From the NCBI GenBank assembly GCA_016871445.1, contig VHDH01000003.1, positions 15,299 through 79,298 on the forward strand: DNA of 64,000 nt, read 5' to 3'. Source of the stretch: Verrucomicrobiota bacterium (GTDB taxonomy: Bacteria > Verrucomicrobiota > Verrucomicrobiia > Limisphaerales > SXTU01). Under the pieces are notes generated by a model. The model saw nothing but the letters and a program-made list of their open reading frames with translations, was not told the DNA's origin and ran no database searches. Shown here in pieces: positions 1-64,000 of the stretch. The position numbers and the translations under genes are program-made. The stretch's first letter is position 1. Each line of letters opens with the position of its first letter.

Positions 1-364
1 CCTCTACGTGGATAAGCAGGTCACCGTCGGCGACCTTAAGGGCACGGTGGAAGCTGTTTTCAAAGACGTGCTCGGCAGCGATGTGAAGCTCCGCTTCCGC
101 CCGCATTACTTCAGCTACACCGAGCCGAGCCTGGAAATTGATTTCACCAACGCGCTCGTGAAGAAGCTCGGCAAGGACTGGCTCGAGATCGCCGGTTGCG
201 GGATGGTTCACCCGCAGGTCTTTGAAAACGTCGGCTACGATCCCGAGGTCTGGACCGGTTGGGCCTTCGGCTTCGGCATCGAACGCATCGCCATGCTTCG
301 CTACGGCATCACGGACATCCGTCTCTTCTACGAGAACGATGTGCGGTTTCTGCGGCAATTCTGA
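1..364 (+). CDS. pheS: Phenylalanine--tRNA ligase alpha subunit, C-terminal fragment (gene continues off the left edge)
   Basis: Frame is open to the window edge. The C-terminus [56 protein letters not shown] is the class-II synthetase motif-3 end typical of PheS. pheT follows 20 nt downstream. Confidence 0.9.
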
Positions 365-384
365 ATATTAGATTTCCCTTAGAC

Positions 385-2814
385 ATGAAAGTCACCTTCA
401 ACTGGCTCAAGCAATACGTTGATTTCCACTGGTCGCCCGAGGAACTGGCGGAGCGGCTCACCATGCTCGGCCTCGAAGTCGAGGGCGTGCAGCGGCTCGG
501 CGGCGAGTTCGCGGGCGTCGTCGTCGCGCAGGTGCTTGCGAAGGACAAGGTCGCCGGCTCGGATAAGCTCTCCGTCAACCGAGTCCACGATGGCACCGGC
601 GAGCGCACCATCATCTGCGGTGCGCCAAACCACCAGCCGGGTGACAAGGTCGCGCTCATCCTGCCAAATTTTGCGCTGCCTTTGAAGGCCGGCGAGAAGG
701 AGCCGTTCGTCATCAAGGAGCGCAAGGTCTTTGGCGTCGTGAGCCAGGGCATGATGTGCTCGAAGAAGGAACTTGGCCTCGGTGAAGACGGCGACGGCAT
801 CATCATCTTGCCGGCGGATGCGAAGGTCGGTCAGCCCTTTGCCGAGCACTTGGGCCGCGCGGGCAGCGACGTGGTCTATGACCTCGAAGTCACGCCGAAC
901 CGGCCGGACCTCAACAGCGTTATTGGCATCGCGAGGGAGATTGCGGCGCTGACGGGGAACCCGCTGAGGATTCCGAAATGCGGAGTGCCGAATGCGCAAG
1001 GCGGAGTCCTGGATTCCGTTGCCGTGCGTCTCACAGAGCCGGAACTTTGCCCGCGTTACACCGCGCGCGTTGTGACGGGGGTGAAGGTCGGCCCCAGCCC
1101 GGACTGGCTGCGGCAGACGTTGGAAAAGGTCGGCATCCGCAGCATCAGCAACGTGGTGGACGTGACCAACTACGTGATGCTCGAAACCGGCCAGCCGCTG
1201 CACGCGTTCGACTATCACCTCATCGCCAAAAGCGCGGCTGGCAAGCCAACCATCGTCGTGCGGCGCGCCGCGGCGGAAGAGAAGTTCAAGACGCTTGATA
1301 ACCAAGAGCGCACGCTCACTAGCGACATGCTGCTCATCGCCGACGAGCAAAAAGGCATCGCGCTCGCCGGCATCATGGGTGGCGCGAACACGGAGATTCG
1401 CAATGACACGCGCGACGTGCTCATTGAGAGCGCCTACTTCACACCGCCAAACATCCGGCGCACGAGCAAGGCGCTGGGCTTGCGCAGCGAGTCCAGCTAT
1501 CGCTTCGAGCGCGGCTGTGACGTGGGCATCGCGGACTACGCGAGCCTACGCGCGGCGCAGCTCATTCTTCAAACTGCCGGCGGGACGCTCGTGCCCGGCG
1601 TGTTGGATGCGTATCCGCAGCCAGCGAAGGCGAAGGAGATTTCCCTGCGCTTTGCCAAGACGGATGCACTGCTCGGCGTCGCCATCGCGCCGGAGCGACA
1701 GGTCAAACTGCTCACGAGTCTGGGCTTGGGAGCATTGCCGATCACTGATGGCCAATCGGCAACCTTCTCCATCCCGACGTTCCGCGTGGATCTTAAGCGC
1801 GAGGTGGACCTCATCGAGGAAATCGCCCGCCTGTACGGCGTGGACAAAATCCCCAGCACCGCCCCGCGCGGAGCAGTTGGCGCGCATCCGTTTGACGCCG
1901 TGTATGACGAGATTGCCGCCGTGCGCCGGCTGCTCTCAGGCCTCGGGCTGAACGAAGCGCAGGGGCAAACGCTTGTTTCGAGTGCGGAATGTGGGATGCG
2001 GAGTGCGGAATGCGTGCCGCTGGCGAACCCGCTGAGTTCCGACATGGACGTGCTGCGGCCGTCGTTGCTGCCTGGGCTTATTCACTCGCTGCGCCACAAC
2101 TTGAACCGCAAGAACAACGACGTGGCGTTGTTCGAAATTGGCCGCGTGTTCACCAACGTGAATGGGCAGACGAAGGAGGAGCGCCGCGTTGCCATTGCGC
2201 TCACTGGCGCGCGGGCGCAGACGTTTTGGAGCGGCGACGACCGTGACGCGAAGTTCGACGCGATGGACCTCAAGGGCCTCGTCGAGAGTTTGCTGGAGCA
2301 CTTCGGCTTGCGTGGGGTGCAGTTTGCCAAGCGAGCCGAGCAACACGCGCTCTTCCTCGAATCGGCTGTCATCACGCTCGGCGGGAAGGTTCAACTCGGC
2401 GAACTCGGTCAACTCCTGCCCGCGCTCGCTAAGCAATACGATCTGCGGGACGCCGTGTTCCTCGCGGAGCTGCGGCTCGACGAGCTGCTCGCGCGCGGCA
2501 ACCGGAACAAGTCCTTCAAGCAGTTGCCGCAATTCCCCGCCAGCCGCCGCGACGTGGCGATACTTGTCCCCGAGGCCACGACGCACGACGCCGTGGGGCA
2601 AGCCGTGAAGCAGGCCAAGCCTGCGAATCTGGAGAGCGTGGAGTTGTTCGACATCTTCCGGGGGAAGAACGTGCCCGCTGGCCAGAAGAGCCTTGCTTAC
2701 GCCTTCACCTACCGTGCCGCCGACAAGACGCTGACCGACAACGATGTGAACGCGGCGCATGCGAAGGCGGTGGACGCGCTAAAGCAGAAACTCGGTGCAA
2801 CGGTGCGGGAGTAG
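385..2814 (+). CDS. pheT: Phenylalanine--tRNA ligase beta subunit
   Basis: ATG at 385 gives MKVTFNWLKQYVDF, the canonical PheT N-terminus. The ORF-track start at 259 would overlap pheS. The 809-aa length and conserved blocks (GAPN, VTPNRPD, GIMGG, RFERG, SRRDVA) fit PheT. Confidence 0.95.
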   Translation: MKVTFNWLKQYVDFHWSPEELAERLTMLGLEVEGVQRLGGEFAGVVVAQVLAKDKVAGSDKLSVNRVHDGTGERTIICGAPNHQPGDKVALILPNFALPLKAGEKEPFVIKERKVFGVVSQGMMCSKKELGLGEDGDGIIILPADAKVGQPFAEHLGRAGSDVVYDLEVTPNRPDLNSVIGIAREIAALTGNPLRIPKCGVPNAQGGVLDSVAVRLTEPELCPRYTARVVTGVKVGPSPDWLRQTLEKVGIRSISNVVDVTNYVMLETGQPLHAFDYHLIAKSAAGKPTIVVRRAAAEEKFKTLDNQERTLTSDMLLIADEQKGIALAGIMGGANTEIRNDTRDVLIESAYFTPPNIRRTSKALGLRSESSYRFERGCDVGIADYASLRAAQLILQTAGGTLVPGVLDAYPQPAKAKEISLRFAKTDALLGVAIAPERQVKLLTSLGLGALPITDGQSATFSIPTFRVDLKREVDLIEEIARLYGVDKIPSTAPRGAVGAHPFDAVYDEIAAVRRLLSGLGLNEAQGQTLVSSAECGMRSAECVPLANPLSSDMDVLRPSLLPGLIHSLRHNLNRKNNDVALFEIGRVFTNVNGQTKEERRVAIALTGARAQTFWSGDDRDAKFDAMDLKGLVESLLEHFGLRGVQFAKRAEQHALFLESAVITLGGKVQLGELGQLLPALAKQYDLRDAVFLAELRLDELLARGNRNKSFKQLPQFPASRRDVAILVPEATTHDAVGQAVKQAKPANLESVELFDIFRGKNVPAGQKSLAYAFTYRAADKTLTDNDVNAAHAKAVDALKQKLGATVRE
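968..1016 (+). repeat. Degenerate heptanucleotide-periodic array inside pheT (GGATTCC GAAATGC GGAGTGC CGAATGC GCAAGGC GGAGTCC TGGATTC)
   Basis: Read directly from the sequence: about 7 units with 7-nt period. It is bounded by the direct 8-mer GGATTCCG at 968-975 and 1011-1018, and translates as RIPKCGVPNAQGGVLDS. Confidence 0.6.
1980..2014 (+). repeat. Heptanucleotide tandem array inside pheT (GAGTGCG GAATGTG GGATGCG GAGTGCG GAATGCG)
   Basis: Five consecutive 7-nt units read from the sequence. They give the 7-aa periodic peptide SAECGMR-SAECVPL. Confidence 0.75.
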
Positions 2815-2845
2815 CGCGGCCGGTTTGAGGTTGGAAAAGCAAAAT

Positions 2846-2872
2846 GGGCGACGAAATTTTCGTCGCCCTTTT
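2846..2872. terminator. Probable bidirectional rho-independent terminator between convergent pheT and the desaturase gene
   Basis: Perfect hairpin GGGCGACGAAA-t-TTTCGTCGCCC followed by TTTT on the plus strand. It is preceded by AAAAT, which reads as a T-run on the minus strand. It lies between the pheT stop (2814) and the desaturase stop (2890). Confidence 0.65.
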
Positions 2873-2889
2873 GCGTCCTGAGGATTGGT

Positions 2890-4047
2890 TCAGGCTCCCG
2901 CTAGCACGGCGGAGAGCGCTGTCGAGTGGGCACGCTCCCATTCGCGAAAGGCGACAACGAGCTTCTCACGAGCCTCGCGAAACTCCCGGGTCAGCTCGGC
3001 TAACTTGTCTTTCGAGGCCTCAAGTTTCTTGTCCATCGCACGACGGTATTCCACTTCGAGTTTTTCCCAGTGTTCATATGCCTCGCGCAGGCGGGCTTGA
3101 ACGGCTTCAATTTGTGCGCGGAGCAACGCAGCTTGCGCAAGGGGCATTGCGGCCATCTTGGTAACGAGTTGACGCTGCTGCTCGGTGATCTCGGCGTGGC
3201 GGATTCGCTCCTCTGGCACGCGGCGAAGCTGCGAGGCAAGGCCGACTTTTGAGAGCAGCCAGATAGACCACTTGGTGGGGTCAAATTGCCAGGCCTTCAC
3301 GCCATTCCGGTAGTCGTGCTGAAAGGCGTGGTGGAAGTTGTGATAACCCTCGCCGAAGGTAAAGAACGCCATCAGCCAGTGGTCACGCGCAGTGCAGCGG
3401 TCTGAGTAGGGCTGTTTGCCTAGAGTGTGGCAGAGAGAGTTAATGAAAAAAGTGGAATGATGCACAAACACTGTGCGCGCCACACCGGCGATTAGGAACG
3501 CACCCAGCGCATCCTTGGCCCCGCCCCAATACCAGCCGATTAAGGCAGGCAGGGCGAACCCGGCCAGCAGGCCAATCAACACATAGTTCCGATGCTGCCA
3601 GCGCACGAGGGAGTCGCGCTCAAGATCCGGCACGCTCGCAAAAGACGGTGGCTCGCCCAGCTTGAAAATGATCCATCCCATGTGCGCGTGAAAGAAGCCC
3701 TTGGAGATGTCGTAGGGATCCTCCTCTCGGTCAGTGTGCTTGTGGTGCTGACGGTGGTCGGCACACCACGTCAATGCGGAATTTTCGAACGCGGCCGCGC
3801 CAAAGATGAGGGTAAGCAGCCGCACTGGCCAAGCCGCCTGAAAGGCGTGGTGGGAAAAAAGTCGGTGGTATCCAAGGGTGATGCTGAGGCCGGTTAAGAT
3901 GAAAAACAGCACGAACATGCCCGCGTGGAACCAAGACGGGCCGTAGAGCCAGAGGTAGGCGGGCACCGCCGTAAGGGTTACCGCCAGCGTCCCCAAAAGG
4001 AACACCGTGTTATACCAATCGACCTGCTGCCATGTGATTCGTGCCAT
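2890..4047 (-). CDS. Membrane acyl-CoA/acyl-lipid delta-9-type fatty acid desaturase with a C-terminal coiled-coil extension
   Basis: Three histidine boxes are present: HRLFSHH, HRQHHKHTD and HNFHHAFQHDY. The N-terminal hydrophobic segments are typical of the stearoyl-CoA desaturase family. ATG at 4047 (MARITWQQVDWYN) is preferred over the longer ORF start at 4182. Confidence 0.85.
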   Translation of the reverse strand: MARITWQQVDWYNTVFLLGTLAVTLTAVPAYLWLYGPSWFHAGMFVLFFILTGLSITLGYHRLFSHHAFQAAWPVRLLTLIFGAAAFENSALTWCADHRQHHKHTDREEDPYDISKGFFHAHMGWIIFKLGEPPSFASVPDLERDSLVRWQHRNYVLIGLLAGFALPALIGWYWGGAKDALGAFLIAGVARTVFVHHSTFFINSLCHTLGKQPYSDRCTARDHWLMAFFTFGEGYHNFHHAFQHDYRNGVKAWQFDPTKWSIWLLSKVGLASQLRRVPEERIRHAEITEQQRQLVTKMAAMPLAQAALLRAQIEAVQARLREAYEHWEKLEVEYRRAMDKKLEASKDKLAELTREFREAREKLVVAFREWERAHSTALSAVLAGA

Positions 4048-4210
4048 AATTTCTATTCCTAAGGTATACTGACGTTGCGGGCTAGGGAACCCAAGTAAAA
4101 ATATTAGCACAGCATTCTGGGGCACTAGTGGCGAAGTTTTGTTAAAATCCATTATCTGGCGAAGGGCCTTTACCCTTGCCAAGCCCGGAGGCCATTTCTA
4201 ACGTTTCGAC

Positions 4211-4612
4211 ATGGATTCGCAGTTGGCGCAATACGCGCCCGTCCTTCTCCTTCTTCTCGTGGCCCTCGCCATCGCCGGCGGCATCCTCGTGCTCTCGGAA
4301 ATTGCTGGGCGATTCTTTAATAAAAAAATAGCCGCCCGCACAACGCAGGTGAAGGATATCCCCTACGAGTGCGGTATGCTCCCCATCGGCGAAGGCAGCA
4401 CGCGCCTCTCAGTGAAGTTCTATCTCGTGGCAATGCTCTTTATCCTTTTCGATATCGAAGTCGTCTTCCTTTACCCATGGGCCATCGTTTATCGCGAGCA
4501 ACTTGCCCAAAACGCCACGCTCATTCTCGGCTCCATGGCGTCCTTCGTCGGCATTCTCTTCATCGGTTACTTCTACGCGCTCAAGAAGGGCGCGTTCGCA
4601 TGGAAAAGCTGA
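4211..4612 (+). CDS. nuoA: NADH-quinone oxidoreductase subunit A
   Basis: 133 aa with three TM segments and the conserved YECGM...KFYLVAMLFILFDIEVVFLYPWA block diagnostic of NuoA/ND3. Confidence 0.9.
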   Translation: MDSQLAQYAPVLLLLLVALAIAGGILVLSEIAGRFFNKKIAARTTQVKDIPYECGMLPIGEGSTRLSVKFYLVAMLFILFDIEVVFLYPWAIVYREQLAQNATLILGSMASFVGILFIGYFYALKKGAFAWKS

Positions 4613-4628
4613 TTTAAATACAGCTTTG

Positions 4629-4649
4629 CGAATGCGGAATGTGGCATCT
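4629..4649 (+). repeat. Short intergenic copy of the heptamer repeat family (CGAATGC GGAATGT GGCATCT)
   Basis: Three 7-nt units with the same unit sequence as the pheT array. They lie between the nuoA stop and its terminator hairpin. Confidence 0.5.
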
Positions 4650-4651
4650 CT

Positions 4652-4679
4652 GCCGGGTCAAACGCCCGGCCTTTTTTTG
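4652..4679 (+). terminator. Rho-independent terminator after nuoA
   Basis: GCCGGG-tcaaac-(g)CCCGGC stem-loop followed by a run of 7 T, about 40 nt after the nuoA stop. Confidence 0.7.
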
Positions 4680-4735
4680 TCGTCGTCAAACTTACTGTTG
4701 CTAATGACTAAACATTGCCTGCGGAGCCCCCTGCC

Positions 4736-6175
4736 ATGACACCCAACATCAAATTCGGCACCTCCGGCTGGCGGGGCCTCATCGCGCGTGACTTCACCTT
4801 CGACGGCGTTCGCCTTGCGGCCCAAGGCATCGCCGACTACCTAAAATCGGAAATCGGAAATCGGAAATCGGAAATCTCCAAGCGAAAGCCTGTAGTTATC
4901 CTCGGCCACGACACCCGTTTCCTCGGCCGCGAGTTCAGCCTCGCCGTCGCCGAAGTCCTCACCGCCAACGGCCTCATCTGCCTCCTTTGCCAGCGCGACG
5001 TCCCCACGCCCGTCATCTCCCACACCATCCGCGCCCGCAAGGCCATCGGCGGCATCAACATGACCGCCAGCCACAACCCGGCGGAATACCAGGGCCTCAA
5101 GTTCTCCACCTTCAACGGCGCGCCCGCCACCCCCGAAGTCACCAAGCAAATCGAAGCCAACATCGCCAAACGCCTGGCCGAGGGCTGGACCTTCAAGGCC
5201 GCCGTCGTCGGCACTTTCTCGTGCAAGACCATCGACCCGGTACCCGATTACTTTAAGCAGGTCCGCAAGCTGATCGACTTTACCACCGTCCGAAAAGCGA
5301 AGCTGAAAATCGCCGTCGAGCTGATGTACGGCACCGGTCGCGGCTACCTCGACACGCTCCTTGCTGAAGACGGCGGCGCAAAAATCACGACCTTCCACAA
5401 CGAGCTGAACCCGCTTTTCGGCGGCCATCACCCTGAGCCCGACGCCCACGGCATGGAAGAAGTCAGTAAGTTCGTCCTCGCGGGCAAAGCCCAGTTCGGC
5501 CTCGGCCTAGACGGCGATGCCGACCGCTTCGGCGTCGTGGACAAGAGTGGCGCTTGGCTCACGCCAAACCAGATTCTTGCCCTCGCGCTCTATCACTTGA
5601 AAAAGAACCGCGGCTGGACTGGCGCGGTCGTCCGCACCGTGCCCACGAGCCATCAGGTAGACGCCGTGGCCGAGTTGCTCGGCGTGAAACTCCACGAGAC
5701 GCCGGTGGGCTTCAAATACATCGGCGCACTCATGGAGAGCGAACCCATCATCGTCGGCGGCGAGGAAAGCGGCGGCCTCAGCGTGAAAGGCCACGTGCCC
5801 GAAAAGGACGGCGTGCTTGCCTGCCTGCTCATGGCCGAACTCGTTGCGACCGAGAAGAAATCCCTCGGCCAAATTCTCAGGGAAATCGAAAAACAGACCG
5901 GCGAATTCCACACCACGCGCATCAACGTCAAAATCAACCCCGAGACCAAGGACGCCCTGCTCGGCAAGCTCAAGGCTGGCCTCAGCGACGTGGGCGGCAT
6001 CTCGGTGGAGAAGTTCATCACCACCGACGGCTTTAAGTTCTTGCTGCCCAACCGCGAGTGGGTCGCCTTTCGCGCCAGCGGCACCGAGCCGCTCATCCGC
6101 TGCTACATCGAGGCCAAATCCGCCAAGCAAATGAGGAATCTGGAAGTGGCCTGCCGGAAGTTACTCGCTAGTTGA
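4736..6175 (+). CDS. Alpha-D-phosphohexomutase family protein (phosphoglucomutase/phosphomannomutase)
   Basis: Catalytic loop TASHNPAEYQGLK, metal-binding loop GLDGDADRFG, sugar-binding GGEESGG and N-terminal FGTSGWRG. ATG at 4736 is preferred over the TTG at 4715. Confidence 0.9.
   Translation: MTPNIKFGTSGWRGLIARDFTFDGVRLAAQGIADYLKSEIGNRKSEISKRKPVVILGHDTRFLGREFSLAVAEVLTANGLICLLCQRDVPTPVISHTIRARKAIGGINMTASHNPAEYQGLKFSTFNGAPATPEVTKQIEANIAKRLAEGWTFKAAVVGTFSCKTIDPVPDYFKQVRKLIDFTTVRKAKLKIAVELMYGTGRGYLDTLLAEDGGAKITTFHNELNPLFGGHHPEPDAHGMEEVSKFVLAGKAQFGLGLDGDADRFGVVDKSGAWLTPNQILALALYHLKKNRGWTGAVVRTVPTSHQVDAVAELLGVKLHETPVGFKYIGALMESEPIIVGGEESGGLSVKGHVPEKDGVLACLLMAELVATEKKSLGQILREIEKQTGEFHTTRINVKINPETKDALLGKLKAGLSDVGGISVEKFITTDGFKFLLPNREWVAFRASGTEPLIRCYIEAKSAKQMRNLEVACRKLLAS
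4844..4878 (+). repeat. Perfect 4x tandem heptamer AAATCGG plus one degenerate unit, inside the phosphohexomutase CDS
   Basis: AAATCGG occurs at 4844, 4851, 4858 and 4865, then AAATCTC. Translated in frame as KSEIGNRKSEISKRK. Confidence 0.9.
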
Positions 6176-6315
6176 TGCAACGCAGGAGAGTTCAACAAGC
6201 GATTGGGCTGGAGGATCTCACCTAGGCGAGTGGGCCGAGACTAGCAACGACTCACCCCGCTGGGCTGCTGACATGAGAGCATGTAGTTGGATGAGTAAAA
6301 TGAGACCACATGCCA

Positions 6316-7701
6316 TTAAGCATTTAGCAATGTGCGGATGGCCTGAGTCATTAAAGGATCAGCAGTGGCGGAGCAGTTAGCCACGCTGACTTCATATCCC
6401 CCTTGGGGAAAAGCCTCTTTTGTGGGGATATACCAAGCTCCGCCGTCACCATAAGCGGCCGTTGCTACGAAGCGCTGTGGCTGTGCCTCTTGAGCACGAA
6501 GTTGATACTCCACAAAGGATTCCGCCGGCAGATGCAGCAGAGTGATTTCGTTCACGTGCAAGGCGCTAAGCACGATCGGCTGTCGCTTCTCGATGCGCTC
6601 GATCCAAGCCACGCGCATGGCTGGACGGATGCGATTGGCTGGGATATTGGCCGGGTTCTCGATTAGGGCGGTCTCGTTTGCGTGGGTAAAGGCCGGGTTA
6701 ACTTCCGGTAAGATGTCCTGTGTGTGCCAAGAAACACGGCTTACGGGTTGCGGCTTTAGGTGGGTGGCGGCCAACTTGAGCCCATCATAAATGCGTTGCG
6801 TGAGTTGCACTCGCGCCTCAGGCGAGCCGTCGTTGTATTTACCTGCGGCGATGTTTCCAGCGGCTCCGGTGAAGTAAATGTGCGTGCAGCCGGGTTCTTC
6901 TTGTTGCAACCGCTTGCGAGCAAGGCCGGGGAAGTCGCTGCTCACGCGGCCCTTGGCGTAGTGGCTCATTGGGTGGCAAGCGTAATAGTGGCAACAAAGC
7001 ACTTTCTCGGTGCCACTGTAGAACGCCACACTCTTAAGCATTGGATCGATCAGGCCCTCCGGCAACGCCACCAACTCAGGGTCACGGCTGGAGCTGCCAC
7101 GCATCTTTTTCACTTTACCGTCCGGCCCTAGCAAGAGGCGGCGGTTGCCAGCTACCTTTTCAATGCGTGCCTCGGCCCGCGCCACATGGGTCAGCGGCCG
7201 CGCTTTTATCATTGCTGCTTTGACTGCGTTAACTCCGCGACGCAGACACTCTTGAAAAAAATCCACCTTCATGTTTGAGAGCCCTGCCGCCAGTTTTTGC
7301 AACAGTTGCTCAGTGCGCAGACAAACAAAGGGAGCGTCATGCTGATGAACGCACTGCACTGCCACGCGGTCAGGGGTGGTACCTGCTGCCTCTGCTAGAT
7401 TGGTGCGCCAGGCGAGATGCGCCTCATTGAGGATGCCTGTCCAGTCCACCGCACAGATCACGACCGGTTTGCCCATACCCAAGAGCACCCAGCCGATTGC
7501 CTCCAACGTGTCATCAACCTCTTCGGCAGGCTTGATCCACCCCCCGCAAAGCGGGTGACCTTGCGGCGGGGTAACATCAAAACGGAACGGTGCGATGGAC
7601 ATGCCCCCGGCTTCGGCTGCCAACGTGGGAGCTTCAAGCAAGGCGGTGAGGCTCGCTGCCATGGAACTCTGAAGGATTTTGCGACGACTTGGGTGGCTCA
7701 T
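6316..7701 (-). CDS. Tat-signal secreted protein of unknown function (weak resemblance to neutral-ceramidase-like hydrolases)
   Basis: 461-aa ORF from ATG 7701. The N-terminus MSHPSRRKILQSSMAASLTALLEAPTLAAEA is a twin-arginine-type signal. The fold assignment is only my recollection of similar Planctomycete proteins. Confidence 0.65.
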   Translation of the reverse strand: MSHPSRRKILQSSMAASLTALLEAPTLAAEAGGMSIAPFRFDVTPPQGHPLCGGWIKPAEEVDDTLEAIGWVLLGMGKPVVICAVDWTGILNEAHLAWRTNLAEAAGTTPDRVAVQCVHQHDAPFVCLRTEQLLQKLAAGLSNMKVDFFQECLRRGVNAVKAAMIKARPLTHVARAEARIEKVAGNRRLLLGPDGKVKKMRGSSSRDPELVALPEGLIDPMLKSVAFYSGTEKVLCCHYYACHPMSHYAKGRVSSDFPGLARKRLQQEEPGCTHIYFTGAAGNIAAGKYNDGSPEARVQLTQRIYDGLKLAATHLKPQPVSRVSWHTQDILPEVNPAFTHANETALIENPANIPANRIRPAMRVAWIERIEKRQPIVLSALHVNEITLLHLPAESFVEYQLRAQEAQPQRFVATAAYGDGGAWYIPTKEAFPQGGYEVSVANCSATADPLMTQAIRTLLNA

Positions 7702-7863
7702 GGGGGGTGTACGATTTGGCAATAAGGGGTGGGGCGTTTTTGAGATGCCATCTATTTAGGATTGAACGTAATTGTTTGGCTGCCTTTGCCGGAATTCAAG
7801 CTGGTTTGGAATTTTATGCTTCGGTCGGCGATTGTCGGATCGGTGGAGGCTCGCATCCGCTGT

Positions 7864-8892
7864 TTATTGACCGCTTCTCCTAGAGCGGCTTTTGATCGCG
7901 AAGCAGATACCCAAGCCTAGCGCGATGACGATCAGCGGTATGCCCAGCCAAACTGTGAATTCATTCACGGGCTTGGCAGCCGGCGATTGCTCTTTGGAGG
8001 CTGCGCGGTTCAACTTGGTCCTGGTTCCAGGCACCGCATCGTAATACGTCGCGCCGATTCGAATCTCGTCAAGGTTCGCCTCACAACTGCATGACAAAAC
8101 CAAATCGCTGCTCGTCACTTCACTGAGCAAAGCCTCGTTAATGTCCGGCGCCTCCGCCGGCGCCACGATGGATGAATCTAACGCGGGCGTCGGATTAACC
8201 CACAAAGTGGTGCGGTCCTGACCTGCCAGGTAGTCAACTCGCATGACCAGCAAAACAGTCTGCCCATAAGTCAATGCAACCGGGCTGTCCACCGCCGGCG
8301 CTTCCACTCCCCAGGCGAGTTTGTTTGCGTTCCGGCCAAACCAACCGGCAGATCCGGTCATCTTCACGCCTGCCCACCATCCGATTTGCCCGACAGGCGC
8401 CGCCTTGTGTGCGGGGTTATCTGCCAGCCGCACCAGCATGGAAAACCAGCGCGTGATCCCATTAACGCCGATACTGGCGTTGGTGGTGGGACGACGCATC
8501 TCCGCAAAGAGCCAGTTAGTCGTCCCCAACTGGGCGTAGGCGGAGTTACCCGATACCAGCAAATCCACGCCATTTTTGGTGTAGGTCAGCCCGAAATTGT
8601 CCACTCCTGCCGGCAGCACTGTGGATCGCCATGCCGCGGAAAATCCTTGTCCGCCGCTCTTTCCGGCCAAGCCGGACGTCGGCTTTGACCCGTCCGGCGG
8701 GTAATCAAATCCCTCATAGACGAATAGTTGTGCGCTCGCCGAAGCGCACCAGGCCAAAAATGCCACCGTGCCGAACACCCAACTCGAGCGCCAATTGAAA
8801 CCCATGGGCAACTTGCTTTTTCGGGCGAGCAATCCCCCCCAGAATGGTTGTTCCTGGATGTTTTTTACCGGTTCAGAGGTGTTTGGGTTCAT
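7864..8892 (-). CDS. Secreted/anchored protein of unknown function with a C-terminal TM helix plus basic tail
   Basis: 342-aa ORF with signal-like WVFGTVAFLAWCASASAQ and a FVYEGFDY motif after it. The C-terminus is WLGIPLIVIALGLGICFAIKSRSRRSGQ. An alternative start is M30 at 8805. Confidence 0.6.
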   Translation of the reverse strand: MNPNTSEPVKNIQEQPFWGGLLARKSKLPMGFNWRSSWVFGTVAFLAWCASASAQLFVYEGFDYPPDGSKPTSGLAGKSGGQGFSAAWRSTVLPAGVDNFGLTYTKNGVDLLVSGNSAYAQLGTTNWLFAEMRRPTTNASIGVNGITRWFSMLVRLADNPAHKAAPVGQIGWWAGVKMTGSAGWFGRNANKLAWGVEAPAVDSPVALTYGQTVLLVMRVDYLAGQDRTTLWVNPTPALDSSIVAPAEAPDINEALLSEVTSSDLVLSCSCEANLDEIRIGATYYDAVPGTRTKLNRAASKEQSPAAKPVNEFTVWLGIPLIVIALGLGICFAIKSRSRRSGQ

Positions 8893-9144
8893 ACGTTTTG
8901 GTGCTTTTCAAAAATGAGTTTTTCTATCTACGCGAACACAGTTTGCCCTTTCTAAGAAGCTTAAATGGCTTTGGTTGACGGGCCTGAGTCGTCGGGAGAA
9001 TTGATGTTCTCCTCAGGGTAAATTGTGAAGAGAAATAGTCGGCCATGTAGCGCGCCGTTCTTTCTTTGCGGCACTGAGCGATGTGCACTTGTGAACGATC
9101 ACCCAGCGGCTGCTGGCGCGCCGTTAGGTTGCTCGACGTATTTC

Positions 9145-11409
9145 CTAGTTCCTGTTAGGTGCCTCCGGTGTCGTCGAAGTCAGCCGATAGCGAATCGACT
9201 TCGGCTCGATGACCGGTTCGGCGTCGTCGGCGTCGCGCAAGTTGATCAGCACATTGCGGCCCATGCCTCGGCTGATGTAAGTGTCGCTCCATTCCTCTGG
9301 AGACAGCTTTACTCGCCGAGCACGGTCGAAAGTGATGAGGACTGCGTGGTCGAACCGTGTTAGTCGCACAGCCGACGCTCTAACAAGTGATTCGGTGGCT
9401 TGCGTCCATTTTTCGGCAACTAGAAATTCGATCTTAGTTGGCACGACGGTGGGCTGCCGCTGTGAATCGCGGAGGTAGACCGGCAAGGTCTCATACAGTT
9501 CAACAATCTGGTCCTTGCCGTCACCGCGAAGTGTAGTCTCGATCGCGATTCCAGCGCCATCGATCTGGAACTGCCGCGAGTACTCGTATTTTCCCAAGAT
9601 CGTCGGCGTCTGCCCCACCACGTTGGGCGGCACGATGCCTGCGACGGTGACGACGGCGGTCTGGCCCATGATCTGGAGTGACACGTCGGGCCTTTGAATG
9701 CGAGCCGAGGTGAAGAAGACGCCAGCGGCGGTGAGGCCGCTCACCGCATGGTTCGGCCAATTACGCCAATTGTCGATGGCGTCGAACGATTTGCCGGAAG
9801 TCATGCCGCCGCGCTGGCCGAGGATCACGCACCCGGTGTGGGGCGTCCAGAACGCGGAGAGTTGCCCGCCGCTTAGGCCCATCGGGCCGGGAAATTGCCT
9901 CAAGCCATCATTCGGATCCTGACCTCCAATGGAGCCGACGTGCAGGATGGCCGCGAAGCCCGGCTGCTTGCAGACGACAAAGTCTTTCTCAAACGCGCGG
10001 ATGAAGTTCTCGCCGCGTTCAAACGGTGACTTGAGATATGGAGAATTTTCAGCAACCAGTTTTTTGAAGTGGGCGTACGCGCCCGGGCGGTAAAACTCGT
10101 GGCCGGGGTTTACGCTGGCGGGAAAATTGTAGGTCATCCAAATCCGGCGTTCCCAAGGATGATTCGCCAACTCTTCGTTGCGGTAGTGTTCATTGGGAGT
10201 AACGGGGACGCCGTTCAGCATTTTGACTGGGTTCTCGGCGATCTGCGAATTGAACTGGGCCGCCTTTAGAGCCGGGCTGTTCTTCAACTCGCCATCGCTG
10301 GGCAGCGTGTTCAGGTGGGCCGCTTCGTCGGTGAGCATCGCGGCAGCCAGATCGCGAATTGTCCCCCATGACCACTGGTCAACGGAGGCCGGTCCCGCCA
10401 CCCGGGAATTGAAATGGCTCGGCCCTGTAAGCGCACCGTCCGGCTCGCGGAGGATCAAGTGGCCCCGTAAGCGATAGGTCTTGGCCAGCGCCTCATTCAC
10501 GAAAGGCCAGTTCGCGGCCAGACCCGTCGTTACGGCGAACAGATTGGCTTGGCCGTTGAATGGGATGTCTAGTCCGCCGCGGAACGTCCAGTAGCCGGCA
10601 GGCCTGAAGTATGCGGGATCGCTATAGAGTCTCTTGGCGAACGTTTCAACTTGGGCGGAAAACACTGGATCGGCCAAGACCCGCGCTACGCACCATAGAC
10701 CCAACGGCGCGATTAAGTCGGATTGAGGGTCTTCCCAGCGCACACCCCACTGAATGACCCGCTCACCGTGTTTTCTAAGCCCCGCTTCGTAGGCTTTTCG
10801 CACTCGTTCTGGCAACACATCCCTAAACCCTGGATAGGGCAAGCCGAAGTAAACCAGTTGATAAGAGAAAAGGTCGGCCCGGCCGGCCTTTGGATCATCG
10901 TCGAAATCGGCGTCAACCATCAGCATGTTGGCCATCGCGGTCGCGAACGCTCGCAACTTCAAGCCGCGGTTATTGTGGAATGGATTACCGGGATAGTTCC
11001 ACTGCACGAGCGGGATCAAAGTCTCGGGCCAGACCGGCGGCCGCATGACCCCTTGCGGCGTCTCGATGGCAGATAGGAGGAAGCATTCTGGCGGCGCGTT
11101 GATCGCAGGCGGGCCGCGCTTTGTGCCGACGAGTGGCTGCGTCATGCGCGTGAAGATCGTCGTGCGAAAGAGCGTTTCAGCATCGTGCTCGACCGGCTCA
11201 TTCGTCAGCTTCGCCACCACGCCATGAGCGAAATCTTCCGACCTTAGCGAGCCGAGGTATTCGATAAGCACCCGCTGATACTCGTGGTCTCTCGGCAGCT
11301 TCGACCGAGGCACCGGTTTCGAATTTGCGATGGTCTGCCCGAACGCGGAGGCAAACCACTCAGTCAGCAGCAGGCCGGCCAGCGTCAAAAGCAACAACGG
11401 CCGCGTCAT
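9145..11409 (-). CDS. Large secreted protein of unknown function (754 aa)
   Basis: Uninterrupted 754-aa ORF with a clear signal peptide MTRPLLLLTLAGLLLTEWFASAFGQ. I recognise no catalytic motif. It is co-directional with the adjacent sulfatase genes. Confidence 0.7.
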   Translation of the reverse strand: MTRPLLLLTLAGLLLTEWFASAFGQTIANSKPVPRSKLPRDHEYQRVLIEYLGSLRSEDFAHGVVAKLTNEPVEHDAETLFRTTIFTRMTQPLVGTKRGPPAINAPPECFLLSAIETPQGVMRPPVWPETLIPLVQWNYPGNPFHNNRGLKLRAFATAMANMLMVDADFDDDPKAGRADLFSYQLVYFGLPYPGFRDVLPERVRKAYEAGLRKHGERVIQWGVRWEDPQSDLIAPLGLWCVARVLADPVFSAQVETFAKRLYSDPAYFRPAGYWTFRGGLDIPFNGQANLFAVTTGLAANWPFVNEALAKTYRLRGHLILREPDGALTGPSHFNSRVAGPASVDQWSWGTIRDLAAAMLTDEAAHLNTLPSDGELKNSPALKAAQFNSQIAENPVKMLNGVPVTPNEHYRNEELANHPWERRIWMTYNFPASVNPGHEFYRPGAYAHFKKLVAENSPYLKSPFERGENFIRAFEKDFVVCKQPGFAAILHVGSIGGQDPNDGLRQFPGPMGLSGGQLSAFWTPHTGCVILGQRGGMTSGKSFDAIDNWRNWPNHAVSGLTAAGVFFTSARIQRPDVSLQIMGQTAVVTVAGIVPPNVVGQTPTILGKYEYSRQFQIDGAGIAIETTLRGDGKDQIVELYETLPVYLRDSQRQPTVVPTKIEFLVAEKWTQATESLVRASAVRLTRFDHAVLITFDRARRVKLSPEEWSDTYISRGMGRNVLINLRDADDAEPVIEPKSIRYRLTSTTPEAPNRN

Positions 11410-11611
11410 CGAAATGGTTGGTTAAAAATCGGTTTCAGAAAGTTTCGGGGGACAAAAGAACAATTACAATGACGGTTGAAAGGTTGTTAATCAGGTTCCC
11501 TCTTTGAGGACGGGTGGTTATTTAACCCCGCGCTTGTTATTTGCCATGCCGTGACTTGTTAGTGGCCGCCGCTCGCTGCGTATCTGGTTTGGGTTGCTAC
11601 CGCTCCGATTA

Positions 11612-13438
<1,827 letters not shown>

Positions 13439-13525
13439 GATTTTATGGCGGTGAGTTTACCCGAGCACTTCTAGCCGCGCTATCGTGATCCAACGCTAAC
13501 TTTCGGCTAGCACTGGGCCGCACGA

Positions 13526-14959
13526 TCACTTGGCCGGCCCGCGCTCCAGCAGCTTCTTTAGCTCAGTCACGGCCGCTGCGTGTTTAGGGTCGCCGGCGAG
13601 GTTGTGGTATTGCTTGGGGTCCGCCTGAGCATCGTAAAGCTCCACGCCCGCGAGGCCGCCATCCCATTCGATGTAGCACCAGCGGTCGGTGCGGACGCTG
13701 CGGCCCATGAGCGACTTCTTGGTCGGATCCACGCCGACGGTGAGGCTGACCTCGGCGTTGCGGGTGACTTGGGTGAACGCGGGCTTGTCCCATGCGGCCT
13801 GGGGATTAGCCAGGAGCGGCTTGAGGCTCTTGCCTTCGAGCTTCGGATGGATGGGCAGGCCGGCGAGGTCGGCGATCGTTGGGTGCAGGTCCACAAGCTC
13901 GGCCGGACGGCGGCACGTCTGGCCGTTCACCTTGTTCCCCGGCCTGGCGATGATCAGCGGCACGCGCGCGGATTCCTCGAAGAGGCTGCGTTTCTGCCAC
14001 TGTCCGCCATGCTCGCCAAGCAGCCAGCCGTGGTCGCTGAAGAAAATGATCAGGGTGGTGTCCGCGAGTTTAAGGCGGTCCAGCGCGTCCACCACGCGGC
14101 CGACCTGCGCGTCCATCTGGCTCACGCTCGCGTAGTAGGCGCGGAGGAACTGGCGGATGTCCGGCTCGGCCACGCCGTAGTTGGGCGGGTTCACGAGCGG
14201 CGACACGCGGGGAATCTTCGCGAGGTGTTCCAGCGGCTCCTTGGGCAGCGAAAATTTCTCCACCGGATGCAGGTCGAAAAACGGCTGGCTCGCAACACAC
14301 GGCACGTGGGGACGGAAGAAGCCGCAGGCGATGAAGAAGGGTTTGTCCGGCTGGGCGGCGTGCTGCTCCAGCAGCTTGATGACCTCGCCGGCGATCAGTC
14401 CGTCGGTGTGGTCCGTGCCGTCACCGGCCGTCGTGTGCCACGCGAGCGCCGCACCGAGACCGATCTTGGGCGTGTAGTTGAGCAGCGAGCTCTCCTCTGC
14501 TTTGTCGCGGCCCGACGGGTTGATGGTCCGCTGCCACGAGGGTGCATCGTCGAAGCCGTCCGTGCCGATCTGCATCGGCACGCCGTAGTGGTAGAGCTTG
14601 CCCGCGCGCACCACGGAGTAGCCGGCGCGCTGGAAGGTCTGCGGCAGGGTTTGCGCGTCGGGCACGGCCTTGCGGAAGTGTGTGACGTTCTCAAACACGC
14701 GCGTGGTGTCCGGCCGCAGCCCGGACATGAAGGAGGAGCGCGACGGGTTGCACAGCGGATACTGGCAATAGGCGCGCTCGAAGCGCACGCCGCGCTTGGC
14801 GAGGCGGTCAATGTTCGGCGAGGACGCGAGCGGGTCGCCGTAGCAGCCGAGGCGGGTGTTCAGGTCATCGGCAACCAGGAAGAGGACGTTGAGCTTCGGC
14901 GCAGCAGCGGCGGTGAACGCGAGCAGGCAGAGGGCGAGCAGGGTCAGTCGGACGTGCAT
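13526..14959 (-). CDS. Sulfatase, iduronate-2-sulfatase-like
   Basis: NVLFLVADDLNTRLGCYGD...SPNIDRLA...CNPSRSSFMSGLRPDTT closely parallels the iduronate-2-sulfatase N-terminal region and contains C-x-P-S-R. ATG at 14959 (MHVRLTLLALCLLAF signal) is preferred over the TTG at 14995. Confidence 0.9.
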   Translation of the reverse strand: MHVRLTLLALCLLAFTAAAAPKLNVLFLVADDLNTRLGCYGDPLASSPNIDRLAKRGVRFERAYCQYPLCNPSRSSFMSGLRPDTTRVFENVTHFRKAVPDAQTLPQTFQRAGYSVVRAGKLYHYGVPMQIGTDGFDDAPSWQRTINPSGRDKAEESSLLNYTPKIGLGAALAWHTTAGDGTDHTDGLIAGEVIKLLEQHAAQPDKPFFIACGFFRPHVPCVASQPFFDLHPVEKFSLPKEPLEHLAKIPRVSPLVNPPNYGVAEPDIRQFLRAYYASVSQMDAQVGRVVDALDRLKLADTTLIIFFSDHGWLLGEHGGQWQKRSLFEESARVPLIIARPGNKVNGQTCRRPAELVDLHPTIADLAGLPIHPKLEGKSLKPLLANPQAAWDKPAFTQVTRNAEVSLTVGVDPTKKSLMGRSVRTDRWCYIEWDGGLAGVELYDAQADPKQYHNLAGDPKHAAAVTELKKLLERGPAK

Positions 14960-15042
14960 GAGGTGAGCTTGCGCCGTGCGGTTGGTGGGACTCAAGCGGG
15001 AGTTCAGTCAGGGACTACGCACGTCGGCTCGACCGATGTCGC

Positions 15043-16479
15043 TTACGCGAGAATGGGCCGGATGATTTCGCCGTGGTCCAAGTCGAGCCGCTTGCGGTCA
15101 GGGACTTCGAGGCGGCGGCCATTCAATCCCAGTTGGTGCAGGATGGTCGCGTGGGTGTCCGTGACGTAGTGCGCGTCCTCGACGGCGTGGAAGCCCAACT
15201 CATCTGTCGCGCCATGAACCACCCCGCCCTTGATGCCACCGCCGGCCAGCCAGACCGAGAAGCCATAGGGATGATGGTCGCGCCCGTCCGCGCCTTGCGA
15301 GCCGGGGGTGCGGCCAAATTCGGTGGCGAAGACAACGATGGTTTCGTCGAGCAGGCCGCGGCGTTTCAAGTCTTGGAGCAAGCCAGCGGTCGGTTTGTCC
15401 ACTTGGGCGGTGAGTTTGGCATGGTTCGCTTTCAGTCCGCTATGCGCGTCCCACGCGCCGGCCGCGCCGTCGCCGTGCTGGATTTGGATGAAGCGTACGC
15501 CGCGCTCGACGAAGCGGCGCGCGGCGAGGAGTTGGGTGCCAAAGGCTTTCGTCTCGGAATGGTCGAGACCGTAGAGCTGTTTTGTCTCGGCGGATTCGCG
15601 CTCGAAGTTGACCACTTCGGGCACGGCCATCTGCATGCGGAAGGCGAGTTCGTAACTCTTGATGCGCGCGTCGAGGGCTTGGTCGCCGGGGTATTGCGTG
15701 GCCTTTAGCCGGTTCAACTGCCCGACGAGGTTGAACTGTATTTGTTGCTCCGCAGCGCTGAGGTCGCCCTCCGGCCGCGCGTAGGCGAGCGGTTCGCGCG
15801 GGTCAATGACGAGCGGCACGGCGTCGTAGGCGGGGCCGAGGTAACGGCCGTCGCGCTTGTCGAAGAAGCGCGGGCCCATGTTGATGAACTGCGGGAGATT
15901 GTCGTTGAGCGAGCCGAGGCCGTAGTTCACCCACGCGCCGATGGTCGGCTCCTGCACGTCAAGCATGTGCCGGCCGGAATGAAACTGCACCTGCGCGCCG
16001 TGATTGTCATCGGTGGTCCACATGGAGCGCACGATGGCGAGGTCGTCCACGCAAGCGCGGAGGTGGGGAAACCAGTCGCTGACCGCGATGCCGCTTTTGC
16101 CGCCGGGCGCATAGCCGACTTGCAGCGGGTAAATCTTGTTGCGCTGCTGGCCGTTGGCATCGTTGACCACAACCACGCGCACGCGCTTGCGTTTCTCGGG
16201 ATCGTTGATGCCCTTGAAAGGCGTTTCATCAAAGGTCTTGCCGGCGTATTGGGTGAGGGCCGGCTTGGGGTCGAAGCTCTCCATGTGGCTCAACCCACCC
16301 CGCAAGAAAATCCAGATGACCGACTTGGCCCGCGCGGGAAAATGCGGCAGGCCCGTGGGTGGCCGCCAACTGCCTTCCAACCCGAAACCATCCCGCGCAA
16401 GCATCGTATTTAGTGCCAGCGTACCGAAGCCAAGGCCGGAGCGGGTGAGGAAGGAGCGGCGAGAGACGGTGGCGCTCAT
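15043..16479 (-). CDS. DUF1501 domain protein (sulfatase-fold, Tat signal)
   Basis: N-terminal [18 protein letters not shown] Tat motif followed by [23 protein letters not shown], the characteristic DUF1501 opening. Length 478 aa. Confidence 0.85.
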
Positions 16480-16491
16480 CCAACTGGCTAG

Positions 16492-18666
16492 TTACTTCGC
16501 CGCCGGCACCACCACAAGTTCGCCGCGGTCGGCTTTGGGTTGGAGGCGGATATAGTCGCTAAGGATGCTGAGCGTTTCCTTCAGATATACGTCGAGGATG
16601 GCTTTCGCCGCGTCTGTGGTGTCCTCAGGCTCCTCGCCGTCCTCCGGGTTTTTTGGGGCTGAAGCCTTGGGGTTCGGTTTGTTTTTGTCCTCGGCTTTGG
16701 GTTTGGGTGGCTGGAGTGCGACGAGTGGCTGGTTTTTATCCACGGTCTCAGTCTTCACGAGGAAGACTTTGTCGGTGACGGCTGCCCGGGCGTCGCGCTC
16801 CTTCTTGCGGACTTCCGCACGGGCCTCCGCTTCGGCTTTTTCCTTGAGGCGCTGCGGTTCGCTCAACGAAACGCTCTTGTCAGCCCGCTGTTTTTTCACC
16901 TGCTCGATGTCTTCGAGGATGTAGCGGAAGTCCTGGTTCTTGGCGATGCGGTCAGTGGAAAGCTTGCGGAGCTGATCGAGGCTTCCGTTGACGCGGTCAG
17001 TGCGCTGGTATTTTGCGGGCTGAATGTTGTCGGCGTCGAGGACGTTGGGCAAGTAAGCCTCACCAGTTTCGAGGAGGTCGAGGACGTTGGGCAACGTGAT
17101 ATCGGGCGTGACACCGTGCTTCTGCGTGGTGCCGCCAGCAATGCGGTAGAATTTTGAGATGGTGAACTTGAGCTGGCCGGGATCGGTGACCTGCCGATTG
17201 CCCATCCACTGGGCGAGCGGAAAGAGTGTTTGCACCGTGCCCTTGCCGTGCGTGTGCTGGTCGCCGACGATAAGCGCGCGGCCGTAGTCCTGCAATGCGG
17301 CGGCAACAATTTCCGAGGCGGAGGCGCTGTGGTGGCCGACGGCGACGATGAGCGGACCGTCGTAAGCGAGGCGGGCATCCTCATCTTCAAGGACTTCAGT
17401 CTGCTTAGGCTGGCGAACTTGGACGACAGGGCCGCGTTTAATGAAGAGGCCGGTGAGTTCTACGGCTTCGTTGAGCAGACCACCACCGTTGCGGCGCAGG
17501 TCAAGGACGAGGCCAGAAATGTTTTCCTTCTTCAGTCGGCCAATGAGCTTTTCAACGTCCGCCGCGCACTTCTGGTAGAATTGGGGCAGCTCGATCACAC
17601 CAAGGCGCTGGAGCTTACCGTCCAAGCCTGCGAGTTCAACGACACGAGCGTAAGCGTAGGACTCTTTGAGTTTGATCTCGTCCCGCACAATGCGGATTTC
17701 TTTTCGCTCGGCATCGCTCGCAGCCCCGACCGGAATGACAATTAGCCGGACCTCGGTGCCTTTCTTGCCGCGGATCATGTCTACGACCTCATCGAGCTTC
17801 ATGTCCACACAGTCCACGGGTTCGGCAGAGCCCTGGCCGACGGCAACGATGCGGTCCTTGGGCTTGAGCTGCTTGCTCAGTTCGGCAGGGCCGCCGGGGG
17901 TGAGGTTCACAATTTCGGTGTAACCCTCATCGGTCTGGGTGAGTTGTGCCCCAATCCCGGTGAGCTTCAACTGCACGTTGTGGATATTGAAGTTTTTGGC
18001 GACCGCGGGGGCCATGTAGTCAGAGTGCGGGTCATAGGCGTGGCCCAGCGCCGACAGATATGCTTGGAGAATATCGCTGGAATCAAACTGCTTCATGTTC
18101 CGCTGCAGCCGGGCGTAACGCTTGGTGGTTTTCTCGGCGGCCTTTTCCAGCGTATCGCCGGCGAGCTTTCCGCCGAGTAGTTCAAACTTCACGCGCTGCC
18201 GCCACAACTCCTGCGCATCGGCCTCGGATTTAGGCCACGGCAGCTTGTTGCGCTGCGGAATAAACTTTTCGTCGGTGGTGAAGTTGTGTTTTTCCTTGAC
18301 CAAGGAGCCGACGCGGCCAACGGCAGCATCGAGCCGTTGCAGGTAGCGGGTGAAGATCTCGTAAGCTGCGCTCGCGTCGCCTTTCTTAGTGAGGTTATCC
18401 AGTTCTTTTCCGTATTTCTCAGTGAACTCGTCCACGTCGGGTTGAAGAAAAATCATGTGGTTGAAGTCGAGGGCGTCGAGAAAGTTCTTTAAATGCATTG
18501 CGGCGACCTCGTCGTTAAGTGGGGCGCCTTTGTAGTGTGCGCGGTCGAGCAGATCACCGACGGATTTGGCGATGCGTCCGGCTTGGTCGCGCGTGAACTC
18601 GACAGCCTGCGTGGACCCACCCGCTAAGCAGAGTGCTGCCAGCCCGGCAGAGAAAAATGATTTCAT
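16492..18666 (-). CDS. Carboxy-terminal processing (tail-specific) protease, S41 family
   Basis: Signal peptide, PDZ-like region, and the S41 catalytic block GHHSASASEIVAAALQDYGRALIVGDQHTHGKGTVQ. The stop lies 12 nt before the DUF1501 start. Confidence 0.9.
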   Translation of the reverse strand: MKSFFSAGLAALCLAGGSTQAVEFTRDQAGRIAKSVGDLLDRAHYKGAPLNDEVAAMHLKNFLDALDFNHMIFLQPDVDEFTEKYGKELDNLTKKGDASAAYEIFTRYLQRLDAAVGRVGSLVKEKHNFTTDEKFIPQRNKLPWPKSEADAQELWRQRVKFELLGGKLAGDTLEKAAEKTTKRYARLQRNMKQFDSSDILQAYLSALGHAYDPHSDYMAPAVAKNFNIHNVQLKLTGIGAQLTQTDEGYTEIVNLTPGGPAELSKQLKPKDRIVAVGQGSAEPVDCVDMKLDEVVDMIRGKKGTEVRLIVIPVGAASDAERKEIRIVRDEIKLKESYAYARVVELAGLDGKLQRLGVIELPQFYQKCAADVEKLIGRLKKENISGLVLDLRRNGGGLLNEAVELTGLFIKRGPVVQVRQPKQTEVLEDEDARLAYDGPLIVAVGHHSASASEIVAAALQDYGRALIVGDQHTHGKGTVQTLFPLAQWMGNRQVTDPGQLKFTISKFYRIAGGTTQKHGVTPDITLPNVLDLLETGEAYLPNVLDADNIQPAKYQRTDRVNGSLDQLRKLSTDRIAKNQDFRYILEDIEQVKKQRADKSVSLSEPQRLKEKAEAEARAEVRKKERDARAAVTDKVFLVKTETVDKNQPLVALQPPKPKAEDKNKPNPKASAPKNPEDGEEPEDTTDAAKAILDVYLKETLSILSDYIRLQPKADRGELVVVPAAK

Positions 18667-18922
18667 ATTCGCTGTAACTAAGAATGTGCCCGCCGACGGT
18701 GCGGAATCAACTGGTAAGTCCGTCTAAAATTGGGCGCACAGGCCACAACCAGTGGACTAGCCAGCGGGGCGATTGTTCAAAACAAGGTTGCCGGCTGGTC
18801 GGCCTTGCGAGCCGGGCAGGCGTGGTTCGCAGCGGTCACCGCCCGGTGGAAATCCCCCGTAACTCGCACGAGCAGGGTAGCCGTGGACTAAAGTATCTTC
18901 CAGCGCGGGCCAGCTTAACCGC

Positions 18923-20206
<1,284 letters not shown>

Positions 20207-20244
20207 CTACTAGCAGTCGGCCATCGGTGAGGACGGCAAGAAAC

Positions 20245-20273
20245 AAAAAAAACCCCAAATTGTAAATTCGGGG
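20245..20273 (-). terminator. Rho-independent terminator downstream of the DEAD-box helicase gene
   Basis: The minus strand reads CCCCGAA-tttacaa-TTTGGGG followed by TTTTTTTT. It lies about 80 nt after the helicase stop at 20355. Confidence 0.6.
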
Positions 20274-20354
20274 CGAACCGCTCAGTACTTACAAGCGGAC
20301 GCTAGGAATGCAGAGCCGCAATGTCAATCGCGCTTTGCACGAAGCACCCAAGCT

Positions 20355-21770
20355 TCACCGGCCCCAGCGACGCCGAAAGGGCCGGTTGCCGGAACTCTTC
20401 GGGCTAGGGCGGTGCGCCCAGGTGCTTCCCTTCCCTGGTTCCGGCGCAAAGCCGCTCTGCCAACTGTTCTCGCGCTGCTGCGGCGGCAGCTCGCGCGGCG
20501 ACTGCTGCTGTTGCTGCGGGTGCGGTCGCTTCTGCTGCTGGTGGCGCTGGGGGTGCTGGGGCCGTTGTTGCTGCTGCCGGTGCTGCGGCTGGCCTTGGTG
20601 GCGGGCTTGCGTTTGGGGCTGCGGTCGTGGCCCCTGTTGGTCAGTGTAATCAAAGTCCGCCGCGTGCTTGCGCACCAGCCCGCGCCCAATGAACCGCTCC
20701 AGCCCCCGCAGCTCGTGTTGATCCTCCGGCGTCACAAAGCTGATTGCATCGCCAATCGCTTGGGCACGGCCCGTGCGACCGATGCGATGCACGTAGTCCT
20801 CCGCATGCATCGGAAAGTCGAAATTCACCACATGCGAAATACCGTCCACGTCAATGCCCCGCGCCGCGATGTCCGTTGCCACCAGCACGCGCACCGCGCC
20901 GCTCTTGAAGTCCCGCAACGCCCGCAGCCGCTGCGCCTGCGAGCGGTTTGAGTGCAGCGTGGCGCAGTTGATGCCGTGCTGCTCGAGCTGCCGCGCCAGC
21001 CGGTCGGCCGCATGCTTCATCCGCACGAAGACCAGCACCATGTTCATGTCCGGCTCGCGCAGCAGGTGCGCGAGCAACGCCACTTTTCGCGAACGCGGCA
21101 CCTCATAAACGAACTGCGTGACGGTCTCCGCCGGATTCGCGCGGCGCCCGATCTGCACCAGCTTGGGCGAGTGCTGAAACTCATGGGTCAAACGCTCGAT
21201 TTCTGGCGACAACGTGGCCGAAAAGAGCAGCGTCTGCCGCTGCTTGGGCAACTCGCGCACGATGCGCCGTATGTCTGGCAGAAAACCCATGTCCAGCATG
21301 CGGTCCGCCTCGTCGAGCACGAGGAATTGCAGGCCGCTAAAATCCGCGAAGCGCCGCCCCATCAGGTCCAGCAGCCGGCCCGGCGTGGCGATGATGATGT
21401 CCAGCCCGTTGCGCAGCGCGTTAATCTGCGCGGTCTCGCCCACGCCACCGAAGATGGTGGCCATGCGTAATGGCAGGTGCTTCGCGTAGGTGCGCACGTT
21501 CTCTTCGATCTGTGCCGCCAGTTCGCGCGTCGGCGCGAGCACAAGCATTCGCGTGCCGCGCCCTTGCCCAGCGGTGGTCGCGAGCTTGGTCAAGATGGGC
21601 AACGTGAAAGCCGCCGTCTTGCCCGTGCCCGTCTGCGCAATGCCCGTGAGGTCGTGGTTCGCCAGAATCTGCGGGATGGCCTGCGTCTGGATGGGGGTTG
21701 GCTCGGTATAACCGGCGTCCGCGATGGCGCGGAGGATTTCCGGGGCGAGGTTCAATGCATTGAACGACAT
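20355..21770 (-). CDS. rhlE: ATP-dependent DEAD-box RNA helicase (RhlE-like) with a Q/H/P/R-rich C-terminal tail
   Basis: Q-motif TEPTPIQ, motif I AQTGTGKT, DEAD box (VLDEADRM), SAT, and HRIGRTGR. The N-terminus MSFNALNLAPEILRAI from ATG 21770 closely resembles RhlE. Confidence 0.93.
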   Translation of the reverse strand: MSFNALNLAPEILRAIADAGYTEPTPIQTQAIPQILANHDLTGIAQTGTGKTAAFTLPILTKLATTAGQGRGTRMLVLAPTRELAAQIEENVRTYAKHLPLRMATIFGGVGETAQINALRNGLDIIIATPGRLLDLMGRRFADFSGLQFLVLDEADRMLDMGFLPDIRRIVRELPKQRQTLLFSATLSPEIERLTHEFQHSPKLVQIGRRANPAETVTQFVYEVPRSRKVALLAHLLREPDMNMVLVFVRMKHAADRLARQLEQHGINCATLHSNRSQAQRLRALRDFKSGAVRVLVATDIAARGIDVDGISHVVNFDFPMHAEDYVHRIGRTGRAQAIGDAISFVTPEDQHELRGLERFIGRGLVRKHAADFDYTDQQGPRPQPQTQARHQGQPQHRQQQQRPQHPQRHQQQKRPHPQQQQQSPRELPPQQRENSWQSGFAPEPGKGSTWAHRPSPKSSGNRPFRRRWGR

Positions 21771-22426
21771 AAAGCCCGGCAGCGTGCCGAATGGACGTCG
21801 CCGGGGCGAATCATTTTTTGAGGCACAAAGGCGAGCCGAACTAGCCCGAGACCCGCCCGTCAGCACACTTAACTAACGCGGGTAATTCGTCAATTTTTGG
21901 CTTCTCACTTTTCGACGGACAACGGAAGGGAGCCAACGTCCCGCGAAGCACCGCTATTTCGGCCTTTGAACCCGGTAGGTCCGCGCTACTGCGCGGCCTC
22001 GGCTGTCGATGGCTGGGTGATGTTCGCGGCAATCCGACGGGTGGCGGTCAGCCCAACAACTTCGTCTCCACACGCGCAAAGCTCTGGATGCGGGAAGACA
22101 CCACCTGGCCGGGGTTCTAACAGCGGGACCTCAGCCGCCTCTTGTAAGCTACCTCTTGCTGACGTTCAGCCTCGGTCTAGTTTGGCCGGGCTGAATCTTT
22201 GCTGACGCGTCCGTTGGCGTTCCTTACGGAACGATGCAGTTGGAAATGGGTCGCGGTCGGCCGTGGACGCACGCTCGCCAGCGCCGTTTAGTGAGTTCAC
22301 ACGCCCGGTATTCGGTGCGAGGGCGCACCGAACAGCAGCCAAAGCTCAAGCCGCATCTAGATGACCTCGCCGCGATGCAAAAGAAGACGGCGGCCCCTCA
22401 CGGCAAAAGCCCAACGCCCGGCTGGC

Positions 22427-24997
22427 TCACGTTGTCGGCCCGCTGATGATGGCCACGGCGGCGACCTTGGGCACAAGATAACGGGCGGCGACGGCCTTCA
22501 CTTCGGCGAGCGTCACGGCTTCGTAGCGGGCGTCCGAGGTCTCGTGGCGGCGGTAGCCGAGGCCGTAAAGTTCGTCGAGGGCGTGCAGCATCGCCTGACC
22601 ACCCAAATCCTGCCGCGCGATTTTCCTTTGGCCGATGATTTTGGCCTTCGCGCGCCTTAATTCCTCTTCGCTCAAGCCTTCGGTGCGGAGCAACTCAGCC
22701 TCGGCAAGCAGTTCCTTTTCCACTTGTGCGGCCTGCTCGGGCGCGGTGCCGCAGTAGAAGGCAAACCAGCCCGGCACCAAGCCCGCGACATGCTGCGCGC
22801 CGACGTAGTAGGCCAGCCCAAGCTTCTCCCGGATGCGCGTGAAGAGCCGCGACCCCATGTCGCTGCACGCTTCTTGGATGAGGTCGAGCGCGTGGTGGTC
22901 GTCGTGGGCCATCGTGGTGCCGGGGAAGCCGATGACAAGGACGGCTTGTTTCTTGTCGCGGGATTCGCTGGCGCGGAGCGAAGCCTGTTTCGTGTCTTGT
23001 GCTTGGTGTTTCGGGCTTGGCGCGCAGGCCGGTTTCCATTTGCCAAACGCCTTCTTCACTTCGGCCACGACGCGCTTTGTGTCCACTGCGCCGTAAATGG
23101 AGAGGACGCAGTTGTCGGGCGTGACGAGTTGGCGGTGCAACGCCGTGAAGTCGGCGACTTGTAACCGCTTCACGGTTTCCTCCGTGCCGAGCGAATCGAG
23201 GCCGTAGCCCGAGTCTCCGAAGAGGGTTTTCCGCATCAGCTTGAAGCAGCTCATCAGCAACTCGTCGCGTTGGTGGCGGAGGTTGCCGAGTTGAATCTCC
23301 CGCTCGCGCTCCAGCTCGGACTTCGGGAAGGCGGGCCGCAGCAGCACGTCGGCGGTGAGTTCCAAACCAAGGGCAAAATCCTCGCGCAGCACATCGGTGG
23401 TGACCCCGAAACTATTGTTGCCGCTGTAGGTGTCGAGGCTGCCGCCGACGCTCTCGCTTTCCGTCGCGAGCTGCTCGGCGGTGCGGGTCTTGGTGCCTTT
23501 CATCAGCAGCTTGGCGAGCAGGGAACTCGCGCCGTTGTTCGCCGCCGTCTCGGCCAGCACGCCGCCGCGCAGGCCGGCGCGAAAGTGCACGAAGGGCAGA
23601 CGGTGGTCTTCCTTCACCAGCAGGCGCAGGCCGTTGGGCAAAATGAACTTGGTAATGTCGCTCTGGTTGCTGACCTCGATGTTTGCGGTCGCCTTGGGCG
23701 CGGAGCCCTCGGGCAGCAGCGCGTAGAGCGTGCGGTTTTCCGCCGTGAGGTATTTCCGCGCCACGCGCTGCAGGTCGGCGGGCGTGAGGCGCCGCACGGC
23801 GTCGAGGAAGCGCTGCGAGAAGTTCAGGTCGCTCGCGGCGAGCCAGTTGCCGCCGAGGTCCGCGGCTTGGCCCGCCATCGTCTTGCGCGTGGCAAGCGTG
23901 CCGGCGGTGAATTGCTTCACGGCCTTTGCCAGCTCGGCCTTCGCCACGGGTTTGGCTTTCATCCCTTCGACCTCGGCCAGCATCGCGTCGCGGGCAGCGG
24001 CAAACTTGCCCGCGTCCACCACGCCGCTCATGCCAAAGAGGCCGGGCTGACCGGGGTTGTAAGTCCATGCGTCGGCGGAGTGCACGAGGGCCTGCCTTTC
24101 GCGGACGTTCTGAAAGAGGCGCGAGCTGCGACCATTGCCGAGCAAGGTGGCCAGCACGTCGAGCGCGGGAAGGTCCGCGTGCCGCACGTCCGGGATGTGC
24201 CACGAGAAGTGGAAATGACCGAGCTCAATGGGCGCTTCCTCGATGACCTCGCGTGCGGCGGCTTGGGTCGGTTCTTCAGGGATGACTAATGGCGAAATGG
24301 CGCGCGCGGGAGTCTTAGCCCAAGCTTCTTTGATTTGCGCGAGCACGTCGGCGGCCACGATGTCGCCCACGACGAGGAAGAAGACGTTGTTCGGCGCGTA
24401 ACGCTCACGATAATAGCCCACGATGTCCTCGCGCTTAAGTGTGTCGAAAATGTCGCGGTAACCGATGACCGTGAAGCGATACGGACTGCGCGTGTAAGCC
24501 GTTTCGAAAAGCCGGCGACCCGCGCGGCGGCCGGGGTCGTCATGTCCCATATCCATCTCGCGGCGGATGACGTCGAGCTCCTTCACCAACTCGTCCTCCG
24601 GCAGCGTCGCGTGCTGCATGATGTCACATAACACGTCCACGGCGACGCGCGTGCCGGTGTTCGGGGCGTCGATGTGATACACCGTGCGGTCGAAGCTCGT
24701 GTAGGCGTTCATGTACCCGCCGGCGTCCTGCACTTCCTGGTCAATCTTCCCTGGCGGACGAGTGGTCGTGCCCTTGAAGAGCATGTGTTCGAGCACGTGG
24801 CTTAGACCCGCGCCAAGCCAGCGACCTTCATGCACACTGCCCGTCTGCGCCCACGCCTGTGCGGACACGACGGGTGCCGAGCGGTCCTCGCGCAAGATGA
24901 CGGTCAGGCCGTTGTCCAGCGTGGTGACGGTGGTGCCAAGTGGGATGGCGGGGAGAGAGGACGGTTTAGTGCGGGAAAGTGCGCGTGCGACGGCCAT
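22427..24997 (-). CDS. Zinc protease, two fused M16 (pitrilysin) units
   Basis: The inverted zinc motif HVLEHMLFKG (HxxEH) is in the first half. The second half is M16-like but lacks the motif. Start taken at ATG 24997; the exact start is uncertain. Confidence 0.88.
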   Translation of the reverse strand: MAVARALSRTKPSSLPAIPLGTTVTTLDNGLTVILREDRSAPVVSAQAWAQTGSVHEGRWLGAGLSHVLEHMLFKGTTTRPPGKIDQEVQDAGGYMNAYTSFDRTVYHIDAPNTGTRVAVDVLCDIMQHATLPEDELVKELDVIRREMDMGHDDPGRRAGRRLFETAYTRSPYRFTVIGYRDIFDTLKREDIVGYYRERYAPNNVFFLVVGDIVAADVLAQIKEAWAKTPARAISPLVIPEEPTQAAAREVIEEAPIELGHFHFSWHIPDVRHADLPALDVLATLLGNGRSSRLFQNVRERQALVHSADAWTYNPGQPGLFGMSGVVDAGKFAAARDAMLAEVEGMKAKPVAKAELAKAVKQFTAGTLATRKTMAGQAADLGGNWLAASDLNFSQRFLDAVRRLTPADLQRVARKYLTAENRTLYALLPEGSAPKATANIEVSNQSDITKFILPNGLRLLVKEDHRLPFVHFRAGLRGGVLAETAANNGASSLLAKLLMKGTKTRTAEQLATESESVGGSLDTYSGNNSFGVTTDVLREDFALGLELTADVLLRPAFPKSELEREREIQLGNLRHQRDELLMSCFKLMRKTLFGDSGYGLDSLGTEETVKRLQVADFTALHRQLVTPDNCVLSIYGAVDTKRVVAEVKKAFGKWKPACAPSPKHQAQDTKQASLRASESRDKKQAVLVIGFPGTTMAHDDHHALDLIQEACSDMGSRLFTRIREKLGLAYYVGAQHVAGLVPGWFAFYCGTAPEQAAQVEKELLAEAELLRTEGLSEEELRRAKAKIIGQRKIARQDLGGQAMLHALDELYGLGYRRHETSDARYEAVTLAEVKAVAARYLVPKVAAVAIISGPTT

Positions 24998-25190
24998 ATC
25001 AAGGGGCTGAAAGTAGCCTTTGCCCCTAGACTGTGCAACGAAAGGGGCGAGGAAACTGCATTTTGCGTCGCGCCCGTCAAAGAGCCGCCAATTAGCGCGA
25101 GGACTTCGTTCGGCCCCCAACGGACTTATCTGCCTACAGCCCAGCCCCAGATGAGCCAGGCCGGACGATGCGGTACCGGTGTTAACGGCG

Positions 25191-25628
25191 TTAACTCACC
25201 GGCTCTGCGGGCTTGGATTGCGCTGCCTTGCCCTTCGGCAGATACGGCTTCCGGAACGCCTCGAAGAAATCATATCCGCCCTTGAAATCCTCGCGGCTGT
25301 CCTTGTCAGTCTTCCCGAGCAGCGAGCTTTCCACCATGTTGAAGACAATCTCACCGAAATCCTCGCCGCGACGAATGCCCCATTCCTCCAGCACCATGAG
25401 CGTCAGCGGGCCGAATTGCTCCAGCGCATGCGCGCGGATGGCCTCCAGCAACTGCTGGCCAGTCACGTGCGTCGGCCGGTCCTTCGCGGGCTTGCCGCCA
25501 CCCTTGCCGAATTTCCGTTGCGCCACGTCCAGTGCCTCGCGAACAAAGAAGTAAGCATCGCGGGCATAACGGGCATCGCGGGATATGATAGCCTCGACAC
25601 CTTCTTCGAAATTGATCTGAGTCTGCAT
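25191..25628 (-). CDS. Small conserved hypothetical protein
   Basis: 145-aa ORF from ATG 25628 (MQTQINFEEGVEAIISRDARYARDAYFFVREALD). The amino-acid composition looks coding-like. I recall similar small proteins in Verrucomicrobia but cannot verify that here. Confidence 0.55.
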   Translation of the reverse strand: MQTQINFEEGVEAIISRDARYARDAYFFVREALDVAQRKFGKGGGKPAKDRPTHVTGQQLLEAIRAHALEQFGPLTLMVLEEWGIRRGEDFGEIVFNMVESSLLGKTDKDSREDFKGGYDFFEAFRKPYLPKGKAAQSKPAEPVS

Positions 25629-25888
25629 GTTAGCGAGTGGCGGACGACATTGGTATAGACGACGGGATGTGGGTGGCCGTTCGATATGCCTTCGCCGCCA
25701 GACCAAGGAACACAAGAAGCAACAACATGAACAGCACCGTCTGCTCCTGCCGCGTAAGCCACTTCATAAGCGCAACCTAGGGGCAAAGGTAAGGGGTCAC
25801 AACCCCAAGTTATCCTCATGCCCAAGCGCATTGAGGGCGCTGTAGCGGCGGCTTGCGGCGCGAGCTCCGGTTGAGCAGCAAACCGCCG

Positions 25889-26743
25889 CTACAGGGCGGA
25901 CTGTCGCCGGTTGAACACCACCGCATCCTCGTAGCGCACGCCGTTGCCGCCGAAGATGTCCAGCGCCGAGCCGATGGTCAGGTGCACGCGCCCACTGCCC
26001 GCGCGCGTGACCGACTCTAAATCAGCCAGTGACCGCGCCCCGCCCGCGTAGGTCACCGGGATTGGCGACCAGCGTGCGAGCTGTTCCACGAGCCCAAAAT
26101 CCACGCCCAGGCACAAGCCCTCCACATCCACGGCATGCACCAGGAACTCCGCGCAATGCATCGCCAATCGCGTCAGCGCGTCTTCTTCCACCTTTAACTC
26201 GGTGAACTTCTGCCAGCGGTCCGTCACCACCCAGTAGTCGCCGTCGCGCTGTCGGCAGCTCAGGTCGAGCACGAGCCTCTCCTTGCCAATCGCCTTCACC
26301 AGCGCGCGCACGCGGTCAAAGTCCAGCCGCCCGTCGCGGAAGACCCACGAGGTGACGATGACGTGCGAAGCACCGGCTTCGAGCCAGCCGCGCGCATTGT
26401 CAAGATTCACGCCGCCGCCAAGATGTAGGCCGTTGGGGAAGGCCGCCAAAGCTTCGCGCGCCGCCGTTTCATTGCCCGCACCAAGCTGGATGACGTGTCC
26501 GCCGGTCAGCCCGTCGCGCCGGAAAAGTTCCGCAAACCACGATGACGGCTTGTCGCTGACGAAGTTTGTGCGCAAGCCGGCCCCGCTATCTTTAAGCGAG
26601 CCACCGACGATTTGCTTCACCTTGCCTTCATGCAGGTCTATGCAGGGACGAAACACGCGGGCGAGTTTAAAGCCCAAAGCCCCGCGCTCCAAGACTGGAG
26701 TAACTGGACATTTCGATGTTGTGTTGAGCCGCGCGGTTGACAC
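25889..26743 (-). CDS. hisA: ProFAR isomerase, HIS6/eukaryotic-type HisA
   Basis: FRPCIDLHEGKVKQIVGGSL resembles the HIS6-type N-terminus, and the C-terminal GGxRS-like phosphate-binding (VTYAGGARS) fits too. The true start is probably internal to the 284-aa ORF. Confidence 0.75.
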   Translation of the reverse strand: MSTARLNTTSKCPVTPVLERGALGFKLARVFRPCIDLHEGKVKQIVGGSLKDSGAGLRTNFVSDKPSSWFAELFRRDGLTGGHVIQLGAGNETAAREALAAFPNGLHLGGGVNLDNARGWLEAGASHVIVTSWVFRDGRLDFDRVRALVKAIGKERLVLDLSCRQRDGDYWVVTDRWQKFTELKVEEDALTRLAMHCAEFLVHAVDVEGLCLGVDFGLVEQLARWSPIPVTYAGGARSLADLESVTRAGSGRVHLTIGSALDIFGGNGVRYEDAVVFNRRQSAL

Positions 26744-26772
26744 TCACCTGTGCCCTCTGGTGTCATCCGCGC

Positions 26773-27378
26773 ATGGCCAAAAAGAAACTCACCAAGCCAC
26801 TCAAGAAGGTCCTCATCCCCATCGGCGACGCCACGGAAGTCATGGATACGCTCTACCCTATTTTTCGCCTGCCGGAAGACGGCTTCGAGGCCGTCGTGTG
26901 CGGGCCGGAAGCGCGGCTCTACCACGGCGTGCTGCACGAGATTCCGCCCACCGCCGAGGGCGAGCCCAAGTGGGACATCACCCGCGAAAGCCCCGCCTAC
27001 CACGTCCGCGCCACCATCGCCTTCCGCGACGTGAAGCCGGAGGAGTATTGCGGCCTGTTCATCTCCGGCGGGCGCGCGCCCGAGTACCTGCGCTACGACC
27101 AGGACCTGCTCCGCATCACGCGCCACTTCTTCGCCGCGAACAAGCCCGTCGCCAGCGTCTGCCACGGCATTGAAATCCTTACCGCCGCTGATGTCATCAA
27201 GGGTCGCACCGTCACCACCGTGGCCAAGTGCGAGCTGGACGCCCTGCAAGGCGGCGCGAAATACGTGAACCAGCGCGTGGTCGTGGACGGTAACCTCGTC
27301 TGCTCTCGCGTGTGGATGGACAACACTTGGCTGCTGAAGGAATTCATGGCGATGCTCAAGCGATCTGTGGGGGAGTGA
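26773..27378 (+). CDS. DJ-1/PfpI family protein (class I glutamine amidotransferase-like)
   Basis: Nucleophile elbow ASVCHGIEILTAADVIKGR and about 200 aa. ATG at 26773 gives MAKKKLTKPLKKVLIPIGD. Confidence 0.85.
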   Translation: MAKKKLTKPLKKVLIPIGDATEVMDTLYPIFRLPEDGFEAVVCGPEARLYHGVLHEIPPTAEGEPKWDITRESPAYHVRATIAFRDVKPEEYCGLFISGGRAPEYLRYDQDLLRITRHFFAANKPVASVCHGIEILTAADVIKGRTVTTVAKCELDALQGGAKYVNQRVVVDGNLVCSRVWMDNTWLLKEFMAMLKRSVGE

Positions 27379-27544
27379 GTCACCCACCCCGCGGTTAACC
27401 TCAATCCACAAACGCCTTACCCGGGCTTGATGCTCGCGCACGAATACCAGAATGCCATGTGATAAACCGACGACGCGGCGAACGATCGCTCGTTCGGAGA
27501 ATCCTTAAGCTTCGGTGTCACGCCAAACATGACGCTAAAAACGG

Positions 27545-28501
27545 ATGTCCCACGAGCCGAGCCAATCAGACATAATCCATCAGCTTATGAACCAACTTTC
27601 CACTCGCCGCCACTTTCTCGCGACCACCGCGTTGGCCGCGTGCTCACTTTCCGCCGCCGCGCCGGCCCGCCGCGTCGGCCTCGGCTTCAGCCTTTACGGG
27701 ATGAAGACGCTGCCCGTCGCGGACGCGCTGCGGGTCTGCGCGGAGACGGGCTTTCACGATGTCGAGTTCACGCTGAATCCCGGTTACCCGACCGAGCCGA
27801 AGCTGCTTTCCGCCGAGCAGCGCAAGGAACTACGCGCCCAGCTTGCGGCGCGCGGCCTGCGTGTGGCCGCGTTGATGGATAATCTCAGCCTCACGGCGGA
27901 CGACGGCACGCACGCGAAAAATCTGGAGCGCATTCAGGCCGCCGCGCAACTCGCGCACGACCTCGCGCCGGATGCGCCGCCCGTGCTCGAAACCGTCATG
28001 GGCGGCAAGCCCGCCGAGTGGGACAAGGTGAAAGCGCAGATGGCCGCGCGCCTCGCCGATTGGGTCAAGGCTGCCGCTGCCGGCAAGCTCACGCTCTGCA
28101 TCAAGCCGCACGTCGGCAGCGCAGCGCATTTGCCGGAGCACGGGCTGTGGCTGCTGGAGCAAGTGAATAACCCGGCGGTGAAGCTCGCATACGACTTCAG
28201 TCATTACCAATTGCGCGGCGTGGACCTCGGCAAGTCGCTCGACGCGCTGCTGCCGCACACGCGATTCATTCATGTGAAGGATTCCGTCGGCGAGCTGGGC
28301 AAGTTCCAGTTTGTGCTGCCGGGCGAGGGAAAGATTGACTACGCCGATTACTTCCGCCGGCTTAAGGCCGCGAACTGGTCCGGCTCGGTCTGTGTGGAAG
28401 TCAGCGGGCAAGTTTTCAGCAAGCCCGGCTACGACCCGGTGGCGGCGGCGAAGAAGTCTTATGCTGCACTGGCACCGGCGTTCAAGGCAGCGGGACTGTA
28501 G
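27545..28501 (+). CDS. Sugar phosphate isomerase/epimerase (xylose-isomerase-like TIM barrel) with Tat-type signal
   Basis: RRHFLATTALAACSLSAAAP signal, then a TIM-barrel pattern typical of AP-endonuclease-2/xylose-isomerase-like proteins (FHDVEF, FIHVKD, VEV). Confidence 0.7.
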   Translation: MSHEPSQSDIIHQLMNQLSTRRHFLATTALAACSLSAAAPARRVGLGFSLYGMKTLPVADALRVCAETGFHDVEFTLNPGYPTEPKLLSAEQRKELRAQLAARGLRVAALMDNLSLTADDGTHAKNLERIQAAAQLAHDLAPDAPPVLETVMGGKPAEWDKVKAQMAARLADWVKAAAAGKLTLCIKPHVGSAAHLPEHGLWLLEQVNNPAVKLAYDFSHYQLRGVDLGKSLDALLPHTRFIHVKDSVGELGKFQFVLPGEGKIDYADYFRRLKAANWSGSVCVEVSGQVFSKPGYDPVAAAKKSYAALAPAFKAAGL

Positions 28502-28507
28502 GCGCAG

Positions 28508-29174
<667 letters not shown>

Positions 29175-29182
<8 letters not shown>

Positions 29183-30446
29183 TGCGCAGTGCTTCCACGG
29201 GTTGGAGCCGCCCTGCGTTCCATGCTGGTAGCAGGCCGGCGAGCAGGCAGATAAAGAGCGAGCCGCCGCAGATGATGGCGAGGTCACTGGGCACGATGAG
29301 CGCGGGCAGGCGGTCGAAGGCGTAAATGTTCGCCGGGAACAGTTCGAAGCCCGTCACTCGCCGAAGAAAAAAGAGGAAATCATTGCGGTAATGCAGCATT
29401 AGCAGCCCTAGGCCAAAGCCCGCGATGACGCCGAGCACGCCGACGATGAGGCTCTGGCTTAGAAACAGCCAACGCACTTGGGCGTTGGTCGCTCCGAGCG
29501 CCTTGAGCACGCCAATCTCGCGCGTCTTCTGTACAACAAAGGTGATCTGTGCGCTGGTGATGCCGAATGCAGCGACAATCATAATGAAGAACAGCAGGTA
29601 AAACATGACGTTCTTCTCGACGAGAAGCGCGTTGAGGATGGTGGAGTTGTCGTCCATCCATGTGCGTACGTGCAGTTCCAGCCCCAACGCGCGTTGTATC
29701 TCCGCGCGCGCGGCCTCCGCCTGATAAGGATCGTGAAGCATGACTTGCAGGCCATGGACGTTGTCCGCCAGCTCGTATAAGTCTTGGGCGTTGGCGAGCG
29801 AGGTGACGACGACGTGCGCGTTAAACTCGTAGTATCCCACGTCAAAAATGCCTTTGATGGTGTATTCATCCGGCAGGGCGGCCTCTTCCTTTCCGCTGCG
29901 CCGGCTGTCCTTCATTTTTTTAAGGTTCGCGGGGGAATAGATCGCCACGCGGTCGCCCACGCGCAGGTTCAGGTTATGGGCGAGTTCGCGGCCCACGATC
30001 AACCCGTTGCCGCGCAGGTCGAAGGCGCCGCTCGTGACACTCTTGGGCAGGTGGCTTACGTCGGCCTCGCGCTGGGGATCCACGCCGCGCACCACCGGCG
30101 CATCTACGAGCGAGCCGCCTTCAGGCGGCTGCGTCTCCAGCAGCACCTTGCCCTGCACGAAGGGGGCGACGCCTCTAACGCGCGGGTTGGTCATGATGCG
30201 GGCCATAACAGCTTCGCGATTGGTGAGGAGTTCACCGGGCTGGATGACGCGGAGATGGGCGTTGAAACCAAGGAGCTTCTCGCGGAGCTGGCGGTCGAAG
30301 CCACTCATCACGCTGATAACAATGATGAGCACCGCCACACCAAGCATCACGCCAATGACTGAGATGAGCGTGATGACAGAGACGAACGTACGCTTGGGCC
30401 GCAGATAACGCAGCGCTAGCAGCAGTTCGAAGGGCAATCGCGACAC
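29175..30446 (-). CDS. lolE: Lipoprotein-releasing system permease, LolC/E (FtsX-like) family
   Basis: The N-terminus PFELLLALRYLRPKRTFVSV, the MacB-like periplasmic domain and the C-terminal FtsX TM bundle are typical of LolC/E. GTG start at 30446. Confidence 0.88.
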
Positions 30447-30513
30447 ATGCAGACGCTAGCCGAGGCAGGGGCGACCGGGCAAGCGATTCGCCGTGCCTTT
30501 GGACTGCACTTGC

Positions 30514-31890
30514 CTACGGCGTCCGCTCGCCCGGCGGGATGTGGATCACCGTCAGCGCGCAGGAATCCCAAACTTTGGTGTCCCGACTGCAATTCCAAGT
30601 GACGTAAAGCGTCTCGCCCTTCGCATCGAGGGCCACGCTGTAGGTGCCGCGGGGCGTCACGCCGTATTTCTGGTGATAGAACGGGTGCAGGAACGCAATG
30701 ACCTTCCGCGTCTTGGTCTTGGTGTCGTATTGCACGACCGCCGAGTTGTCCGTCTCGCTGCCGCCATGCGCGCCGGGCACGTAATAGACAAAGCGCCCGG
30801 TCGGGTCAGCATCCAGCGTGGTAATGTATTGGTTCACGCCCACGGAGGCAGGGCCGAGCACTTCGATGCGCTCGGTCTTCGGGTGGAAGGCGTAGAGCTG
30901 CGACTCCGTGCCCTTCACCGGATGCGGCACGGTGTAAATGATGCCCTGGGGGGTCTCGTCGCTCGCCGCGCGGAGACCGATGGCGCCGGGGACGGGCGTG
31001 GGTTTGCCTGGTTGTGCCGGATCGAAACGCACGAGCTCGTTGCCGTGGAGCGAATCCACGTTGAACCAGACTCGGCCCGTGCTGGCCGAGAAGATCATCG
31101 CCCGCGCCGGCCCGCCGAAGCCGGACCAGATCATCTTCTTCGCCGCGAGGTCGTAGGCGAAGAACGTCACGCTCTTCTCACCCGCACGCGTCTCCGGCTC
31201 GGTGCCGCCGTAGAAGATGAGCCGTTGCGGATCGGTCAAGCCAGTCGGAATGCAATGTCCGGGCACGGGGCCCTCGGCGATAATGTCCGCCTGCGCCGTC
31301 GCGGGATGCACGCGGATTAGCCAGTCGCCTTTGTAATCCTTGTCACCATCGGTTGCCCGCGTGCCGCCGCGATGCGTGCCGCAGTAGATCCAACCATCGC
31401 GTCCCAGCGCGAGCTGCGTGTGGATTTTGCCCGGCGTGTAGCGGCTGGCGGGCAGATTGAGCAGTTTCTTTACATCGACGAGCAGGCGGAACTTCCTCGT
31501 GGCGGGGTCAAACTCATATATGAATGCCGAACCGCTGGGCGCGATGTGATCGCCGATACTCGCATAATATTTGCCATTGGCGAACAGGCTGTCGCCCCAG
31601 TTGGACCAAGGGTTGCCGCGGTAGGTCTGCCCCGGGAAGTAAGCGAAGTCCACGGTCGGTGGCGTCTTGGCGATGGCGACACCCGGCAGCAACGTGGCCG
31701 GCGGCTGGAGAAATTCCGGCGTGGTGTCCGTGACCATCTCCTTCCCACCCGGTAGCACGGGCGGATAAGCCACCTCGGGGTCAGCCTTGGGTTTAGGCTT
31801 CGCGGCCTTCGGTGTGGCGGGCTTGGGAGTCTGGGCGGAAAGAGTTAGGGCGCACGCAAGCGAAGCGACCAGCAGCAGCGCGGGTTTCAT
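30514..31890 (-). CDS. Secreted hypothetical protein (probable beta-propeller)
   Basis: ATG at 31890 gives the signal peptide [20 protein letters not shown], followed by a P/K/A-rich linker. Repeated strand-rich segments follow. I recognise no catalytic motif. Confidence 0.65.
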
Positions 31891-31958
31891 ATTGCAAGCT
31901 TCGACTGCGGAGGTGGAAACGAGCTTCACGAGAAGCGCGCCGGTGCTACGCTCCGCCC

Positions 31959-33518
31959 ATGTCACTGCGTTGCCTGCTCGCTCTGCTCTGCCTCGTTCCA
32001 TTAGTCCGCGCCGCCGAGCGCCCGCCGAACATCCTGTTCGCTATCGCCGATGACTGGGGCGCGCACGCGGGCGCTTACGGGCACCAGTGGGTCAAGACCC
32101 CGCACTTCGACCGCGTGGCGAAAGACGGCCTGCTCTTCACCCGCGCCTTCACGCCGAACGCCAAGTGCGCTCCGTCGCGCGCATCCATCCTCACCGGACG
32201 CAACTCGTGGCAGCTCAAGGAGGCCGCGAATCACATTTGTTACTTCCCGCCCGAGTTCAAAGGTTGGGGCGAGGCACTCGCGGAAAACGGCTGGACCGTC
32301 GGCCACACGACAAAAGGCTGGGGGCCGGGCGTCGCCACGAACGCGCAAGGCCAAGCCCGCCAGATGACCGGCAAAGCGTTCAACGCGAAGAAGGCCGCGC
32401 CGCCCACCAGCGGCATCGGCAACGCCGACTACGCTGCGAACTTCACCGACTTCCTCGACACGACCACGAAGGACAAACCGTGGGCCTTCTGGTATGGCGC
32501 AACTGAACCGCATCGCGGCTACGAGTTCGGCTCTGGCGTAGCGAAGGGCGGCAAGAAACTCGTCGACATCGACCGCGTGCCGCGCTACTGGCCCGACAAC
32601 GAAACGACCCGCCACGACATGCTCGACTACGCGTTCGAGGTCGAGCACTTCGACCGCCACCTCGGCCGGATGCTCGCCGAGTTGGAGCGGCGCGGCTTGC
32701 TGGAGCACACGCTCGTGGTCGTCACCGCCGACCACGGCTGGCCCTTCCCGCGCGGCAAGGGCAGCGCCTACTTCGATTCGAACCACGTCCCCTTGGCCGC
32801 GATGTGGAAGGGCGGCATCACGAAACCCGGCCGCGTGGTCAACGACTTCGTCAGCTTCGTTGACCTCGCGCCCACGTTCCTCGAAGTCGCCGGCCTGCCG
32901 TGGGCCAAGTCCGGCATGGCCCCGAGCCCCGGCCGCAGCCTCACGGACATCTTCCGCTCCGAGAAGTCCGGCCAAGTCAACCCCGCGCGCGACTTCGTCC
33001 TCGTGGGCATGGAGCGCCACGACATCGGTCGCCCCGGCGACGTGGGCTATCCCATCCGCGGCATCCTCAAGGCCGATTCACTCTTCCTCCAAAACTTCGA
33101 GCCGTCGCGCTGGCCCGCGTGCAACCCTGAGACCGGCTACCTCAACGTGGATGCCAGCCCGACCAAGTCCTTCATCCTCGACGCGCACCGCCGCAGCCCG
33201 AACGACATCCCGTGGGCGCTGTGTTTTGGCAAGCGACCTGCCGAGGAACTCTATGACCTGCGTGCTGACCCGGATTGCGTCGTGAACCTCGCCACGAGCG
33301 ACACCGCCAAAGCCCGCCTCGCCGCGCTGAAGGCGGAACTCCATGCCAAGCTACGCGCCGAAGGCGACCCGCGCATGGAAGGCAAAGGCGACGTGTTCGA
33401 CAAATACCCGCACGCGAACAAAGGTCACCAAAACTTTTACGAGCGGTTTATGAAAGGCGAACCGCTCAAAGCTGGCTGGGTGAACCCGACCGACTTCGAA
33501 AAAAAGCCGCTAGACTGA
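31959..33518 (+). CDS. Sulfatase, N-sulfoglucosamine sulfohydrolase (heparan-N-sulfatase)-like
   Basis: Signal peptide [37 protein letters not shown], and [12 protein letters not shown] (C-x-P-S-R). ATG at 31959 is preferred over the extended ORF start. Confidence 0.9.
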
Positions 33519-33588
33519 TGGCGGGTTGGCGGACATACCGCCAGACAGCTATTTCTAATCCAACGCGGGGCTCACCCGCTAATGCGGT

Positions 33589-34086
33589 TCACAACTTGCT
33601 AATCTCCTCCCGCAGAGCTGAAAGGTCTGGATCGTTCAACGCGAGCAGCTTTATCTCGTCTTTTTCGCCGCGCGCGATGGCCTTGCGTAACCAATGCCGA
33701 GCTTCGACGGGGTCGCCAAGTTGGCAGGCGTAACAGGCAAGGTTGTAGGGAATGAGGCTGGCATCGGGAAATTTTTTAAGCGCTGGTAGCAGTGCCTCAC
33801 GCGCCTCTTGCGTGCGGCGCAACTCATGCAAGCTGTAACTGCGATCTACCCAGCCAGACATTCGGTCGGGAGCGGTTTGTAACTCCATTTCCGCAACGCG
33901 TAATGCTTCATCCCAATGACGCTCCGCGGCGTGGATGCGCCACCAGACCGCAAGCACCTCGGGATGGCACGCATTCGCGGTTGTGACCTGCTGTAACTCC
34001 TCCCGTGCGCTGCTAGCTAGCCGGAGATCCAACCAACCGAGTGCTGCGTTAACTAGGTGTTTGTCAGGGTAACCAAGAACGCTCAC
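33589..34086 (-). CDS. TPR-like repeat protein
   Basis: 165-aa ORF (GTG start) with helical repeat periodicity and W/A/L spacing typical of TPR motifs. Function unknown. Confidence 0.55.
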   Translation of the reverse strand: MSVLGYPDKHLVNAALGWLDLRLASSAREELQQVTTANACHPEVLAVWWRIHAAERHWDEALRVAEMELQTAPDRMSGWVDRSYSLHELRRTQEAREALLPALKKFPDASLIPYNLACYACQLGDPVEARHWLRKAIARGEKDEIKLLALNDPDLSALREEISKL

Positions 34087-34161
34087 GGGAAAAAGTTAAC
34101 CATGCACAGCTGGCTTGGCAAAAATCTTTTCGCCGCGGCACTTGGTGGGTAGAACTCGGTC

Positions 34162-35787
34162 ATGCCCAGCCAGCGCCCAGCAAAGCCGGAAAAAAAGTTC
34201 ATCACCCAACATGCATTTCTCAACTTTCTAAACGATAACCTCCCGGCTGCCCGCCGCTGGGTTACAGGTTGGAAGTTGAGCATCGGACGACGGGTGTTTT
34301 CCGCTCTGGTCCTGAGTTCGTTCGCAGCTGCCAGCGCCACCGCAACGACCAATGCCATCCCCTCGCTCGCCGCGTTGCGCTTAAACCTGAACGCGAGCGT
34401 CGAGCATCCGCGTTTGGCCGCTGCGCAGTTTGGGGTCAAAGTCATCTCGCTCGATACTGGCAAGACGCTCTTCGAGCACAATAGCGGCAAGCTTCTCAAA
34501 CCCGCGTCCAACGCCAAGCTCTACACCGGCGCACTTGCGCTGGATCGCCTCGGCCCCACATTCCGGATCCGCACGTCCTGCTATGCCTCCGTAAAACCGG
34601 ACGCGGACGGCACGCTGGCGGGCGACTTGACGATTTACGGACGTGGCGATTTCTCCATGGCCGCACGCTTTAACGGCGGCGACTACACGAAGTCGCTGGA
34701 GCCGCTCGTCAACGCGCTCGTTAACGCAGGCGTTAAGCGCGTCGTCGGCGACCTCGTGGGCGACGAAAGTTTTTTCCGTGGCCCGCCCTTCGGCAGCGCG
34801 TGGACATGGGACGACTTGAACTACTATTACGGGGCGGAAGTCTCGGCGCTAACGCACGAGGACAACGTCGTTGACCTCGCCTTCAAGCCCGCGCTCGCGC
34901 TCGGCCAACCCGTCACGTTCACGACCAAGCCCGCGACGCAATTCCTCCAGTTCATCAACCGCACGACCACTGTCACCAATGGCGGGCGGCGCAGCGTGGA
35001 ACTGTACCGCCCGTTGGCCCAGCAGGCAGTTTATCTCCACGGCTCGCTGCCGCTGGGCGACCGGGAGTTGACCGACGCGATGCCCGTGCCGCGCCCGGCA
35101 CTCTGGTTTCTCACGCAACTCCGGGCTGCGCTGGCGCAGCGAGGCATCGTCTGCACCGGGCAACTCCGCACGCGTGATTGGCTCGCAGCTGAGGCTGATC
35201 CCTTGGACTACAAAAAGCAGTTGGAAATCGCCTTTATCGAGTCGCGCCCCATGAGCGAGTTGGTGGAAAAAATGATGAAACCTTCGCAAAACTTATATGC
35301 ACAATTGCTGCTGCTCCAAGTCGGCGCGCGCACGCAGCGGGCGGGGCAGACGACGGAGGACGCGGGCCTCGCCGAGATGCAGAAGTTCCTTGCCGAGGCC
35401 GGCGTGAAACGCGGTTCTGTGTTGCTGGAGGAAGGCTCCGGACTCTCGCGTGGTTGCCTGCTGATGCCGGAGGCGACCGTGCAACTGCTCCGCCACATGC
35501 ACAAGCATCCCGCCGCCGAAGCCTTCCGCGCGTCATTGCCCGTCGCGGGAATAGACGGCACTCTGAAGGCGCGTTTCGCGGGCACCGCCGCCGTGCGCAA
35601 CATGCGCGCCAAGACTGGCAGTCTTCGCTATGTGAGCAGCCTTTCTGGCTACGTCACCACTGCTGCACAGGAACGTCTCGCTTTTTGCCTGATGCTCAAC
35701 GCCTACAACAATTCGGGCATGAGCGGGCGAGAGGTGATTGATGAATTTGCCGTGCATTTAGCAAATTTTGCTGGCCGGTCGGAGTAG
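34162..35787 (+). CDS. dacB: D-alanyl-D-alanine carboxypeptidase/endopeptidase, PBP4 (S13) family
   Basis: Active-site motifs PASNAKLYT (SxxK), SQN in KPSQNLYA (SxN) and KTGSL (KTG), in the order and spacing of PBP4. Confidence 0.85.
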   Translation: MPSQRPAKPEKKFITQHAFLNFLNDNLPAARRWVTGWKLSIGRRVFSALVLSSFAAASATATTNAIPSLAALRLNLNASVEHPRLAAAQFGVKVISLDTGKTLFEHNSGKLLKPASNAKLYTGALALDRLGPTFRIRTSCYASVKPDADGTLAGDLTIYGRGDFSMAARFNGGDYTKSLEPLVNALVNAGVKRVVGDLVGDESFFRGPPFGSAWTWDDLNYYYGAEVSALTHEDNVVDLAFKPALALGQPVTFTTKPATQFLQFINRTTTVTNGGRRSVELYRPLAQQAVYLHGSLPLGDRELTDAMPVPRPALWFLTQLRAALAQRGIVCTGQLRTRDWLAAEADPLDYKKQLEIAFIESRPMSELVEKMMKPSQNLYAQLLLLQVGARTQRAGQTTEDAGLAEMQKFLAEAGVKRGSVLLEEGSGLSRGCLLMPEATVQLLRHMHKHPAAEAFRASLPVAGIDGTLKARFAGTAAVRNMRAKTGSLRYVSSLSGYVTTAAQERLAFCLMLNAYNNSGMSGREVIDEFAVHLANFAGRSE

Positions 35788-35920
35788 CCAAGGCGCGCTT
35801 GTCGTCGGAAGCGTTTCGCCCGTAAGGAGCCCCCTCTGTGAGGGCATAAGATGGACCACGTCACTAAGACAATCGAGAACGCCAGCGGACGACTTCAAGG
35901 CAACGAGTCAGCAAGCGCAA

Positions 35921-36973
35921 TTAGAGCCGCAGCTTGAGCAGGCCCACTTCGAGAGCGAGCGGCTCGTTGACGTTCGTGCGTAGCAAGAGTTGCGTCTGCT
36001 CGATGACCCGGAGGTTTTCCAATGCCTCCGCTGGACTGAGGCGTGCACAAACGGTTTCCGCCGTGGGGGTGAGATCGGGAAAAGCCACAAGTTCTGGCTC
36101 GGCCCCGAGTTTACGCAGCCAAACGTCGCGCAGCCACCATTGCAAAGTAAGCAGCAGATCCGCGCGCTGACGGCGATATTCAGCCTCAATGGCCGCCGTG
36201 AGCTCGTCTTCCCACTTTTCCTGAAGTTTCGGCTCCGCATCGGCGTAGCGCTGCAAGGGCGAGCGGGCCGTGAGCGTCTCGGTAAGGGACTCCTTCATCG
36301 CTGCAAGGCGAGCGAGCAACTGGCCGAGCACGCGATAACGGGCTAGCAGGCCAGCCTTTGGGGCAGCCAGCAAGGCGGTGAAATCGGCCAGCCAGGCGAC
36401 GTGCTCGGGCGCGAACTTACGTCCGCCCGTGCCGCCAAGGTTTAACCGCAGACAGCGTGACTGGATGGTGTCGAGAATTTGCTGCGGCTGCGTGGTGAGC
36501 AAAATGATCACGGAGTTGGCGGGCGGCTCTTCGAGGGTCTTGAGGAAGGAATTGCAGGCATTCTCATTCATCCGATCGGCCTCAACGATGACTCCCACTT
36601 TACGTCCACCCTCATAAGGCTTCATGTGGATGAAATCGTTCATCACAATCGGCGGGCTGTCCTCGCGCCGGGTAAACTGGCCGATTTTCAGGAGGCGCAA
36701 CTTGGATTCGGGCCGCACAAAAAACAGGTCTGGAAAGTTACCATCATTTACTCGCAAACAACGGCTGCAAACATCACAGCAGTCCACCGCTGCGCCGCCG
36801 ATACGCCGCGGGTTTTGACAATTCAGCGTCTTGGCCAATGTGCGGGCCATACCCTCCAATTCTTGCAGATCGTCGCCCGTGAACAGGTAGGCATGTGCCA
36901 ACCGTCCGCGCTCCAAGCTGCGCTGGAGCAGCGCAACTCCCTGTTGCTGAGCAGGAAAATCCGTGAACGCCAT
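35921..36973 (-). CDS. holB: DNA polymerase III delta-prime subunit
   Basis: N-terminus ...LERGRLAHAYLFTGDDL, a Cys cluster (CQNP..CDVCSRC), and the SRC motif in QSRCLRL. ATG at 36973. Confidence 0.82.
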   Translation of the reverse strand: MAFTDFPAQQQGVALLQRSLERGRLAHAYLFTGDDLQELEGMARTLAKTLNCQNPRRIGGAAVDCCDVCSRCLRVNDGNFPDLFFVRPESKLRLLKIGQFTRREDSPPIVMNDFIHMKPYEGGRKVGVIVEADRMNENACNSFLKTLEEPPANSVIILLTTQPQQILDTIQSRCLRLNLGGTGGRKFAPEHVAWLADFTALLAAPKAGLLARYRVLGQLLARLAAMKESLTETLTARSPLQRYADAEPKLQEKWEDELTAAIEAEYRRQRADLLLTLQWWLRDVWLRKLGAEPELVAFPDLTPTAETVCARLSPAEALENLRVIEQTQLLLRTNVNEPLALEVGLLKLRL

Positions 36974-37056
36974 GTGCGGATTCGACTGCGGGCCGTTGGC
37001 TTTGGCGAGGCGAAATTGCGCGGCAGAAATTTGCCTGCCGGTGGGACAATGCCGGC

Positions 37057-39009
37057 CTACTGAGTGGCCTCTATTTCCGCCAGCTTCTTCGCCGCCTCCT
37101 CCCACTCAGCGGTGAGCGTTTCCAATTGATGTTGCACGCCCATCAGCTCGCGGTTCAGGTGCATCGCCGCACCGGCCTTCGCGTAAGTCTCGGGATTTTC
37201 AAGTTCGACAACTAGGTTCGCCTGCCGTGTTTCGCAGTCGGCGATATCCTTTTCCAAGCGCGCGACCAGCTGCTGCCGGGCCTTGCGCTCGGAGGCGCGC
37301 GCTTGGCGTGCCTGCGCCTCGAGGCGCTTCTGCTCTTTGCGGTCCACACCAAGGACGGCGGCGGGATGGGCAGCCACGCGCGATTGTGGGCGGTTGTCGC
37401 TCAGGCCAGCGGTCAACGCCACGCGTGCAGACGCGGCCTTGGTTTTGTCGAGGTAGTATTGATAGTCGCCAGCGTAGGGCGTCAGCACCCCGGCGTTGAC
37501 GTGAAGAACCTTCTTGGCCAGCGCACGGATGAAATAAACGTCATGGCTGATGAAGATGATGGTACCCGCAAACTGCTGCAGCGCGGTGATGAGCGCGTCG
37601 ATGCTCGCCATGTCGAGATGCGTGGTCGGCTCGTCCATCAGCAGCAGATTTGGCGGATCGAGCAACAGCTTCACCAACGCCAGCCGACTCTTCTCGCCGC
37701 CGCTAAGGACACCCACCTTCTTAAACACGTCGTCGCCGCGGAAGAGGAAACAGCCGAGCACCGTGCGGATGTATTGCTCAGTCACGCGCTGCGGCGTGTC
37801 GCTTGCCTCGTCCAACACGGTGCGCGCCTCATTGAGCATTTCGACGCGGTATTGGGAGTAGTAGCCAGACTTGGCGTTGTGTCCCAGCAAGCGCTCGCCT
37901 GCGCCGGGCGAGAGCACGCCAGCTAACAGCTTCAGCAACGTGCTCTTGCCTGCGCCGTTTGGCCCGACCAGCACGACGCGCTCGTCGCGCTCGGCCTCGA
38001 AGTTTGCGCCCCGATAGACAGACTTCTCACCATAACTAAAATGCACATCCTTGAGTGTGACGACCTTGAGCCCACTGCGTTGGGGTTGCGGAAAGCTAAA
38101 GCTCACGGTGGAGGCCGCCGCCTCAGGAGCCTCAATTTTTTCCATGCGCTCAATTTGCTTAAGCTTGGCCTGTGCTTGTGAGGCTTTACTGGCTTTAGCC
38201 CGGAAGCGGTCGGCGAATTCCTGCAGGCGTTCGATCTCTTTTTGTTGGTTCTTAAAGGCCGCCAGCTGCTGTTGCTCGGCGGCAGCGCGCTGTGCCAGGA
38301 AGTCGTCGTAATTGCCGCGGAAGCGGTGGAGTTTCCCGCTACGTATTTCCACGATGCTGCCGACGAGTTGGTTGAGAAACTCCCGATCATGCGAGATCAT
38401 CAGGATCGCGCCGGGGTAACCTTTCAAATAGTCTTGAAACCAAAGGAGTGCCTCGAGATCGAGGTGATTCGTCGGCTCATCAAGCATTAGCAGGTCCGGC
38501 TCCTGCGTGAGCAATCGGGCCAGGTGAGCGCGCATCACCCAGCCGCCGGACATCTCCCGCGCAGGCCGGTCGAAGTCCGCATCACGAAAGCTAAGGCCCT
38601 TGAGGATGGACTTGGCGCGCGCCTCAATCTGGTATCCCCCAAGCTCGTTGAACCGGGCGTGCAGGTCGTCTTCGTGGTTCAAGTCGTCAGGGTGCGCGGC
38701 GTCCCAAGCCTTGAGCTTGCGGCTAACCTCGGCGAATTCGGGTGAAATCGCCGTCGCTAGCTCGACGACCGTCTCCTCGCCGGCGGGCGCGCTCTCTTGC
38801 GGCAGGAAGCCTAATGTGGTGCTGCGCTGGAGCGCGACCTCGCCTGCATCTGGCTGTTCCTGCTGGAGCACGAGCGAAAAGAATGTGGACTTGCCCGCGC
38901 CATTGGGCCCCACGAGCCCGATACGATCGCCGCGGTTCACCTGTAGCGACACGCCGCTGAACAACGTACGGCCGCTGTAGGACTTGGAGAGTTCAGATAT
39001 CGTCAACAT
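37057..39009 (-). CDS. ABC-F family ATPase (two ABC domains plus C-terminal coiled coil)
   Basis: Two Walker A sites (GPNGAGKST twice), two signatures (MSGGWVMR, LSGGEKSRL), an inter-domain linker, and no TM domain. Confidence 0.92.
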   Translation of the reverse strand: MLTISELSKSYSGRTLFSGVSLQVNRGDRIGLVGPNGAGKSTFFSLVLQQEQPDAGEVALQRSTTLGFLPQESAPAGEETVVELATAISPEFAEVSRKLKAWDAAHPDDLNHEDDLHARFNELGGYQIEARAKSILKGLSFRDADFDRPAREMSGGWVMRAHLARLLTQEPDLLMLDEPTNHLDLEALLWFQDYLKGYPGAILMISHDREFLNQLVGSIVEIRSGKLHRFRGNYDDFLAQRAAAEQQQLAAFKNQQKEIERLQEFADRFRAKASKASQAQAKLKQIERMEKIEAPEAAASTVSFSFPQPQRSGLKVVTLKDVHFSYGEKSVYRGANFEAERDERVVLVGPNGAGKSTLLKLLAGVLSPGAGERLLGHNAKSGYYSQYRVEMLNEARTVLDEASDTPQRVTEQYIRTVLGCFLFRGDDVFKKVGVLSGGEKSRLALVKLLLDPPNLLLMDEPTTHLDMASIDALITALQQFAGTIIFISHDVYFIRALAKKVLHVNAGVLTPYAGDYQYYLDKTKAASARVALTAGLSDNRPQSRVAAHPAAVLGVDRKEQKRLEAQARQARASERKARQQLVARLEKDIADCETRQANLVVELENPETYAKAGAAMHLNRELMGVQHQLETLTAEWEEAAKKLAEIEATQ

Positions 39010-39198
39010 CCCGAGCCGGAGATGTTGCGGAGGTCGCGCACGGTGGGCAAGCAGAGTAATGAGCTACTTGCCTGCCAAATTTCTGGCCATATTTTTCGCT
39101 GAGCCTCAGAACTCGCTGGCGGGCCAAGGTAAAAAGTTATTATTACTGTCCCGATGGACGGCTCTGATGGAATTCGTTAAACCTTTTCGGCCATTTCC

Positions 39199-40227
39199 AT
39201 GATCAGCCCGCCTGCCACTATCGCTGACCTCGAAGACCGCCTCAGCGAGCCAACGCCCGGCGTGATCGAGGCACTGCACACGTTGTCGGGCGACATAATG
39301 TTCCTTGGCGTGGCCGGCAAGATGGGGCCGACGCTCGCCCGCATGGCTCGGCGTGCCTCGGACGCGGCCGGCACGAGACGCCGCGTCATTGGCGTGGCAC
39401 GCTTCACAGAGCCAGCACATCACGAGGCGTTGCTCGCCCACGGTGTCGAGCCAATCCGCTGCAACCTATTGGATGAGGCGGCGTTGGCCCGCCTGCCCGA
39501 GGTGGAGAACATTGTTTATTGCGCCGCACGCAAGTTCGGATCGACTGGCGATGAGCCGCTGACTTGGGCGATGAACGCCTGGCTGCCAGCCTTGGTCTGC
39601 CAGAAGTTTCCGCGCAGTCGTATTGCCGCATTTTCCACCGGCAACGTCTATGGCCTCGCGCCTGTGAGCAGTGGTGGCAGCGTTGAGACCGACCCACTGC
39701 AGCCCTTGGGCGAATACGCCATGAGCTGCCTCGGCCGCGAGCGAATGTTTGAGCACTTCAGCCGTGAACTGAGCATCCCCGTTGTGTTGCTGCGGCTGAA
39801 CTACGCCTGCGAGTTGCGATATGGTGTTCTCGTGGACCTCGCCCGTCGGATTTGGACCGGCCAGCCCGTGGATCTCTGCATGGGCTGGTTCAACTGCCTT
39901 TGGCAGGGCGATGCCAACGCGATGACCCTGCAAACTTTTGCGCTGGCCGCCACGCCGCCGCGCGTGCTCAACCTCACTGGACCGGAGTTGCTCAATGTCC
40001 GTGCCGTCGCCGAGCAACTCGCCCGCCGCATGAGCCGCCCGATAACCTTCACCGGCAGTGAGAACGACTCCGCGTTGCTCAACAACGCCGCCGCCGCCCT
40101 CACCTGCTTCGGCTTACCGCGCGTGCCCGCCGCCGAGTTGCTCAACTGGGTGGCGGATTGGGTGATGCGCGGTGGTGCTCACCTCGGAAAACCGACTCAT
40201 TTCGAGAGTCGCGACGGACGCTTCTAA
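39199..40227 (+). CDS. NAD-dependent epimerase/dehydratase family protein
   Basis: Rossmann-type FLGVAGKMGPTLARMA near the N-terminus and SDR-extended length (342 aa). The substrate is unknown. Confidence 0.7.
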   Translation: MISPPATIADLEDRLSEPTPGVIEALHTLSGDIMFLGVAGKMGPTLARMARRASDAAGTRRRVIGVARFTEPAHHEALLAHGVEPIRCNLLDEAALARLPEVENIVYCAARKFGSTGDEPLTWAMNAWLPALVCQKFPRSRIAAFSTGNVYGLAPVSSGGSVETDPLQPLGEYAMSCLGRERMFEHFSRELSIPVVLLRLNYACELRYGVLVDLARRIWTGQPVDLCMGWFNCLWQGDANAMTLQTFALAATPPRVLNLTGPELLNVRAVAEQLARRMSRPITFTGSENDSALLNNAAAALTCFGLPRVPAAELLNWVADWVMRGGAHLGKPTHFESRDGRF

Positions 40228-40284
40228 TCTATCATCCCCGAATTCGTCGTAGACGCTGCGCGACAGGTTGCTTACACCGGAGCC

Positions 40285-41226
40285 ATGCCCAAGAGCGAAT
40301 TGGAGTGCCGCCAAGCAATGAGCACTTCGATAGTGGATAACCAAAGCAGGCTAAACATTAGGCCCAAGGAATTTAAAGATTCATCACTTCGCCTATTGCG
40401 AGGGACTGGGATCGCTACCGCGTTGCTAATCGCGGCAGCGGCCGGTGCGCAAACTCTACGCCTGCCACCGCGCCCCGCAGACGCACCGAATGGCCGCGTT
40501 TTCGCCGAATCGGTGATGGCTTTGGACCGGCCCGCACGCGAGGAACGTGTCGTGGCTGAAATCCTGCGCGGGAATGTACCGAACTTTCTTCGGCGGCTGG
40601 TGCCGGTGTCGCTCACCAATTCCATGGAGGGTGTCACGCACAGCGTTACCGTCTTCGTTGCGCCAGACTATCTTGCGGTGGGCAGCGATGCGGATTACTT
40701 CCTCGCGCCGCTCACGCCTAGCGCCGCCCGCCATATCGCCGGGGCGGTGGGTTGCATATTACCCACGCGTCGGCTCGTAAATGCCATTCACGCCGCCGCG
40801 CCGCTTAAGCTCACGCCACAGCCGATTCCGCCAAGCAAGGAAATGGTCACGATGCCCGTCTTCGCGCGGCACAATGAACTCGTTTGGGAACAGCGCAAGG
40901 CCGCGCTCACCGCGCATCCGCTGGGGACGCTCGTGGCGGGCGATAAGAAGGATGTGGTGATCACGCCGCAACTTGCTGCCAAGCCGGGCAAGGTTGCCAT
41001 TTACGGCTGGCACCGCACAAACGGCGTAGCGATCCAGCCGCTCTACCTCGGTCACGCAGACAGTTGGGCGGACTACAGCCATGGGGTCAGGCTTGTACAG
41101 CGGATGGCGAAACTTAACGGCGAGGAGAAGGTCATCGCGGAAATCCTTGTCGATCCGCAGCTCTGCCAACTATTGAGTGATGAAGGCCCTTTGCATCGGG
41201 CCGAAGATTTACAGTCGCGCCCGTAG
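40285..41226 (+). CDS. Hypothetical exported protein
   Basis: 313-aa ORF with a hydrophobic signal-like segment GIATALLIAAAAGAQT. An alternative ATG is at 40318. No recognisable motif. Confidence 0.55.
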   Translation: MPKSELECRQAMSTSIVDNQSRLNIRPKEFKDSSLRLLRGTGIATALLIAAAAGAQTLRLPPRPADAPNGRVFAESVMALDRPAREERVVAEILRGNVPNFLRRLVPVSLTNSMEGVTHSVTVFVAPDYLAVGSDADYFLAPLTPSAARHIAGAVGCILPTRRLVNAIHAAAPLKLTPQPIPPSKEMVTMPVFARHNELVWEQRKAALTAHPLGTLVAGDKKDVVITPQLAAKPGKVAIYGWHRTNGVAIQPLYLGHADSWADYSHGVRLVQRMAKLNGEEKVIAEILVDPQLCQLLSDEGPLHRAEDLQSRP

Positions 41227-41458
41227 AGAATCATACGCCACAAGGCGCCAGCAAATCGCTGGCACGGTTGAGTGGCATGGAGACAAACTGCGTACTCGCG
41301 GACCGGCTCAGTAACTGCTTTAGGAGAACCTGAAGAAAATCAGCAACCAATGCTGAGCGAACGAAACGGCCTCATTTACTCGAGGCACTGGCCCTCCCCA
41401 GAGTATCTCAGAGGGTGGGTTAAAGGGGATTTTATCCCATTCTAAACGACACCTCGCA

Positions 41459-42016
41459 TCAGGTCTGGGTGATTTTCGCCAGCACGTTGCTCGTGGAACG
41501 GCCCGGCACGCCGGGGAGGATGACCACCCGTCCGCCAGCACTCTCGATGAGCCGGCGCTCAGGTTGGTTGATGGTGTCGATCGAGTAATCACCACCCTTC
41601 GCGTAAATGTCCGGCTTCACCTCAGCAAGAAAGCGCAGCGCGTCGACTTCTTCAAAAACACATATCGCGTCCACCGCCGCGAGCGCCGCCAACACAGTGG
41701 CGCGGTCTTGTTCGGAGTTCACTGGTCGGCCCGAGCCCTTGAGTTGACGCACGGAGGCATCGCTATTTAAACCAATCATCAACGCATCGCCCAGTGCGCG
41801 CGCCGCCGCGAGGTAAGTGACGTGCCCGGCATGTAGGATGTCGAAGCAACCGTTGGTCACCACGAGCCTTTGACCTGCCGCGCGCAGCCGCTCGCGCCAA
41901 GCCGCGACGCTAGCAAACGGAATAATCTTGGATTGGCAGCTCACCAAGAAAAGATGGTGCTGGACGAGGCCATCCTTGGCAAGCAGCGCGGCGGAGAAGA
42001 ATCTTGCTGGCCGCAA
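41459..42016 (-). CDS. D-glycero-beta-D-manno-heptose-1-phosphate adenylyltransferase (RfaE domain II-like cytidylyltransferase)
   Basis: VVTNGCFDILHAGHVTYL (HxGH nucleotidyltransferase motif) and the IGLNSDASVRQLKG..RPVN block. The real start is probably internal (GTG near 41944), because the ORF-track start is a TTG. Confidence 0.82.
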   Translation of the reverse strand: MRPARFFSAALLAKDGLVQHHLFLVSCQSKIIPFASVAAWRERLRAAGQRLVVTNGCFDILHAGHVTYLAAARALGDALMIGLNSDASVRQLKGSGRPVNSEQDRATVLAALAAVDAICVFEEVDALRFLAEVKPDIYAKGGDYSIDTINQPERRLIESAGGRVVILPGVPGRSTSNVLAKITQT

Positions 42017-42067
42017 AAGCCCGCGCCTACACTCCGACCCGCGATTCCGACTTACGCATTACTCGCC

Positions 42068-43336
<1,269 letters not shown>

Positions 43337-43449
43337 GGCGGCGTTCCCCCTTGATCAGCGCCTGAAAAAAGTCGTCAGCGGTTGGGGTTCTTTGTGTGGC
43401 CGCCGAACAGGTTTAGGCGTTGCGTTTTTTTTCGCCCGCTTAGTTTAGC

Positions 43450-44634
43450 TCACTTGAGCGGTAGAAATTTGAGGCACACTGGTGTGCCGATTTCCAGTTT
43501 AGTGCCCGTGGCGGTGAGCTTGCCGGTTGCTTGGTCTACTTTGAAGAGCGCAAGGGTGTCTGAGCCTTGACCTTCGGTGAAGAGCCATTGGCCGGTTGGG
43601 TCGAGGTTGAAGTTTCGTGGGGTCTTTACTTCCGCCGGTGCGTTCTGAACGAGGGTGATTTTCCCATCGGAGGCGACGGAAAAGACGGCGATGGTGTCGT
43701 GTCCACGATTTGAGCCGTAGAGAAACTTGCCGCTAGGGTGCGCAACTACTTCCGCCGTGCTCCAGCCCGGCTTCGGGCCGGGGCCATCGGCAGCAGGCAG
43801 CGTGGAGATGGTGTGAATTTCCCTAAGCTCACCCTTTGCTGCGTCGTAGCTAAACGCGGTCATGGTGAGGGTAATCTCGTTGATGACGTAGGCGTGCTTG
43901 CCGCTGGGGTGGAAGGTGAAGTGGCGTGGGCCGCTGCCGGGCGGCACGGTGACGAAGGCAGGGTCGTTGGCGGTGAGCGTGCCTTTGGCAGGGTCGAGCT
44001 TGTAGATGAGCACTTTGTCGAGGCCCAGGTCAGCGACGAAGGCGAAGCGGTTGTCCGGCGAGACGTTGACCGAGTGGGCGTTGGGCTGGCTCTGGCGCTT
44101 GGTGACGCTCTTGCCCTCGTGTTGAACAAAGCCGGTGTGTGGTCCGACCGATCCATCGGTCTTGATGGGAAGCGCCACGACACTGCCGCCGCCGTAATTG
44201 GCTGCCAACGCCACCCTGCCGGACTTGTCTACGGAAATGTGGCACGGACCAGCCCCAACCGAGGAGGCCTGGCTGAGAAGCTTGAGTTGCCCGTCTGATT
44301 GAATGGCAAAGGCGCTCACACCGCCGCCTTTTTTGCCATCCACGGCGGCGACTTCACCGACGGCGTAAAGAGTTTTGCCATTGGGATGAATAGCGAGAAA
44401 CGAGGGATTCACCGCCTCGCCAGCCAGTTCGGGCTTACTCGCCTCGCCCGTCGTGGCGTTAAAGGTGAAAGTGTAGATGCCCTGACTTTTCTTGCCGGTG
44501 TAGGTGCCGACATAGGCCCGAAACTGCGTCGGACCGCCTCCGCCTTTCTTCTCGGCGGCGATGACGCCAGCGGAAAGGGTGACTATCACAAGGGTGGAGA
44601 CAAAAGCACGGCTCACAAACAGGCGGAGTTTCAT
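43450..44634 (-). CDS. Lactonase, 7-bladed beta-propeller (6-phosphogluconolactonase-like), secreted
   Basis: YbhE/Pgl-family signatures: [24 protein letters not shown] and [21 protein letters not shown]. Signal peptide from ATG 44634. Confidence 0.82.
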
Positions 44635-44785
44635 ACCCGGATATAAACAGCTTTCCCCAACGGAGTACAAGCAAACCGTCGCGGCTGGTTTCAACCGAGC
44701 TTGTGAAAAAAATCACGAAAGGCTTGCCGGGTGTTCCGACAGTGCTTTACTTAAAGTGTACGTCGGCAATGCCGCGAACTCCACC

Positions 44786-45280
44786 ATGCAGACCAGTACT
44801 GATTACGGCTACAATTCTAAGATTGAGGGCGATGTTGTGGTCACGCGCGTGGATGCGGCCATCAACTGGTGCCGGAAGCAATCGCTGTGGCCGATGCCGA
44901 TGGGACTGGCGTGCTGTGCCATCGAATTAATGGCGGCGGGTGCCAGCAAGTTCGACATTTCTCGGTTCGGCTCGGAGGTCATGCGGTTCTCACCCCGCCA
45001 GTCGGATGTGATGATTGTTGCGGGCACCGTCACTTACAAAATGGCTCTAGCCGTCCGCCGTATTTACGACCAGATGCCAGAGCCGAAGTGGGTCATCGCA
45101 ATGGGCGCATGCGCCTCGACCGGCGGCATGTATCGGAGTTATGCCGTGCTCCAAGGCGTGGACAGCATTATCCCCGTGGACGTGTATGTGGCCGGCTGCC
45201 CGCCGCGTCCCGAGGCCCTGCTGGATGCGCTGATCAAGCTGCAAAATAAAGTGCAGCAAGAACCGGTGCTCGCGGCCTAG
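44786..45280 (+). CDS. nuoB: NADH-quinone oxidoreductase subunit B
   Basis: [28 protein letters not shown] and [11 protein letters not shown] carry the N2 cluster cysteines. ATG at 44786. Confidence 0.95.
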
Positions 45281-45365
45281 GTCACGCAATCTCCTGAGTC
45301 CTCACCCATGAAGCCCAAGCCCAACCTCCTTGATTCGTGCAAATCGGTGAGTTCTATTTCTTAAC

Positions 45366-45944
45366 ATGGCGTCTTTCGAACTCGCCCAGCAACTGCAAGC
45401 TCGGTTTGCCGACGTGCTGACCGGCCCAGTGGAGTTTCGCGGTGAGGCGACAATAAAGTTGGCGGATGCCGCGCGCATCTCCGAGGTCTGCGCCTTTGCC
45501 AAGGATTCACTTAGTTACGACCTGTTACTCGACATTACGAGCATCGATAACTACGGCGAAGACCCGCGCTGGACGGTGGTTTATGAGCTTTACGGCACCG
45601 GCCACGGCTGCCACCTGCGCCTCAAGACCCACGTGAGCGAAGAACGCTCCGAGCTGCCCACGGTCACTTGCGTCTGGCGTGGTGCCGATTGGCACGAGCG
45701 GGAAATCTACGACATGATGGGCATCCGCTTCGTTGGGCATTCGGATTTGCGCCGCATTCTGATGTGGGACGGCTATCCGTATTTTCCGCTGCGGAAAGAC
45801 TTCCCGCTGGCCGGCAAGCCGACCGACCTGCCCGACGTGGCGTTCACCAAACCCGCGCCGCTGGAAGGCGGTCCGTTCGTGACCGCTGCCGGCGGTAAAG
45901 ACAGCATCGCTCGCGAGCCCCGCGTGCGCACGCCGGAGCAATAA
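45366..45944 (+). CDS. nuoC: NADH-quinone oxidoreductase subunit C
   Basis: The ADWHEREIYDMMGIRFVGHSDLRRIL block is diagnostic of NuoC (30-kDa subunit). Confidence 0.93.
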   Translation: MASFELAQQLQARFADVLTGPVEFRGEATIKLADAARISEVCAFAKDSLSYDLLLDITSIDNYGEDPRWTVVYELYGTGHGCHLRLKTHVSEERSELPTVTCVWRGADWHEREIYDMMGIRFVGHSDLRRILMWDGYPYFPLRKDFPLAGKPTDLPDVAFTKPAPLEGGPFVTAAGGKDSIAREPRVRTPEQ

Positions 45945-45948
45945 CTTA

Positions 45949-47262
45949 ATGGCCACTTCCCAAACCATCGAGTTTCGCGAGCCCGCTTCTCGGGTGGCCG
46001 AGGGAGCTAAGTCGCTCATGCCGACGCCCGCACTTGTGTCCTCCACCAATGGTGAAGACGGCGACTTACAGGGCGAGAAGATGGTGCTGAACATGGGGCC
46101 GTCGCATCCCTCCACGCACGGCGTCCTGCGCATCGTGCTCGAGATGGACGGTGAAATCATCACCAAGGCGACTCCGGACGTGGGTTACCTGCATCGCGGC
46201 GACGAAAAAATCGCCGAGAACATGACGTGGAACCAGTTCATCCCTTACACGGATCGGCTGGATTACCTCGCGCCGCTGGCCAACAACGTGGCTTACGCGC
46301 TTGCGGTGGAAAAACTCCTCGGCATCGATAGGCAGCTCCCGCCGCGCTGCCAATATATTCGCGTCATCTGCTGCGAGATGGCGCGCATCTCGGCGCACCT
46401 GCTTGGCCTAGGCGCGTTCGCGATGGATGTCGGAGCACTCACGGTTTTTCTCCACACGTTCACAGAGCGGGAAAAAATTTACTCGCTCATCGAACGGCTG
46501 ACCGGCGCGCGGTTCACGACTAGCTACACACGCATCGGCGGTTTGTCGCGCGACCTGCCGCCGGGTTGGGCGGCGGACTTGCGGAAGTTTTGCGACGAGG
46601 TGTTGGTGAACTTCGACGAGTCCGAAACGCTGCTTACGCGCAACCGTATCTTCGTGGACCGCACCCGGAACGTGGGCGTCATCACAGCGGCAGATGCAAT
46701 TAATTTCGGTCTCACCGGCCCGAACTTGCGCGGCAGCGGCGTGGATTACGACGTGCGCAAGGCTCATCCATATCTCGTCTATGGCGAGTTGGATTTCGAG
46801 GTGCCCGTCGGCTCCGTTGGCGACAGCTACGACCGTTATCTTGTTCGTTTGGAGGAAATGCGTCAAAGCGTGCGCCTCATCCGCCAGTGCCTGACCAAGC
46901 TGCCCGGCGGCTTAGACAACGCGTCGAACGAGCCCATTTCCGTCCCCGATGGCAAAATCACGCTCCCGCCAAAGGCCAAGGTGCTTTCCAGCATGGAAGA
47001 GTTGATCCACCAGTTCATGCTGGTAACGCAGGGCATCAATGCGCCGGCGGGCGAAGTCTATTTCGGCGCGGAGAACCCGAAAGGCGAGTTGGGCTTCTAC
47101 ATCAACTCGCGCGGTGGCGGCACGCCGTATCGGTTGAAGATTCGCGCGCCATCCTTCTGTAACCTGAGCATCCTGCCGCACGTGCTGCCCGGCCACATGA
47201 TGAGCGACGTGGTGAGCATCCTCGGCTCAATTGATTTTGTGATGGGAGAATGTGACCGATGA
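45949..47262 (+). CDS. nuoD: NADH-quinone oxidoreductase subunit D
   Basis: LNMGPSHPSTHGVLR, the C-terminal IDFVMGECDR, and 49-kDa subunit colinearity. About 20 extra N-terminal residues, so the start is somewhat uncertain. Confidence 0.93.
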   Translation: MATSQTIEFREPASRVAEGAKSLMPTPALVSSTNGEDGDLQGEKMVLNMGPSHPSTHGVLRIVLEMDGEIITKATPDVGYLHRGDEKIAENMTWNQFIPYTDRLDYLAPLANNVAYALAVEKLLGIDRQLPPRCQYIRVICCEMARISAHLLGLGAFAMDVGALTVFLHTFTEREKIYSLIERLTGARFTTSYTRIGGLSRDLPPGWAADLRKFCDEVLVNFDESETLLTRNRIFVDRTRNVGVITAADAINFGLTGPNLRGSGVDYDVRKAHPYLVYGELDFEVPVGSVGDSYDRYLVRLEEMRQSVRLIRQCLTKLPGGLDNASNEPISVPDGKITLPPKAKVLSSMEELIHQFMLVTQGINAPAGEVYFGAENPKGELGFYINSRGGGTPYRLKIRAPSFCNLSILPHVLPGHMMSDVVSILGSIDFVMGECDR

Positions 47263-47750
47263 GTTTCGCCGTCCCCGCCACCCTCGAAGCCCAGCTCGAC
47301 GAGTTGGTGACGCATTATCCGCAGAAGCGGAGCGCGTCGCTCATGTTTCTGCACGCATTGCAGGAGCACTTTGGCTACATCTCGCGCGACGCCGTGGAGT
47401 GGACCGCTCGCAAGCTTGGCCTCCAGCCCATCAACGTTTACGAATTGGTCACGTTCTACCCGATGTTCCGTCAGGAACCGCTCGGGAAGACGCACATCAA
47501 GGTCTGCCGCACCTTGAGTTGCGCGCTCGCCGGCAGCAGCGAACTGCGCACACACTTCTGCTCGAAGCTCGGCCTTGACGCTCACAAACACGCACCGCAG
47601 ACCACGCCGGACGGGAAATTCACCGTCGAGTTCGTCGAGTGCCTCGCTGACTGTGGCAACGCTCCCGTGGTGTTGCTCAACGAGGACTTGCTGCCTAAGG
47701 TCACGCCTGCGCGAGCGGATGAAATCGTCGCGAAGGGGAAGTTGAAATGA
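47259..47750 (+). CDS. nuoE: NADH-quinone oxidoreductase subunit E
   Basis: 2Fe-2S ligand pattern C-x4-C (CRTLSC) ... C-x3-C (CLADC) and the YPQKRSASL motif. The start overlaps the nuoD stop (ATGA). Confidence 0.93.
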   Translation: MSFAVPATLEAQLDELVTHYPQKRSASLMFLHALQEHFGYISRDAVEWTARKLGLQPINVYELVTFYPMFRQEPLGKTHIKVCRTLSCALAGSSELRTHFCSKLGLDAHKHAPQTTPDGKFTVEFVECLADCGNAPVVLLNEDLLPKVTPARADEIVAKGKLK

Positions 47751-47755
47751 AACCT

Positions 47756-47829
47756 TGGTTGCCCGACATGGATTCGAACCATGACAAACAGATTCAGAGA
47801 CTGTTGTGCTACCATTACACCATCGGGCA
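47756..47829 (-). tRNA. tRNA-Gln (anticodon CUG), CCA encoded
   Basis: The reverse complement folds by hand into a cloverleaf: acceptor UGCCCGA/UCGGGCA (U1-A72, typical of bacterial tRNA-Gln), D arm GUGU-AAUGGUA-GCAC, and anticodon stem-loop ACAGU-CUCUGAA-UCUGU. It continues with a 4-nt variable loop, T arm CAUGG-UUCGAAU-CCAUG, and A-CCA. Total 74 nt. Confidence 0.9.
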
Positions 47830-47845
47830 GTTCGTAGCGCCGGGC

Positions 47846-47873
47846 AAAGTAGGGATTCCAAACTGAGAGTCAA
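47846..47873 (-). promoter_or_regulatory. Candidate sigma-70-type promoter for the tRNA-Gln gene
   Basis: The minus strand reads TTGACT (47873-47868), a 16-nt spacer, then TACTTT (47851-47846), about 17 nt upstream of the tRNA 5' end. It overlaps the region just upstream of the nuoF start. Sequence match only. Confidence 0.3.
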
Positions 47874-47879
47874 GCCGCC

Positions 47880-49271
47880 ATGCCGCAGGAACACAGGCTC
47901 ATTTTAAAGCACGCTGATCAGTCTGGTTATACGCCGGACTTGGAGTGCTATTTGCGCCACGGCGGTTATGAATCGCTTAAGAAAGTTCTCGCTCTTGCGC
48001 CCCGTGACTTGCCCGAAGGTAAGAAACTCTCCCCACAGGAACAGGTCCGCGAGGACGTGAAAACCTCCGGTCTGCGAGGGCGCGGCGGCGCGGGTTTCAG
48101 CGCAGGCATCAAGTGGTCGCTCGTAGACCGGAAGTCTGGCAAGCCCATCTATCTCATCTGCAACGCCGACGAATCCGAGCCCGGCACGTTTAAGGACCGC
48201 CAAATCATTCACAAAGACCCACACCAGCTCCTCGAGGGGATGATCATCTCCTGCTGGGCGAACGACGTGAAGCTCGCCTACATCTACATTCGTGGCGAGA
48301 TGCCGCACGGCGCGAAGCTGCTCAACACAGCCATCGCTGAGGCGCGCGCGAAGAACTTCCTCGGCAAGAACATCCTTGGCTCGGGCTACGATCTGGAGAT
48401 TTATGTCCATCGCGGTGCGGGGTCTTATATTTGCGGCGAGGAAACCGGGCTCATCGAGTCGCTGGAGGGCAAGCGCGCCTATCCGCGCATCAAACCGCCT
48501 TACTTTCCCGCGGTGCTGGGCCTCTACATGTGCCCGACCATCGTCAACAACGTCGAGACCCTGTGCGCAGTGAAGCACATTGTCGCGATGGGTGCGTCAG
48601 AATACGCCAAGCTCGGCACACCTAATAACACCGGCACCCGCATTGTCAGCCTCAGCGGCGACGTCAGGCGCCCCGGCTACTTTGAAATCGAGGTCGGCAA
48701 GGTCACCATCGGCGAACTCATCAACGATCCCGCGTTCGGCGGCGGCTTGCGCGATGGCCGGAAATTGAAAGCCATCATTCCCGGCGGCTCCTCCTCGAAA
48801 ATTCTCAAGGCCGGCGAGACCTTCAAACTCAACCGCAAGGGCTCCGACGGCCAGATGGCCAAAGTGGACGTGCCGCTCCTCGACCTGCCCTACGATTTCG
48901 ATTCCCTCATGGCTGCTGGCACCATGTCCGGCTCCGGCGCGATCATCGTGCTGGACGACACCCGTAACATCGTGGATTGCCTCGCCAACATCGCCGAGTT
49001 TTACGCTCACGAGAGCTGCGGTCAGTGCACGCCCTGTCGCGAAGGCTCGCTCTGGATGAGCAAGGCCCTCCACCGCCTCACCCACGGCCACGGCCGCAAG
49101 GCCGACGCGGACTACCTGTTGCACATCGCGCAGAACATCCAAGGTCGCACCATCTGCGCCTTTGGCGAAGCCTGCGCATGGCCGGTCCTGAGCTACGTGA
49201 ACAAGTTCAAAGATGACTTCGAGGCCAAAGGCGCGGGCGACGAAGCCAAAGCCGCCGTCACGAAACACTGA
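47880..49271 (+). CDS. nuoF: NADH-quinone oxidoreductase subunit F
   Basis: GLRGRGGAGF (FMN site), ADESEPGTFKDR, and ESCGQCTPCREG (N3 4Fe-4S). Confidence 0.96.
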   Translation: MPQEHRLILKHADQSGYTPDLECYLRHGGYESLKKVLALAPRDLPEGKKLSPQEQVREDVKTSGLRGRGGAGFSAGIKWSLVDRKSGKPIYLICNADESEPGTFKDRQIIHKDPHQLLEGMIISCWANDVKLAYIYIRGEMPHGAKLLNTAIAEARAKNFLGKNILGSGYDLEIYVHRGAGSYICGEETGLIESLEGKRAYPRIKPPYFPAVLGLYMCPTIVNNVETLCAVKHIVAMGASEYAKLGTPNNTGTRIVSLSGDVRRPGYFEIEVGKVTIGELINDPAFGGGLRDGRKLKAIIPGGSSSKILKAGETFKLNRKGSDGQMAKVDVPLLDLPYDFDSLMAAGTMSGSGAIIVLDDTRNIVDCLANIAEFYAHESCGQCTPCREGSLWMSKALHRLTHGHGRKADADYLLHIAQNIQGRTICAFGEACAWPVLSYVNKFKDDFEAKGAGDEAKAAVTKH

Positions 49272-49276
49272 TCTCC

Positions 49277-51022
49277 ATGTCCGCCCCCGCGACAACTGAA
49301 GCTAAACTTGCGGCCGCCACTGCGCCCGCTTCCCCGCCGCTGGCTGAGAAAATTAAAATCAAAGTTGACGGCCGCGAGGTCGAGGTGCCGAAGATGATGC
49401 CCAACTGGCAGGGCAAGCTGGAGCCAACGACAATGCTCCAAGCCTGTCAAATCGCCGGGCACGAGGTGCCGCATTATTGCTATCACCCGAAACTCCCCGT
49501 CGCCGGCAACTGCCGCATGTGCCTCGTCGAGTTTGGTACGCCGCAGATGGGCCCGGACCGCAAGCCCGTGCTCAACCAGGACGGCACGCCCAAGGTCGCG
49601 AAGGCAGTGCTGCCCTACGAACCTAGCACGTGCCGTGGAGCTATCGCGTGCGCCACGCCTATCTCACCGGGCATGGAAATTTATCCCAACTCAGCCGCCA
49701 CGAAACAGATGCGCGAGGCCGTGCTCGAATCGCTGCTCATCAACCACCCGCTCGATTGCTCCATTTGCGACCAAGCCGGCGAGTGTAAGCTCCAAGAATA
49801 TTCCGTTGAGCACGGTCAGTCGCAAAGCAGCTTCGTCGAGGCAAAGGTTCACAAGCCCAAGGCCGTTGACCTCGGCCCACGCATCGTGCTCGACGACGAG
49901 CGCTGCATCCTATGCACGCGGTGCATTCGGTTCACAAAAGACATCGCCGGTGATGACGCGCTCGGCATCGTTAATCGCGGCAGTTACAATACCATCGCCG
50001 CTTGGAAGCCCGGCGCGTTCGACAACAATTACACCCTCAACACCGTGGATATCTGCCCGGTGGGCGCGCTCACCTCTAAAGATTTCCGCTTCCAGATGCG
50101 TGTTTGGTTTATGAAGGAGACTAAGTCCCTTTGCACAAGTTGCGGCACCGGCTGCAACATCATCGTCGGCTCGCGCGAGGAAAAGATATACCGTTATGAG
50201 CCGCGTCAGAACGACGCCGTGAACGCCTGCTGGATGTGCGACCACGGCCGTCTCAACTACAAGTGGATCGGGCGCGGGGACAGATTAAAGAAGTGCGGGG
50301 TGCGAGGTGCGGGGTGCGGAGTGACGGATTCCGACTGGTCGACCGTCCTCAAAGGAGTTTCCGAAACACTAGCGAAGGCGCCCCACGGCTCGACCGCCAT
50401 CGTCGCCAGCGCGCGCCAGACGAATGAGGAACTCTTCCTCCTGAAGAAACTCGCGACGAAGCTCGGCGCGCTGACCGACTCGGTGCCGCGCACCGGGCAG
50501 GGCGACCACCTGCTCGTGGACGAGGACAAGAACCCGAACAGCAACGGCGCGCGGCTCACGGGCATCGCGTTCACCGAGATGGGCATCAACCTGCCGAAGA
50601 TCGCCGAGGGGATTGCTGCGGGCCGCATCAAGACGCTCATCGTCTTCGGCGAGGACGTGACGCGCCACGGGCTCGACCCCTCATTGCTCGCGCGCCTCGA
50701 CACGCTCATCGTCAGCGACATCCTGCCGAATCGCACCACGGCGCTCGCGCACTACCTGTTGCCCGGCTGCGCGCACGCGGAGAAGCGCGGCACGTTCACG
50801 AACACCAAGGGCCGAGTGCAAAAGTTCATGAAAGCTGTCGAAGCCCCGGGCGACGCGCGGCCCGAGTGGGAGTTTCTGCATGAGTTAATGCACAACGTCA
50901 CCGGCCAAAATGGCTTCTCGACCATCGAAGGGCTTTTTAATCAGATGGCGGCGGAAGTCCCTGGCTTCGCCGGCTTGGAGTGGGCGAAACTCGGTGAAAC
51001 CGGCGTGACGGTGCAAATCTAG
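49277..51022 (+). CDS. nuoG: NADH-quinone oxidoreductase subunit G (short form)
   Basis: N-terminal 2Fe-2S and 4Fe-4S cysteine patterns (CRMCLVE, HPLDCSICDQAGECKLQ, CILCTRCIRF, CPVGAL), then a molybdopterin-oxidoreductase-like domain. Confidence 0.93.
   Translation: MSAPATTEAKLAAATAPASPPLAEKIKIKVDGREVEVPKMMPNWQGKLEPTTMLQACQIAGHEVPHYCYHPKLPVAGNCRMCLVEFGTPQMGPDRKPVLNQDGTPKVAKAVLPYEPSTCRGAIACATPISPGMEIYPNSAATKQMREAVLESLLINHPLDCSICDQAGECKLQEYSVEHGQSQSSFVEAKVHKPKAVDLGPRIVLDDERCILCTRCIRFTKDIAGDDALGIVNRGSYNTIAAWKPGAFDNNYTLNTVDICPVGALTSKDFRFQMRVWFMKETKSLCTSCGTGCNIIVGSREEKIYRYEPRQNDAVNACWMCDHGRLNYKWIGRGDRLKKCGVRGAGCGVTDSDWSTVLKGVSETLAKAPHGSTAIVASARQTNEELFLLKKLATKLGALTDSVPRTGQGDHLLVDEDKNPNSNGARLTGIAFTEMGINLPKIAEGIAAGRIKTLIVFGEDVTRHGLDPSLLARLDTLIVSDILPNRTTALAHYLLPGCAHAEKRGTFTNTKGRVQKFMKAVEAPGDARPEWEFLHELMHNVTGQNGFSTIEGLFNQMAAEVPGFAGLEWAKLGETGVTVQI
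50290..50331 (+). repeat. Heptanucleotide tandem array inside nuoG (GAAGTGC GGGGTGC GAGGTGC GGGGTGC GGAGTGA CGGATTC)
   Basis: Six 7-nt units (42 nt, 14 codons) translated as KCGVRGAGCGVTDS. The array ends in the 8-mer GGATTCCG (50326-50333), which also brackets the first pheT array. Confidence 0.8.
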
Positions 51023-51028
51023 TTCTCC

Positions 51029-52165
51029 ATGGCCTGGCTTGATTCTTTGACTCCGCAAGCGCAATTCGCGTTCTTCACAATGTTGAAGATTGCGTGCGTG
51101 TTGGGACCGTTGCTCACGCTTGTCGCCTACGCGGTGCTGGCGGAGCGCAAGGTCTCAGCGCTCATTCAAGACCGCGTGGGGCCGAACCGCGTGAGCCTGC
51201 CGCTCATCGGAGGGATCCCGGTCATCGGGCCGTTCCTCACCAAGCTCGGCTTCTGGCATCCGCTGGTGGACGGCGTGAAAAGCTTTATCAAGGAGGACTT
51301 CACGCCCGCGCATGTGCGCAAGATTTACTTCTGGCTCGCCCCAGCCATCGCGCTTGTGCCGGCGTTCCTCGTCATCGCGGTCATTCCGTTCGGCTCCACG
51401 CTGGGCAGCCAAAAGATGGTCATCGCGGACCTCAACGTCGGCATCCTCTACACTTTCGGCATCGTGTCGCTCGGCGTGTATGGCATCGTGCTGGCGGGCT
51501 ATGCGGCGAACTCAAAATTTCCCTTCCTCGGCGGCATTCGATCGAGTGCGCAGATGATTTCCTACGAGCTGGCGATGGGCATGAGCGTGGTGCCGGTGTT
51601 CCTCGTCGTGGGTGATTTGAACCTCAGCAAGATTATCGAACATCAGGCACACAATGGCTGGAACGTTTTCCCCTTGTTCGGCGGCGGATTCAGCTTGCAA
51701 ACACTCTTGCTCGTCCCGTGTGGCATGCTGTCTTTCACCATCTTTTTCGTCGCCGCCTTCGCGGAGACAAACCGGCTGCCTTTCGACCTCCCGGAGTCGG
51801 AGAGCGAGCTAGTGGGCGGCTATCATACGGAATATAGCTCGATGAAGTTCGGCATGTTCTTTATCGGCGAATACGCGAACATGTTTGCCGGTGCCGCCAT
51901 GATGACCACGCTCTTCTTCGGCGGTTGGACGCTGCCTTTCTTCGGCCTCGATCAAGCGGCAGACTCGGTGTGGAAGGGTCTGCTGCACATCGGCATCTTC
52001 ATGGCGAAGATGTTCGCGTTCATGGGCATCTTCATTTGGGTGCGTTGGATGCTCCCGCGCTTCCGCTACGACCAACTGATGGATCTTGGTTGGCGACGGC
52101 TGATCCCGTTAGCTTTGGCGAACATAATTTTGACCGCCGCCGTGCTGGCGCTGACCGACCGTTGA
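51029..52165 (+). CDS. nuoH: NADH-quinone oxidoreductase subunit H
   Basis: Multi-TM protein with ERKVSALIQDRVGPNRV and ETNRLPFDLPESESELVGGYHTEYS motifs. Confidence 0.95.
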   Translation: MAWLDSLTPQAQFAFFTMLKIACVLGPLLTLVAYAVLAERKVSALIQDRVGPNRVSLPLIGGIPVIGPFLTKLGFWHPLVDGVKSFIKEDFTPAHVRKIYFWLAPAIALVPAFLVIAVIPFGSTLGSQKMVIADLNVGILYTFGIVSLGVYGIVLAGYAANSKFPFLGGIRSSAQMISYELAMGMSVVPVFLVVGDLNLSKIIEHQAHNGWNVFPLFGGGFSLQTLLLVPCGMLSFTIFFVAAFAETNRLPFDLPESESELVGGYHTEYSSMKFGMFFIGEYANMFAGAAMMTTLFFGGWTLPFFGLDQAADSVWKGLLHIGIFMAKMFAFMGIFIWVRWMLPRFRYDQLMDLGWRRLIPLALANIILTAAVLALTDR

Positions 52166-52172
52166 CCGCCAC

Positions 52173-52736
52173 GTGACCATGATTGTCAAACGCAACGAGC
52201 TTACTTGGTTTGAGCGACTCTATCTACCGGCGCTAGTCGGCGGGTTAAAGGTCACCGCACGCCATTTTTTTAATAACATCACGGGTAAAACCAAAGTCAC
52301 GCAGCAGTATCCCGAGGAGCCGACCAAGGTGCTGCCCGGCTATCGCGGCGCGCCGTATCTCGTGCGCGACCAGGACGGCGCGACCAAGTGCGTCTCCTGC
52401 CAACTTTGCGAATTCATCTGCCCGCCCAAAGCCATCCGCATGACGCCGCCCGGCGCAGCGGGTCAACCCGCTGACCGACCCAATGCCGAGAAAATGCCCA
52501 AGGAGTTTGAGATTAACATGCTCCGCTGCATCTTTTGTGGGCTCTGCCAGGAAGTTTGCCCAGAAGAGGCTATCTTCCTTAAAAGCGACTTCTCCCTGAC
52601 TGGCCTTGCGCGCGGCGAAATGGTTTACAACAAGGAGAAGCTCCTCGCCCTTGGTGGCACGCACGGTGGCGTGCAGAAGTGGAAGCACAAACTGGAGGAG
52701 GCAAAGGAGCAGGAGACATTCCCAGTGAAGGTTTGA
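52173..52736 (+). CDS. nuoI: NADH-quinone oxidoreductase subunit I
   Basis: Two ferredoxin-type 4Fe-4S motifs: CVSCQLCEFICP and CIFCGLCQEVCP. GTG at 52173 or ATG at 52179. Confidence 0.93.
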   Translation: MTMIVKRNELTWFERLYLPALVGGLKVTARHFFNNITGKTKVTQQYPEEPTKVLPGYRGAPYLVRDQDGATKCVSCQLCEFICPPKAIRMTPPGAAGQPADRPNAEKMPKEFEINMLRCIFCGLCQEVCPEEAIFLKSDFSLTGLARGEMVYNKEKLLALGGTHGGVQKWKHKLEEAKEQETFPVKV

Positions 52737-52747
52737 TGACGCGTACG

Positions 52748-52850
52748 CCAAGCCCCAAACCCCATGACCAAAGTCCCAAGCCACTCGAAACATCTAGTCT
52801 CATTGGGCTATGATTCGTCTGCGGCCCCGCAGAACTTTGGAGTTTGGGGC
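52748..52850. repeat. Inverted heptamer-periodic arrays in the nuoI-nuoJ spacer
   Basis: The left arm is CAAGCCC CAAACCC CATGACC AAAGTCC CAAGCCA (52749-52783). The right arm ACTTTGG AGTTTGG GGC (52834-52850) is its imperfect reverse complement (AGCCCCAAAC / GTTTGGGGCT). A small hairpin TCTGCG-gccc-CGCAGA lies between them at 52818-52833. Confidence 0.6.
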
Positions 52851-52858
52851 TATTTGAG

Positions 52859-53371
52859 ATGATCTTGCCTGACGCTCTTTTCTACCTCTTCGCCTTCCTG
52901 ACGTTGCTGTTCGGCGCGTTGGTGGTGGCCAATCCGTTCAGCCGCAACCCGGTCACGAGCGCGATGTTCCTTGTGCTCACCATCTGCGCGATGGCTGGAC
53001 TCTTCGTGCTCCTCAACGCCTTTTTCCTCGCGGCGGTGCAAATCCTCGTCTATGCGGGCGCGGTGATGGTGCTCTTCCTCTTCGTCATCATGCTGCTGGA
53101 TCTTAAGGAAGAGCAGCGCCGGAAAATCAACCTCTTCGGCATCGTCACCGGCTCAGGCGCGGTGTTAGGCTTGGGCTTCCTGCTCACGCGCACCATCTGG
53201 GGTGGCGACTTCTCGCAGACCGCCACGCCCAAGGTCATCGGCGACACCAAGGCGCTGGGCCTCGAACTGTTCACCAAGGGCCAGTTCCTCCTCCCCTTTG
53301 AAATCGTCTCCGTCCTCCTGCTCGTGGCGATGGTGGGCGTAATTCTCCTAAGCAAGAAAGAGCTGAAATGA
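52859..53371 (+). CDS. nuoJ: NADH-quinone oxidoreductase subunit J
   Basis: Five-TM protein with [10 protein letters not shown] and C-terminal [16 protein letters not shown] typical of NuoJ. ATG at 52859 is preferred over TTG at 52844. Confidence 0.9.
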
Positions 53372-53673
53372 ACGTTGGCCTCGAACATTACCTCACCGTC
53401 AGCGCGATGCTTTTCTGCCTCGGGTTGCTGGGGGTCATTCTGCGGCGCAATGTCCTCGTCATCTACATGTCGCTGGAGTTGATGCTCAACGCCGCCAACC
53501 TCGCGCTCGTCGCTTTTTCGCGCTTCAACGACAATCTCACAGGCCAGACGATGGTCTTCTTTATCATCACCGTCGCAGCGGCCGAAGTCGCCGTCGGCCT
53601 CGCGCTAATCGTCGCGCTCTACCGCAAGCGCCAGTCTGCGCACGTGGAGGACCTGACCTCGCTGAAACTCTGA
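53368..53673 (+). CDS. nuoK: NADH-quinone oxidoreductase subunit K
   Basis: 101-aa, three-TM protein with [10 protein letters not shown] and [13 protein letters not shown] motifs. The start overlaps the nuoJ stop (ATGA). Confidence 0.94.
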
Positions 53674-53674
53674 C

Positions 53675-55645
53675 ATGGAACCCACTTCGAGCATTGCCGG
53701 AATGTCCGCGCTGTTGGTGCTGCTGCTGCCCCTGTTGGCCGCGGCCGGCATCGCCCTGGTCTGGAAAAAGGACGAGGAATTCAGCGCTCAACTTTCCATC
53801 GGCGCGATTGCCCTCGGCTTCGTCCTGAGCCTTGGCCTGTTTGCCTTCACACCGGCCAAACCGCAGGAATTTGCCTTCAATTGGCTGGCCGTCGGCGACC
53901 TGAAAATCTCCTTCGGCTTCCTGCTCGACCCGCTTTCCAAGCTCATGCTCCTCGTCGTGACGGGCGTCGGGCTGATGATTCACATCTACTCGCGCGGCTA
54001 CCTGCACGGCGACCGCTCGTTTAGCCGCTACTTCGCCAGCCTGAGCCTCTTCACCTTCTCGATGCTCGGCATCGTGCTCGCGAATAACCTCTTCATGATG
54101 TTCGTGTTTTGGGAACTGGTCGGCGTGAGCAGCTACCTGCTCATCGGCTTCTGGTTCGAGAAGCACTCCGCCGCTGACGCCGCGAAAAAAGCCTTTCTTA
54201 CCAATCGTGTGGGCGACTTCGGCTTCATCCTCGGCATCCTCCTCACGTGGCTCGCGCTCGGCTCATTGAACTTCACCGAGTTGGCCAGCGCGCTTGATGG
54301 CAAGGCGCTTCCCTTCGCCAGCCTCGTCGAGCCGCTCAACCGTCTCGTCGGCAGCACGAATTGGTGGACCGTCCACCCGAACGTCCTGGCCACGCTCGTC
54401 GGCCTGCTGCTCTTCATGGGCGCGATGGGCAAGTCCGCGCAGTTCCCGCTCCACGTCTGGCTGCCGGACGCGATGGAAGGTCCCACGCCCGTCAGCGCGC
54501 TGATTCACGCCGCCACGATGGTCGCCGCCGGCGTGTTCATGCTCTGCCGCATCTTCTTCCTGCTCGAAATCCCCGGCTCGCACGCGTTGGAGTTCATCGC
54601 GTGGACGGGCGGCGTCACCGCGCTGCTGGCCGCGCTCATGGCGCTACAACAAAACGACATCAAGCGCATCCTCGCCTACTCCACGCTCTCGCAGCTCGGC
54701 TACATGGTGATGGCCGTGGGCCTGCACGCGCCCGGCCCGGCGATGTTTCATCTCACCACGCATGCGGCTTTCAAGGCGCTGCTTTTCCTCGGGGCTGGCT
54801 CGGTGATTCTGGCCTGCCACCACGAGCAGAACATCTGGAAGATGGGCGGCCTGCACGACGCGATGCCGCGCACGTGGTGGACGTTCCGCTGGGGCACGCT
54901 CGCGCTCTGCGGCGTTTGGCCCTTCGCAGGCTTTTTCAGCAAGGACGCCATTCTCGCCAGCGCGCTGGAACACAAGAACATTCCCCTCTTCGTCCTCGGC
55001 GTATTCGTCGCAGGCCTTACGACCTTCTACATGAGCCGCCTCGTCCTAGTCGCCTTTTGCGGCAACGCCCGCAGCGAAGCAGCCAGCCACGCGCACGAAT
55101 CGCCCGGCGTGATGACCTGGCCGCTCGTTGCGCTCGCCTTGCCCACACTGCTGGCCGGAGCCATCGGCATCGACGCCTTCATCGCCAAGGCCCTGCCCAG
55201 CGAGCACCCGTCGCCCAACGAGGGTTTACTGAATAACCTCTTCGCGCCGTTCAACCACAACATCCTTGCTGCGGGTTTCGGCCTGCTTGCGGTGGTCGCT
55301 GGTTGGCAACTCGCCCGCACGCTTTACACGAACGCGATGAGCGATCCGTTGCCGGAGAAAATTGGCGTCTTCGCAAAAATGGCCCGCGATCGCTTCTACT
55401 TCGATGAGCTTTACGCGTGGCTCATCCGCGTCACGCAGGAGACCCTCGCGCGGTTGGCGGACTGGGTAGACCGCTGGATTATCGCCGGCTTCGTCGTGCG
55501 CGGCACGCACGGCACCACCGAGCTGGTCGGCCGCGTCCTCCGCCTTGTGCAGACCGGCAGCCTTCAAACCTACGCCTTCCTCTTCGCCGCTGGCGTTGTG
55601 CTAGTGCTGGCGTGGCAGCTCCTCGGCACTTCGCCTACCCACTGA
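53675..55645 (+). CDS. nuoL: NADH-quinone oxidoreductase subunit L
   Basis: Antiporter-like subunit with WELVGVSSYLLIGFW, KSAQFPLHVWLPDAMEGPTPVSALIHAATMV, and the C-terminal lateral-helix region. Confidence 0.95.
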   Translation: MEPTSSIAGMSALLVLLLPLLAAAGIALVWKKDEEFSAQLSIGAIALGFVLSLGLFAFTPAKPQEFAFNWLAVGDLKISFGFLLDPLSKLMLLVVTGVGLMIHIYSRGYLHGDRSFSRYFASLSLFTFSMLGIVLANNLFMMFVFWELVGVSSYLLIGFWFEKHSAADAAKKAFLTNRVGDFGFILGILLTWLALGSLNFTELASALDGKALPFASLVEPLNRLVGSTNWWTVHPNVLATLVGLLLFMGAMGKSAQFPLHVWLPDAMEGPTPVSALIHAATMVAAGVFMLCRIFFLLEIPGSHALEFIAWTGGVTALLAALMALQQNDIKRILAYSTLSQLGYMVMAVGLHAPGPAMFHLTTHAAFKALLFLGAGSVILACHHEQNIWKMGGLHDAMPRTWWTFRWGTLALCGVWPFAGFFSKDAILASALEHKNIPLFVLGVFVAGLTTFYMSRLVLVAFCGNARSEAASHAHESPGVMTWPLVALALPTLLAGAIGIDAFIAKALPSEHPSPNEGLLNNLFAPFNHNILAAGFGLLAVVAGWQLARTLYTNAMSDPLPEKIGVFAKMARDRFYFDELYAWLIRVTQETLARLADWVDRWIIAGFVVRGTHGTTELVGRVLRLVQTGSLQTYAFLFAAGVVLVLAWQLLGTSPTH

Positions 55646-55647
55646 CC

Positions 55648-57222
55648 ATGTCGCTGCTCTCCGCCATTTTCCTGCTCCCGCTGCTGGCCGCGCTCGTGGT
55701 CTTGTGCATTCCACGCAATTACAAGTTTGTCATCCGCCTCATCTCGCTCGGGGCAACGTTTGCTGCGATGCTGTTAGCCCTCGCGCTGTTCGCCAGGTAC
55801 GACGCGGCCCCAGTCGAGAACGGCTTCAAGTTCGTCGAGCGACACGCGTGGGTGAGCGTCTCGGCACTGAAGCTCGACATCGGTTGGCACCTAGGCGTGG
55901 ACGGCATCAACCTCGGCCTCATCGTAATGGGCGCCATCGTGGCTTTCGCCGCCGCGTGCGTGTCGCGCGAAATCAAGCGCTTGGAGAAGGAGTATTACAC
56001 CCTGCTGCTCGTGATGACCGGCGGCATCCTCGGCGCGTTCGCCTCGCTGAACCTGTTTTTCTTCTACTTCTTCCATGAACTGGCATTGGTGCCGACCTTC
56101 ATCATGATTGGCGTCTGGGGCCATGGCGAAAACCGCAACTACGCCACTTTCAAAATCACCATTTACCTCAGCCTTGGCGCGCTCCTCGCGCTGGCCGGCC
56201 TAATCGCGCTTTATCTCCAGTCCGGCGCCAACACTTTCGACCTCGTCGAGTTGACGAAGAAGGTGAAGTCCCGCCCGCTACCGCTCGCTGCGCAGTCGTT
56301 CATCTTTCCGCTGCTCCTCTTCGGGTTTGGCATCCTCGTTTCGCTTTGGCCGTTTCATACTTGGGCGCCGCTGGGCTACGGCTCCGCGCCGACCGCGACC
56401 GCGATGCTGCACGCGGGCGTGCTGAAGAAGTTCGGCCTCTACGGCCTGCTGCGCGTAGGCATCCCGCTCATGCCCGATGGCGCGGGGGCGTGGCTGGAAA
56501 TCCTCGCCTTGCTCTGCCTCGGCAACATCGTTTACTGCGGCCTCGTCGCGATGCGGCAGAAGGATTTGAACCTGCTCATCGGCAACTCCAGCGTCGCGCA
56601 CATGGGCTTTATCTTCCTTGGCATAGCCAGCCTGAACCTCGTGGGCGTGACCGGCGCAGTGGTCGTGATGGTTGCACACGGATTCCTCGCAGCGCTGACG
56701 TTTGGCCTGAGTGGTGCGCTACGTGAAAAAACCGGCACGCTCGAACTGGAAAAGCTCGGCGGTCTGCTGCGGCAAATTCCTTTCCTTGGGGCTGCACTGG
56801 TAATGGCCATGCTAGCGGGCTGCGGCTTGCCGGGCTTCGCGAACTTCGTTGGCGAGGCCATGGTGCTCTTCGGCTCCTGGCGCGTCTTCCCGCTGGTGAC
56901 GACAATTGCCGCGTGGGGTGCGCTCATCATCGGTGCCGTCTACATGCTGCGCGCCATACGCAACATTCTGCACGGACCGGGGAAGCCTGAGTGGGCTGAG
57001 CTCCAAGACGCCAGCGCATGGGTCAAGGTGCCGTTTGTGCTCCTTCTCGGTGCGCTCTTGTTGCTCGGAATCTGGCCGCGTCTGCTAATCGATAAGATTC
57101 AACCCAGTGTCGTCCCCATCATCGCAATGGCCGAGGCGAAGTCCGCCGACAAAGCCGTGCGGCCCAGCGACTTGAAGAAGGGCGCCGAAGACGCCAAGCA
57201 GCGCGCCGTGCGGCCGCGATAA
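55648..57222 (+). CDS. nuoM: NADH-quinone oxidoreductase subunit M
   Basis: ATG at 55648 (MSLLSAIFLLPLL), 2 nt after the nuoL stop. Antiporter-like motifs FFHELALVPTFIMIGVWG and WPFHTWAP. Confidence 0.94.
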   Translation: MSLLSAIFLLPLLAALVVLCIPRNYKFVIRLISLGATFAAMLLALALFARYDAAPVENGFKFVERHAWVSVSALKLDIGWHLGVDGINLGLIVMGAIVAFAAACVSREIKRLEKEYYTLLLVMTGGILGAFASLNLFFFYFFHELALVPTFIMIGVWGHGENRNYATFKITIYLSLGALLALAGLIALYLQSGANTFDLVELTKKVKSRPLPLAAQSFIFPLLLFGFGILVSLWPFHTWAPLGYGSAPTATAMLHAGVLKKFGLYGLLRVGIPLMPDGAGAWLEILALLCLGNIVYCGLVAMRQKDLNLLIGNSSVAHMGFIFLGIASLNLVGVTGAVVVMVAHGFLAALTFGLSGALREKTGTLELEKLGGLLRQIPFLGAALVMAMLAGCGLPGFANFVGEAMVLFGSWRVFPLVTTIAAWGALIIGAVYMLRAIRNILHGPGKPEWAELQDASAWVKVPFVLLLGALLLLGIWPRLLIDKIQPSVVPIIAMAEAKSADKAVRPSDLKKGAEDAKQRAVRPR

Positions 57223-57235
57223 CTTTGACCGCCGA

Positions 57236-58696
57236 ATGAACGCCTCTCTCATTGTGCTTGAACTAGCTGTGGTCTGCCTCGGCTTGATCCTGCTTGCGCA
57301 AGACTTATACACGCCAGCCAAAGAACGGCGCACGCTGGGCTATGGTGCGGTGCTCGGTGTTGCCGTCATATTACTATACAGTTTTTTCGCGTTTGACGGC
57401 AACGAGACGCTCTACGCCTTTGGCAACGCCTACGTCCTAGACGGACTCGCACTATGGTTTAAGCGCTTTTTCCTCCTTGCTGCGTTGCTCGTGCTGATAA
57501 TGGCCGCCGAGTACAGCGATCGCTTTGAGGCTGGGCAGTCCGAGTTCTTCGCGCTCATCTTGTTTGCGCTCGCCGGAATGATGTTCGCCGCTTCAGCGAA
57601 TGACTTTACTCTCCTTTTTGTCTCGTTGGAGCTGATCACCGTAACTTTTTACGTTTTGGTCAGCTTCCTGCGTCGGCGGGTTGAGTCACTTGAGGCAGGG
57701 GTAAAGTATCTCATCCTAGGCGCGCTGTCGTCCGGCTTCCTCGTCTATGGCATCGCGCTCGTCTTCGGTGTCAGCGGCACGCTGAACTTTAATGAGTTGG
57801 CAGATAAACTTACTAACCACCCCGCACTTGGCCACAAGTCGTTACTCTTCACCGGCCTCTTGCTTGTGTTTGTGGGCCTTGGTTTCAAAATGGCTATCGT
57901 GCCATTTCAGATCTGGGCACCCGACGTGTATCAAGGCTCGCCCACGCCCACGACGGCTTTTCTATCCGTCGGCTCAAAGGCGGCGGGCGTTGTGCTGCTC
58001 ATGCGCCTGCTCGGCACCGCGATTCCCGATCTCGCTTTCAAGCTGGAAAAACTTCTTATGACGATGGCTGGGCTGTCGATTCTTTACGGTAGCCTCTGTG
58101 CTGTCCCGCAGCGCAACCTCAAGCGTCTACTCGGTTACAGCAGCATCGCCAGCGCGGGCTACTTGCTGCTGGGATTCGCCGTGATGAACAAGTCGGGCTC
58201 GTCCGCCGTGCTTTACTATCTCGCCGGCTATCTCTTCACTGCGCTCGCGGCATTTTCGGTCATCGCCATCGTCGTGCGAGAGGCCGGCGCGGAGGATATC
58301 GACTCGCTGGCCGGCCTCGCGCACAGGTCGCCATTGCTGGCCGCCACGCTGACGCTCGCGATGGTTTCGCTCGCCGGCATTCCGCCGCTCGCCGGCTTCT
58401 TTGGGAAATTCCTTCTGCTTAAGGCCGTCGTCGCCGAGGGCATTCGCTGGTCCGCATACTACTGGCTTTTTGCCGTTGCCGTCGCAGGCGTCCTCGTCTC
58501 GCTTTACTACTACTTCAACGTGGTAAGGGCGATTTACTGGAGTAAAAATGTTTCAGATTTCAAGCCGATTTCCCTCTCGTTGCCCACCAAGTTCGCCCTT
58601 GCCATTTGCATCGTCGGCATGCTTTGGCTCGGCCTTTACCCTGGCAACGCGCTTGAACTCGCGGTGGAAGCGGTAAAGTCGCTGAAGCTAGTGTGA
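57236..58696 (+). CDS. nuoN: NADH-quinone oxidoreductase subunit N
   Basis: The antiporter-like subunit with SLELITVTFYVL, KMAIVPFQIWAPDVYQGSPTP and YSSIASAGY. It is the last gene of the cluster. Confidence 0.94.
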   Translation: MNASLIVLELAVVCLGLILLAQDLYTPAKERRTLGYGAVLGVAVILLYSFFAFDGNETLYAFGNAYVLDGLALWFKRFFLLAALLVLIMAAEYSDRFEAGQSEFFALILFALAGMMFAASANDFTLLFVSLELITVTFYVLVSFLRRRVESLEAGVKYLILGALSSGFLVYGIALVFGVSGTLNFNELADKLTNHPALGHKSLLFTGLLLVFVGLGFKMAIVPFQIWAPDVYQGSPTPTTAFLSVGSKAAGVVLLMRLLGTAIPDLAFKLEKLLMTMAGLSILYGSLCAVPQRNLKRLLGYSSIASAGYLLLGFAVMNKSGSSAVLYYLAGYLFTALAAFSVIAIVVREAGAEDIDSLAGLAHRSPLLAATLTLAMVSLAGIPPLAGFFGKFLLLKAVVAEGIRWSAYYWLFAVAVAGVLVSLYYYFNVVRAIYWSKNVSDFKPISLSLPTKFALAICIVGMLWLGLYPGNALELAVEAVKSLKLV

Positions 58697-58807
58697 CCGA
58701 AGGAGTGGTCAGTTCCCTTTGGTCATTATTCAGATGAGCATTCGGCCTTCGTGCCCTCGCTGAACCCTGATCGCTTCGATCCCAACAGTTCGCACGGAAT
58801 CTACAGC

Positions 58808-59740
58808 TCAATGCATCTCCACCTCGCAAGTGCCAATGCCCTTGCGATAGTAATTGAATTGCACGTTGGGATGGTCGGCGAGAAGGGACATGGGCACAGC
58901 GCTGTCCACCAACTTGTTTGCAATCATGAACGCCGTAAGTCGCTGACCAAAGGGATTATCATGGAAACCGGCGTGCCAGATGGAGACCTTTTCTGCTAGC
59001 CACGTCTCTGCCGGACCGACGGTGATAGCTTGCTTGGGTACCAAAGTGACATTGCCGCCGCCGCTCGTGCGCGCGTTCTGCGCGATGGTCACGGGATGCA
59101 GATCCACCACACGCGTGGCGAGCTTGCGATACTCGGCGGGCGTGGGCGGGGCGTTCTTGTATTTGCCGTTACGCGGCAACGGGTCGTTGAAGGCCCAGTG
59201 CTTGATGTCGCCTTGGCCGCCTTGCATGACACAGCAGCGCACGCCGGAACCCCACGTGGCGCGATAGGCGCGCGTGTCGGCTTTGGGGAAGTGGAGGTTC
59301 CCGTCGGGCATGACGAGCTTGCGGTCAATCCGGTTGAAACACATCTCGCGGTCGCATTTCTCGAAGGAAAGCGGGTGTGTCACGGACGCTTCCTTGCCGT
59401 CAATGACCCATTCGTCCATGCCCCAAAAGTGGGCGTCGTGGAGCTTGAGGCCCAGTTCATTGACGATGCGCGCGACGAGCGGGAGTTGCTCGGTGGGGCC
59501 GATGGGGCCGCAGATGCCAGTGGGATTGTCGGGCGTGGCCTGCTTCCAAGCGTGGATGTATTCGAGCGCCTCGGCACAGTAGAAGTCTTCGAGCGTGTCG
59601 TAGAAGACGACCTTGAAGCCGGGGCGGGACAACTTCAGAAGTTTCTCCGGTGTGAGTTTGGCGGCGGCTTCGATGAGGTCGGTGTCGAGTGTGGTGTAAT
59701 CCCACCAGGCGGGGGCGAGTGAGGAAAACTTGCGTGACAT
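58808..59740 (-). CDS. Glucosamine-6-phosphate deaminase/6-phosphogluconolactonase-family protein (putative)
   Basis: 310 aa from ATG 59740. [13 protein letters not shown]...HFWGMDEW resembles the NagB/Pgl-fold substrate-binding region (xGSTP ... DE[YW]). The assignment is moderate. Confidence 0.6.
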
Positions 59741-59903
59741 GGCGTGGGTTGTAAGGCGGGGTTGGAGCCGGAGCAATTTTTTAATGTTTAGTTTGTACTT
59801 TTCGATCGGCAATCGAAGAAGTAACAGCCATCTCAATCGACGAAGAATTGGTTCTGAACATTACCTCCTCGACTGCAATCTTCGCGCCCGCAAATATCAA
59901 CAA

Positions 59904-62015
59904 ATGAATTACCAGGGTCTAGTCATCATCGGTTTACTCTTTTTCACCGCTTCGCTGCGCGCCGCTCAGACTTTCACCGCCGACCTCGTCATTTACGGCC
60001 CCACGTCCGCTGGCGTGATCGCGGCGGTGCAGGCGAAGAAGCTCGGCAAGTCCGTCATCGTCGTCGGGCCGGACAAGCATCTCGGCGGCTTGTCAGCAGG
60101 TGGGCTGGGCTTCACGGACACAGGTAACAAAGCGGTCATCGGTGGCCTCTCGCGCGATTTCTATCACCGAGTCTGGAAGGAGTATCAGAAGCCCGAGGCG
60201 TGGCGTTGGCAGAAGCAGAGCGAATACGGCAACAAAGGCCAGGGCACGCCCGCGATGGACGGCGAGAACCGCACGATGTGGATTTTCGAGCCGAGCGTCG
60301 CCGAGCGCGTCTTCGAGGACTATGTGAAGGAGTTTCAGATTCCCGTCCACCGTGACGAGTGGCTTGACCGCGCCAAGGGCGTGAAGAAGACCGGCGCGCG
60401 CATCACGAGCATCACGATGTTGAGCGGCAAGACTTACACCGGGAAGATGTTCATGGACGCAACCTATGAGGGCGATTTGCTGGCGGCGGCGGGCGTAGAT
60501 TACCACGTCGGGCGCGAGGCGAACTCGCTTTATGGCGAGCAATGGAACGGCGTGCAGGTCGGCGTGCTGCATCACCGGCACCACTTCGGCGTGCTCAAAA
60601 CCAAAGTCAGCCCCTACGTCATCCCCGGCGACCCGAAGTCCGGCGTGCTCCCGCGCATCAGCCCCGCGCCGACTGGCGAATACGGCTCCGGCGACAAACG
60701 CGTGCAGGCCTACTGTTATCGTTACTGCGTGACCGACCACGAGGCGAACCGCATCCCGTTTCCGAAACCTGCCGGCTACGACCCGAAGCAATACGAGTTG
60801 CTCGTCCGCATCTACGAAGCCGGCTGGACCGAAACCTTCAACAAGTTCGACCCGATTCCTAACCACAAGACCGACTCGAACAACCACGGCCCGTTCAGCA
60901 CTGACAACATCGGGATGAACTACGATTACCCCGAGGCCAGCTACGAGCGCCGCCGTGAGATTCTCGCCGAGCACCGCACGTATCAGCAGGGCTGGCTTTA
61001 CTTCATCGCGAACGACCCGCGCGTGCCAAAGGAGACCCAGGAGCGGATGCGCAAGTGGGGCTTGCCCAAGGACGAGTTCAAGGACAACGGCAACTGGCCG
61101 CATCAAATTTACGTGCGCGAGGCCCGGCGGATGGTCGGGCATTTCGTGATGACCGAGAACGAACTGACCAAGAAGAAGCCCACCCCGGACTCCGTGGGCA
61201 TGGGCAGCTACACGATTGATTCACACAATGTGCAGCGCTACATCACGCCCGAGGGCTACGTACAGAACGAGGGCGACATCGGCGTGGGCATTTCGCCTTA
61301 CGCCATCGCCTACGGCTCGCTCGTGCCAAAGCGCGGGCAAGCGGACAACCTATTCGTCTCCATCTGCGTGAGCAGCTCGCACATCGCGTTCGGCAGCATC
61401 CGCATGGAGCCGGTGTTCATGATCCTCGGCCAGAGCGCGGCCACGGCGGCGGTGCTGGCGATGGACGGCAACCTCGCCGTGCAGGACGTGCCCTATGCGA
61501 AGCTGCGCGAGCAAATGCTGAAGGACGGCCAGGTGCTGGAATACGCGAACGCCGCGCCCGGCGGCAAAGCCAAGTCCGCGAAGGGCGTCGTAGACCAGAA
61601 ACAGCTCCCCGGCGTGGTCGTGGACGATGAAGACGCGAAGTTCACCGGCGATTGGAAAACCAGCAGCGCGAACGCGGGCTTCATCGGCAACGGCTACAAA
61701 CACGACGGCGCGGCCAAGGACGGCAAGTTCACCGCGCGCTTCGAGACGAAACTGCCCAAGGCTGGCCAATACGAAGTCTTCCTCGCCTATCCGCCCAACG
61801 CGAACCGCGCCTCGAAGGTCGCCGTGGAGATTACTCACGCCGGTGGCAAGGAAACGGTCTTCGTGGACCAGCGGAAAACCCCGGCGATTGACCAGCGTTT
61901 CCACCGCCTTGGCCGTTTCGACTTCACAATGGACCAGCCGGCAGTCGTGACCGTCTCGAACGCTGGCGCGGATGGCTATGTGGTGGTGGACGCCGTGCAG
62001 TTATTGCCGCGTTAA
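59904..62015 (+). CDS. Secreted FAD-dependent oxidoreductase with a C-terminal beta-sandwich (carbohydrate-binding-like) domain
   Basis: Signal peptide MNYQGLVIIGLLFFTASLRA, then the dinucleotide-binding DLVIYGPTSAGVIAAVQAKKLGKSVIVVGPDKHLGGLSAGGLG. The C-terminal ~120 aa (DDEDAKFTGDWKTSS...GYVVVDAVQLLP) resembles the accessory domains on proteins often annotated as xanthan-lyase-like. Confidence 0.75.
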   Translation: MNYQGLVIIGLLFFTASLRAAQTFTADLVIYGPTSAGVIAAVQAKKLGKSVIVVGPDKHLGGLSAGGLGFTDTGNKAVIGGLSRDFYHRVWKEYQKPEAWRWQKQSEYGNKGQGTPAMDGENRTMWIFEPSVAERVFEDYVKEFQIPVHRDEWLDRAKGVKKTGARITSITMLSGKTYTGKMFMDATYEGDLLAAAGVDYHVGREANSLYGEQWNGVQVGVLHHRHHFGVLKTKVSPYVIPGDPKSGVLPRISPAPTGEYGSGDKRVQAYCYRYCVTDHEANRIPFPKPAGYDPKQYELLVRIYEAGWTETFNKFDPIPNHKTDSNNHGPFSTDNIGMNYDYPEASYERRREILAEHRTYQQGWLYFIANDPRVPKETQERMRKWGLPKDEFKDNGNWPHQIYVREARRMVGHFVMTENELTKKKPTPDSVGMGSYTIDSHNVQRYITPEGYVQNEGDIGVGISPYAIAYGSLVPKRGQADNLFVSICVSSSHIAFGSIRMEPVFMILGQSAATAAVLAMDGNLAVQDVPYAKLREQMLKDGQVLEYANAAPGGKAKSAKGVVDQKQLPGVVVDDEDAKFTGDWKTSSANAGFIGNGYKHDGAAKDGKFTARFETKLPKAGQYEVFLAYPPNANRASKVAVEITHAGGKETVFVDQRKTPAIDQRFHRLGRFDFTMDQPAVVTVSNAGADGYVVVDAVQLLPR

Positions 62016-62075
62016 GTCATGCCGCCGTTATCCTTGTAACAGCCCGGGCCATCCGATCGTCAACTGTGTAACCAT

Positions 62076-63023
62076 ATGAACCGCCTTATCTCGCTCGCTG
62101 GGTTAATCGTCGTTGCCGTCGCATCCGCACAAGACCAGCCCAAAACCAACAAGTCCGGCACCGCCAAGGCCGGACCCGCCGTTGAAGCGCCACTGCCTGA
62201 GAGGGTGAAGGAATTCATCTACAAACGCGCGCCACAGGGCGAATTAAAGCTGTTCGTGCACCATCCGACAGACTGGAAGGCGTCGGACAAGCGACCCGCC
62301 ATCATTTTTTTCTTCGGCGGCGGCTGGAAAAACGGCACGCCGGGGCAGTTCCTCAATCAAGCCACCTACCTCGCCACGCGCGGAATGGTCGCAGTGCGAG
62401 CGGATTATCGGGTGAGTTCGCGCCAACAAACCTCCCCCGAGTCCGCCGTCGAGGATGCCAAAAGTGCGGTGCGTTGGGTGCGCTCCCGTGCGGCAGAGTT
62501 GGGCGTGGACCCGCAACGCATCGTGGCCGCTGGTGGCTCGGCAGGCGGGCATCTTGCCGCCTGCACAGGCATGACGGACGCATTTGACGCCAAGGACGAG
62601 GATGCGAAAATCTCCTCACGCCCGAACCTAATGGTGCTCTTCAATCCTGCACTCGATCTCGCGGCGCTCGAAGTCGCTGCGAAATGGCCGGAGGGTAAGG
62701 GCGACGGGAAGGTCATCGTGCCGCAGATTGATCCGGCCCGCTTCATCAAGCCGGGCGTCGTTCCCACCGTCATCTTTTTCGGCACGGATGACCGTATGGT
62801 TGACCATGCGCGTGCGTTTGCGGACCAATCTAAGGCCGTCGGCAACCGCTGCGAGATTTTTACCGCTGCTGGTCAACCGCATGGGTTTTTCAACCGCACT
62901 CCCTGGCAGGAAATCACACTGCGACAGGCAGATGTATTCCTCACCTCGGTCGGCTACCTCAAAGGCGAGCCGACGGTGAGGATTCCTGCCGAGGTCAAAG
63001 TGGAATTGAAGCGCGAGAAATGA
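62076..63023 (+). CDS. Secreted alpha/beta hydrolase (esterase, fold-3 type)
   Basis: Signal peptide, oxyanion-hole motif FFFGGGWKNG, nucleophile elbow GGSAGGHLA (GxSxG), and a distal QPHGF histidine. Confidence 0.8.
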   Translation: MNRLISLAGLIVVAVASAQDQPKTNKSGTAKAGPAVEAPLPERVKEFIYKRAPQGELKLFVHHPTDWKASDKRPAIIFFFGGGWKNGTPGQFLNQATYLATRGMVAVRADYRVSSRQQTSPESAVEDAKSAVRWVRSRAAELGVDPQRIVAAGGSAGGHLAACTGMTDAFDAKDEDAKISSRPNLMVLFNPALDLAALEVAAKWPEGKGDGKVIVPQIDPARFIKPGVVPTVIFFGTDDRMVDHARAFADQSKAVGNRCEIFTAAGQPHGFFNRTPWQEITLRQADVFLTSVGYLKGEPTVRIPAEVKVELKREK

Positions 63024-63275
63024 GCGGCCGCTATGATCGTCGCCAATCTTGGTCTTTGGTCGGATCATGCCCGTTGCGAGACGGGATGCCCGGCGTATCC
63101 ACGTCCGCGGCGATGAAGCCTGCGGTGTAGCTAGTACGAATGCCTTTTGAAGGGTGTGGTGTGCAGGCGAGATGAAGGCTCACGAGCCGTAGGCCGGGCT
63201 GGACGGGGCGGATTTCCACCTTGCACAGAATTCCAACCTGCGCGATTTGCCCCTGCGATGCGCAATGGCCGGTGG

Positions 63276-63297
63276 TTGTTCAAAAATTATTGAACAA
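63276..63297. promoter_or_regulatory. Palindromic candidate operator upstream of the regulator gene
   Basis: Perfect 8-bp inverted repeat TTGTTCAA-aaatta-TTGAACAA, 26 nt upstream of ATG 63323. The AT-rich core stands out in GC-rich DNA. Confidence 0.55.
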
Positions 63298-63322
63298 TTC
63301 TCGCTCGTGTGTTCAACTCCTC

Positions 63323-63853
63323 ATGACGCACATGACTATTAACGCCACTGAAATTACCGGCAGCCGGCCACCGCTCCCATCCGCGATGACGCCTCTCGAG
63401 GTCGAGGCGGTGGACCTGTTCGTCGGACTGGCACAGGTGGTGGGCCTGCCGAAATCCATCGGGCAGATCTACGGGCTGCTTTACATCTCCCACCTGCCCT
63501 TGAGCCTGGACGACATCGTCGAGCGGCTGGACATCAGCAAAGGCTCGGCGAGCCAAGGCTTAAAGTTCCTCCGCAGCACCGGCGCCGTGCGGTTGTGCGA
63601 CGACCATGATTCCCGCTGCGATCGCTATGAAGCCGAAGTGGGCCTACGTGCGCTGGCCACCGGCTTCCTAAAGGAGCAGATCGAGCCTCATCTTGAAAGC
63701 GGCGAGGACCGGCTGGCGCGGCTCAGGCGGTTGGCTAGCACCGCCCCGGCGGCGGGCCGCGCACACGTCGCGCAGCGGGTGAAGCAGCTCGAAAACTGGC
63801 ATCGCCGGGCCGCCGGGATGCTCCCGCTGCTCATCCGCTTTCTCGGCAAGTGA
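63323..63853 (+). CDS. Winged-helix transcriptional regulator (GbsR/MarR-like)
   Basis: LPKSIGQIYGLLYISHLPLSLDDIVERLDISKGSASQGLKFLRSTGAVR is a wHTH segment typical of the GbsR/COG1510-type regulators. ATG at 63323 or 63332. Confidence 0.72.
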   Translation: MTHMTINATEITGSRPPLPSAMTPLEVEAVDLFVGLAQVVGLPKSIGQIYGLLYISHLPLSLDDIVERLDISKGSASQGLKFLRSTGAVRLCDDHDSRCDRYEAEVGLRALATGFLKEQIEPHLESGEDRLARLRRLASTAPAAGRAHVAQRVKQLENWHRRAAGMLPLLIRFLGK

Positions 63854-64000
63854 TTTTCCGCCCGGTTTACCGGGCAAAGTGTTTCCGACCGCGTGTCGCG
63901 AAACGGACAATTGAACGACGGTCGCCAGCTCGGTCTGGCCGGAGTTTCCCGGACCACGACCAAGGGCGGCAGCTTGGCCTGAACGCATTTTCCTCCGCAT

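Follow-up and report, generated by a model that had tools for sequence, protein, structure and literature searches.

Why should a tRNA gene lie on the opposite strand inside a cluster of genes for respiratory complex I? The question is raised by a stretch of 64,000 nucleotides (64 kb) of DNA from a Verrucomicrobiota bacterium, here called the window, in which a tRNA-Gln(CUG) gene occupies the gap between nuoE and nuoF. A first-pass annotation, made by a model from the letters of the sequence and a list of its open reading frames, had pointed to this arrangement and offered two explanations: either nuoBCDE and nuoF-N are separate units of a divided cluster, or transcription is head-on, with an antisense-tRNA segment in the nuo mRNA. 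The reading that we consider probable joins three elements, namely a functional and independently transcribed tRNA-Gln(CUG) gene, its lineage-specific insertion in reverse, and a position at the border of nuoBCDE and nuoF-N units. The tRNA itself is ordinary, and only the fact that its site and orientation within a respiratory cluster are conserved sets it apart.

The complex I genes of the window

The complex I genes of the window are distributed over at least three sites, which carry nuoA, nuoBCDE and nuoF-N respectively (Table 1). The nuoA gene stands alone, approximately 40 kb from nuoB, and is flanked by a fatty-acid desaturase gene (minus strand) and a phosphoglucomutase gene (plus strand). 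The upstream block begins with nuoB, as the preceding gene is a lactonase gene on the minus strand. Packing within the blocks is tight, with mostly overlaps or gaps within about 13 nt; wider in-block gaps are those of nuoB-nuoC (85 nt) and nuoI-nuoJ (107 nt).

Table 1. Coordinates of the complex I genes, the tRNA gene and its promoter elements in the window.
Feature	Position	Strand	Basis and remarks
Solo nuoA	4211..4612	+	Pfam Oxidored_q4 (PF00507), 4.2e-30; tblastn probe
Lactonase gene	43450..44634	-	Pfam Lactonase (hit listed for 43450..44694); gene upstream of nuoB
nuoB	44787..45280	+	Probable ATG at 44787; NCBIfam and sequence
nuoC	45366..45944	+	NCBIfam
nuoD	45949..47262	+	NCBIfam
nuoE	47259..47750	+	NCBIfam nuoE_fam, 4.7e-40; last gene of the nuoBCDE block
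Spacer, nuoE stop to tRNA 3' end	47751..47755		5 nt; no room for a terminator on either strand
tRNA-Gln(CUG)	47756..47829	-	74 nt including encoded CCA; ARAGORN and Rfam RF00005
GC-rich discriminator and short 5' leader, GCCCGGCGCTACGAAC	47830..47845	-	GC content; predicted start
-10 element, TACTTT (lineage pattern TAnnnT)	47846..47851	-	16 nt past the -35 element
-35 element, TTGACT (CTTGACT with base 47874)	47868..47873	-	Kept across loci
nuoF	47880..49271	+	NCBIfam nuoF_fam, 2.5e-160; first gene of the nuoF-N block
nuoG	49277..51022	+	NCBIfam
nuoH	51029..52165	+	NCBIfam
nuoI	52173..52736	+	NCBIfam
nuoJ	52844..53371	+	NCBIfam
nuoK	53368..53673	+	ORF list; assigned by position and size only
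nuoL	53675..55645	+	ORF list; assigned by position and size only
nuoM	ORF 55417..57222	+	True start probably near 55650; Pfam Proton_antipo_M
nuoN	57236..58696	+	Pfam Proton_antipo_M

This is not the uninterrupted nuoA-N operon of the E. coli type: nuoA is on its own, a lactonase gene precedes nuoB and a tRNA gene separates nuoE from nuoF. How exceptional is such a division? The first-pass annotation held that nuo clusters are normally uninterrupted single operons. That statement is too strong, in view of the fragmented nuo loci seen in Verrucomicrobiales (see below) and of a 2025 survey, according to which most clades mix split and single-cluster complex I, and single nuo clusters prevail in Actinomycetota, Gammaproteobacteria and Betaproteobacteria only (PMC12361115).

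Integrity of the tRNA gene

Is the tRNA a working gene or a relic? The nuoE-nuoF gap (47751-47879, 129 nt) extends from the nuoE stop codon TGA at 47748-47750 to the nuoF ATG at 47880. ARAGORN, run over the whole window, finds a single tRNA, the tRNA-Gln with anticodon CTG that lies in this gap, and the tRNA family RF00005 is also the sole Rfam family found in the 64 kb. The RF00005 match (47759-47829, minus strand) reaches 64.6 bits, well above the gathering score of 29, has E = 9.4e-12 and spans the full model, positions 1-71 of 71. The call of a 74-nt tRNA-Gln(CUG) on the minus strand, starting 5 nt after the nuoE stop in a gap of 129 nt, was therefore correct in the first-pass annotation, and the gene has passed the covariance-model search that had been named there as a check.

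The details are those of a regular tRNA-Gln. The ends are 5' UGCCCG and 3' CGGGCA-A-CCA, with a first pair U1-A72 and discriminator base A73, and the anticodon CUG lies in a 7-nt loop; U1-A72 is a Gln identity element typical of bacterial tRNA-Gln. In the nuo genes counted, CAG accounts for 55 of 89 Gln codons; if the genome has no second tRNA-Gln(CUG) gene, the present one would be indispensable for reading CAG. The CCA is encoded, by minus-strand bases 47758-47756, 3' of the Rfam match. Comparison with the orthologous genes described below adds an evolutionary dimension. The 76 tRNAs (that of the window and those of 75 related loci) represent 25 distinct sequences, all of which keep the cloverleaf. 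Among these 25 sequences, compensatory double changes occur in 10 of the 22 stem pairs, and non-standard combinations are confined to just one stem pair, 30-38. Such a pattern is the mark of a working gene under purifying selection, as judged by sequence comparison, and not of a relic.

A promoter conserved in form and position

How is the tRNA transcribed? To its right there is no minus-strand gene for more than 10 kb that could serve as an alternative promoter source. The first-pass annotation had noticed a TTGACT/TACTTT pair near nuoF, the -35 element of which sits 6 nt from the nuoF ATG, on the opposite strand. When the DNA upstream of the tRNA 5' end was aligned in the orientation of the tRNA for 76 loci, this observation was strengthened considerably, as form and position of the pair are kept in all 76. 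The -35 element is TTGACT in 75 loci and TTGACC in one. Every one of the 76 loci has a -10 element of the form TAnnnT, which follows after a spacer of exactly 16 nt. Between the end of the -10 element and the mature tRNA 5' end there are 11-18 nt (mode 16). GC content is 74% in the 8 nt that follow the -10 element vs 48% in the spacer. This conservation is not due to near-identical genomes, since 74 of the 76 promoter sequences are distinct. In the 64-kb window CTTGACT has a single occurrence, both strands counted, and the full promoter motif has two, the second copy being upstream of purA. Taken as a pattern in the sequences, the promoter-like pair goes far beyond chance occurrence.

A generic scan of positions 46800-48600 against the E. 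coli consensus, with a minimum of 4/6 matching positions in both hexamers and a spacer of 16-18 nt, reported no promoter, not even the tRNA pair. TTGACT agrees with the E. coli -35 consensus at 5/6 positions, and the generic scan misses the tRNA promoter because TACTTT matches TATAAT at 3/6. The promoter call thus rests on phylogenetic footprinting and not on consensus matching. Conservation shows the tRNA to own a predicted sigma-70-type promoter, consisting of TTGACT, a 16-nt spacer, TACTTT and a GC-rich discriminator.

GC-rich discriminators are typical of the stringently controlled stable-RNA (rrn and tRNA) promoters of E. coli. By its resemblance to these, the tRNA promoter may be subject to growth-rate or stringent control, and its architecture also suggests a high expression of the tRNA. 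Transcription would run leftward from a predicted start near 47839 +/- 2 on the minus strand. The leader, about 10 nt long, would then be cut off by RNase P, and trimming of the trailer would stop at the encoded CCA.

Occurrence among related bacteria

How far does the arrangement extend? A first search for NuoF homologues gave relatives at 82% identity or more only, and the phylogenetic range was not widened by it. One genome per GTDB species was scanned with the NuoF of the window, which yielded 80 loci with NuoF identities of 79-94%. The titles of these relatives are mostly Limisphaerales, Pedosphaera or Verrucomicrobiota, and a number carry unrelated names. The hosts are common soil and freshwater bacteria.

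In 75 of these loci, ARAGORN reports a minus-strand tRNA-Gln(CTG) a short way upstream of nuoF. In one further locus (L036) the tRNA is cut by a contig end, and in another (L057) the promoter and the first tRNA bases stand at the contig end. Locus L053 aligns with a variant that has a long gap (L058), and its tRNA would fall past the end of the contig. Two loci (L022 and L075) have too little upstream DNA and were left out of the informative set. The same layout is found in 77 of 77 informative loci from the 80 related species.

The comparison of synteny at nuoE-nuoF junctions, which the first-pass annotation had proposed, hence places the tRNA at the nuoF junction in every informative relative. 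It had been conceded there that the find would lose most of its interest if the arrangement were widespread in related genomes and already annotated, and widespread it is. Because the layout is common to the lineage and split nuo clusters are common as well, its interest is modest: from gene order, it is a lineage-specific feature and not a new kind of system. Standard pipelines would be expected to annotate the tRNA at this site.

Linkage of the tRNA with nuoF

Is the tRNA tied to nuoE, to nuoF or to both? To measure the distances, nuoE and nuoF were placed in every locus by tblastn. In the window, 50 nt separate the 5' end of the tRNA gene from the ATG of nuoF, the two genes being divergent. 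Sixty of the 76 loci have 46-63 nt here, nine have 75-97 nt and seven have 156-464 nt. The gaps of 156 nt or more are filled with palindromic repeat elements; such repeats are present in the nine longest tRNA-nuoF gap sequences, one of which also holds an ORF. Spacing on the nuoE side was measured at 73 junctions (the window and 72 loci), as the distance between the stop codon of nuoE and the 3' end of the tRNA. Here 27 junctions have 2-11 nt, 20 have 26-102 nt, 13 have 144-364 nt and 11 have 573-767 nt; a single junction reaches 1750 nt, and at another nuoE and the tRNA overlap (-22 nt). As the tRNA-nuoF spacing is tight and the nuoE-tRNA spacing variable, the conserved unit is the divergent tRNA-Gln/nuoF pair.

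What has entered on the nuoE side? Unrelated genes are inserted there in at least 11 loci, all of them on the nuo (plus) strand. A cassette of two ORFs recurs in large nuoE-tRNA gaps of relatives and has no family match in Pfam or NCBIfam. The insert of L010 consists of an adenine methyltransferase gene (N6_N4_Mtase) and a second ORF, and L066 has an ORF with a weak JAB match.

Do these inserts point to a tRNA that is the relic or attachment site of an integrated mobile element, or perhaps a non-functional pseudo-tRNA? The 3' ends of tRNA genes are classical integration sites, and it is at the tRNA 3' end that the variable cargo is found, be it the two-ORF cassette, the methyltransferase pair or the JAB-like ORF. 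However, no direct repeat of the tRNA 3' end is present in L008, L010, L013, L066 or L080, and there is no integrase among the inserted ORFs, whose matches are only N6_N4_Mtase, a weak JAB or none. A pseudo-tRNA, for its part, is at odds with the 64.6 bits, the support from covariation, the encoded CCA and the conserved promoter. An origin of this kind is very improbable; an attachment site of a mobile element and a pseudo-tRNA are both essentially excluded.

Split units or read-through?

Where do the two converging transcripts end? In a scan of 46800-48600 there is no terminator-like site at or beside the junction on either strand. Terminator-like matches were three on the plus strand, all within nuoD or early in nuoE, and one on the minus strand, within nuoF. 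Folding of nuoE-tRNA gaps of 20-272 nt from relatives revealed no hairpin with a T-run; canonical terminators of this type are present elsewhere in the genome. With a gap of 5 nt and no terminator, the nuoBCDE and tRNA transcripts cannot end before entering each other, and a short convergent overlap of transcripts at nuoE/tRNA looks unavoidable from the layout. The nuoBCDE transcripts would cover at least a part of the tRNA gene, and the precursors of the tRNA would extend into nuoE at its 3' end. The overlapping transcripts probably end by Rho-dependent or non-canonical termination.

Might transcription from nuoB continue all the way to nuoN? A single nuoB-N mRNA, made from a nuoB promoter, would read through the tRNA gene and carry a 74-nt antisense-tRNA segment, and polymerases would collide head-on at the tRNA promoter. 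This has some chance of being true, though a distinctly smaller one than separate units. It agrees with the 5-nt spacing and the lack of a detected terminator beside the junction, with the co-orientation of nuo and all genes inserted between nuoE and the tRNA, and with the outgroup, from which nuoD-E-F were probably contiguous ancestrally. It also agrees with a negative result: no plus-strand promoter-like element for nuoF was detected in 76 loci, when the DNA that begins 150-400 nt to the left of the tRNA and ends at the ATG of nuoF was searched for the lineage motif, for a relaxed motif and for matches of at least 9/12 to the E. coli consensus. The missing nuoF promoter is nevertheless weak evidence, because ordinary promoters here rarely fit a strict motif (two strict-consensus matches in 64 kb). 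An extended -10-like sequence, TGcTACCAT, is present in the antisense D-arm; it was rejected as part of the conserved tRNA sequence, with no independent signal.

Against read-through stand several observations from gene order. Two loci, L056 and L061, lack nuoE in the 2.6-3.9 kb that precede nuoF, and the upstream neighbour in L056 is a large minus-strand ORF. The absence of an upstream nuoE argues that nuoF-N is autonomous in these two genomes, i.e. that it can be expressed alone. Solo nuoA is taken as already separately expressed. Moreover, foreign inserts of 0.6-1.75 kb, the methyltransferase pair among them, are tolerated between nuoE and the tRNA. The first-pass annotation, which left its either/or undecided, had chosen the right pair of alternatives; the linkage of the tRNA with nuoF, the loci L056 and L061 and the detached nuoA favour the split. 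Comparative gene order suggests, then, that nuoBCDE and nuoF-N are separate transcription units. The tRNA gene would mark their border, and solo nuoA would be a third unit. Since the tRNA promoter fills the 50-nt spacer, the promoter of nuoF-N would be expected within the tRNA gene or to the left of it.

Has the arrangement been selected as a regulatory device? Firing of the tRNA promoter could tune the level of nuoF-N, or the ratio of nuoBCDE to nuoF-N, by transcriptional interference or by cleavage at the antisense tRNA. The closeness of promoter and gene is suggestive, as no more than 2-19 nt separate the -35 element from the ATG of nuoF in 60 of the 76 loci, in species with NuoE identities down to approximately 64%. 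The GC-rich discriminator, which recalls stringently controlled stable-RNA promoters by analogy with E. coli, would also fit. On the other hand, 16 of the 76 loci allow 75-464 nt between tRNA and nuoF, so a tight overlap is not essential; the folded plus-strand antisense-tRNA RNA is no more stable than its shuffles (z = -0.31); and simple inheritance can explain the conserved adjacency. Selection for such a role is therefore improbable. In a variant of the idea, RNase P, RNase Z or RNase III would process the transcript at the antisense-tRNA segment, cf. mitochondrial punctuation.

Origin of the arrangement

When did the tRNA gene enter the nuo genes? An outgroup was reached via NuoF representatives clustered at 50%. 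The nearest other cluster (P0122, 62% identical) belongs to the sister order Verrucomicrobiales, with close relatives named Luteolibacter, Haloferula and Akkermansiaceae. Of 80 metagenome loci with P0122-like nuoF genes, not one has a tRNA between nuoE and nuoF. Many of these Verrucomicrobiales loci have nuoD-nuoE-nuoF contiguous, and others are without nuoE or nuoG beside nuoF.

With 0/80 in Verrucomicrobiales and many contiguous nuoD-E-F genes there, the presence of the tRNA at the junction is derived and belongs to the Limisphaerales/Pedosphaera-like lineage. In the simplest case, a tRNA gene together with its promoter would have been inserted in reverse into a once-contiguous nuoE-nuoF junction and then inherited. 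The insertion may be placed in an ancestor that the Limisphaerales/Pedosphaera-like verrucomicrobia had in common; with loci at 79-94% NuoF identity and an outgroup at 62%, its node can be narrowed no further.

What might the arrangement be good for in further work? The tRNA-Gln(CUG) gene divergent from nuoF offers a clean marker for Limisphaerales/Pedosphaera-like verrucomicrobia. Its promoter provides a footprinted example of a strong promoter (TTGACT, 16 nt, TAnnnT and GC-rich discriminator) in a phylum whose promoters are essentially uncharacterised. The locus is also a caution for operon prediction and for the modelling of complex I, as adjacent nuo genes need not share an operon.

Comparison with known systems

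The gene resembles other bacterial elongator tRNA-Gln genes (RF00005) in its full cloverleaf, CUG anticodon, U1-A72 pair and encoded CCA. It differs from the usual tRNA-Gln in its setting: it is a single gene on the opposite strand of a respiratory cluster and is not part of a tRNA or rRNA operon. The promoter has the consensus -35, the TAnnnT -10 and the GC-rich discriminator in common with the tRNA and rRNA promoters of E. coli, but its -10 element fits the consensus poorly (3/6).

Convergent or overlapping units with transcriptional interference are known from phage and bacterial systems. The present locus is similar in that nuoE and the tRNA converge 5 nt apart without terminators, and in that a promoter faces the oncoming unit. 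Interference at this locus is conjectural, and its effect may be negligible. If the layout does regulate complex I, nature would here offer a compact example of promoter interference; no finding demands regulation.

As to gene order, the window is similar to the split nuo clusters of the 2025 survey, the parts here being nuoA, nuoBCDE and nuoF-N. It departs from them in that two of the blocks stay adjacent and the break between these is a conserved antisense tRNA, 5 and 50 nt from its neighbours. The word 'tRNA' has no occurrence in the survey, which mentions no tRNA genes at break points (PMC12361115). A literature search for a tRNA inside a nuo cluster found no relevant paper.

A parallel of a different type is offered by mitochondria. 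Vertebrate mitochondrial DNA has a light-strand tRNA-Gln between ND1 and ND2, and its transcripts are described by the tRNA punctuation model. To our knowledge, processing at antisense tRNAs has not been shown in bacteria. The likeness is that of an opposite-strand tRNA-Gln among complex I genes, with a sense transcript that carries an antisense tRNA at a gene border. The neighbours differ, as they are nuoE and nuoF here and the homologues of nuoH and nuoN there, and the comparison is one of analogy only; an insertion confined to a single verrucomicrobial lineage has no evolutionary connection with the mitochondrial layout. Were the tRNA nevertheless to act as a regulatory device between nuoE and nuoF, the verrucomicrobial junction would be a bacterial counterpart to mitochondrial tRNA punctuation.

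Dispersion of nuo genes and the purA upstream region

In the window, the main nuo cluster begins with nuoB, immediately preceded by a minus-strand lactonase gene, and nuoA stands alone at a distance of about 40 kb from nuoB, flanked by genes for a fatty-acid desaturase and a phosphoglucomutase. Within the outgroup (L081-L160, metagenome loci around nuoF of the sister order Verrucomicrobiales), many Luteolibacter- or Haloferula-like loci have nuoF without nuoE within 3 kb upstream, or without nuoG downstream; in others the nuoE-nuoF distance is 0.7-0.8 kb. Fragmentation of nuo seems to be common throughout the class Verrucomicrobiia.

Besides the promoter of the tRNA-Gln(CUG) gene, encoded on the minus strand between nuoE and nuoF, the only other strict promoter-like match in the window, TTGACA-N17-TAGCGT, lies upstream of purA. 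About 30 nt beyond it is a textbook hairpin with a T-run (CCCCGAATTTACAATTTGGGG TTTTTTTT), followed after another 40 nt or so by the start of purA; Rfam gives no match here. The structure could terminate the DEAD-box helicase gene that lies upstream, or it could serve purA as a leader or attenuator.

Positions of features in the window and in loci of related species
Feature	Sequence	Position	Strand
Two-ORF cassette	L008	2005-2640	+
Two-ORF cassette	L013	3194-3832	+
Two-ORF cassette	L021	3231-3830	+
Two-ORF cassette	L030	2604-3194	+
Two-ORF cassette	L060	3245-3871	+
Two-ORF cassette	L070	3252-3842	+
Two-ORF cassette	L076	292-864	+
Two-ORF cassette	L078	3217-3828	+
Two-ORF cassette	L080	3203-3793	+
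Small cassette ORF without partner	L055	3571-3849	
Methyltransferase (PF01555), then 239-aa ORF	L010	1242-2966	+
Apparent nuoE extension into tRNA	L052	3875-3896	
Fatty-acid desaturase	window	2890-4182	-
nuoA	window	4211-4612	+
Phosphoglucomutase	window	4715-6175	+
purA	window	18923-20194	-
Promoter-like match and hairpin region	window	20327-20235	-

Insertions beside the tRNA gene in related species

Several assemblies with a clearly verrucomicrobial nuoF-tRNA locus carry titles of unrelated taxa, e.g. uncultured Klebsiella sp., Akkermansia muciniphila, Chitinophaga pinensis, Cyanophyceae, Bifidobacteriaceae and Saccharimonadales, among others (loci L002, L005, L006, L010, L022, L024, L033, L038, L044, L045, L055, L059, L061, L063, L066 and L068-L070). 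The taxonomic labels on these MAG records do not look trustworthy.

In one relative (L052) the nuoE frame apparently extends 22 nt into the opposite-strand tRNA gene before its stop codon. Unless an artefact of assembly or reading frame accounts for this, a protein gene and an antisense tRNA gene would truly overlap here.

Long gaps between the tRNA promoter and nuoF are filled by palindromic repeat elements in L050, L053, L057, L058, L066, L071, L073 and L079, e.g. GGGGAGAGGGCCGGGGTGAGGG together with its complement, and CCCACGGTTnnAACCGTGGG; the gap of L079 contains a small ORF as well, and the long gap of L059 has tandem short repeats rather than palindromic elements. The palindromic repeats are probably MITE- or REP-like elements inserted between the -35 sequence and the nuoF start.

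The interval from nuoE to the tRNA 3' end holds a recurrent inserted two-ORF cassette in some relatives. At this same site, L010 carries an adenine-specific DNA methyltransferase gene followed by an ORF without a family match, probably a restriction-modification pair. The product of the small cassette ORF is conserved and about 65 aa long (MKTSLKDWxKVY...ERWxMN...LRSxGLWGRS). This ORF overlaps the start of the large one (190-212 aa), in which the nucleotidyltransferase-like motif GM..A..LQGV...T.DVDLW.DLP occurs. Pfam and NCBIfam give no match for either ORF; the cassette resembles a small, mobile module of toxin-antitoxin-like type from no recognised family.
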